This document shows, one piece after another, positions 1 to 34,666 of a stretch of DNA of 34,666 bases (position 1 is its first letter; every line of letters begins with the position of its first letter). The DNA lies in assembly GCA_035529555.1 (NCBI GenBank), contig DATKWL010000116.1, positions 1 through 34,666 on the forward strand, written 5' to 3'. The position numbers and the translations under genes are program-made. Below the pieces are notes generated by a model that was given only the letters and a program-made list of their open reading frames with translations, was not told the origin of the DNA and ran no database searches. The DNA is from Dehalococcoidia bacterium (GTDB lineage Bacteria > Chloroflexota > Dehalococcoidia > SZUA-161).

Positions 1-49
1 TTCTTGAACCCACACCGCCATAGGTTTTATTTCTACAGGACACTTTTTC

Positions 50-280
50 TCAGTCATTATTTCCTCCGCTTTTCGACACTTCTGTGGCTATAATCTGTAG
101 CACGGCATCATTCGGCCTGGAGCCGTAATCGAGAAACTTATCAAGAGAGTTGGTTATAACGGGGCTGGGCTCCTTGGCGCCAAAGGCTTCAGCTAATTTC
201 TGGGCTGCTGTCTCCCGATTCCCCTGGTTGTAGTTCTCCAGAGCTTCCAGGTACAGCTTCAGCGGCTTAGCTGAGGGCAT
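50..280 (-). CDS. hypothetical small protein (76 aa)
   Basis: ORF track 50..316 begins at TTG. The first well-placed start is ATG 280, with GGAG 6 nt upstream. Packed against the neighbouring gene. Confidence 0.5.
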   Translation of the reverse strand: MPSAKPLKLYLEALENYNQGNRETAAQKLAEAFGAKEPSPVITNSLDKFLDYGSRPNDAVLQIIATEVSKSGGNND

Positions 281-650
281 GCTCATCTCCTTCTGGTTCT
301 CCCAGGATTTCCTCAACCTTTCCGACGTCCTCAGAAGTGATTACCTGCCCTTCTGGCTCAACCACTACTGTAGATCTAACAGATATCTCCCTCTGCTCAA
401 GGAACTTTGGCAGGCTCTCCTCCAGCTCCAGCTCCCCAAGCTCGATTTCGGTGGCTTGGTATCCTTGGGACTTCAGATGTTCTATCCACTGCTGGCAGGT
501 CTCGTCATCCGACTGGCAGGTCTCGCAATAGCTTTTTTTTGCCTCGTCCTCGAGGCAGCTGGAGACCTGTCCACCTTCAAAGACGGTGACCAATATTTTC
601 CTGTCGCCCTTGGTCAATTCCACAAGCTTTTTTGCCTTACTTATGTCCAT
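267..650 (-). CDS. hypothetical acidic, Cys-containing protein (127 aa)
   Basis: ATG 650 is preceded by AGGAGG at 8 nt. No family recognised. Confidence 0.6.
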   Translation of the reverse strand: MDISKAKKLVELTKGDRKILVTVFEGGQVSSCLEDEAKKSYCETCQSDDETCQQWIEHLKSQGYQATEIELGELELEESLPKFLEQREISVRSTVVVEPEGQVITSEDVGKVEEILGEPEGDEHALS

Positions 651-653
651 TTC

Positions 654-1085
654 TTAAGCCTCCTGTTTTTCATAAATACCATAACTGACTCCGTAGAGGT
701 TTTCAGCATCAGGCAACTCTACAAATCCACCCCGTATCAATCTCAGCTCTTTTTCATAGGGATTCTCCTTAGGCTTAGTTTTCTTCTCCAGCGTTTGCTT
801 GGTTATATCCTCGATGTAGGCAATCTTCTCTTGATGATTGCCCCTTTCCATCGAGGGAAAGCCGGTGCCAATCAGACACTTGTCGCACCATCCTTCCAGG
901 TAAACCAACTTGTCCCGAACCTCAATCCAGTAGCACAGCACATCCGGCTCATCAAGGTCAGGGACCTGGTCAATAAGCTTTCGTAGCTTGAGCTCGGTGA
1001 TGTCTGTTCCCGGCCATCTCAACTGCAGACCCCTCGGCAGTGGGGGGCCTTCATCTGGTGGCATTGGCAAAAAGCCCTTCAACAC
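654..1085 (-). CDS. hypothetical protein with N-terminal EGPPLPRGLQLRWP motif (143 aa)
   Basis: GTG 1085 is preceded by AGGAGG at 5 nt. The motif is shared with two plus-strand small proteins. Confidence 0.6.
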   Translation of the reverse strand: MLKGFLPMPPDEGPPLPRGLQLRWPGTDITELKLRKLIDQVPDLDEPDVLCYWIEVRDKLVYLEGWCDKCLIGTGFPSMERGNHQEKIAYIEDITKQTLEKKTKPKENPYEKELRLIRGGFVELPDAENLYGVSYGIYEKQEA

Positions 1086-1094
1086 TTTAGCCTC

Positions 1095-1667
1095 CTAGAC
1101 TTCAATGCCTCGTTTGGTCAGTTCCGCACCCATGGCCGATAGCCACACTTCAAGCCGCTCGGTACCCCTCGGTATAGCCTCTATCTTCTTGTGCGCTTCC
1201 TCGGCTGCCTCAGCGAAAGTCTCATACCGCTTTGTCAGCGCCGGCTGAGCTTTATACATCTTGCCGGCCACGCAGTAGATATCCTGCTGGTCAGCAGCAA
1301 GCATCCCGACTATGCCCTTGCTCCAACAGAGATCCTTTCCCTTGTAGGTGAAGCAGGAGCATGGCGTGGCTCTGGCTCTGGCCTCGTCAAGGACTACTCC
1401 TGGGCTGGCCAGTTCCTCAACGCCAAAGTGAAGTAGCAGCTCGTGGTCCGAGGGCAGCTCCTCATATCTTCTAATATGGTCAGGCCCCAAATTGGCTTTT
1501 TTGGCCCTGATAGGGGGGAGGGTTACTTCCAGGTATTCCCCGCGTGCTCCCCTTTTTATAATGATTGGTTCAAGCGTGACTTCATCATTGATGGTTGACA
1601 GTACTCGCCCACAACTCCCGGTGTATTTGTCACAGACTTTGCTCCCCATTGCTATGTCAGGTATCAT
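1095..1667 (-). CDS. hypothetical protein (190 aa)
   Basis: ATG 1667 is preceded by AGGAGG at 6 nt. No family recognised. Confidence 0.65.
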   Translation of the reverse strand: MIPDIAMGSKVCDKYTGSCGRVLSTINDEVTLEPIIIKRGARGEYLEVTLPPIRAKKANLGPDHIRRYEELPSDHELLLHFGVEELASPGVVLDEARARATPCSCFTYKGKDLCWSKGIVGMLAADQQDIYCVAGKMYKAQPALTKRYETFAEAAEEAHKKIEAIPRGTERLEVWLSAMGAELTKRGIEV

Positions 1668-1681
1668 CCCCCACCTCCTCT

Positions 1682-2152
1682 TTACTTTTCCAGAATACCC
1701 CCATCTTCTGCGTACTCGAGGACGCTTTCCTCCAGTCCGGGTCCGCTCTTGAAAAAGCCTTGCTCAAACATTTCACGGGCATCATCATCCCACCAGCTTG
1801 CGAGATAATCACCAGTCTCCTTATTTTGTATTCCTATGTGAAGGCGGTCCCGCTCTTCCCAAACTTCGACTCTGACATCATCACGCGACAACTTAGATTT
1901 ACTTGAATGGCCGATTTTCTCTACATATCCGCCATCCATGCCTTGTTTCCAGTACCCATATCCAGTATCCCAACCAAGAGACACCTTATCTTTGTCAGAC
2001 TCAATATACCAGCCATCTCGCTCCCCATAAAAGTTCGCGGAGATTACCGTTCCTTCTGACCAACCGGCGGGGAATGAACCAGATGCAGTTGGTATGGTTA
2101 TTTTGACTCTATCTCCTTTTGCTAAATCAAATTCTTTCTTAAACTGCCCCAT
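1682..2152 (-). CDS. hypothetical protein (156 aa; ORF extends to GTG 2173)
   Basis: GGGAG lies 10 nt upstream of ATG 2152. The GTG at 2173 has no RBS. Confidence 0.55.
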   Translation of the reverse strand: MGQFKKEFDLAKGDRVKITIPTASGSFPAGWSEGTVISANFYGERDGWYIESDKDKVSLGWDTGYGYWKQGMDGGYVEKIGHSSKSKLSRDDVRVEVWEERDRLHIGIQNKETGDYLASWWDDDAREMFEQGFFKSGPGLEESVLEYAEDGGILEK

Positions 2153-2227
2153 CCCGAATTTGCTCCCTTTCACAGATATTCTGTGCTAGCCTTACTAGCT
2201 CTATCCACTCGTAGGATAATGTCCGCT

Positions 2228-2485
2228 TCACTTGCAGGTTCTTTCTATCTGCCAAACGGTTTTCTCCAAATTGGGGACAATACCATGGAAGCCATACACC
2301 TCATCAATGTCAGCATCGTCTATTTTAACAAAGAACCCATCAAACTCTTTTATTGCAGGTCTGTCCCCAAAATAATTCTTAATTTCGGCTACATCTTGCG
2401 AATCCGTAACTAAAATTAAATCCCCTCTCTTATTTAAATCGAGTATTGTTCCTTTTTCCTGAGCTTTCACATAGCATTTCATCAT
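2228..2485 (-). CDS. hypothetical protein (85 aa)
   Basis: ORF fills the gap between neighbouring genes on the same strand. No clear RBS. Confidence 0.5.
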   Translation of the reverse strand: MMKCYVKAQEKGTILDLNKRGDLILVTDSQDVAEIKNYFGDRPAIKEFDGFFVKIDDADIDEVYGFHGIVPNLEKTVWQIERTCK

Positions 2486-2490
2486 TACAC

Positions 2491-2826
2491 TTACTTAGGG
2501 GCCACCAGTTTACAGCCGCACTTTTGGGAAAGGGCATCCTTAACCATAGCAGGAACAGTACCCCACTGAAATGACTCGATTTTCCGAATATAGGCATCAT
2601 AATCTGATGATTCTATCCTGCCTTTTTGGAAAGCATAAGCCATCTCATCGACTATATCATCGATTCCCTGCCCGATGAAGAGCAGATTGTCAGCCATTTT
2701 GCCAAGCGAACAGCTCGCTGCTCGATATTTGGCCAGGTTATAGACTTGCTTGAGGTTGCCCAGGGTATCCCTGCTTATCACATCGGGAGCTTCCTCTATC
2801 AATTGTTCTACTGTTGGATAATCCAT
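2491..2826 (-). CDS. helical Cys-motif paralog (111 aa, C-terminal KCGCK)
   Basis: ATG 2826 follows a G-rich SD. It shares an internal Cys plus a C-terminal CxC pattern with 3537..3854, 3851..4222 and 16478..16807. Confidence 0.6.
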   Translation of the reverse strand: MDYPTVEQLIEEAPDVISRDTLGNLKQVYNLAKYRAASCSLGKMADNLLFIGQGIDDIVDEMAYAFQKGRIESSDYDAYIRKIESFQWGTVPAMVKDALSQKCGCKLVAPK

Positions 2827-2838
2827 CAGAACCCCCCC

Positions 2839-3021
2839 TCAGCTTATTGCAGAGATAATTTTATCTAGCTTGTGGTCCCTGAGAACCGTCAATATGTATT
2901 TATGAGGGCCGGTAGCAGACGCGTACCATTTACCATCCTCAAATTCATATAACGTATACATACCGTTGGCTTTCAAAATTAGCTTGTATTCATTATCCTT
3001 ATAAACTTCAAATTCTTTCAT
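2839..3021 (-). CDS. hypothetical protein (60 aa)
   Basis: ATGA start/stop overlap with the upstream gene. GAGGAGG lies 6 nt upstream. Confidence 0.5.
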   Translation of the reverse strand: MKEFEVYKDNEYKLILKANGMYTLYEFEDGKWYASATGPHKYILTVLRDHKLDKIISAIS

Positions 3022-3518
3022 CCCTCGCCTCCTCTACCCTCCAGTTTCTTAATAACCTCTCTGGCTTCTTCCTTGCTCATACCTCCCATAACTCGTGCCA
3101 TCGCATCAGACATCTTTAGTGTGTCTTTGGCTATTTTAAGCTGATGCTTTTCGGGGGTTGTTAATCTTTCGAGATAAGGATTTCCTTCATTAATCTCCTC
3201 TTTTTCCGGCTTATAATACTCTAAGTAAAATTGAGGGTTACTGAGCAGGTGCAGCAGTCGTGCGCCAGCATCACTGGTGTAAAGGAAGTTGGTCTTTTCT
3301 GCCTGTTCTTTCAGATAATTGAGTTCCTTCTTTAACACTGACCTTTCGTCATTTGAGAGGCAGGTCATCTTGTCCACATCTCCCAAAGCCTCGCCCGCTT
3401 CCCGGCTCAGGCGCTGGTATTCCTCATAGCTAGCGGTGGCAATGCCAGCACCTCTCAGGCCAAGCATTTGCAGCCACCTGGCCAGCTTCATTCCCTCCAA
3501 AATACATTTTTCTTTCAT
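3018..3518 (-). CDS. hypothetical protein (166 aa)
   Basis: ATG 3518 has a GAGG-type SD. Predicted helical. No family recognised. Confidence 0.6.
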   Translation of the reverse strand: MKEKCILEGMKLARWLQMLGLRGAGIATASYEEYQRLSREAGEALGDVDKMTCLSNDERSVLKKELNYLKEQAEKTNFLYTSDAGARLLHLLSNPQFYLEYYKPEKEEINEGNPYLERLTTPEKHQLKIAKDTLKMSDAMARVMGGMSKEEAREVIKKLEGRGGEG

Positions 3519-3536
3519 CCCTCATCTACCTCGATT

Positions 3537-3854
3537 CTAAGTGAAAAGGCACTTGCATTCAGTTTTAAGTCTTTTCTTTATCTCATCAGGCAAATCAGTG
3601 AACACAACCTGGTCTGTTGCATTGAGTATGCTGCCCAATTCACCTACGGTGATTAAACCATCTGAGAAGTTGTCAACTGTTCGCCTTCGCAAGAGATTCG
3701 CGGAGCGGTGGGCTTGGCTGAATCGCATGAACATCAGGTCAATATTGCAACGATCAGCAGACTGGACCGTCGTCTGAACGGCATCCTCAAGCTCATTAAA
3801 TTCTCTCTTCAGGTTTACCGAGGTTAGCTCCTTCAATTCCTCCAATTTCTTCAT
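3537..3854 (-). CDS. helical Cys-motif paralog (105 aa, C-terminal ECKCL)
   Basis: ATGA overlap with the upstream gene, plus the shared Cys pattern (see finding). Confidence 0.6.
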   Translation of the reverse strand: MKKLEELKELTSVNLKREFNELEDAVQTTVQSADRCNIDLMFMRFSQAHRSANLLRRRTVDNFSDGLITVGELGSILNATDQVVFTDLPDEIKKRLKTECKCLFT

Positions 3855-4222
3855 CCCTTACCTTCCTTCTCCTGGCATGACCAGAGTTCACGCAATAGAG
3901 GCAATTCAGCTTCTGCTGCTATTTCTGCTGCTTCAGATAAGCTATGTATATCGCCTCTCAATAACCCCGCTTCATAATGCGTTATGGCATTCTCCAGGAA
4001 TGTTTCGGGATGCTCAATGTTTATTCCACACGATTCGCCAACCCTTTTCAGATGTTCAGATGCTGATTCTATTTCCTCCCTTATTTCTATGGCAGTTGCC
4101 GGCAGTTTACCTGTCCTGGCGTGTTCATTATAGATAGATAGTAAATCATGAAGCTTTGCAAACAAATCGATTGCAGCAAGAGCGCATGAACAAGTTTTAT
4201 GGCTCTGGCAAGTTTGGTTCAT
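3851..4222 (-). CDS. helical Cys-motif paralog (123 aa, N-terminal CSCALAAIDLF)
   Basis: ATG 4222 has GAGGAG upstream, plus the shared Cys pattern. Confidence 0.6.
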   Translation of the reverse strand: MNQTCQSHKTCSCALAAIDLFAKLHDLLSIYNEHARTGKLPATAIEIREEIESASEHLKRVGESCGINIEHPETFLENAITHYEAGLLRGDIHSLSEAAEIAAEAELPLLRELWSCQEKEGKG

Positions 4223-4233
4223 CCCTTACTCCT

Positions 4234-4545
4234 CTATCCTATCCCCACATCTTTCGGGTTTATATTTTTCGCTCTCAACATCATCATTACCTGCTCTTGG
4301 GAGCACTTGCTTAGCTTGTTAAACAACTCTGCAGTTCTCTGCGTGGCTGCCTCCGATGGTTTCCCGAGAAACTCATTGAACCCTATGTCCCCCAAGCGCC
4401 TGCCGAGGAAAAAGCTGTCTGAGGTTTCAGTGATCTCGGCAAACCTGCCAAAGCCGAGTATATCATGTAGCAGGTCTATCCTAGGCTCAAATTTGAGTAT
4501 CTCGCTCTTGGCATCGCAGGCTGGCTTCCAAACTTGCTTTTCCAT
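4234..4545 (-). CDS. hypothetical protein (103 aa)
   Basis: GGAGG lies 6 nt upstream of ATG 4545. The track ORF starts one codon earlier, at GTG 4548. Confidence 0.55.
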   Translation of the reverse strand: MEKQVWKPACDAKSEILKFEPRIDLLHDILGFGRFAEITETSDSFFLGRRLGDIGFNEFLGKPSEAATQRTAELFNKLSKCSQEQVMMMLRAKNINPKDVGIG

Positions 4546-4560
4546 CACTTGCCTCCAGCT

Positions 4561-4863
4561 TTAATATTCCTCTGGAAATAGGACTGTTGTTACCGACCTG
4601 TCAGCTTCGGTAATTATCCATATTTTCGGTAAGGGTAACTTCTCATAGGCTGAAAAGAGGCGGAGATACTTGCCCAGGGCGTATTCATTTTCCCTCTTGT
4701 CTGCTTCAGACAAGTCGCCCCAGTCTCCTCTGGCGTGGCGGCCTAAGCTTTTCGTAACAAACAGGGCAAACTCGGTATTAGTAGCTACCAGGTCATTGAC
4801 CCCTCTGGTAAATACTAACTGCCCCATCTCGAATTTGCGCTCTTGCCCTGCCTCTGTATTCAT
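4561..4863 (-). CDS. small conserved protein resembling a plasmid/conjugative-element family (100 aa)
   Basis: The motifs GDWGDLSEADK and KIWIITEADRSVTTVLFPEEY at the C-terminus match, from memory, small proteins annotated as plasmid-related. GAGGAG SD. Family assignment not verifiable here. Confidence 0.6.
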   Translation of the reverse strand: MNTEAGQERKFEMGQLVFTRGVNDLVATNTEFALFVTKSLGRHARGDWGDLSEADKRENEYALGKYLRLFSAYEKLPLPKIWIITEADRSVTTVLFPEEY

Positions 4864-4871
4864 TCATCTCC

Positions 4872-5183
4872 TCACAGGACATCGCATATTTTTATCTTGA
4901 GCAGTTCATCGGCGGTCTGAGTGCCGATTACCTTCTCGGCAAGACTCATTTTATCCCACTTTTCCGGGGAGGGGACTTCACCGCCGTATATTCGGTAAAG
5001 GGTTTGTGCTTCCTCCAATGTCAGTTTGCCACAGGCAAACGCGGTAGATTGAAGTTTCTGATATTCAACAAGGTCTTTCCAGTCGGTCTTTAAGCTTTCA
5101 TTAAGACTGGCTAGTTTCTCCTCAGAAACTGTCTTCATTTTTTCGTTTATTCTGGCAATTCCTGCTTCGATGCGGTTTGGCAT
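4872..5183 (-). CDS. hypothetical protein (103 aa)
   Basis: ATG 5183 has GAGGTG 4 nt upstream. Confidence 0.6.
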   Translation of the reverse strand: MPNRIEAGIARINEKMKTVSEEKLASLNESLKTDWKDLVEYQKLQSTAFACGKLTLEEAQTLYRIYGGEVPSPEKWDKMSLAEKVIGTQTADELLKIKICDVL

Positions 5184-5197
5184 AGCTCACCTCGTAA

Positions 5198-5572
5198 TCA
5201 CCCTTTTTTGATGAGTGATGGTTGAGTCGGTTCCCACACTAGCGGTTTGGGCCCCCACATTTCCCTAGCCTTATCCACCAACTCGGGACTCAAAACCTCA
5301 TGATCAGCTCCGTAAATATAGCCGCAACCATCACCTTCATCAGCGTAGATAGCAAAGGCAGTGTTGGGGCCTAGAAAAAAGGCTAGCACTTCCTTTCCAC
5401 CTGCCTTAAGGTGCATAGCCAATTCGGAGTGTTGTATTTTTAGGTTCTCTTTGCGGACAAGTCCCGCCAGATTCTCCTGAAATATTACCGGGGTTTTCCT
5501 TACAAAAGCTTCGGAATCTTTGGCTAACAACATCCCAGCGGTTGCACATTCAATCTGGCATTTAGTTGTCAT
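5198..5572 (-). CDS. hypothetical protein (124 aa)
   Basis: ORF in the operon context, with a weak G-rich SD. Confidence 0.55.
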   Translation of the reverse strand: MTTKCQIECATAGMLLAKDSEAFVRKTPVIFQENLAGLVRKENLKIQHSELAMHLKAGGKEVLAFFLGPNTAFAIYADEGDGCGYIYGADHEVLSPELVDKAREMWGPKPLVWEPTQPSLIKKG

Positions 5573-5593
5573 AGCTATTCCCCACTTTCTTCT

Positions 5594-5995
5594 CTAAAAA
5601 AATGGATTCTCAATCTTAAAACGGCGGCTGCAGGCTTGGCAGTAGACAGCGTGGGCATCAGGCTCAGCTGGGGTCTCCGCACCACAGTAGGGGCAGACGG
5701 GATACCACATATCTTCCATGGTAGCCGCCTCAAGGTTTTTCTCAGTCATAGTGACTGTCTCTTCTTCGACCTCTGGCGCCCGTATTTTTTCCGCCTCCCC
5801 CAGCGCCTTGCGGGGTATTAACTTCTGCCCTACTCCTGTGCCCAACCCTATGCCGTGACTAATAAAGTGATCCTTACACATAAATGCCCACGGCCCCATG
5901 CGAGTTTTCCCGTCATAGAGGCCTGGCCAATCACAGAAATCGCACTTTGGTAGTTCCTGCACATATGCTGTGGTGCCGCTTCTTGGATTGCCCAT
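5594..5995 (-). CDS. zinc-ribbon protein (133 aa)
   Basis: Contains CDFC...CKDH near the N-terminus and CPYC...CQAC at the C-terminus. GGAGG lies 9 nt upstream of ATG 5995. Confidence 0.65.
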   Translation of the reverse strand: MGNPRSGTTAYVQELPKCDFCDWPGLYDGKTRMGPWAFMCKDHFISHGIGLGTGVGQKLIPRKALGEAEKIRAPEVEEETVTMTEKNLEAATMEDMWYPVCPYCGAETPAEPDAHAVYCQACSRRFKIENPFF

Positions 5996-6010
5996 CTTCT
6001 ACATCCTCCG

Positions 6011-6061
6011 AAAAAGAAAGGAGCAAGCATTATTTTGCTCGCCCCGTTTTTATCTATTGTA
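6011..6061 (-). promoter_or_regulatory. leader hairpin copy U1 (GGGGCGAGCA/TGCTTGCTCC + U-tract) with upstream TACAAT
   Basis: The minus strand reads TACAAT..AAAAACGGGGCGAGCAAAATAATGCTTGCTCCTTTCTTTTTCGGAGG..ATG(5995). The -35 element is weak. Confidence 0.55.
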
Positions 6062-6075
6062 AGCCCTATCTTTAT

Positions 6076-6753
6076 CTAGGTCTTAATTTCGCTCTTTCTC
6101 CTTTCTATAAATTCCCTGAGCCTTTCCCTGACCTCACTGCAGGTATCGCATTCCTCTTCCGGGATTGACCACAGCCGGCTCATGAACTCCTCGGTAACCT
6201 GGCTTGCCCTGGCCGCCGCCTGCTCCATGGTTTCAACGTCCTTTATGGCGGTGATGGAGTGCCTCAGCTCCCTCGACTGCTTGAGTGTCCAGACTGCGAG
6301 TTCCTTCTCGACTCCCTTGAGTTTGGCGATCTCATCCGGGGCAAGATCGATGCGCTCCATGACATTGAGCTCATCGAGGGCGATGCGGATTCGCCTGGTT
6401 ACCTCCGGCTGTCTGACGCCCTTATCTCGGGCAAACCTTATCCCCTCAGAAAGGGATGAGGAGGTGACAGAGAGATGGTCGCGGGAGCAGGGTAAACACG
6501 CCGTGCCTGCAGATATCGACCCCGGTGATGGGGATATCTCATCTTGACCTGGTGGCGGTTCTTTTAGCGTCTCAGGGGCTGTGGCAGGGGTTGCGGACTC
6601 CTGCAGGCCAAATTTCGCCGCGGCCTGGTCGAACTTATTGGCAACCTTGTCAATAATGTTCAGCCCAGTCTCAATGGCGTCACCCGCCTTGTCGATCACG
6701 GAGAACGCGTCCTCGGGGCGGGGCAATTTAGGCAATCTTGGCATACGAACCAT
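6076..6753 (-). CDS. hypothetical protein, N-terminal MPRLPKLPRPE motif, CLPC and CDTC pairs (225 aa)
   Basis: The track ORF 6076..6807 runs through the leader hairpin. GGGAG lies 8 nt upstream of ATG 6753. Confidence 0.6.
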   Translation of the reverse strand: MVRMPRLPKLPRPEDAFSVIDKAGDAIETGLNIIDKVANKFDQAAAKFGLQESATPATAPETLKEPPPGQDEISPSPGSISAGTACLPCSRDHLSVTSSSLSEGIRFARDKGVRQPEVTRRIRIALDELNVMERIDLAPDEIAKLKGVEKELAVWTLKQSRELRHSITAIKDVETMEQAAARASQVTEEFMSRLWSIPEEECDTCSEVRERLREFIERRKSEIKT

Positions 6754-6772
6754 GTGAGTTACTCCCGTCCTT

Positions 6773-6820
6773 AAAAAAGGGGGCAAGCCCTTCTCAGCGA
6801 AGGTCACCTGCCCCGTTTTT
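6773..6820 (-). terminator. leader/terminator hairpin copy U2
   Basis: The minus strand reads AAAAACGGGGCAGGTGACCTTCGCTGAGAAGGGCTTGCCCCCTTTTTT, directly before the SD of gene 6076..6753. Confidence 0.65.
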
Positions 6821-6842
6821 CCGGTATTTTCCTCCCCACCTT

Positions 6843-6871
6843 ATTATTGTTTCAGAGGAGGGAATTGTCAA
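6843..6871 (-). promoter_or_regulatory. sigma70-like promoter TTGACA-17-AATAAT
   Basis: The -35 element (6866-6871) overlaps the TGA stop of gene 6868..8292. The -10 element is at 6843-6848. Confidence 0.45.
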
Positions 6872-8292
6872 CCCTGGGGTCTGCCACCGAACAAGAGCTC
6901 ATCTTCAAGGTCCTTGGCCTCTCTCTCCAACACGACGGCTTCCTTCAGTCCCTTGGAAATTTTTGCCTTCTCCTGAGGGCTTTTCCTGACTGACTCCCCG
7001 CCACCGGTTAGGCCCATCAGCACTGGTTTTACATCGGACCTGATTCCGGTGACTTGGCTGTCAACGGAGGTCATTGCCTTTTCTAACAGTGCGAAGCGCC
7101 CCTCAAGTCCCCCCCGGTTTGACATATCTTTTCGCAACTCTTCTAGCCCTTTGGCCAGATTGCCCAACGCGCCTTTCACGGCATCCAGTTCTTGCTTCTG
7201 CAGCGAGTCCTTGAGCTCCCGGACCTCCGCCTGCAGCGCTCTCATCGTTTCAGAACCTTCTCCCTCACCCGTTTTTTTCAGCATCCCCAGCTGGTTCAGC
7301 TTGTCCAGCATCTCTATCTGCGTAACTCTTCCTTCCTCCCCGGTCTTTCGCAACAGCCCCAGCTGGTCCAGCTGGGCAAGCAATGCCCCCTCGCCGCCGC
7401 CATCACCCGTTTTTTTCAACATCCCCAGCTGGTTCAGCTTGTCCAGCATCTCTATCTGCGTAGTCCTTCCTTCCTCCCCGGTCTTTCGCAACAGCCCCAG
7501 CGAGTCCAGCTGGGCAAGCAATGCCCCCTCGCCGCCGCCCTCACTCTTTTTGAGCATCCCGAGCTTGTCTAACTTGTCCAGCGTGGTCATTTCATCGTCC
7601 CCTCCTCCTGTCTTGACTCCCATTGCTTCCTTCAAGCGTACTGACGCTTCTTCTCTCCTTGCCAGCTCCTCCACCGGGTCGATTGGCTCTCCCTTCTTGA
7701 GCGAGTCCTGGTACATCTGAAACACGGCAAACTCCCCGAAGCCTATCCTGCCCTTCGGGTTAAGTGTCCACGCGCCCTGCTCACCAACGATGAAGGCGGG
7801 CTCCTTTTTATCTCCGCTCTCCCTCTCCTCTATCTCTGCCAGGTCCTTCTTTACCAGCTTCTGGAGACTCTTGGCTTCGGAGAGGCTGACGGCTTTTTCG
7901 CCTTCTTTGGCCAAGCGTATCATCCCGCTTTCAGGGTCGACGGCATATTTCTCCTCCCCTTCCTCTTCTCTGGTTTCCCTTGTCTTGACGCCAGTCTCCT
8001 TTTCCATTTTCTGCCTTAGCCTTTTGGGGATGGGATGCTGGATTTCATCCGCCCAGAAGTTTACCACCTGCGTGACAAGCGACGGATGGACCCCCATCTC
8101 ACGCATCCTTGCCTCGACATCCTCTAGGTCTTCGAGCTTGCCCTTGGCACAGTGGTCGGCAACCATCGCGGCGTTCTTAATTTTGAATTTTTGGACAATG
8201 GCGGTGAACCTATCCACAATGTTGGTGAAGCTCTCTTCGCCTGTTGGTGCCTCAGCCCCCTCTTTCCCTTTTTCTTCTGTCCCGTTGCTCAT
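6868..8292 (-). CDS. acidic Glu/Lys/Gly-rich protein with tandem 46-aa repeats (474 aa)
   Basis: AAGGAGG lies 10 nt upstream of ATG 8292. Contains an in-frame 138-bp tandem repeat at 7266-7590. Confidence 0.7.
   Translation of the reverse strand: MSNGTEEKGKEGAEAPTGEESFTNIVDRFTAIVQKFKIKNAAMVADHCAKGKLEDLEDVEARMREMGVHPSLVTQVVNFWADEIQHPIPKRLRQKMEKETGVKTRETREEEGEEKYAVDPESGMIRLAKEGEKAVSLSEAKSLQKLVKKDLAEIEERESGDKKEPAFIVGEQGAWTLNPKGRIGFGEFAVFQMYQDSLKKGEPIDPVEELARREEASVRLKEAMGVKTGGGDDEMTTLDKLDKLGMLKKSEGGGEGALLAQLDSLGLLRKTGEEGRTTQIEMLDKLNQLGMLKKTGDGGGEGALLAQLDQLGLLRKTGEEGRVTQIEMLDKLNQLGMLKKTGEGEGSETMRALQAEVRELKDSLQKQELDAVKGALGNLAKGLEELRKDMSNRGGLEGRFALLEKAMTSVDSQVTGIRSDVKPVLMGLTGGGESVRKSPQEKAKISKGLKEAVVLEREAKDLEDELLFGGRPQG
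7266..7590 (-). repeat. 138-bp tandem repeat, 2 full copies plus a partial third, in frame within CDS 6868..8292
   Basis: Copies start at 7266 and 7404 (CACCCGTTTTTTTCA(G/A)CATCCCCAGCTGG...). They are nearly identical over 138 bp. A degenerate third copy starts at 7542. Confidence 0.85.
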
Positions 8293-8503
8293 AATAGTCG
8301 TTCCTCCTTTGCCCTTCTTGCGTTAAAAGCCAGACCTTACTTCCTTCACTCCACTTTATGTTCTGGACCAAGCCCGAGTGCTTCAGCTCGCTAAGTCTAG
8401 TAGAAACCGTGGTTAGCCTGGCGCCTATATAGTTTGCGATTTGATACCGATCGGCTCTGCCTATCCGGGCCAAATATCGGACTATCGCCTCCTTTCTTCT
8501 CAT
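8252..8503 (-). CDS. winged helix-turn-helix DNA-binding protein (83 aa)
   Basis: IVRYLARIGRADRYQIANYIGARLTTVSTRLSELKHSGLV fits the MarR/ArsR-type wHTH pattern. Its basic tail overlaps the next gene by 41 nt. Confidence 0.6.
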   Translation of the reverse strand: MRRKEAIVRYLARIGRADRYQIANYIGARLTTVSTRLSELKHSGLVQNIKWSEGSKVWLLTQEGQRRNDYYEQRDRRKRERGG

Positions 8504-8510
8504 TTTTTAA

Positions 8511-8565
8511 CGCCTTAACCCGTTAATTTGTGTCCTACACGGGGCTACGCCTTAAAATCGCCTTA
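8511..8565 (-). promoter_or_regulatory. three TTAAGGCG / TAAGGCG direct repeats upstream of the wHTH gene
   Basis: The plus-strand heptamer CGCCTTA occurs at 8511-8517, 8548-8554 and 8559-8565. The last two are 11 bp apart. Confidence 0.4.
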
Positions 8566-8610
8566 CAGAATCAAGCCGAGAAAGCCCCGCACTTTAGGGC
8601 TGGGGAGTAG

Positions 8611-8862
8611 TCACTTGTATCCTCTCTTCTTCAACATGTATTGCCTGAGATACTGCTCCCCCAGGTTGAAGCAGAAATTGCAGTAGTCGGTGAAATTGCC
8701 CCGGGGATGTCCCTCAATCAGCCCCTCTATGGTAGCGTATCTGGCAAACTTTTTGACTCGCTCATACGCATCAGCGGGCATGTAGATGTGGAGGCTGACC
8801 TTGCCGGGTTCGGTAGTTTCCGTTGCTTTTGGCTCTTCTTCGACTGTTTGCTCCTGCGACAT
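8611..8862 (-). CDS. ribbon-helix-helix-like small protein (83 aa)
   Basis: The track ORF starts at TTG 8898. GGAGG lies 8 nt upstream of ATG 8862. KVSLHIYMPADAYERVKKFA looks like an RHH strand-helix. Confidence 0.5.
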   Translation of the reverse strand: MSQEQTVEEEPKATETTEPGKVSLHIYMPADAYERVKKFARYATIEGLIEGHPRGNFTDYCNFCFNLGEQYLRQYMLKKRGYK

Positions 8863-8906
8863 CTCTAATACCTCCATCGCTTTAGCTGGGGGAAGCAACC
8901 CCCGCC

Positions 8907-8954
8907 AAAAAGGAGCGGGTCAAGTTACCTTCTCGGCGAAGGCTGCTTGCCCCG
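8907..8954 (-). terminator. leader hairpin copy U3
   Basis: The minus strand reads AACGGGGCAAGCAGCCTTCGCCGAGAAGGTAACTTGACCCGCTCCTTTTT, between the minus promoter and gene 8611..8862. Confidence 0.55.
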
Positions 8955-8964
8955 TTCTTCTGCC

Positions 8965-8993
8965 TTGACAAGTTGTAAAGTTAGATTTACAAT
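8965..8993 (+). promoter_or_regulatory. sigma70-like promoter TTGACA-17-TACAAT (rightward)
   Basis: -35 at 8965-8970 and -10 at 8988-8993. Confidence 0.6.
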
Positions 8994-9019
8994 ATACCAT
9001 ATGGGACAAAGGCTGTCAA
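8991..9019 (-). promoter_or_regulatory. sigma70-like promoter TTGACA-17-TATATT (leftward)
   Basis: -35 at 9014-9019 and -10 at 8991-8996 (reverse complement). Its -10 overlaps the rightward -10. Confidence 0.6.
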
Positions 9020-9123
9020 GCGTTACTACAGTCAATAGGACAAAGCACTCGTCGGAATTTCGACGGTTGTATGTCCGAAGGGGAGAAAGGGGGGGAATTT
9101 AGCGCTGCATTAAATTAAAAGGT

Positions 9124-9195
9124 AAAAAGGCGGTCAGTTGCTGAAACGAGAGTTTTGGCTGACCGTCTTTTCTCTCTATTCAGTAACTATCCCGC
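9124..9195 (+). repeat. 72-nt leader element copy A (bulged hairpin with GAGA tetraloop + U-tract)
   Basis: 69/72 identical to 20700-20771. Outer stem 9129-37/9159-67, inner stem 9141-47/9152-58, loop GAGA at 9148-51. Confidence 0.8.
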
Positions 9196-9240
9196 ACAAA
9201 AACGGGGCAAGCGAATCAATTGCTTGCCCTTTTCTTTTTT
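9196..9240 (+). terminator. leader hairpin copy (GGGCAAGCGA/TTGCTTGCCC + TTTTCTTTTTT)
   Basis: Stem 9205-14/9220-29, loop ATCAA. One nt different from the hairpin at 16429-16453. Confidence 0.7.
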
Positions 9241-9257
9241 CTGGCAGGAGTGGCGAC

Positions 9258-10064
9258 ATGAGAAAAATCGTAGTGGCTTCCATAAAGGGGGGTGTGGGGA
9301 AAACCACGGTGTCCTCAGGCTTGACACGAAGCCTCAAGAGGCTTGGGTCCAGAGTCGGCTACCTGGATGTGGACATTACCGCACCAACCGGTTCTGAGGC
9401 GTTTGGGCTGGAGAAGCCGCCCGACTGGGAACTGGATGCCGCTGCGGAAGGCGGCAGAGGGGCGATTGTCCCCTATAACGTAGAAGGCATACAGTTCATA
9501 ACACTCGCCTCACACTTCGGGCAAGCACCCGCCGTGCTGTGGAACGAAGAGAAAAAGATAGACGCCGCCAGGCAGCTGCTTCAGGGAGTGGTGGCCTGGC
9601 GGGACCTTGACTGGCTCATCCTGGATACCCCTCCCAGCTCGTCCGGCGAGATGCAAGCTCTTTACAAGTACATCACCGACCTTCACGGTGTGATACTCGT
9701 CTTTCAGCCCACTGACATGGCCGTCGCCGACCTTTATAGGACGCTTGATTTCCTCAAGTTCAAGAAGGTGGCGATACTCGGCCTGATAAGCAACATGAGT
9801 TATTGTATCTCGCCATCTGGGGAGAGGTTCTGGCCCTTCCTGTCGCCTGAGGTAGACCTCGCTGCCATCTGCGAGAATTTTGGGATTCCGCTTCTCGGCG
9901 AGATACCACTCACACCGGACAGAAAGGTGGTCGAGCAAGCATTTGACCGGATTGCCTCAAGGCTGGATGGGGCAAAGCCTGTCATCCTGAAGGAGGATAT
10001 CGCCAAGAGGCTGATCAGGGAAGGAAAAAGGAAGCTTCTGAAAGCGGCAGTAAGGAGACTGTAG
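9258..10064 (+). CDS. Mrp/NBP35 (ApbC)-family P-loop ATPase lacking the CxxC motif (268 aa)
   Basis: Has the deviant Walker A KGGVGKT, plus DVDITAP, LILDTPPSSSGE and LGLISNMSY. The N-terminal ORF extension 9138-9257 covers the leader hairpins and is rejected. Confidence 0.8.
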   Translation: MRKIVVASIKGGVGKTTVSSGLTRSLKRLGSRVGYLDVDITAPTGSEAFGLEKPPDWELDAAAEGGRGAIVPYNVEGIQFITLASHFGQAPAVLWNEEKKIDAARQLLQGVVAWRDLDWLILDTPPSSSGEMQALYKYITDLHGVILVFQPTDMAVADLYRTLDFLKFKKVAILGLISNMSYCISPSGERFWPFLSPEVDLAAICENFGIPLLGEIPLTPDRKVVEQAFDRIASRLDGAKPVILKEDIAKRLIREGKRKLLKAAVRRL

Positions 10065-10066
10065 CC

Positions 10067-10495
10067 ATGCGCACCGAAAAGACACTTGCTGAAGTTCTGA
10101 TTGACTTCGCCCTCGAGGACAAGGTAGCACACCAGGCGGTTATGGCCCAATTGCCCGCCGAGAAGATGGAGGCAATCACCGGCAGAAAAGGGAAACTGAT
10201 TGTCGACGGTGAGGAGGGTGGAGCATTTATCATCAGGATGACACCCTACGGCATCTATAGGGACAATAGCGAATCCGACCTCAGGAACGAGATATGGATG
10301 ACCGATACAACTTTTATCGACATAGTGATTGGGGAGCTTGAGCCGAAGACGGCGAGGGCTAGGGGCCAGGTGCTTTTCAGCGGTGACAGAAGCCTGTATG
10401 ACGCCGCCGAAATCATAGACATCTTTGAGAAGTGGATAATAACGAAGCTGAGGCCGGTTGCCCAAAAGATGATGAAAGCCGTTGGCAAGAGATAG
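10067..10495 (+). CDS. SCP2-like lipid-binding domain protein (142 aa)
   Basis: EIWMTDTTFIDIVIGELEPKTARARGQVLFSGD parallels the SCP2 pattern ([33 protein letters not shown]). AAGGAG SD. Confidence 0.55.
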   Translation: MRTEKTLAEVLIDFALEDKVAHQAVMAQLPAEKMEAITGRKGKLIVDGEEGGAFIIRMTPYGIYRDNSESDLRNEIWMTDTTFIDIVIGELEPKTARARGQVLFSGDRSLYDAAEIIDIFEKWIITKLRPVAQKMMKAVGKR

Positions 10496-10499
10496 CGGA

Positions 10500-10757
10500 A
10501 TGGCTTATGACCCGAATTGCTCGCTTTGCCGGAAAGAGCCGATTAAGGAGCAGCCTTATCATGATGAAATTTGCTGGGTTACATTCTGCCCTCTTCATGG
10601 GAATCCGATGATCGTTCTCAATGAGCATAGGCCGGAACCAACGCCGGAGGAGTGGGAGCACATAAAGGAGGTGAAGAATAAACTGTACCCAAACCTGAAA
10701 TTCAGAGGAGAGGGGATGCACTCTATGCCTCAGCATTTTCATGAACACCTTGTATAG
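10500..10757 (+). CDS. mini HIT-like protein (85 aa)
   Basis: Has an N-terminal CSLC, PMIVLNEHRPE, and a C-terminal HFHEHLV resembling the HxHxHxx histidine triad. The track ORF starts at TTG 10482. Confidence 0.45.
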   Translation: MAYDPNCSLCRKEPIKEQPYHDEICWVTFCPLHGNPMIVLNEHRPEPTPEEWEHIKEVKNKLYPNLKFRGEGMHSMPQHFHEHLV

Positions 10758-10759
10758 AA

Positions 10760-11425
10760 ATGATAGCTGAATTGCCCTTCGTTTTCTTAATCGCCGGGGC
10801 GGCCCTGGTTGGCCTGTGGATATCAAATATCCTCTTTGACCTAAAGGTCCCCCACTACGTCGCGCGTAAAATCGGCCACAGTGCCGGCGGGCTGGGCTTC
10901 CTGCTCTGCGCCCTATTATTTTCATCCGGGTGGTGGTCACTAATATTAGCCGCCATCTTTGCCGTCATGCTCGGGGGTGCCAGGTATGTCAGGCCCCAGA
11001 CTTTTCGTGGCGTGGGCGGCATCGGGCGGCCCGGGGAAGTGATGGCCGAGGTCTGGTTTCCCCTGGCTTCCTTGCCGGTTATCGGCGTGGGCTGGCTCTG
11101 GCTGGACAAGCCTTTGGTAGCCATATCCTGTCTTCTCTTTATGGCCTGGGGGGATATGATTACCGGAATTGTCCGCTCCCAGGTGTACGGCCGGCCAGTG
11201 AAGGGCCTGTGGGGTTCGGTGGCTATGCTCGCCACCTGCCTCGTGATCGCTTTGGCGTTTGTGCAACCGTTCTGGGTCGGGGCCGTGGCTGCCTTGGTGG
11301 CCACGGCTACCGAATGGGCCTGCGGGGATGTTGGGGTCATAAAATGCCTGGACGACAACCTGATGATACCGCTGACCAGCTTTGTCACTGTTTTCGGGAT
11401 ACTGGCTTTGATAGGGGAGCTATGA
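10760..11425 (+). CDS. polyprenol/phytol/dolichol kinase-like integral membrane protein (221 aa)
   Basis: Multi-TM protein. WGDMITGIVRS, KGLWGSVAM and DDNLMIPL match the CTP-dependent polyprenol kinase / CdsA superfamily pattern. Confidence 0.6.
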   Translation: MIAELPFVFLIAGAALVGLWISNILFDLKVPHYVARKIGHSAGGLGFLLCALLFSSGWWSLILAAIFAVMLGGARYVRPQTFRGVGGIGRPGEVMAEVWFPLASLPVIGVGWLWLDKPLVAISCLLFMAWGDMITGIVRSQVYGRPVKGLWGSVAMLATCLVIALAFVQPFWVGAVAALVATATEWACGDVGVIKCLDDNLMIPLTSFVTVFGILALIGEL

Positions 11426-11904
11426 GGGAACTGCTAACATTGCCCAATCCCATACTCAGGAAGAAGTGCCATCCGGTTGGCAACTTCAACAAAGAAATTA
11501 AGGAACTCATAGAAGAGTTGGCTGGTTATATGTATGCCCACCGCACCGATGAAATCGCCCCGATTGGGCTCACGGCCCCGCAACTTGGCGAATCCCTTCA
11601 GGTGATAGTCTTTTACCCCAACCCGGCCTTCCGGGAGAAGAAAGGGATAGAGGAGCTTATCAATCCGGAACTTGTCTATGCCAGAGAATCGATTACAGTT
11701 ACCGAGTCTTGCCTGAGCCTTCCGGGTAAAACATATACTCTCCAACGGGCAAAGCTGGTGAAGGTTCGAGGATACAACTTTGACGGACGCAAGAGGACAT
11801 ACAAAGCCAGGGCGCTCTTTGCCCAAATGTTTCAGCACGAACTAAATCACCTCGATGGCATACTCATAGACAGAATCGGAGAGCTTATCGTATTTAGGAA
11901 GTAG
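11422..11904 (+). CDS. def: peptide deformylase (160 aa)
   Basis: Has the three PDF motifs IGLTAPQLG, ESCLSLPG and QHELNHLDG. ATGA overlap with the upstream stop. The track ORF 10930..11904 is a spurious extension. Confidence 0.85.
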   Translation: MRELLTLPNPILRKKCHPVGNFNKEIKELIEELAGYMYAHRTDEIAPIGLTAPQLGESLQVIVFYPNPAFREKKGIEELINPELVYARESITVTESCLSLPGKTYTLQRAKLVKVRGYNFDGRKRTYKARALFAQMFQHELNHLDGILIDRIGELIVFRK

Positions 11905-11915
11905 AAGGAGAGGCA

Positions 11916-12803
11916 ATGAAAGATAAAATTAAAGCTCACATCGGGCTGGGGCGATTCTTCGCCCTGCCCATAGTTGTCTGCTCCGTCCTGCTTGGCGTTG
12001 CCCTCGTAGGTCACTGGAGCTGGCTATCTGCCATGGTGGCTCTCGGGGCCATATTCCAGATGGCCTATGCACACAGCTTTAACACGCTGCTGGATTTTTC
12101 CTGGACCGGGTTTGACAAGGGTGCTGAAGAGGAGCGGAGCCGAGGTAAGGTCTATACCCATGGCCAGCAGACGATAGCCGCCGGCATAATGTCCCCCAAA
12201 GAGGTGCTGGCCAACGGCCTTGTCTACCTTGCTATATCGGCTGTCTTCATCGGCATTGTCGCCTGGAAGGTATCACCGGTAATATGGATTATCTGGGCGA
12301 CTACAGCCTTGATGACGTTCTGGTATAGCTGGGGGAAGCTTCATTATCAGTGTGAGCTGGCACTGGGTATCGGCTTCGGCTCGCTGGCGGTGATGATGGG
12401 TATGGCCACCCAGCCGAACCCGGATTTCCTGCTGGCTTTTCTGGCGGGGATACCAATATTAATTTTGTTTGGATACGGGGCGGAGACAATGGATCAGTTC
12501 GCCGATGCGAGCGTGAATTGGAAGAGGGGATTGAGAAACTTCGGTGCCCTGGTGTGGAGAAACAAAGTCTCAATTACCATGTTCATCGTCTGGCTGCTTT
12601 GCGCCACCTTTCTCTCCCAGCTGTTTCTCATCGCCGCTGGAGTATTGCATCCGCTGACGGCACTAACACTCATCACCCTCATTCCCTTTTCTTTTTGCCT
12701 TCTCTTCCTGGAGATGAAACCCAAAGTCGGCATCATCTGGGGGCTGGGCGGAATTTATTTATATGGACTGCTACTACTGCTCGGGGAGGTACTTGGACGA
12801 TAA
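11916..12803 (+). CDS. UbiA-superfamily-like membrane prenyltransferase (295 aa)
   Basis: About 8-9 TM segments. Divergent Asp-rich motifs NTLLDFSWTGFD and DQFADASVNWKRG. GAAGGAGAGG SD. Confidence 0.55.
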   Translation: MKDKIKAHIGLGRFFALPIVVCSVLLGVALVGHWSWLSAMVALGAIFQMAYAHSFNTLLDFSWTGFDKGAEEERSRGKVYTHGQQTIAAGIMSPKEVLANGLVYLAISAVFIGIVAWKVSPVIWIIWATTALMTFWYSWGKLHYQCELALGIGFGSLAVMMGMATQPNPDFLLAFLAGIPILILFGYGAETMDQFADASVNWKRGLRNFGALVWRNKVSITMFIVWLLCATFLSQLFLIAAGVLHPLTALTLITLIPFSFCLLFLEMKPKVGIIWGLGGIYLYGLLLLLGEVLGR

Positions 12804-12826
12804 ATCCAAAGGTAAAAATAATATCC

Positions 12827-13849
12827 ATGGGCTATGCTGTCCCCGAGCATAGCTACAGTCAGGAAGAAGTATTCCAGGTGCTCGGGTACCCGCAGCGCTT
12901 CTGGAGGGTGTTCAAAGAGAGTGGGATTGAGAAGAGGCACCTTTGGGTACCGCCATGCGAAGCTAAGGAGATCAGCTGGCAGCAACAGCAGGAGATATAC
13001 AGGGTTGGGGCCGTAAAGCTTTCCCTGCAGGCGGTAAAAGAGTGTCTAGACAGCCGGAGCGCCGAGGATATCGCCTGCGTTGTCTATGGGAGTTGCACAG
13101 GATTTACCCCGGGACCGACGATAGCCCACTACCTGGCCAAAGAGTTATCTCTTGAACCCTCGACCTATTATACGAACATAATCGGGCAGGGATGCGAATC
13201 AGGCTTCCCCGGGCTCCGGAGAGCCTACGATTTTGCTGTAGCCACAGGAAAGCAAGCCCTGGTTGTCAACTGCGAGCTCTGCTCATGCACTTACTATCCC
13301 GAGCCTGCCGGCAGACCGGACCCTGAGAATCATTTTGAATGCTTGAGGAGCAATGCCATCTTTGCCGATGCTGCCTCCTGTGTTCTGGTGGGGTTTGATG
13401 AGAACCTGCGGCATCCTTCTATAATTGACATGGAGACACATACCAATACCGACTTCATCAATGAGCTCGGCTATACCTGGCGGTATGGCCGGCTAAGAGT
13501 TATGTTGTCGCGGCGGGTACCGGAACTGGCGCCACTGGTGGTTAAGCCGGCTGTCAATGCCGTGCTGCAGCGCCAGGGACTAAGTATTGACGACATAAGA
13601 TGGTGGGTGATCCACGCGGCTGGCAGCACAGTCTTGGACAACATAAGGGATGCACTTGGCATAGCCGAGGAAAAGGTAACTCTCTCGAGGGAAACATTGA
13701 GAAATTTTGGCAACACCAGCTCAACCTCGGTCGGCATTACCGGGAAGAGATTGATGGCGGGAGATATCCACCATGGAGATTATGCGGCGGTTTTGAGTAT
13801 CGGACCCGGCATGAGCGGCGGCATGACTCTCTTGCGCTTCGGAGGTTGA
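12827..13849 (+). CDS. type III polyketide synthase (chalcone-synthase-like, 340 aa)
   Basis: Cys-His-Asn triad contexts GQGCESG, WVIHAAGS and FGNTSSTS. The first ATG after the upstream stop is taken as start; the track extension overlaps the UbiA gene. Confidence 0.85.
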   Translation: MGYAVPEHSYSQEEVFQVLGYPQRFWRVFKESGIEKRHLWVPPCEAKEISWQQQQEIYRVGAVKLSLQAVKECLDSRSAEDIACVVYGSCTGFTPGPTIAHYLAKELSLEPSTYYTNIIGQGCESGFPGLRRAYDFAVATGKQALVVNCELCSCTYYPEPAGRPDPENHFECLRSNAIFADAASCVLVGFDENLRHPSIIDMETHTNTDFINELGYTWRYGRLRVMLSRRVPELAPLVVKPAVNAVLQRQGLSIDDIRWWVIHAAGSTVLDNIRDALGIAEEKVTLSRETLRNFGNTSSTSVGITGKRLMAGDIHHGDYAAVLSIGPGMSGGMTLLRFGG

Positions 13850-13850
13850 A

Positions 13851-14291
13851 GTGAGACTGCGAGATGCCCTGGCCAGCTTGCCTGATATAGACCACGAGAT
13901 TATTGACTGGTTGGCTGAAATAAATAGCTACAAGGGAGTATGCACCCTGAACTCATGTGCCGGACACAATAACCACTACAATCAACCATTTGTGATCCTG
14001 GCATTCTCCAAGGGCAGCCCCTTTCACAAGTTCTGCCACGAGATATCACCGGTGAGGTCTGATGTTAGTCCTGTGCTGACTCTGTTTTCTGACAAAGGCT
14101 GGGTAGCAGTATTTCCTCCAACAAAAGATATTAGTGTTGAACAAGGTAGCGGAGTAACACCAGAACGCTTGCCGACTGTTAGAAGGGACCTGTTTGAACG
14201 TATCATAGCAACACTGGAGAAGGTGATAGAAAGGAAGGCGAGTGTGAAGGAGATCGAGCGAAAAATAAAGGTGCTGGGGAGGGGGCTATAA
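13851..14291 (+). CDS. hypothetical protein (146 aa)
   Basis: GTG start with GGAGG 5 nt upstream. No family recognised. Confidence 0.55.
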   Translation: MRLRDALASLPDIDHEIIDWLAEINSYKGVCTLNSCAGHNNHYNQPFVILAFSKGSPFHKFCHEISPVRSDVSPVLTLFSDKGWVAVFPPTKDISVEQGSGVTPERLPTVRRDLFERIIATLEKVIERKASVKEIERKIKVLGRGL

Positions 14292-15224
14292 ATGGCAGTA
14301 TTGGTAACGGGGGGCACCGGGACGCTTGGTCGGGAGCTGGTTCACAATCTAGTCGCCAGAGGGCAAAAGGTAAGGATTCTGGCCAGAGACACTAAGAAGG
14401 CAGAGGAGCTTTTCAGCGGTTTGGAGATACTAAAGGGCAATGTCACCGAGGACAATCTTGGCCTGGTGGCTAATCCCCATGTTGATGCAGTATACCACCT
14501 GGCCGGTTTTCTTGACCTGAGTGAGAAACATCGAGACGACTTGTGGAACGTCAATGTCGCCGGCACGCAAAATGTCATCAAGCTCATGAAACTTTATGAG
14601 ATCCCCCACCTTTATTATTGTTCAACTGCATATACCCAGGGAAGGAACTGCTATGAGGAGACCAAAGCCACGGCCGAGAATTGGGTCAGGGAATCGGGCG
14701 TCAAGTACTCCATCTTTAAGCCCGGCATCATCGTCCCCAACTCCAGAACCTTCGAGATTGATAAGCCACAGCACCTTTATCTGGCGGCCAGGTTATGGGC
14801 CAGGCTCCACCGCCGGGCAGAGCCAATCAGGAAAAAATTAGAGAATAAACTTAATCTACCACCCAAGCAAATTAGCTGCCGGATAAAGGGTAACCCCAGT
14901 GCCACCTTGAACCTAGTTCAGGTTGACTGGATAGCAGAAAAAATGGCCAGCGTCCAGGACGAAGGCGTCTACATGCTCACCAGCCAAAGGCCGCTAAGGG
15001 TTTCTAAACTGCTGGAGTGGCTTGGTGAGGTCCTGTTTCTAAACCTCAAAGTGGAGCCTGAGTTCAAGCTGAGGCCACACGAGGCTTTATTTGACCGCCT
15101 GGCCAAGCCGTTCTTGGACTACGTACAAGATGATTTTTCCCGCTTTAAGCACTCATTCAATGACTGCCCTGCCATCAGCCGGGAATTTATTCAAAAGACA
15201 GTTATCAATAGTATTTTAAATTGA
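14292..15224 (+). CDS. NAD(P)-dependent extended SDR (epimerase/reductase family, 310 aa)
   Basis: VLVTGGTGTLGRELV Rossmann motif and a YEETK (YxxxK) motif. Confidence 0.8.
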   Translation: MAVLVTGGTGTLGRELVHNLVARGQKVRILARDTKKAEELFSGLEILKGNVTEDNLGLVANPHVDAVYHLAGFLDLSEKHRDDLWNVNVAGTQNVIKLMKLYEIPHLYYCSTAYTQGRNCYEETKATAENWVRESGVKYSIFKPGIIVPNSRTFEIDKPQHLYLAARLWARLHRRAEPIRKKLENKLNLPPKQISCRIKGNPSATLNLVQVDWIAEKMASVQDEGVYMLTSQRPLRVSKLLEWLGEVLFLNLKVEPEFKLRPHEALFDRLAKPFLDYVQDDFSRFKHSFNDCPAISREFIQKTVINSILN

Positions 15225-15249
15225 CTAACCCGCCCTAAGGGTTTAGAAT
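15221..15249 (+). promoter_or_regulatory. sigma70-like promoter TTGACT-17-TAGAAT without a downstream hairpin
   Basis: The -35 element overlaps the TGA stop of the SDR gene. The SD and ATG 15272 follow within about 20 nt. Confidence 0.55.
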
Positions 15250-15271
15250 TTTCAGCAAGGAGGGGCTTCTA

Positions 15272-15595
15272 ATGGTTATGGGGCAAGGCAAAGGTCTTCT
15301 GTCAGAGCTTGAAAGGAAATTGGGATTACCGCCGCTTTCCCAGGTCGCCGAAACCTTACAGAAATTTCCCGATATGCCAAGGCTGCGCCTGATCAAAAAC
15401 ATCCTTGAGGCCTGCGAGCGCCTTTCTCGCACCGCGCCCGAGCTGGAAAAGATTGTCACCCTGGTCAACCTGATTGCCGATACCCCTACCGATAGGCTGG
15501 AGAAGCTGGAGAAGATCCTGAAGCAGGCAAACAAGCTGGTGGCACATGCCCCGAATGGGCTGCTTGAGTTTCTGTCCTCTTTGAAGGAGGATTGA
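15272..15595 (+). CDS. hypothetical helical protein (107 aa)
   Basis: AAGGAGGGG SD. First gene after the hairpin-less promoter. Confidence 0.6.
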   Translation: MVMGQGKGLLSELERKLGLPPLSQVAETLQKFPDMPRLRLIKNILEACERLSRTAPELEKIVTLVNLIADTPTDRLEKLEKILKQANKLVAHAPNGLLEFLSSLKED

Positions 15596-15804
15596 TGATA
15601 ATAAGCCCTGTATTTGCTTTGATTGTTGCCGCGGTCGGTGCCGTGGGAGCAGTGGCTGGGGCTTCAGCCCTCGCCGTAGGAAGGAAAATAGGGCCGAACC
15701 TAACGCTGGCAGACATGTTGCCTCTCGCACCCTGGGAAGGTCCGCCCTTACCTAGATTCACCAAGACGAAGCCAGAGCTTCTTGCTGAGTTGAAGACGAG
15801 GTGA
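15595..15804 (+). CDS. small membrane protein with WEGPPLPRF motif (69 aa)
   Basis: N-terminal Gly/Ala-rich TM helix. GAAGGAGG SD. TGATG coupling with the upstream stop. Confidence 0.55.
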   Translation: MIISPVFALIVAAVGAVGAVAGASALAVGRKIGPNLTLADMLPLAPWEGPPLPRFTKTKPELLAELKTR

Positions 15805-15809
15805 AAACA

Positions 15810-16013
15810 ATGGTTATTGAAATCAAAACTACAGTAGCTTGCCCTATCTGTTCTGAGCAAATACCCGGTGTAGTAGATAAAATAACAAGAACTGATGTTT
15901 TGATGGGTCATCTTGTCACAGTACATGGAAGCCAAGCAAGACCAGCCACACCATTGGAGGGACCACCCCTGCCCAGAGCGTTAGGTATTCACTGGCCATG
16001 GAGGAAGCCTTGA
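15810..16013 (+). CDS. small zinc-finger-like protein with C-terminal LEGPPLPRALGIHWPW motif (67 aa)
   Basis: Has CPIC...HLVTVH. GAGGTG lies 6 nt upstream of ATG 15810. The track ORF starts at GTG 15801. Confidence 0.5.
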   Translation: MVIEIKTTVACPICSEQIPGVVDKITRTDVLMGHLVTVHGSQARPATPLEGPPLPRALGIHWPWRKP

Positions 16014-16378
16014 TCCTGCAGTTAGTTGAATCTGACAGACCAAAGACGGTCGGTGAGAAAATCGCCGAGTTTCTGGCTCGGCCTCCCCAGCCTGTGCTCA
16101 AGTTTTACGGCGATTTCAGCACTGAGACAGCCGACGGCAAAAGGCACCTGTTCTTCGCGATAAGAAACGGGCTGCCGCTTCCCCTTTTCTATGGAATATA
16201 TGTCAGATCTAGTTATGACGGATTCATAGACTACATGGAGAAGACAGACCATATCGGCCCCTTCAGCACTGACGACTGGCGTCTGACGCTGGACACCACG
16301 GGGCCGGCTCAGGCAGAAATTCGCTTGGGGCTTCTCCCGTTTGAAATTTTAACCGACAAGTCTCAGGTTGCAGTTTAG
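15998..16378 (+). CDS. hypothetical protein (126 aa)
   Basis: ORF overlaps the upstream gene by 16 nt. No clear SD. Confidence 0.5.
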   Translation: MEEALILQLVESDRPKTVGEKIAEFLARPPQPVLKFYGDFSTETADGKRHLFFAIRNGLPLPLFYGIYVRSSYDGFIDYMEKTDHIGPFSTDDWRLTLDTTGPAQAEIRLGLLPFEILTDKSQVAV

Positions 16379-16407
16379 TTGACCTTCTCAAAATTCTAGT
16401 TTACAAT
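16379..16407 (+). promoter_or_regulatory. sigma70-like promoter TTGACC-17-TACAAT
   Basis: Starts immediately after the TAG stop at 16376-78. Confidence 0.6.
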
Positions 16408-16418
16408 TGGTGAAAAGG

Positions 16419-16464
16419 CAGAAAAATGGGGCAAGCAAATCAATTGCTTGCCCTTTTCTTTTTT
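16419..16464 (+). terminator. intrinsic-terminator-like hairpin between promoter and RBS
   Basis: Stem 16429-38/16444-53 (10 bp), loop ATCAA, then TTTTCTTTTTT at 16454-64. Confidence 0.7.
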
Positions 16465-16477
16465 GGTGAGGTTGTAA

Positions 16478-16807
16478 ATGACAGTTAGCCAAGACTGCCT
16501 AGAGAAAGCCTACCACATTTACGAAGCCCATGAATGTGCCCACGCTGCATCGAGGGAAGCACTAAGCCGGGATAAAAAGTCTGCCGAGATGTATTTGAAC
16601 CTGATAAATCAGCACTTATATGCCGCGGATGCTTCACTTTCACCGGAGACTAAAATGGAATTGAATCGTGATCTGGCAGAAGCAAGAAAGTTGATTTACC
16701 AGGATGATAAAAATGCCGTCTTCTCGCTAGGTCGCTTTCTGGATAAGACGAAGGAATTGATGTTTGAAGTCGCCGTGGCCTGCGAGTGCCGGAAAGGAGG
16801 GCAATGA
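16478..16807 (+). CDS. helical Cys-motif paralog (109 aa, C-terminal ACECR)
   Basis: GGTGAGG lies 6 nt upstream. Same Cys pattern as three minus-strand genes. Confidence 0.6.
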   Translation: MTVSQDCLEKAYHIYEAHECAHAASREALSRDKKSAEMYLNLINQHLYAADASLSPETKMELNRDLAEARKLIYQDDKNAVFSLGRFLDKTKELMFEVAVACECRKGGQ

Positions 16808-17178
16808 TGCTAAGGTTTAAGTTACCGAAACTCCCTGGCCAAAAAGAACCACCGAAGCTATGGCCGCCAACATTACCCTCGACCACCATTCCCACGCCCT
16901 TTGGGAAAGTGTCCCTCCCCGAGCACAAAATAGGGCTGCCTAAAATGCCATCCCTCGACAAGAGAACCGGCAGTGCCATGAAGCACGCCGTCGGCATCGA
17001 CCTGTCAATAATACCAGGCCTTCTTCCTTTCGTGGGGGACGTGGTCGCGGACGTAGTAGAAGACCTCCATGGTGCTGAATTAAGGAAAATACTGACCTCA
17101 AAAGAGTATGATGAGTTTCTAAAACAGGACAAGATAGCCCCGGCTATAATAGCGATGGCGCGGACATTGACGAAATAA
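16804..17178 (+). CDS. hypothetical protein with N-terminal FKLPKLPGQKEPPKLWPP (124 aa)
   Basis: ATGA-type overlap with the upstream stop, and an AAGGAGGG SD. Confidence 0.55.
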   Translation: MMLRFKLPKLPGQKEPPKLWPPTLPSTTIPTPFGKVSLPEHKIGLPKMPSLDKRTGSAMKHAVGIDLSIIPGLLPFVGDVVADVVEDLHGAELRKILTSKEYDEFLKQDKIAPAIIAMARTLTK

Positions 17179-17191
17179 GGGGAGGCGAGAG

Positions 17192-19699
17192 ATGGAACGA
17201 GCTGAACTGGCTGACGCACCAGAAATCGCAACGATAGAAATAACAGAACCTCTTCCTGAGAGCGGGGTCGTTGACAGCACCTACAAGATTAAAGGCTCAG
17301 TCAAAATGTTTGATGCCATAGGCGCCCCACCCTGGGTTTACGCCGAGGTTAGGTTAAAGGAGTGGGACAAGCCGGAGGTTGCTGAGGAGGTCAGTTACGA
17401 GCGCGGCTTTCCCATGCCGATAACCGGTGAATTTACCATTGAGTTCAAGCCGGAGAAAGAGGGAGATTACGAAATTACTGTTCTGGCTACCCCAGCACCT
17501 TTATCCCTACCCGTCATCGGGGTATTCCCGGTCACCGGCAAGAGCGATGTAATGAAGGTTGCCGTTGGCGAAAGGCCGCCAGCGGTGTTCAGATTCTCGG
17601 ACGTAACGATTGACGAGAATGATATAGCGCTTACCGACCACGATGCTGATTCCGGATTGCTGCTGGAGAAAACCACGGCCGATTATCTGGACATAACCCC
17701 GGCCTTTGAGTGGACGGGTCCCAGCAAGAAGGCCACTGTAAGCATAAAGGCCGGATACAGGGATTGGCTCGGTGCTTTTAGCCCCAAGACGGGGGCTTAT
17801 ACGCGCACCATTACGCTGCCTGAATCACCTACTACTCCCTATTCCGGCGAACTTGAAAGCCCGATAAGGATTCCACTTACCGCCTGCAGCGGCATTACCG
17901 ATGGCGCCATAGAGATGGTGCTCAAGATAGCCAGGGAGCCCGACTACATCAGTCGTATCTGGAACGTCTACGCCACCAAAGCTCCGCCTGAAGCGTTAGA
18001 CTTCGATTTAACAAGGCCTAGCGTCTCCCAAACCCCCGTAGACCCGGGAACCATCATAGACATCACTTGCCCCATTACCTCGAGGTGCGAGAAGGCGGTT
18101 GATGCCCGTGCCAAGGTCATTATCTATGAGGGGTCAGCTCTTCCCGGTCATGGTAGTAAGATTAAGCAATACGATAGCGATGTGTTCCATATAGAGCCGA
18201 ACGAGAGCACAAATGTCGTTGTCCACCACACGGCAGTCAAGGGCACCATAGACAGGCGGGATGTGGAGGTGGAGGTATACGTTGACACGCAGCTGGTCAA
18301 GGAGAGCGAGTGGGATGACGTGTTCTACGTCGGTGTACCGCCAGAAGAGGTAATCGACTTTAACCTGACAAGACCCACAGTTACTCCAGCGGAAATCGCT
18401 CCGGGAACACCTATCACGATAACGTGCCCGGTGACCTCGGCCTGCACCAAGGAGCAAACGGCCACCGCTCAGGTTAAGATTTATGAAGGCAGTTTTTATG
18501 CCGGCCACGGGACCCTGATAACCACCAAGAATTCACCAGCCTTCTCCATAGCACCAGGCCAGGCTTATAATGTCATCGTTCAACACACCGCTATAGCCGG
18601 CACAATTGACCGTCGTGATGTTGAGGTTGAGATTTATATCGGTGGCAAGCTGGTCAAGGAGAGCGAGTGGGATGATATTTACTATGTAATTATCCCCCCC
18701 CCACCACCCGTGCCTCCCACATCTGATATTAGGAACTTTGACTTTCAGCCAGTGAAGGGCACTTATGATGTTGGAGACAGAGTATCCTATAGTGCCCCCT
18801 ACGAATACAAGGGCAAGGCTCAAGGCGGCTGGCTGACAATCTACCTCGGCACAGGAGTGTATCCCTATTTCTCTATCAAGCATACCTACCCCAGGACTGC
18901 GGTAAGTTTTGGTGAGGCGATGGACTGGACATTGGGCCAATTGTCAGGAAACTTCCTCCTGCCAAGCACACTGGTGCCCGGCCAGACATACAATGTCAGG
19001 GCTAAATTAGAGACTGCTGATGGCAAGCAGATAATTGACACCGACTGGGGAGTGATTACCATCCCCGAGATAACACCGCCTCCACCGCCTGTGCCACCCG
19101 CGGCGGACATCAGGAATCTCGACCTTGTGGCCACCAAGGGCACCTATGACATTGGCGACAGAGTGCCATTCACTTGCAATTATGAATACAAGGGAAAGGC
19201 GCAAGGCGGCCATCTTGTCCTTTCACTGGGCACCGGCGTATATCCAACCTTCAGCACGGTGGTAAACTACTACCCGATGCCAGTCAGCTTCGACGAGGCG
19301 ATGGACTGGACCCGGCGCAGTTTTACGGGAACTTTCCTTTTGACTGAAGCCCTTAATCCCGGGCGGACCTATAACACCAGAGCCAAGCTGGAAACTCTAG
19401 ATGACCGCACGAAGGAAACCGACACCGACTGGGAGGTGGTGAGAATACAGGAAGCGGCACCTCCCGGAGAATATACCGTTTTTGTCCTAGCGCTGCCCCT
19501 TGCTGCCGGATGGGTCACCAAGGAGCCGGATAAGGACTCATACGCTTATGGCGAAACGGTGAAGCTGACCGCCATGAGCGCCCCCGGCTACAAGTTTTCT
19601 TACTGGCAAGTTGACGGCGAGTGGGCGGGCTATAGCAGCACCCTGACCCTCATGGTAACCACGGATCTCGAAGTGAGAGCGTATTATACAAAGGTGTAG
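17192..19699 (+). CDS. large multi-domain repeat protein, candidate virion or surface protein (835 aa)
   Basis: GGGGAGG SD. Has an internal 118-aa repeat x2 (aa 265-501) and a 127-aa repeat x2 (aa 502-755), each B copy preceded by PPPPPVPP. The C-terminal approx 80 aa fit the InlB B-repeat-like pattern (YGETVKLTAMSAPGYKFSYW). No signal peptide. Confidence 0.8.
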   Translation: MERAELADAPEIATIEITEPLPESGVVDSTYKIKGSVKMFDAIGAPPWVYAEVRLKEWDKPEVAEEVSYERGFPMPITGEFTIEFKPEKEGDYEITVLATPAPLSLPVIGVFPVTGKSDVMKVAVGERPPAVFRFSDVTIDENDIALTDHDADSGLLLEKTTADYLDITPAFEWTGPSKKATVSIKAGYRDWLGAFSPKTGAYTRTITLPESPTTPYSGELESPIRIPLTACSGITDGAIEMVLKIAREPDYISRIWNVYATKAPPEALDFDLTRPSVSQTPVDPGTIIDITCPITSRCEKAVDARAKVIIYEGSALPGHGSKIKQYDSDVFHIEPNESTNVVVHHTAVKGTIDRRDVEVEVYVDTQLVKESEWDDVFYVGVPPEEVIDFNLTRPTVTPAEIAPGTPITITCPVTSACTKEQTATAQVKIYEGSFYAGHGTLITTKNSPAFSIAPGQAYNVIVQHTAIAGTIDRRDVEVEIYIGGKLVKESEWDDIYYVIIPPPPPVPPTSDIRNFDFQPVKGTYDVGDRVSYSAPYEYKGKAQGGWLTIYLGTGVYPYFSIKHTYPRTAVSFGEAMDWTLGQLSGNFLLPSTLVPGQTYNVRAKLETADGKQIIDTDWGVITIPEITPPPPPVPPAADIRNLDLVATKGTYDIGDRVPFTCNYEYKGKAQGGHLVLSLGTGVYPTFSTVVNYYPMPVSFDEAMDWTRRSFTGTFLLTEALNPGRTYNTRAKLETLDDRTKETDTDWEVVRIQEAAPPGEYTVFVLALPLAAGWVTKEPDKDSYAYGETVKLTAMSAPGYKFSYWQVDGEWAGYSSTLTLMVTTDLEVRAYYTKV

Positions 19700-19700
19700 A

Positions 19701-19955
19701 ATGCCGAACGAAGAATGGGAAAAAGTAAAGCAAGCTTTGAAAAAGCCGGCAACGCCGGAGGCGATGAAAGAAGCCGCCCAAGCCTTTGAGCGATACCAGG
19801 TGGTGAAGTTGGCCAAAGGCAAGGGCTCCAAGCCGACGCTGGTTACCCTGGGCCGGGGGAGAGGGTACCCCAACGCTGTTCCAGTGAACAAAATCCCTGA
19901 GGAGCTGGCCAAGAACCCCAATTTCTTCAACCTCATGCAGAGGGTGGTGAAGTAA
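19701..19955 (+). CDS. hypothetical basic protein (84 aa)
   Basis: Starts 2 nt after the upstream stop. Confidence 0.55.
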   Translation: MPNEEWEKVKQALKKPATPEAMKEAAQAFERYQVVKLAKGKGSKPTLVTLGRGRGYPNAVPVNKIPEELAKNPNFFNLMQRVVK

Positions 19956-20633
19956 ATGCCTGTCGCAGTGCTGATGTCTGACTATGACCTTCCCACTCGC
20001 TCCGCCTCTGGGTTTGTGCTCAGATATATAGCGCCTAGGTTGGAGCCTGTGCACCTTTACGCCATCATGGCGAGGAGAGTGCCCTTTGAGCTTTCCGCGC
20101 CACAATCCGACTTAATCATCGGAGTCGGCCATGGAGATGAAGTCGGCTTCAGCGGGCAGAACGAGGCAGTGATTCTCGAGGTTGGCAAATATAACCCCGT
20201 GGAAGTTAGAGGCAAGGTGATAAAGCTCTTGTCCTGCCAGACCGGCATAGCACTCGGCCCCGATCTGGTAAAAAATGGTGCAGCGGCTTTCCTTGGCTAT
20301 GTGGACGATTATGTGTGGCTTTGCGATGCTGATCTTGCTTCAACGCCCTGGTCTGATAAGATGGCCACCGCCTGTCTCATGCCGGTGGTAGATTCGCTGA
20401 ACGCACTGCTTGATGGCAAAACATGCCGCGAAGCTTTCCAGATAGAGCTGGACGGCTACTCGAGGAATGCCGAGGTTGAAGAGGACGAACTGGCAAAAAG
20501 CTGTTTAGAGTTCAACCGAGAAAATGCCGTCCTGCTTGGGGATCCAGCGGGGCGGGTAAGAAAACGACCCAAACTCCCTTTGCCATTTCGGTTGGTGCCA
20601 CCGCCTCCGCTTTTAGTGCCTTTAAGGAGGTGA
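19956..20633 (+). CDS. candidate clan-CD-like cysteine peptidase with proline-rich tail (225 aa)
   Basis: IIGVGHGDE (His59) and KLLSCQTG (Cys94), 35 residues apart, resemble the gingipain/caspase His-Gly ... Cys dyad. Tail is KRPKLPLPFRLVPPPPLLVPLRR. Pattern-level evidence only. Confidence 0.45.
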   Translation: MPVAVLMSDYDLPTRSASGFVLRYIAPRLEPVHLYAIMARRVPFELSAPQSDLIIGVGHGDEVGFSGQNEAVILEVGKYNPVEVRGKVIKLLSCQTGIALGPDLVKNGAAAFLGYVDDYVWLCDADLASTPWSDKMATACLMPVVDSLNALLDGKTCREAFQIELDGYSRNAEVEEDELAKSCLEFNRENAVLLGDPAGRVRKRPKLPLPFRLVPPPPLLVPLRR

Positions 20634-20658
20634 TACCAAAAATAAACTAAATAAAAAC

Positions 20659-20688
20659 TTGACAAATTTCTGTCCCTGTGTTTAGAAT
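20659..20688 (+). promoter_or_regulatory. sigma70-like promoter TTGACA-18-TAGAAT with an AT-rich upstream tract
   Basis: -35 at 20659-64 and -10 at 20683-88. The sequence AAAAATAAACTAAATAAAAAC lies upstream. Confidence 0.6.
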
Positions 20689-20699
20689 TGTAGCGGGAT

Positions 20700-20771
20700 A
20701 AAAAGGCGGTCAGTTGCTGAGACGAGAGTTTTGGCTGACCGCCTTTTCTCTTTATTCAGTAACTATCCCGC
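20700..20771 (+). repeat. 72-nt leader element copy B
   Basis: Outer stem 20705-13/20735-43, inner stem 20717-23/20728-34, loop GAGA at 20724-27, followed by TTTTCTCTTT. Confidence 0.8.
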
Positions 20772-20777
20772 CCGCTC

Positions 20778-20835
20778 AAAAACGGGGCAAGCAACCTTCC
20801 CCGGAAGGTTTGAACGGCTTGCCCCGTTCCTTTTT
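20778..20835 (+). terminator. leader hairpin copy (CGGGGCAAGC ... GCTTGCCCCG with inner ACCTTC/GAAGGT stem + U-tract)
   Basis: Outer stem 20783-92/20817-26, followed by TTCCTTTTT. Confidence 0.65.
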
Positions 20836-20872
20836 GGTGAGGGTTGCTTCCCCAGAGTAAAAGGAGGGTGAC

Positions 20873-21187
20873 ATGCCTAATAAGCTTCCGGAGCCAACAA
20901 CTATTATTAGTGCCTTAGGAGGCGGAGCTATTGATCTGGCCGAGGGGCCGGTAATAGCTGCCATCAACACCGCCGGAGTCGCCCAGGAATTTGCCAATAA
21001 TGTCAAAGGTAACCTTGACAACCTCAAGAAGGGGATACCCCAAGACCCGTCAGCTATACCTGATTTTGCGGTGAGGGCAGTCACGCACACGATTTCTGAC
21101 GGCTTGGGTTTCTTCGAGGGCCTCGGCAAAGCGGCAACGCAAACTTTTGAAAGTGTCCGCGGTGAGCTCAGGAGAATCACAGGTTAA
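20873..21187 (+). CDS. hypothetical protein, N-terminal MPNKLPEP (104 aa)
   Basis: AAAAGGAGGG SD. First gene after the double-hairpin leader. Confidence 0.6.
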   Translation: MPNKLPEPTTIISALGGGAIDLAEGPVIAAINTAGVAQEFANNVKGNLDNLKKGIPQDPSAIPDFAVRAVTHTISDGLGFFEGLGKAATQTFESVRGELRRITG

Positions 21188-21197
21188 GGAGAGGAAT

Positions 21198-21527
21198 ATG
21201 CCGTACAAGAATCCAACAGAATTATTGGTTGACGCAACCAAGTTGCCAGCGGCGATAGAGGCGAAGCTGCCCGCGGGCGCGCCCAAACTTTCGACAACGT
21301 TGGTGAACATAGCCACCAAGCTTCCCAAGGTTCCCGATTTCCCGATGGAGCTTCCCGACCTGCCGGCGCCGCCAGAGCTGCCCGAACTGCCGGCACCCCC
21401 TGGAGCTGAGCTGCGGCGCTATGTCACCGGTGTCGAGGTGGCGCCAGTGGTGGGTGCGGCTGTGGTTGCGCCAACGCCAGCGCCAGTACCCGCCAGACGG
21501 GGATTGGTTCCCTTTGTCTATGAATAA
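21198..21527 (+). CDS. proline-rich KLP/ELP-repeat protein (109 aa)
   Basis: AAGGAGAGG SD upstream of ATG 21198. The track ORF 21147 extension overlaps the previous gene. Confidence 0.55.
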   Translation: MPYKNPTELLVDATKLPAAIEAKLPAGAPKLSTTLVNIATKLPKVPDFPMELPDLPAPPELPELPAPPGAELRRYVTGVEVAPVVGAAVVAPTPAPVPARRGLVPFVYE

Positions 21528-21550
21528 ATTTAGGAGGAGGACATAGGAAA

Positions 21551-22309
21551 ATGGCTGAAATTGTTGGGCCAGCATTTGCAAAACTAAATCTGATGGCAGG
21601 CACCGCCAGACTTCTGGAGCAAGTAGACCTAAAGCCAGACGACTTAATGGTCTTCAATAGAGACTTCGACCTGCTTGTGAAGGAGCTGTCAAAGGTTGAC
21701 CCTGAGTTGGGGCACAATCTGGCTGCCGAAAAAGAGTTTTACCTCGGTGTCAACCAGATAGCCAAAGGCTACTTCAACATGAAGCCCTTTGGCGGATTAA
21801 AGTCTTCAACCGGGCAATATGGTATGAACATCATTTCGCCCCAGAATCTGAAGACTGATGCAGCCGGCGCAACCCGCCGATATTTGAGCTGGGCGCAGAC
21901 GCTTAGCGTCACCATTAGCGGCACCCATCAGTTTATACTTGGGACTTCTGCTACTGCAGAGTGCTATGCCTCTGCTGAAAGTGAGAAGAAGGAAGTTATT
22001 GGCTTTCACGCCTTCCTCAGCTATAAGCCGGACCCGAAGCTCGTTCTGCTCCACTTGGAAATCAATGATTACCCCTATCCTACCTGGAATGTGGAGCCAT
22101 ATGCCAAGATTACCAAGGCCGATAAGCTATTCAAGATTCTGCCTATTCCCGGTCGAGTAATCCTGCATCCGGGTGGCAAGTTCGCCCTTCAGGGTTTCTT
22201 CGACATCGGCAGCAGCATGGCCGCCGCGGTTTCTGTTGACGTTGAGATATGTCCATTTGGCCTTTGCTTTGCCGAATACGACCAGTTTGAATCCAGCAAC
22301 ATACACTAA
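21551..22309 (+). CDS. hypothetical protein, candidate major structural subunit (252 aa)
   Basis: AGGAGGAGG SD. Largest ORF of the module. No family recognisable by eye. Confidence 0.6.
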   Translation: MAEIVGPAFAKLNLMAGTARLLEQVDLKPDDLMVFNRDFDLLVKELSKVDPELGHNLAAEKEFYLGVNQIAKGYFNMKPFGGLKSSTGQYGMNIISPQNLKTDAAGATRRYLSWAQTLSVTISGTHQFILGTSATAECYASAESEKKEVIGFHAFLSYKPDPKLVLLHLEINDYPYPTWNVEPYAKITKADKLFKILPIPGRVILHPGGKFALQGFFDIGSSMAAAVSVDVEICPFGLCFAEYDQFESSNIH

Positions 22310-22323
22310 AAGGAGGTGACTAA

Positions 22324-22740
22324 ATGACGACAAGTATTTATAAGTTCGAGCAGGGTCGCCTCCTGGTCCACGAAGAGAGAACGTTAGAGACGGGCTATCC
22401 AGCCGTACAAAGTGGCGTCCCGGTCAGGATCGGCCATGTCAGGGCAATAGACCAAGTTCTTTCTATTGATACCAACTATAGTAGGTACGGCCTTATCACT
22501 CAACTCGACGAGGTGAGAATCAGCGGCAACGAGATTTTCGTGGTGATGCGGCGGGGTGACATGGGTACTGTAGTTACCAGTGGCCTCTTTAGTGGTATTT
22601 CACCTGCGGGTCTCAGCGGAATGGCTGCCCTCGGACTCATGAGCGGTATCACCAGCGGGCTTGACTGGCGCGCAGAGCTGCTCAGTGGAGTAGGAATTAG
22701 CGGCGTGGTCAAGGTAACCGCTAACGTCATTGGCTACTAA
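22324..22740 (+). CDS. hypothetical protein with Gly/Ser-rich C-terminal half (138 aa)
   Basis: AAAGGAGGTG SD. Repeated (L/I)SG motifs. Confidence 0.6.
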   Translation: MTTSIYKFEQGRLLVHEERTLETGYPAVQSGVPVRIGHVRAIDQVLSIDTNYSRYGLITQLDEVRISGNEIFVVMRRGDMGTVVTSGLFSGISPAGLSGMAALGLMSGITSGLDWRAELLSGVGISGVVKVTANVIGY

Positions 22741-22786
22741 GGTCGGCTTTGCCCCCTGAAAAGAGAAAAGAGATGGAGGTGGCCCG

Positions 22787-23401
22787 ATGTTAGAACTGCG
22801 GCCGATTGAGGTCTTTGAGCAGGTATGGCCCAGACCGAAGGTCTTGCTACCGGGGCACAATGTCCAGTTCAGCGACAAGTTCCCCGACGGGCTGGACTTC
22901 GTCAAGGGCAAGACTTTCCGGATTACCAAGACGGCCCAGGTAAGATATGAGCTGTCCTGGATTCTGCCCGCCATCAACTACAAGGATATAAACCTGTCGA
23001 ATGAGAACGCCGGGGAGAAGCTCTATCCCGAGGCTAAGGATGAAGTCTACGAGACCCTTATCGGCTTCAAGCCCGGAAACTACTTTACCCTTATCTACTT
23101 CCCCGCCGAGCAGCCCATCTACCGGCTTGGCTACTACACGATGACGCCGCTTATCAGCAGCGCCTCCCTGAAATACCTTGGCGCCATCAAGCCGGAAGAT
23201 AGCCCGGTAAATAACCCCACCCTCAAGATATACACGTTCTTTAAGCTTAACCCGTTCATCTTCAGGATCGCCGTTGACAACGGCGTGGATTACGAAAAGA
23301 TGACCTGGGAAATCTGCGTCAACAAGTGCAAGCTGGAAACGATTGCGGCCCCGGCGGAGCCGGTTAAATACATACCCTATATTGACGAGCTGAAATGGTA
23401 G
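22787..23401 (+). CDS. hypothetical protein, candidate structural subunit (204 aa)
   Basis: GGAGGTGG SD. Confidence 0.6.
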   Translation: MLELRPIEVFEQVWPRPKVLLPGHNVQFSDKFPDGLDFVKGKTFRITKTAQVRYELSWILPAINYKDINLSNENAGEKLYPEAKDEVYETLIGFKPGNYFTLIYFPAEQPIYRLGYYTMTPLISSASLKYLGAIKPEDSPVNNPTLKIYTFFKLNPFIFRIAVDNGVDYEKMTWEICVNKCKLETIAAPAEPVKYIPYIDELKW

Positions 23402-23411
23402 GAGGTGAGCC

Positions 23412-23774
23412 GTGGCAACTAAGATAGTCAACGCCATAACGACCGGCATGGACCTGTGGGCGGAGCACGAGCACAAGAAGGGGCACCTGCTCGGGCTCAA
23501 AGTTGATAACAAGCACTCAGCGCCCGAGACCATCAGACTCATGGACAACTTCACCACCGATGCCGGCTACACCTCCGGCGGCTCGGCCTACAGCGCCGAG
23601 AGCCTCATCAGCGGCTCCGCCATACAGAAGTTCCAGGTAACGGTCCCGGCGGGGGACTCGATTTCCCTTGGGGAGGAAGACTGCAAGGGTCTTGAGTTTC
23701 TGGGAAGAGCTGCAGCCCTTGGTTCAGCAACAGCATCCGGTTGCATAATCACCGCCCAGTACAAGCTCACCTAA
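23412..23774 (+). CDS. hypothetical protein (120 aa)
   Basis: GTG start with AGGAGGTG 4 nt upstream. Confidence 0.55.
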   Translation: MATKIVNAITTGMDLWAEHEHKKGHLLGLKVDNKHSAPETIRLMDNFTTDAGYTSGGSAYSAESLISGSAIQKFQVTVPAGDSISLGEEDCKGLEFLGRAAALGSATASGCIITAQYKLT

Positions 23775-23783
23775 GGAGACAAT

Positions 23784-24194
23784 ATGCCAATAACGGTAAT
23801 AAAAGGGCCTGAGGGCGTCCGGACAGTATTTAGTGCTGTTGAAACTATCACGCAGCTTAGAACTGTGCAGATTGCCTCCGGCTTTACCAGATCCATAATG
23901 GAGGCTGTTTCAGGTTACCCGGAACTGGGCTTGGGAGTGGCCGCTGAGAGCGTTGCATCAGGGGACTTGGCGAGGATAATAACCGGGGGCTATGTTAGCG
24001 GTGTGATATGCGCCTCTGGTGTTAGCTTTGGCGATATTCTCCAGGCCTTCGCGGCATCGGGACTGGGGTCTGGCACAGGGCATGTGGCGCCACAGCTTTC
24101 CGGTCAGATGATGATTGGTAAGGCAGCGATGTCAGGTGGAAGGGGTAGCGGAATAGGTATGATAGTTGATTTCGGTCCAAAAGCAGTACCGTAA
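23784..24194 (+). CDS. hypothetical Gly-rich protein, faintly DUF2190 / capsid-decoration-like (136 aa)
   Basis: TAAGGAG SD. The Gly-rich pattern (SGDLARIITGGYVSG ... IGKAAMSGGRGSGIGMIV) is only a loose resemblance, recalled from memory. Confidence 0.55.
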   Translation: MPITVIKGPEGVRTVFSAVETITQLRTVQIASGFTRSIMEAVSGYPELGLGVAAESVASGDLARIITGGYVSGVICASGVSFGDILQAFAASGLGSGTGHVAPQLSGQMMIGKAAMSGGRGSGIGMIVDFGPKAVP

Positions 24195-24197
24195 TTT

Positions 24198-24251
24198 AGC
24201 CTTGGCGGCGGAATACCGCTCTTTGTTTGGGCCGTTTGCCAAGGCTTTTTT
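24198..24251 (+). terminator. rho-independent terminator closing the 20873-24194 operon
   Basis: Stem AGCCTTGGC (24198-206) / GCCAAGGCT (24238-46), with an internal GCGG..CCGC mini-stem, then TTTTTT. Confidence 0.6.
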
Positions 24252-24284
24252 GGGGGCAATGTCTGAAGGAATTTTACTATAACT

Positions 24285-24464
24285 ATGCAGCAGACTGTTG
24301 AAATCCCGCTCGGCACTATAAAAACCTACGGCACCGTGAGTGGCTATATCTATCTTCACATCCCGAACTTCATAGCCAAGCAGTTCAACATTACCCCCTC
24401 CACATGTTTCTTTATCATCTACAAAGACAGCAAAATAGTGCTTGAGCAAAAAAAGGAGAAATAA
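24285..24464 (+). CDS. possible AbrB/SpoVT-type small DNA-binding protein (59 aa, below the ORF-track cutoff)
   Basis: My own translation is MQQTVEIPLGTIKTYGTVSGYIYLHIPNFIAKQFNITPSTCFFIIYKDSKIVLEQKKEK. It fits the looped-hinge-helix pattern (IPxxhxKxhxI..., then a short strand ending IVLE). No SD. Confidence 0.35.
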   Translation: MQQTVEIPLGTIKTYGTVSGYIYLHIPNFIAKQFNITPSTCFFIIYKDSKIVLEQKKEK

Positions 24465-24466
24465 TA

Positions 24467-25132
24467 ATGGGTTCCTGGGAACGGCAGAAAGTAAAGGAAA
24501 ACAGAGTACTCTTATCTACTATCTCTCCCCCTGATGGAAAGGTTTCATATCAATGGGCAAGAAGCTGGAGGGAGCTCCAATTACCCCAAGAGTCGGATAA
24601 CTTGATTGTGCAGGGCCTGCCTTACGGCGTTGCTAGGAATTACGCGGTGAAACAGTTACTGGAACAGGGGTTCAGCTGGCTCTTCTTCCTCGACAGTGAC
24701 ATCACTCTGCCACCCAACGCAGTGATGCGACTGCTGGAAACCAAACTGCCCCTGATAGGCTGTTATTATACCCACCGTTTCCCCCCTTACGAGCCTTGTT
24801 TCTACGGAGCTAAGCAGGATGAGCAAGGGAAAATCCAAAAGGTTGCCCTTACCGGGTGGAATTTCGGGGATATTGTGCCGTCTGTATTTTTGCCGGGTGG
24901 TGCTTGCCTGATTCATCGTTGTGTGTTTGAAAGGATGTCGGCGGCAGGGATTAGGAAGTGGTATGAATGGACGCTCGATGTAGATGAACCAATAGGGATT
25001 TCAGAGGATTACTCGTTCTCGTTAAAAGCTTATTCATTGGGGATTACCCCCATGGCGCATACAGGAATCCAAGCTCGCCATGAATGCCTCGCTACCTGCG
25101 GGGTGAGAGGAATAGAGGCAGTAACGCAATGA
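24467..25132 (+). CDS. GT-A fold glycosyltransferase-like protein (221 aa)
   Basis: FFLDSDITLPPNAV (DxD) and SEDYSF. AAGGAG SD. Confidence 0.7.
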   Translation: MGSWERQKVKENRVLLSTISPPDGKVSYQWARSWRELQLPQESDNLIVQGLPYGVARNYAVKQLLEQGFSWLFFLDSDITLPPNAVMRLLETKLPLIGCYYTHRFPPYEPCFYGAKQDEQGKIQKVALTGWNFGDIVPSVFLPGGACLIHRCVFERMSAAGIRKWYEWTLDVDEPIGISEDYSFSLKAYSLGITPMAHTGIQARHECLATCGVRGIEAVTQ

Positions 25133-26673
25133 AAGCAGAAGATTGCCCCAAGGTTAAAATGGACGGCAAATTAAAAAGCTTGGAAGAACTCACTGAAATA
25201 GTTCAAGCATTGAAGGAACAAGACAAGAAAATCGTCCATTGCCACGGGGTCTTTGACCTCCTCCATCCAGGCCATATCCGCCATTTGAAAGCGGCTAGTC
25301 GTGAGGGGGATGTGCTTATAGTAACCGTGACCCTGGACAGATTTGTCAATAAAGGATCCGGCCGCCCCGTTTTTAATGAGGAACTCCGTGCCGAATCTAT
25401 CGCTGCCCTACACTGTGTGGACTTTGTGGCCATTAATGAGTGGCCAACAGCCGTTGAGACAATAAAGAAATTGAAACCTGATGTCTATGTTAAGGGGAGC
25501 GATTACATTCACCGTGAAAATGACCCAACCGGGGGGATATATGAAGAGGAGGAAGCCATTTGGTCCATTGGCGGGCGAATTCACTTTACTAATGAACTCT
25601 CCTTCAGCTCAACCGAGTTACTGAACGGTAACTTTAGCATCCCCAAACAGGCACAGAAATTCCTTGAGCAGTTCCGTTCCATATACTCGGCAGATGATGT
25701 TATACAACGACTAAGAGAGCTGGCAAAAACGAAGGTGCTCGTCATCGGCGATGCGATTATCGATGAGTACCACTACTGCGAACCTATGGGAAAGTCCCCC
25801 AAGGAGAGCATCATGACGACAAGATATCTGCGCGAGGAGGCGTTCGCCGGGGGTGCCCTGGCAGCTGCCAACCACGCTGCTGGATTCTGTGAATGCGTTC
25901 ACTTGATTACCTGTTTGGGGGCAGAGAGCAGCCAAGAGGGATTCATTAGGAGTCACCTCAGGTCAAACGTGAAGGCAAAGTTCTTTTACCGTGAAGATGC
26001 CCCCACACCAACCAAGCGCCGCTATATTGACCCTTTTCTAGCCAAGATATTCGCTGTCTATTACTTGAATAATAGCGATTTGCCTCTGGCTATCGAGAAT
26101 GAAGTTTGCCAGTATATAGAGGCAAACGTTGGGGAATACGACTTAGTCGTCGTAACCGATTTCGGGCACGGATTTATTGGCTCCCGAATCATAGACTTGG
26201 TATGCAACAAAGCCCGGTTTCTGGCTGTCACCGCCCAGACTAATAGTGCCAATATTGGCTTCAATCAGATAACGAAATACCCCAGAGCTGATTATATCTG
26301 TCTTGATGGGTTAGAACTTCGACTCGCCTGTCATGACAAATGTGGTGAGTTTGAAAAACTAGTGCCTAGAATAGGGCAACTGCTTGAATGCAACAACATT
26401 GCCGTTACCCGCGGCAATGACGGTTCACTGACTTACCTGGGCCAAGGTGGCTTCTTTGAAGTCCCTGCCCTAACTGACAAGGTGGTGGATAGACTCGGCG
26501 CCGGTGATGCTTATCTCGCCATTACCGCACCCTGCGCCGCCAAGGGTTACCCTATGGACATGGTAGGTTTTATCGGGAATGCGGTAGGTGCTCTCCAAGT
26601 TCAAGGCATTGGTAACAAAGAGCCGGTGGCGGCACCTGCTTTGTTTAAATTCATTAAGGCGTTGCTTAAATAA
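25129..26673 (+). CDS. bifunctional nucleotidyltransferase (N-terminal) / PfkB sugar kinase (C-terminal), 514 aa
   Basis: HCHGVFDLLHPGHIRHL (HxGH cytidylyltransferase-like) at the N-terminus. LGAGDAYLA (PfkB GAGD) near the C-terminus. ATGA overlap with the upstream stop. Confidence 0.85.
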   Translation: MKAEDCPKVKMDGKLKSLEELTEIVQALKEQDKKIVHCHGVFDLLHPGHIRHLKAASREGDVLIVTVTLDRFVNKGSGRPVFNEELRAESIAALHCVDFVAINEWPTAVETIKKLKPDVYVKGSDYIHRENDPTGGIYEEEEAIWSIGGRIHFTNELSFSSTELLNGNFSIPKQAQKFLEQFRSIYSADDVIQRLRELAKTKVLVIGDAIIDEYHYCEPMGKSPKESIMTTRYLREEAFAGGALAAANHAAGFCECVHLITCLGAESSQEGFIRSHLRSNVKAKFFYREDAPTPTKRRYIDPFLAKIFAVYYLNNSDLPLAIENEVCQYIEANVGEYDLVVVTDFGHGFIGSRIIDLVCNKARFLAVTAQTNSANIGFNQITKYPRADYICLDGLELRLACHDKCGEFEKLVPRIGQLLECNNIAVTRGNDGSLTYLGQGGFFEVPALTDKVVDRLGAGDAYLAITAPCAAKGYPMDMVGFIGNAVGALQVQGIGNKEPVAAPALFKFIKALLK

Positions 26674-27743
26674 TGGATAATTTAAGGATTGATTCGCATA
26701 AATTGCTTTATCACCCAAAAAGGGTAGCCCAGTGGCTCAACGAGGAGAATGTCTACCCGCTTTATCTTGAGATTGGGCCCTCAGGCAGGTGTAATCACTG
26801 TTGCATATTTTGTTCCTTCGATTACCTAAAGTACCAAGGCCCGTTTATTGAAAAGGGTGCTCTGGCTAGCTTTATTTCCGAGTCGGCCACAGTGGGAGTT
26901 AAAAGCGTTCTCTATTCCGGAGAAGGAGAGCCACTACTACATGAGGATGTAGCCGAAATTATCCTGCAAACGGAGAAATTTGGCATTGATGTAGCACTCA
27001 GCACCAATGGTGTTCTCTTTAACAACAGTCTTGCTAGGCAAACTCTGGGCTCCCTTACTTGGATAAGATTTAGCCTGGATGCTGCCACCAAAGAGACACA
27101 CGGTAAAATTCACCGTTGCCCAGAAGGGGACTTTGGTTTAATCATCAAAAACATCTCTGATGCCGTCAAAATAAAGAGACAGAATAACTACGCCTGCACC
27201 ATTGGCGTTCAGTTTCTTTTGCTCCCGGAGAACCACCACGAAGCCATCAAGCTGGCAGCAATGACGGGAGATATGGGAGTTGACTATTTAACAATAAAAC
27301 CCTTCTACAGGCGCCCGATGAGTTATCATACCCCCGATAGGGACTTCCATTATACTGATCTCTTAGCCCTTGATGACGACCTTCAGGAATTGGCAAGCGA
27401 CCAATTCAAGGTAATTTTCCGTGCCCGCGCCATGGAGAAACTTGAAGATGAGAAGAAGGAGTACGAGCAATGTTTGGGATTGCCCTTTGCCGCTCATATT
27501 GACGCCAAGGGAGATATGTATACATGCAGTGCCTTTGTCGGGGATAAAAACTTTTGCTATGGCAATATCTACCAGAGTTCCTTTTCTGAAATCTGGGAAG
27601 GGGAAAAGAGGAAAGAGGTATTGCTGAGAGTAGCTGAAATGGACATTAGCCAGTGCCGTAGGAATTGCAGGCTGGATGAGATAAACAGATACTTGTGGAG
27701 CTTAAGGCATACCGAACAGATTCCTCATGGAAAATTTATTTAA
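26673..27743 (+). CDS. radical SAM enzyme with C-terminal Cys-rich auxiliary region (356 aa)
   Basis: CNHCCIFC provides CxxxCxxC, followed by GEGEPLL. Additional Cys cluster near the C-terminus. Confidence 0.85.
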   Translation: MDNLRIDSHKLLYHPKRVAQWLNEENVYPLYLEIGPSGRCNHCCIFCSFDYLKYQGPFIEKGALASFISESATVGVKSVLYSGEGEPLLHEDVAEIILQTEKFGIDVALSTNGVLFNNSLARQTLGSLTWIRFSLDAATKETHGKIHRCPEGDFGLIIKNISDAVKIKRQNNYACTIGVQFLLLPENHHEAIKLAAMTGDMGVDYLTIKPFYRRPMSYHTPDRDFHYTDLLALDDDLQELASDQFKVIFRARAMEKLEDEKKEYEQCLGLPFAAHIDAKGDMYTCSAFVGDKNFCYGNIYQSSFSEIWEGEKRKEVLLRVAEMDISQCRRNCRLDEINRYLWSLRHTEQIPHGKFI

Positions 27744-28725
27744 GATGAAACGCAGATTTGTCATAATCGGCAGCAATTCTTTCTCAGGAAGCACCCTGAT
27801 TGACCTTCTCCAGCAGGATGAGGGAAATGAAGTAGTTGGTATCAGCCGGTCAAAGGAAAAAGACCGCCTCTTCCTAGCTTATAAAGGAGGCTTACAATTC
27901 CATCAGATGAACCTGAATACTGACCTCGATAAAATGCTTCAGCTCTTTGATAAGTATGAGCCTCACTATATTGTTAACTTCGCTTCCCAGAGCGAGGTCG
28001 CACCAAGCTGGGAATACCCGGAACAGTGGTATCAAACCAACTGCATGAGCATTGTAAGACTGAGCAACGAGCTTAAAGACAGGAAATACCTCAAGGGCTA
28101 TGTCCATATTTCAACACCAGAGGTATATGGGAGCTGCCCTAAAGTAACTGAGTCTGCTCCCCTCAACCCCAGCACCCCTTATGCAGCATCAAGAGCAGCC
28201 GCCGATATGTTCTTACTCTGCCTAGCGAGAAACTTTGACTTCCCGCTCACCATAATCCGCTCCACCAATGTATATGGTGCGCACCAGCAACTTTGGAAAA
28301 TCATCCCCCGGACAGTAATTTACCTGAAGCAGGGGAGGAAAATAGAGCTGCATGGGGGAGGTGACCAAATAAGGTCTTTTATTCATATTCGAGATGTTGC
28401 CCGTGGTATTCTTAAAGCTATTGAGTTGGGTAAACCAGGAAGCATTTATCACCTTTCGCCCCAAAACGGCTGCAGTATCAAGTGGATTGTGCAGCGAGTC
28501 TGCGAACTGATGGGCCATGATTTTGATAAAGCAACGGTCTCTTTTGGCAAGAGGGCGGGACAGGATGCGTGCTACATCATAGACTCCTCCAAAGCCCGCA
28601 CTGAGCTGGGGTGGCATCCGCAGATTCCCTTGGATGAAGGCCTTAAGGAGGTTATACAGTGGGTGGGGGAGAACTGGGAGGGAATTTCAACGGCGCCGCT
28701 GGAATATATCCACAAGGCGTATTAA
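27727..28725 (+). CDS. NAD-dependent epimerase/dehydratase-family extended SDR (332 aa; alternative start ATG 27745)
   Basis: FVIIGSNSFSGS Rossmann motif and ISTPEVYGS. The active-site motif reads YAASR instead of YxxxK. Confidence 0.8.
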   Translation: MENLFKMKRRFVIIGSNSFSGSTLIDLLQQDEGNEVVGISRSKEKDRLFLAYKGGLQFHQMNLNTDLDKMLQLFDKYEPHYIVNFASQSEVAPSWEYPEQWYQTNCMSIVRLSNELKDRKYLKGYVHISTPEVYGSCPKVTESAPLNPSTPYAASRAAADMFLLCLARNFDFPLTIIRSTNVYGAHQQLWKIIPRTVIYLKQGRKIELHGGGDQIRSFIHIRDVARGILKAIELGKPGSIYHLSPQNGCSIKWIVQRVCELMGHDFDKATVSFGKRAGQDACYIIDSSKARTELGWHPQIPLDEGLKEVIQWVGENWEGISTAPLEYIHKAY

Positions 28726-28738
28726 AGAAGGTGGGGCC

Positions 28739-30520
28739 ATGAAGGTATCAGATTATATAGTCGATTTCCTGAGCCGGCAGGGAATCAAGCACGCCTTTGT
28801 AATTACCGGAGGCGCCGCTGCCCATCTAATTGACTCTATAGCTAGAAACCCGGAGATGGACTATATCTGCACCCAGCATGAGCAGGCGGCGGCTATGGCC
28901 GCTGATGCCTATTCAAGGGTGACCGGCAATTTGGGGGTGGCGGTGGCAACCAGCGGACCGGGGGCAACAAATCTGCTGACTGGCATTGGCTGTGCATACT
29001 GTGACTCCATCCCTGTAATCTATATTACAGGGCAAGTTGTTACTCATCGTTTGAGGAGTGGTACCGGGGTCAGACAACTGGGCTTTCAGGAAGCGCCTAC
29101 TGTTGAAATCTACAAACCAACCACCAAGTATGCCGTCCTGATTGATGACCTTAAAAGAATCAGATATGAGATGGAGAAAGCAACTTATCTGGCCAAGTTT
29201 GGAAGACCAGGTCCGGTCTTGATTGACATTCCTGATAACCTTCAGAGGGAGCAGGTTAACCCTCATGAGCTGGAATCATTTGTCCCCGAGGAAAGCAACG
29301 ACCCAAAATTGGATGAACAGGTCGACCAGTTCATTCAACTTCTTGAGAGGGCGAGAAGGCCTGTTGTTATACTTGGCTGGGGGATTCGGTTGGCCCAAGC
29401 CGAAAAAGAGGCGAGAGAATTCATAAACAAGTTGCGCCTCCCAGTGCTACTGACTTGGGCAACGATGGATATGCTACCCTCTAGTGACCCGCTGGTTGTT
29501 GGCTCGTTTGGGCAACATGGCACCAGATACGGAAATTTCACCGTTCAGAATGCCGACCTCGTTCTAGCCATAGGCAGCAGATTGGACACACACTTAACCG
29601 GGGCTTCCATTACCAGCTTTGCCAGAGAGGCTAAGAAAATCATTGCCGATATTGACTTGAGCGAGTTGAATAAATACAAATTACTCGGCATGGATGCGGA
29701 TTTGCTCATCAATGCCGATGCCAAAGGCCTGCTCCGTGTTATGAACAGCAAAGTCGATGAAATGGTTAAGCCAGATATCTCAGAATGGAAAAGGAAAATT
29801 GAAACTTGGAAAGCCAAGTATCCTATCTGTCTACCTGAGTACTACCAGCAGGAAGAAGTTAACCCCTATGTCTTCGTAAAGGCTCTCGCCAGAGAATCGC
29901 CACAAGGGAGCACATTCCTCGCCGACACCGGTTGTGGACTGGTATGGCTGATGCAGGCATTTGAGTTTAAACAGAATCAGAGATTGTTTAGTGCCTTTAA
30001 CAATACTCCTATGGGATATTCGCTGCCAGCCAGCATTGGGGCCTGTTTTGCCCTTGGGAAAAAGCCGGTAATCTGCATTACCGGGGATGGTGGCCTTCAA
30101 GTTAACATCCAGGAGATGGCAACCATCATAAGGCACGACCTGCCAGTCAAGATCTTTCTTATCAATAACCGCGGTTATTCGATGGTAAGGCAGACGCAGG
30201 AACAATGGTTCGGCTCAAGGTACGAGGCTTCAACCGTGGAAAGCGGTTTGCCCGCGGTGAACTTCGTGAAGGTCGCTGAGGCTTACGGTTTTAAGGCTCT
30301 CACTATTACCACCAATAGAGAATTAGGCCAGCGAATACGGGAGGTACTGGATAGTGAGGGGCCAGTCTTCTGCGATGTTAAGATTAACCCAAATCACCGG
30401 GTCATCCCTCAGGTAAGGTTTGGGAGACCTATTGAGGATGGTGAGCCTTTCTTAGACAGGGATGAGCTACTATCGAATATGATTGTGAAACCAATGGAGA
30501 TTGGAGAGAAGTTAGCATGA
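28739..30520 (+). CDS. thiamine-diphosphate enzyme, acetolactate-synthase-like (593 aa)
   Basis: Typical N-terminus MKVSDYIVDFLSRQGIKHAFVITGG. ThDP motif ITGDGGLQVNIQEMAT...INNRGY. The track extension 28634-28738 overlaps the previous gene. Confidence 0.85.
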   Translation: MKVSDYIVDFLSRQGIKHAFVITGGAAAHLIDSIARNPEMDYICTQHEQAAAMAADAYSRVTGNLGVAVATSGPGATNLLTGIGCAYCDSIPVIYITGQVVTHRLRSGTGVRQLGFQEAPTVEIYKPTTKYAVLIDDLKRIRYEMEKATYLAKFGRPGPVLIDIPDNLQREQVNPHELESFVPEESNDPKLDEQVDQFIQLLERARRPVVILGWGIRLAQAEKEAREFINKLRLPVLLTWATMDMLPSSDPLVVGSFGQHGTRYGNFTVQNADLVLAIGSRLDTHLTGASITSFAREAKKIIADIDLSELNKYKLLGMDADLLINADAKGLLRVMNSKVDEMVKPDISEWKRKIETWKAKYPICLPEYYQQEEVNPYVFVKALARESPQGSTFLADTGCGLVWLMQAFEFKQNQRLFSAFNNTPMGYSLPASIGACFALGKKPVICITGDGGLQVNIQEMATIIRHDLPVKIFLINNRGYSMVRQTQEQWFGSRYEASTVESGLPAVNFVKVAEAYGFKALTITTNRELGQRIREVLDSEGPVFCDVKINPNHRVIPQVRFGRPIEDGEPFLDRDELLSNMIVKPMEIGEKLA

Positions 30521-31359
30521 AAGACAACAAAGAAATTAGCGAGCCAAAAGTTGTTCTCTTAATTTCCATCACCAGTGACATCGGCACGGCACTGGCCACG
30601 AGATATGCCGGTGAAGGTTTCACCGTTGTCGGCACATACCGTTCGACCAAACAGCTGAATAAATTGACGAACATCCCAAACTGTCACCTATTCTCCTGTG
30701 ATATCAATGACCGACAGAGTGTTGCCAGATTTACCAAAGAATACGTTGAGCTAGGCTTACCATGGGACACTTTTATATCTTTACCCGCTAGTCCGCTGCC
30801 CCTGAAAGCTTTTTTCAGATGTGATTTTGACGATTGGGCCGTTTCCATCCATATCAATTCCATTGAGCAGCTACGGGTACTTCATCAACTTTATCCATTT
30901 AGGAATAAGGAGCAGGTATCAAATGTTGTTTTCTTTGCCGCCGGCGGTGTTAATAATGCAGTGGTAAACTTTTCGGCCTTGACCGTTTCCAAGATAATGT
31001 TAAGCAAGATGTGTGAATTTCTGGACGCGGAAAATGAAGACCTGAACATATTTATAGTTGGTCCCGGCTGGACAAAAACAAAAACCCATCACCTAATATT
31101 AGAGCACGTGGACCGAACCGATGAGAGATATCAAAAAACCATTAATTTTCTGGAAAATGAAGAAGGCACCAGTATGGATGATATCTACGGCTGCATAAAG
31201 TGGTTATGTGAACAAGGTAAAGAAGTAAGCAGTGGCCGAAACTTTTCGGTTGTGAATGACAAGTGGAAAGGACAACCAAGTACTAAATTAGCATCTGAAC
31301 TAAGGTCTGATATCAATATGTACAAGTTGAGGAGATATAAGAGCGATTTCCCCCAATGA
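30517..31359 (+). CDS. atypical short-chain dehydrogenase-like protein (280 aa)
   Basis: ISITSDIGTALA Rossmann-like motif. The expected YxxxK region reads LTVSKIML, with no Tyr. ATGA overlap. Confidence 0.65.
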   Translation: MKDNKEISEPKVVLLISITSDIGTALATRYAGEGFTVVGTYRSTKQLNKLTNIPNCHLFSCDINDRQSVARFTKEYVELGLPWDTFISLPASPLPLKAFFRCDFDDWAVSIHINSIEQLRVLHQLYPFRNKEQVSNVVFFAAGGVNNAVVNFSALTVSKIMLSKMCEFLDAENEDLNIFIVGPGWTKTKTHHLILEHVDRTDERYQKTINFLENEEGTSMDDIYGCIKWLCEQGKEVSSGRNFSVVNDKWKGQPSTKLASELRSDINMYKLRRYKSDFPQ

Positions 31360-32063
31360 GCATGGAGGTTGGCTCAATGAAAAAATTAACACAAAAGGAG
31401 GCGTTTGAAAAAGGCGCTCAATATCAAATTGACACAGAACCCGTGTCTCTCGGGCCATTGACTTCATTTAGTCTGCTGGAGGATCCGAAGCACATGTGTT
31501 TTGTTTTGTCCCGATATAAGTTCTGTTCCAAAATACTGGAGGGTAAAGAAAATATATTGGAGATTGGTTGCGGTGATGGTTTTGGGATACCCATAATTGC
31601 CCAGAATGCAAAATATGTCCTGGCCATAGATTCCTGTGATAGGCTAATTGTCGGCAACAGCCAAAGACTGAAAAAAATAAAGAAAGTCCAATTTAAAAAC
31701 CTTGATATTTGTAAAGCTGTTCCCGATAAGACCTTCGATGGCGTATTCTCAATAGATGTGATTGAACATCTGGACCCCCATCTTGAAACACCCTTCATGG
31801 TGAATTCGTGCAAATGCCTCAAAGAAGATGGGATATGCATTGTTGGAACCCCTAATATAACTGCCAGTAAATATGCGACTCCAAGAAGCAGAGTTCAGCA
31901 CATTAATTTGAAAGGTCATAAAACATTACGAGATTTAATGAGTAAATATTTTGAGAACGTACTAATGTTTTCGATGAACGATGAGGTGATACATACCGGG
32001 TACGATCCAATGGCACATTACTTGTTTGGTATTGGGGTTGGCAAGAAGAGAGGAAGTGTGTGA
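31356..32063 (+). CDS. class I SAM-dependent methyltransferase (235 aa)
   Basis: ILEIGCGDGFG motif I. ATGA overlap. Confidence 0.8.
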   Translation: MSMEVGSMKKLTQKEAFEKGAQYQIDTEPVSLGPLTSFSLLEDPKHMCFVLSRYKFCSKILEGKENILEIGCGDGFGIPIIAQNAKYVLAIDSCDRLIVGNSQRLKKIKKVQFKNLDICKAVPDKTFDGVFSIDVIEHLDPHLETPFMVNSCKCLKEDGICIVGTPNITASKYATPRSRVQHINLKGHKTLRDLMSKYFENVLMFSMNDEVIHTGYDPMAHYLFGIGVGKKRGSV

Positions 32064-32755
32064 AAGTAAAGGTATCGGAAATGATGGGACAGGAAATTAA
32101 TTTGCTCAACTTGTATCCCCGCTTCAAGCGCCCGATCGAGGAGCGCGGCAGGCTGGCCACGGAAGAATGCCGGGAAGTCGCCCGCCAGTTCGGTAAAGAT
32201 TTTTTTGACGGTGACCGTCTATACGGCTATGGCGGTTACTACTATCACCCACGCTTCTGGCAGGCGACCGCCAAGCGATTTCGGGACTACTACCAGCTAG
32301 CTGAGAATGCCAGTGTGCTGGACGTAGGCTGCGCCAAGGGATTCATGCTGCATGACTTCAAGGAACTCTTGCCGAATCTTACCATCGCTGGCATTGATAT
32401 TTCCGAGTATGCCATCGAGAACGCCATAGAGACTGTCAAGCCCTTCTTGCGTGTGGGTAATGCCAAGGAATTGCCCTACGGGGACAACTCATTTGACCTG
32501 GTGATCTCCATTAACACCGTACACAACCTGCCCCTGGAGGAGTGCAAGCAGGCGCTACGCGAGATTCAGCGAGTTAGTCGCCAGCATGCCTTTATCACAG
32601 TAGATGCCTGGCGAACTGAGGAGGAAAAGGAACGGCTTATCAAGTGGAATCTAACCGGGTTAACATATATGCAGGTAGATGAGTGGAAACGATTATTTGA
32701 AGAAGTTGGATATCAGGGCGACTACTTCTGGTTTATTGCGGAACATGAAAACTAA
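32060..32755 (+). CDS. class I SAM-dependent methyltransferase (231 aa)
   Basis: VLDVGCAKGFML motif I. GTG start overlapping the upstream TGA. Confidence 0.75.
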   Translation: MKVKVSEMMGQEINLLNLYPRFKRPIEERGRLATEECREVARQFGKDFFDGDRLYGYGGYYYHPRFWQATAKRFRDYYQLAENASVLDVGCAKGFMLHDFKELLPNLTIAGIDISEYAIENAIETVKPFLRVGNAKELPYGDNSFDLVISINTVHNLPLEECKQALREIQRVSRQHAFITVDAWRTEEEKERLIKWNLTGLTYMQVDEWKRLFEEVGYQGDYFWFIAEHEN

Positions 32756-33800
32756 AGCTGCCGTATTATACAAGATTGGTAAACCTTTGGTCATTGAAGA
32801 GTTGCAAATACCCGAGCTGCATCATGGTCAGGTGCTGGTAAAGGTGCTATACAGTGGAGTATGCCGGAGCCAATTGAACGAGATAAATGGGTTAAAAGGT
32901 GAAGATAAATATCTCCCTCACACACTGGGCCATGAGGGTTCAGGTATAGTTGAAACAGTTGGGCCGAGCGTAGGGAAGGTCAAGTCAGGCGACCATGTTG
33001 TGCTTACCTGGATTAAAGGTGATGGATTGGATGTTCCGTCCGCAATTTATCGGAGAAACAATGGGGCAGTAGTGAATTCCGGAGCGCTTTCCACCTTCAT
33101 GGAGCATGCGGTTATATCAGAAAACCGGCTCATTGCCATTCCAAAGAAAATGCCGCTCCGTGAAGCGTTATTGCTTGGGTGTGCAGTTCCTACCGGCGCC
33201 GGAATAGTAATGAACACTTTGAAGGCCAAAGAAGGTGACACAATCGCAATTTTGGGGGTTGGTGGAGTAGGGTTAAGTGCCGTTATGGCCTCCAGCCTTA
33301 TGAACGCCACTACTATTATTGCCATCGACGTGCTCGAGAGAAAACTTGAGCAAGCCCGTCAGCTTGGTGCCACACACCTGATTGATGCTCGCCAGCAAGA
33401 CCCGCTGGCAACCATCTTGGAGATTACTGGCGGTTGTGGGGTGGACTACGCCATTGAGGCGGCTGGGCAGCGTGAAACCATGGAAACCGCTTTTCAGGCT
33501 GTGCGTGACAATGGTGGGCTCTGCGTGCTGGCTGGCAATCTCGCCCGGGGGGAAAAGATTTCTATCGACCCCTTCGCTTTAATAAAAGGCAAAAGAATAA
33601 TTGGAAGCTGGGGTGGAGAAACTAACCCGGATAAAGATATACCACACTACGTAAAGCTCTATTTGTCTGGCAAGATAAAACTGGGAAGCTTAATCAGCCA
33701 TCAATACAGCTTAGAGGCAATAAATGATGCCCTGGCCGCGTTCGAGGCTGGGGAAACTACCAGGGTTCTAATTGAGATAGGCGACAGTGATAATGCTTGA
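32745..33800 (+). CDS. zinc-type medium-chain alcohol dehydrogenase/reductase (351 aa)
   Basis: GVCRSQL, GHEGSGIVETVG and GVGGVGLS. No Cys cluster for a structural zinc. The track ORF starts earlier, inside the previous gene. Confidence 0.85.
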   Translation: MKTKAAVLYKIGKPLVIEELQIPELHHGQVLVKVLYSGVCRSQLNEINGLKGEDKYLPHTLGHEGSGIVETVGPSVGKVKSGDHVVLTWIKGDGLDVPSAIYRRNNGAVVNSGALSTFMEHAVISENRLIAIPKKMPLREALLLGCAVPTGAGIVMNTLKAKEGDTIAILGVGGVGLSAVMASSLMNATTIIAIDVLERKLEQARQLGATHLIDARQQDPLATILEITGGCGVDYAIEAAGQRETMETAFQAVRDNGGLCVLAGNLARGEKISIDPFALIKGKRIIGSWGGETNPDKDIPHYVKLYLSGKIKLGSLISHQYSLEAINDALAAFEAGETTRVLIEIGDSDNA

Positions 33801-34666
33801 TTTGTTTACTATAGTCTGGGGAGAAATGGCAGATTCTTATCTGGAGTTCACCTTGCCTTCTATGCTGCAAGAGGGAAATATCCCGGCTGCCAGAGAATCA
33901 ATTGGTAGCTATACGTTCTACGCCAGCGACGAAGCGAAAAGCGTAATCACTGCCGATAGGTTATACCCGCAGCTAGAAAAGCTAGTGCCTATCCTTTGGC
34001 AACCACTACAAAAGGGCGAGTGGGAGCTTAACAGCAATATCCTCTCCCAGATGAAAGCCAGTGCTTCAATGAAAAACTATATACTACCTTTGCCGCCTGA
34101 TGTAACACTGGGCAACAAGTCCCTGTTAAATCTTACCGGCCTTATTAACCAAAATTTCAATCCAATCCTATATAGCATCCCCCGAATCACGGAAGAGGGC
34201 TGTGAGGCCTTAAAGTCATTATTGAAGGCGCAGGAGGTGGTCAGCAATAGAGAGATGGTCTCCCTCGCCATGAAATATTTTTGGAAGAGAGCTTACCCCA
34301 TAGTCGATAGGGGTGACCACTGGGAAGTGTCCTGTCCACTGCCAGCCCCTTGTTTTTTGCCAGATGCCGAATTAATCGACTACTTCTCACAAGACACAAC
34401 ATTAACAGGTTACAATATCGACCATTGCCTTCCTTACACAATGGTGGAAAGAGGCTACCCCTGGCATTTGATCAACCACAGCGACATATTCTTTGGAGTA
34501 GAGAGGAAAACTCAGATACTCACAAAAAAAGTCAGCGAGCTTGGCATTTGGCGTCCGGAGCGAGAGGAAGACATTATCAAAACAAGACAAGCCGAGGAAT
34601 TTTTCGTGAGACAAAGCGTACAAACTTGGCAGGGGTTCGAGCGTAGTAAGCCACAGGATTTTATAA
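33793..34666 (+). CDS. hypothetical protein, 5' partial view (291 codons, open to the window end)
   Basis: Not in the ORF track because no stop is reached. I translated it codon by codon from ATG 33793 (ATGCTTGA overlap with the upstream stop) to 34665 and found no stop: MLDLFTIVWGEMADSYLEFTLPSMLQEG... Confidence 0.6.
   Translation, partial: MLDLFTIVWGEMADSYLEFTLPSMLQEGNIPAARESIGSYTFYASDEAKSVITADRLYPQLEKLVPILWQPLQKGEWELNSNILSQMKASASMKNYILPLPPDVTLGNKSLLNLTGLINQNFNPILYSIPRITEEGCEALKSLLKAQEVVSNREMVSLAMKYFWKRAYPIVDRGDHWEVSCPLPAPCFLPDAELIDYFSQDTTLTGYNIDHCLPYTMVERGYPWHLINHSDIFFGVERKTQILTKKVSELGIWRPEREEDIIKTRQAEEFFVRQSVQTWQGFERSKPQDFI

Follow-up and report, generated by a model that had tools for sequence, protein, structure and literature searches.

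The window, i.e. the whole stretch of 34,666 nucleotides analysed here, carries between positions 24467 and 34666 nine whole genes (g1 to g9) and the start of a tenth (g10), all on the forward strand and preceded by a conserved module of small proteins. The features are:

20873-24194, forward strand: upstream conserved module, seven small ORFan proteins of 104, 126, 252, 138, 204, 120 and 136 aa
24285-24464, forward strand: orf59, a small ORF that stops 2 nt before g1
24467-25132, forward strand: g1, small GT-A-fold glycosyltransferase of 221 aa, assigned from its predicted fold and DxD motif
25129-26673, forward strand: g2, bifunctional by Pfam, N-terminal CTP_transf_like domain and C-terminal PfkB sugar kinase
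26673-27743, forward strand: g3, radical SAM enzyme with SPASM domain, cluster motif CNHCCIFC
27727-28725, forward strand: g4, extended SDR of the NDP-sugar 4,6-dehydratase/epimerase type
28739-30520, forward strand: g5, three-domain ThDP enzyme of AHAS fold, 593 aa, predicted YerE-like carboligase
30517-31359, forward strand: g6, classical-type SDR
31377-32063, forward strand: g7, first SAM methyltransferase, alternative start at 31356 and a GGAGG motif before 31377
32060-32755, forward strand: g8, second SAM methyltransferase, GTG start
32745-33800, forward strand: g9, Zn-dependent medium-chain dehydrogenase/reductase (Zn-MDR)
33793-34666, forward strand: g10, N-terminal part (291 aa) of a giant glycosyltransferase/methyltransferase, truncated by the contig end

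The first-pass annotation had described these genes as a translationally coupled operon of ten genes, most of them joined by short overlaps, and attached to the upstream module. All ten ORFs were indeed found on the forward strand, and between them and the module lie no more than a weak hairpin and a gap of 90 nt. This linkage persists in relatives whose proteins are 30-75% identical. The coupling applies to most junctions, which overlap by 1-17 nt: g1/g2, g5/g6 and g7/g8 share 4-nt ATGA/GTGA overlaps, as does g6/g7 if g7 starts at 31356, and the remaining overlaps measure 1 nt (g2/g3), 17 nt (g3/g4), 11 nt (g8/g9) and 8 nt (g9/g10). One exception is g4/g5. The longest ORF for g5, starting at 28634, was rejected because the homologues are all approximately 593 aa long; the start is therefore placed at 28739, which leaves a 13-nt spacer containing an AAGGTGG Shine-Dalgarno motif. 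Homologue lengths of 348-358 aa likewise make 32745 the most likely start of g9. The last gene, g10, had been read as an ORF of no known kind. In contig L004, which is 99% identical to the window, it forms the N-terminus of a 1333-aa protein consisting of an unknown N-domain, a GT2 domain and four methyltransferase domains, and is followed by an FN3-like protein and a GT1. Therefore, the operon extends beyond the contig end; it comprises at least 13 genes, ten of them in the window.

The enzyme assignments of the first-pass annotation were confirmed, mostly by Pfam and NCBIfam domain searches. g2 resembles HldE with swapped domain order; it matches the NCBIfam models rfaE_dom_II (7e-31, residues 39-178) and rfaE_dom_I (2e-27, residues 211-512), both below their equivalog cut-offs, and its PDB matches are heptose-7-P kinase and cytidylyltransferases. 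The top PDB match of g3 is the cytosylglucuronate decarboxylase BlsE; apart from two archaeal MAG loci, the sister elements L086 and L142 (62-64% identity) are the only places where a g3 homologue adjoins the ThDP gene. In a motif analysis over 47 homologues, g4 itself shows YxxxR and, where TDE would be expected, STPEVYG. As the RmlB Asp of TDE is absent and the TIGR01181 score of 194 bits falls under the dehydratase cut-off of 365, 6-deoxygenation by g4 is uncertain. In g5, the GDG...NN motif and the catalytic Glu are invariant among homologues, and the top PDB match is JanthE (8rph, 1e-102), placed above true AHAS by a modest margin (348 bits to YerE-like enzymes vs 306 to true AHAS). JanthE is a YerE-like enzyme (PMC12188165, PMC12247030). 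g6, described at first as an atypical SDR, is of the classical type and atypical in one specific respect, the loss of the catalytic Tyr, replaced in the window lineage by Leu (codon TTG), a residue seen at this position in 0 of 66 homologues. Judged from its sequence, g6 looks catalytically dead.

From these gene identities we infer the chemistry of each step of a pathway. g2 would phosphorylate C1 of a sugar phosphate before nucleotidylating it, the sugar probably being a heptose by analogy with HldE and with the GmhA/GmhB neighbours found in relatives. The NAD-dependent extended SDR g4 may then yield an NDP-4-keto sugar, possibly 6-deoxy. g5 would decarboxylate a 2-oxo acid and attach the resulting acyl group to the keto carbon, so that a tertiary-alcohol branch arises, and the branch carbonyl could be reduced by g9, the partner SDR g6 being without its catalytic Tyr here. 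Methylation of the sugar would fall to g7 and g8, and g3 may contribute further radical-based tailoring. Finally, g1, the giant g10 protein and the downstream GT1 would carry out the transfer of the sugar and additional methylation of the glycan. The original proposal, an unusual activated sugar built for transfer by the GT-A enzyme, is partly supported: its logic of activation, 4-keto formation, branching, reduction and methylation fits, and no result supports its suggestion of a DNA acceptor. The setting agrees with YerE-type branching: the best solved relative of g5 is JanthE, and a 4-keto-type SDR, reductases and methyltransferases lie nearby; dozens of genomes likewise have a g5 homologue surrounded by these SDR, reductase and methyltransferase partners. 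The pathway is not complete as had been claimed, since g6 lacks its catalytic Tyr and the window encodes neither GmhA nor GmhB, both of which occur in sister elements; the heptose assignment therefore depends on relatives.

We compared the locus with the YerE group (YerE/YerF of CDP-yersiniose A synthesis, ErwE, MMAR_2332, PpYerE and JanthE). A role of YerE-like enzymes in cell-surface glycans has been reported, and in silico prediction has yielded more than 200 clusters of this type (PMC12247030). Like YerE, g5 is a ThDP enzyme of AHAS fold with the GDG...NN motif, and its neighbours include an SDR capable of forming an NDP-4-keto sugar, together with g9, a reductase that could act as YerF does. 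In contrast to yersiniose synthesis, activation would proceed by an HldE-like kinase/nucleotidyltransferase rather than by the CDP-glucose route, the E1/E3 genes for 3-deoxygenation are absent, a radical SAM/SPASM enzyme and a pair of methyltransferases come in addition, and the locus is situated in an ORFan-rich element instead of an enterobacterial O-antigen cluster. With the ADP-heptose pathway (GmhA, HldE, GmhB, HldD) it shares both HldE domains, and GmhA-like SIS and GmhB-like HAD genes follow g2 in sister elements and in many cellular loci. However, g2 scores 149 bits against an HldE equivalog cut-off of 521, its domain order is reversed, the window has neither GmhA nor GmhB, and keto formation, branching and methylation would follow activation here, unlike in LPS core synthesis.

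The core enzymes form a cassette, probably spread by horizontal transfer, that is common in cell-envelope glycan loci of many phyla and closest in Chloroflexota. The ThDP homologue served as anchor for 53 genome loci, each 15 kb or longer, in which the partners were g6-like (47/53), g8-like (47/53), g2-like (37/53), g9-like (31/53) and g4-like (28/53) genes; 31 of the 53 loci, spread over many bacterial and archaeal phyla, contain three or more of the set g4, g6, g8 and g9. Counterparts of g2 and of g4 to g9 are found again in polysaccharide loci of cellular organisms from many phyla, and one Anaerolineae locus encodes proteins identical to g8, g5 and g9 at 85%, 68% and 64%, the g8 counterpart being found in loci L007/L085. 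For the enzymatic core, synteny with ordinary cell-glycan loci was thus largely found, which speaks against the distinctness implied by the first-pass annotation. A GmhA-like gene is present in 23 of the 53 loci, in 16 of them within 3 kb of the g2 homologue, and its frequent position after the kinase/nucleotidyltransferase points, by analogy, to a heptose.

g1 forms the conserved left border, and g10 the right border, of a variable glycan slot. The DSD (DxD) and SED motifs of g1 are invariant in 23 sequences; its AF2 model (pLDDT 62) retrieved only GT-A enzymes as top Foldseek matches (ColGalT1, Mimivirus R699 and B3GNT2, E ~1e-6), and searches returned no Pfam family and no PDB sequence match. 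Homologues of orf59 are a constant companion directly upstream of g1 (L086, L140-L143, L149-L152). By eye, orf59 looks like an AbrB/SpoVT-type protein; it has no Pfam match. The sister contigs L086, L140, L141 and L142 share the backbone and a g1 that is 62-75% identical, and the sugar cassettes that follow are quite different, which indicates that the slot is hypervariable. After g1, L140 carries a GHMP kinase, a split E1/transketolase, an AKR and RmlC; L141 carries cupins, a GHMP kinase, E1 alpha/beta and two B12-radical SAM enzymes; and L149 carries a GT2, a GT1, a methyltransferase and an NTP-transferase. Each of the three cassette types encodes a C-C-forming ThDP enzyme together with an extended SDR, and in the four closer relatives (L004, L086, L140, L141) the cassette terminates in a multidomain GT2 and methyltransferase protein. 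The GC content of the operon is 47.2%, compared to 53.7% in the upstream module, with g6/g7 at 40-42% and g7 the lowest of the operon (39.7%). In three metagenome runs, contigs with other upstream sequence join at 24452 and at 31376, the latter exactly before g7, and the window is near-identical to L004 up to ~34100 and then differs at ~100 positions in the last ~420 nt. The low, mixed GC and the alternative joins are signs of horizontal acquisition and mosaicism. Constant flanks around exchangeable central genes for sugar synthesis, a GC content that is lower and uneven in the variable part, and recombination joints at gene boundaries are also features of O-antigen and capsule loci. Unlike those, the slot is flanked by a small GT-A and a giant GT2-methyltransferase fusion, follows an ORFan structural-like module, and shows no Wzx/Wzy, Wzm/Wzt or initiating transferase.

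We therefore consider it rather probable that the operon makes and transfers a C-branched, methylated nucleotide-sugar, and that its cassette was captured in a hypervariable slot of ORFan-rich elements. Members of this element family come from soil-labelled and marine-sediment metagenomes, and the backbone order is kept in contigs of 78-98 kb. For most of the backbone ORFs, Pfam and PHROG gave no match. A phage identity is not supported: neither PHROG nor Pfam revealed viral hallmark genes in the element, and no relatives were found in IMG/VR or among deposited phages. Plasmid hallmark genes are also absent beyond ParA, so that the term element is drawn from ORFan density and contig sizes; we regard the elements as candidate viruses or plasmid-like replicons. 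The 252-aa protein of the upstream module has a jelly-roll fold that matches capsid proteins weakly (TM ~0.27). RNA contigs from three metatranscriptomes cluster at 21.0-23.2 kb, with the jelly-roll module best recovered; none was recovered for the sugar operon, a depth of 0 that is weak evidence.

The operon might remodel the host envelope rather than the element's own particle, by serotype conversion, receptor masking or superinfection exclusion. The origin of the cassette in host-type envelope-glycan loci, its O-antigen-like diversity and the missing operon RNA beside a highly represented module, compatible with separate regulation, would agree with this. Known phage seroconversion systems (gtr/oac), however, employ one to three modifying genes, which a whole precursor pathway with giant polymer-type transferases exceeds; flippase, polymerase and exporter were not seen in the window Pfam search or downstream in L004, and the slot directly follows the structural-like module across the family. 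We consider a role in host-envelope remodelling rather unlikely.

It is also unlikely that the window is part of a bacterial chromosome, e.g. of an uncultured Chloroflexota/Dehalococcoidia, bearing an ordinary surface-polysaccharide or S-layer-glycan locus with no mobile element or particle. The cassette is typical of cellular loci, viral hallmarks and IMG/VR relatives are wanting, the genes upstream (peptide deformylase, Mrp/ParA, UbiA, type III PKS, SDR) are of cellular type, and among the homologues of the 252-aa protein one has been assigned to a Dehalococcoidales MAG. Against this, ~20 consecutive small ORFans on the minus strand and ~15 on the plus strand have no Pfam family, the backbone proteins are missing from 80 genome loci with the cassette, and none of the more than 120 contigs with a 252-aa homologue exceeds 97.6 kb, compared to 1.36 Mb for the ThDP family. 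The layout is replicon-like, with divergent gene blocks around the ParA gene and repeated structured intergenic elements, and Wzx/Wzy, an ABC exporter and an initiating phosphoglycosyltransferase are absent from the window and the next 6 kb of L004.

A glycolipid, with the sugar placed on a phenolic or prenylated lipid from the element's UbiA, type III PKS, methyltransferase and reductase genes, appears improbable: the backbones of the window and of L142, L148 and L149 (the last with an additional ACP) all keep UbiA, type III PKS and an NAD_binding_4 reductase, yet 9 kb and repeated terminator-like elements at ~16.4 and ~20.7 kb lie between the two gene sets, the transcription units appear separate, and no lipid-linked-sugar enzymes were identified. 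Hypermodification of the element's DNA, for which phage DNA glycosylation is a general precedent and no result here speaks, is very improbable, as the window holds no hydroxymethylase, thymidylate-synthase-like gene or DNA-glycosyltransferase homologue and the transferases are of GT-A, GT2 and GT1 types, fused to methyltransferases and accompanied by an FN3-like protein.

Our best guess for the acceptor, offered tentatively, is one of the element's own proteins, a surface or particle component produced in abundance. Giant viruses, e.g. in the Mimivirus fibril, possess clade-specific glycan clusters in which a self-encoded nucleotide-sugar pathway and glycosyltransferases lie near structural genes. 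Here too a sugar pathway and glycosyltransferases adjoin structural-like genes and differ between related lineages, and the fold matches of g1 include Mimivirus R699. In contrast to giant viruses, the element is ~100 kb or less and putatively viral, has no giant-virus hallmark genes and shows a bacterial-type context (Shine-Dalgarno motifs, peptide deformylase, gene overlaps). If the acceptor is indeed the element's own protein, the exchange of cassettes in the slot would amount to serotype-like glycan variation.

The window is one complete contig of 34,666 bp, and from 24467 to its end the forward strand carries a translationally coupled sugar operon, of which nine ORFs are full and the tenth is represented by its 5' part.

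g1, 24467-25132, + strand: no Pfam family; DxD motif and low-confidence GT-A-like model
g2, 25129-26673, + strand: CTP_transf_like and PfkB domains (Pfam/NCBIfam)
g3, 26673-27743, + strand: radical SAM and SPASM domains (Pfam/NCBIfam)
g4, 27727-28725, + strand: extended SDR (Pfam/NCBIfam)
g5, 28739-30520, + strand: TPP_enzyme N, M and C domains (Pfam/NCBIfam)
g6, 30517-31359, + strand: SDR (Pfam/NCBIfam)
g7, 31377-32063, + strand: methyltransferase (Pfam/NCBIfam)
g8, 32060-32755, + strand: methyltransferase (Pfam/NCBIfam)
g9, 32745-33800, + strand: Zn-MDR (Pfam/NCBIfam)
g10, 33793 to the contig end, + strand: 5' part of a longer gene

The enzyme domains assigned to these genes in the first-pass annotation were confirmed by Pfam and NCBIfam, and the short start/stop overlaps it described are indeed present (ATGA/GTGA overlaps of 4 nt, others of 1, 8, 11 and 17 nt). 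Shine-Dalgarno-like motifs lie 5' of g1, g5, g7 and g8. The start of g5 is placed at 28739, because members of its ThDP family are about 593 aa long throughout, and g9 most likely starts at 32745. What had been listed as an unknown ORF, g10, is in truth the N-terminus of a 1333-aa protein, present at full length in the 99%-identical ENA contig L004, in which an N-domain is followed by a GT2 domain and then by four methyltransferase domains. Genes for a 590-aa FN3-like protein and then a GT1 lie 3' of it in L004. The operon is therefore longer than the window shows, as g10 is cut and further genes lie beyond it.

The Pfam N, M and C domains of g5 give the three-domain architecture of the AHAS type, and the catalytic Glu (E48) and the ThDP motif (G449-D450-G451...N476-N477) are invariant in 22 homologues. 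Among PDB sequences, the best solved relative is JanthE (8rph; 1e-102, 348 bits), followed by 5ahk (313 bits), plant AHAS (306 bits) and E. coli AHAS I (287 bits), true AHAS enzymes matching at 3e-90 or weaker; this order puts YerE-like enzymes above AHAS by a small margin, in a ranking by bit score and not by tree. We take 5ahk to be a Pseudomonas protegens YerE homologue; a literature search with the code 5AHK gave nothing relevant. The gene sits inside a nucleotide-sugar cluster, beside a predicted 4-keto-forming SDR and without an AHAS small subunit or ilv genes. JanthE is a YerE-like carboligase that accepts ketones (PMC12188165). YerE-like enzymes transfer acyl branches from 2-oxo acids onto NDP-4-keto sugars destined for surface glycans, and more than 200 clusters encoding them have been predicted in silico (PMC12247030).

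The remaining enzymes resemble known families to different degrees. In a 23-sequence alignment of g1, D76-S77-D78, the DxD metal/nucleotide-sugar motif, is invariant or nearly so, and S179-E180-D181 is invariant (n=23). The protein has no Pfam match and its profile found nothing significant among PDB sequences, and the AF2 model is of low confidence (pLDDT 62). The top Foldseek matches of this model are mostly GT-A transferases, along with related nucleotidyltransferase folds (probability 1.0, E ~1e-6, TM 0.45-0.50), and include ColGalT1, Mimivirus R699 and B3GNT2. Both HldE domains are present in the single chain of g2, in reversed order, and it scores 149 bits against PRK11316 (HldE), far under the equivalog cut-off of 521. 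The partners of HldE in the ADP-heptose pathway, GmhA and GmhB, are both absent from the window; both adjoin the g2 homologue in the sister contigs L086 and L142, and GmhA alone does so in L001 and in L085, an Anaerolineae locus. In g4, STPEVYG replaces the TDE of RmlB, the Pro for Asp being conserved in the family, and YAASR stands in place of YxxxK, with K or R at this position across the family. Since both features are common in the family, C4 oxidation is likely and 6-deoxygenation uncertain; g4 scores 194.5 bits against TIGR01181, below the 365.1 set for RmlB-type 4,6-dehydratases, and is still an extended SDR of the sugar-nucleotide class. The K-to-R change was ruled out as a defect, as about half of the homologues have it too. 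The catalytic Tyr position of g6 is Leu (residue 153 counted from 1; codon TTG) here, Tyr in 65 of 66 homologues and Asn in the other one, and g6 is probably inactive as a reductase in this operon. The nearest characterised relative of g3 is BlsE, a nucleoside-sugar radical SAM decarboxylase.

We propose a pathway in which a heptose would be the substrate, g4 would form a 4-keto sugar and g5 would add an acyl branch, derived from a 2-oxo acid, at the ketone of the NDP-keto sugar; g9 would then carry out a reduction and g7 and g8 O- or C-methylation, with a further putative role for g3. Matches to IolC, IolD and IolM might suggest inositol catabolism, which was ruled out by scores far under the cut-offs and by neighbours that are sugar-nucleotide genes, and a phosphonate pathway was dismissed for lack of a PEP mutase and in view of the three-domain build of the ThDP enzyme. 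The chemistry of the operon is a variation on known YerE-type branched-sugar pathways, and the greater novelty is in its location.

The ThDP family is large and conserved, with the best 120 listed matches at 58-100% identity. Scanning one genome per GTDB species gave 80 ThDP loci, from Chloroflexota, Nitrospirota, Omnitrophota, Planctomycetota, Verrucomicrobiota, Desulfobacterota, Patescibacteria, Methanoregula, DPANN archaea and others, the closest relatives being from Chloroflexota (67-72%). The ten window proteins were compared with these loci by tblastn and the results tallied over the 53 loci of at least 15 kb. The most frequent partners of the ThDP gene were g6-like and g8-like genes (47/53 each) and g2-like genes (37/53), followed by g9-like (31/53), g4-like (28/53) and g7-like genes (17/53), and at least three of g4, g6, g8 and g9 occurred together in 31 of the 53. 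An E1 alpha/beta pair was present in 41 and GmhA-like genes in 23 of these long loci, GmhA lying less than 3 kb from the g2 homologue in 16 of the 37 that have one. A g3-like gene was found in just 2/53, and homologues of g1 and g10 in none (0/53). Gene tables show ordinary polysaccharide-type loci, for example one from Deltaproteobacteria and an Anaerolineae locus with rml-like genes and a GT2, in which g8, g5, g9 and g4 are 85%, 68%, 64% and 60% identical to those of the window. In L085 the homologous sugar cassette is interrupted midway by an inserted PIN / AF2212-like toxin-antitoxin pair (7047-7656). The first-pass annotation had taken synteny with ordinary cell-glycan loci to speak against its reading of the operon; because the core partners recur in polysaccharide-type loci, such synteny does exist for the enzymatic core. 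The cassette is conserved in cellular genomes. The GmhA and GmhB neighbours in relatives argue for heptose as the predicted activated sugar, neither gene being in the window, and our literature search found nothing linking YerE-type enzymes to heptose. The cassette probably specifies a common, so far undescribed branched sugar of environmental microbes.

The surroundings of the cassette differ from those in cellular loci. Only about 26 close relatives of g1 were found, on contigs that also carry the 252-, 138-, 204-, 120- and 136-aa ORFans and the 59-aa ORF of the window and, farther upstream, type III PKS, UbiA, SDR and ParA genes. This common backbone is kept in the same order at 30-85% identity, also in contigs of 78-98 kb, and g1 is linked to the upstream module throughout. 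On the 3' side of g1, the gene content changes entirely between contigs.

L086 and L142, sister contigs, after g1: the cassette of the window and L004, plus NTP-transferase, GmhA and GmhB
L140, sister contig, after g1: GHMP kinase, SDR, split E1/transketolase, AKR, RmlC
L141, sister contig, after g1: cupins, SDR, GHMP kinase, E1 alpha/beta, two B12-radical SAM enzymes
L149, further relative, after g1: GT2, GT1, MT, NTP-transferase, cupin

The giant multidomain GT2 and methyltransferase protein closes the cassettes of the window and L004, of L086 and L142, of L140 and of L141, and g1 and this protein are the borders of a variable glycan slot. In all three cassette types an extended SDR is joined by a kinase and by a ThDP-dependent C-C-forming enzyme of one class or another, and they thus share the theme of a branched-chain sugar made via interchangeable enzyme classes. 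Further signs of mosaicism are the low and uneven GC content (operon 47.2%, g6 and g7 40-42%, module 53.7%), the contigs from three metagenomes in which other upstream sequence joins exactly at 24452 (15 nt 5' of g1) and at 31376 (5' of g7), and the divergence in g10, where the window and L004, near-identical to ~34100, differ at ~100 positions in the last ~420 nt. An independent assembly (L144) breaks just ~400 nt past the left end of the window, and the right end of the window falls at the sharp divergence from L004 (from ~34250). Strain-variable regions or termini, and not chance, probably account for these contig ends.

The 252-aa protein of the upstream module is confidently modelled (pLDDT 86) as N-terminal helices and an eight-strand jelly roll. 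It matches the capsid proteins birnavirus VP2 and SPV1 weakly (TM ~0.27), among TNF/C1q and CBM matches, and the 204-aa and 252-aa family profiles found nothing significant among PDB sequences. The idea of two paralogous jelly-roll capsid proteins is without support, as hhalign found no relationship between these two families. Three small metatranscriptome runs that bear the label 'soil metagenome' yielded contigs 99-100% identical to the element (20900-23500, 6300-7260, 9550-11790 and 17970-19830), and the element is therefore transcriptionally active in situ. These contigs bunch at 21.0-23.2 kb, making the jelly-roll module the best-represented part, which fits abundant structural proteins. 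None of the RNA contigs from these three small metatranscriptomes falls on the sugar operon, which is weak evidence on its expression. Just upstream of the module, a 225-aa ORFan (19956-20633) carries GVGHGDE ... LLSCQTG, by eye like a caspase/gingipain-type His-Cys dyad, and may be a module protease. An 835-aa protein (17192-19699) carries a C-terminal Flg_new_2 (InlB B-repeat-like) domain as well as internal repeats of ~360-380 nt that by eye look like paired Ig-like units; L142 and L148 encode a shorter Flg_new_2 protein with an S8 peptidase ahead of it.

The element is a candidate virus only. In favour of a mobile or viral nature are the long ORFan runs, the two divergent gene blocks around a ParA gene, the strongly structured intergenic element that recurs four times where gene blocks meet and the even read depth of ~10x over the whole window. 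Also in favour, the more than 120 homologues of the 252-aa protein lie on contigs of at most 97.6 kb, and one of them comes from a 'viral metagenome'. Viral hallmarks (terminase, portal and HK97 capsid, or jelly-roll capsid and packaging ATPase) were not found with PHROGs and Pfam in ~50 window ORFs and ten of L148, a search covering ~35 kb of what is probably an 80-100 kb genome. PHROGs gave only families without assigned function for window and L148 proteins, and no functional matches for the upstream module, the minus-strand block and the ten L148 proteins. A Cys-rich 133-aa protein (5594-5995, minus strand) has the sole confident PHROG match in the window, to the function-less phrog_23287 (8e-19). 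No relative of the 252-aa family turned up in IMG/VR, and tblastn of this protein against deposited phages (INPHARED) gave nothing. Phage and plasmid collections gave no megablast match to the operon, and tRNA and Rfam scans of the window were likewise empty. Full-length relatives of the ThDP family in IMG/VR are all at 44% identity or less, and its tblastn matches in deposited phages are AHAS genes only (31-34%). Wzx/Wzy, an ABC exporter and an initiating phosphoglycosyltransferase are absent from the window ORFs and from the next 6 kb (L004).

The structured intergenic element lies just 5' of the first gene of each block.

8874-8959, minus strand: structured intergenic element
9123-9247: structured intergenic element
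16418-16471: structured intergenic element
20699-20868: structured intergenic element

In each copy a GGGGCAAGC...GCTTGCCCC hairpin precedes a T-run, and two copies add a 73-nt AAAAAGGCGGTCAG...CTGACCGCCTTTT hairpin. The copy at 20690-20872 folds at z = -6.2, and scanning the 20.6-20.9 kb element against Rfam by E-value gave a sub-threshold sRNA match only. Just ahead of this fourth copy, at 20659-20688, is the region's best match to a sigma-70-like promoter, TTGACA-18-TAGAAT. The elements could be inter-unit terminators or attenuator-type leaders. Three otherwise unrelated small ORFans share EGPPLPR with W-P a few residues on (e.g. EGPPLPRALGIHWPW, EGPPLPRGLQLRWPG), perhaps a short linear motif for docking or processing.

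654-1085, minus strand: EGPPLPR-motif ORFan
15592-15804, plus strand: EGPPLPR-motif ORFan
15801-16013, plus strand: EGPPLPR-motif ORFan

A lipid-type set at 11916-15224 (UbiA prenyltransferase, type III polyketide synthase, small methyltransferase-like ORF and NAD_binding_4 reductase) is unusual cargo for a mobile element; it is kept in the backbone of L142, L148 and L149, the last adding an ACP. The gene at 10930-11904 has a peptide deformylase domain in its C-terminal half (Pfam 4e-34) and is also found in the near-identical contigs L144 and L145, beside a ParA/Mrp-like ATPase (9258-10064). In the minus-strand block, a 474-aa acidic, coiled-coil-like ORFan (6868-8292) with a 138-nt tandem duplication (7262-7537) is alone in being clearly assembly-variable (89-90% against 97-100% for its neighbours). 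A bacterial host is indicated by the peptide deformylase together with the Shine-Dalgarno motifs, and the closest cassette genes suggest a member of the Chloroflexota.

As the putative acceptor of the glycan we favour the element's own surface or particle proteins, to which we give somewhat less than an even chance. The host envelope ranks second and is rather unlikely, a lipid made by the PKS and UbiA genes would be improbable, and DNA is very improbable. The boldest reading, on balance a doubtful one, is that of a novel family of viruses, or of virus-like elements that form particles, with genomes of ~80-100 kb and with sediment bacteria (possibly Chloroflexota) as hosts. The family would be without known hallmarks, and its particle would consist of small jelly-roll and ORFan proteins coated with a self-made, heavily methylated C-branched glycan, the cassette being swapped in a serotype-like manner with some class of ThDP branching enzyme always kept.

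The core cassette (HldE-like activator, extended SDR, YerE-like ThDP enzyme, methyltransferases and MDR reductase, in many cases joined by GmhA and an E1 alpha/beta pair) is unusually widespread, ranging over Chloroflexota, Omnitrophota, Planctomycetota, Nitrospirota, Patescibacteria, methanogens and DPANN archaea, and is a ready source of ketone-accepting carboligases. The ORFan-rich element around the swappable slot turns up in many metagenomes, soil-labelled ones and those of marine sediments, with transcription in situ, and offers a concrete handle on genomic dark matter. Should the element prove to be viral, giant viruses would cease to be the specialists in self-encoded, serotype-like glycan coats.
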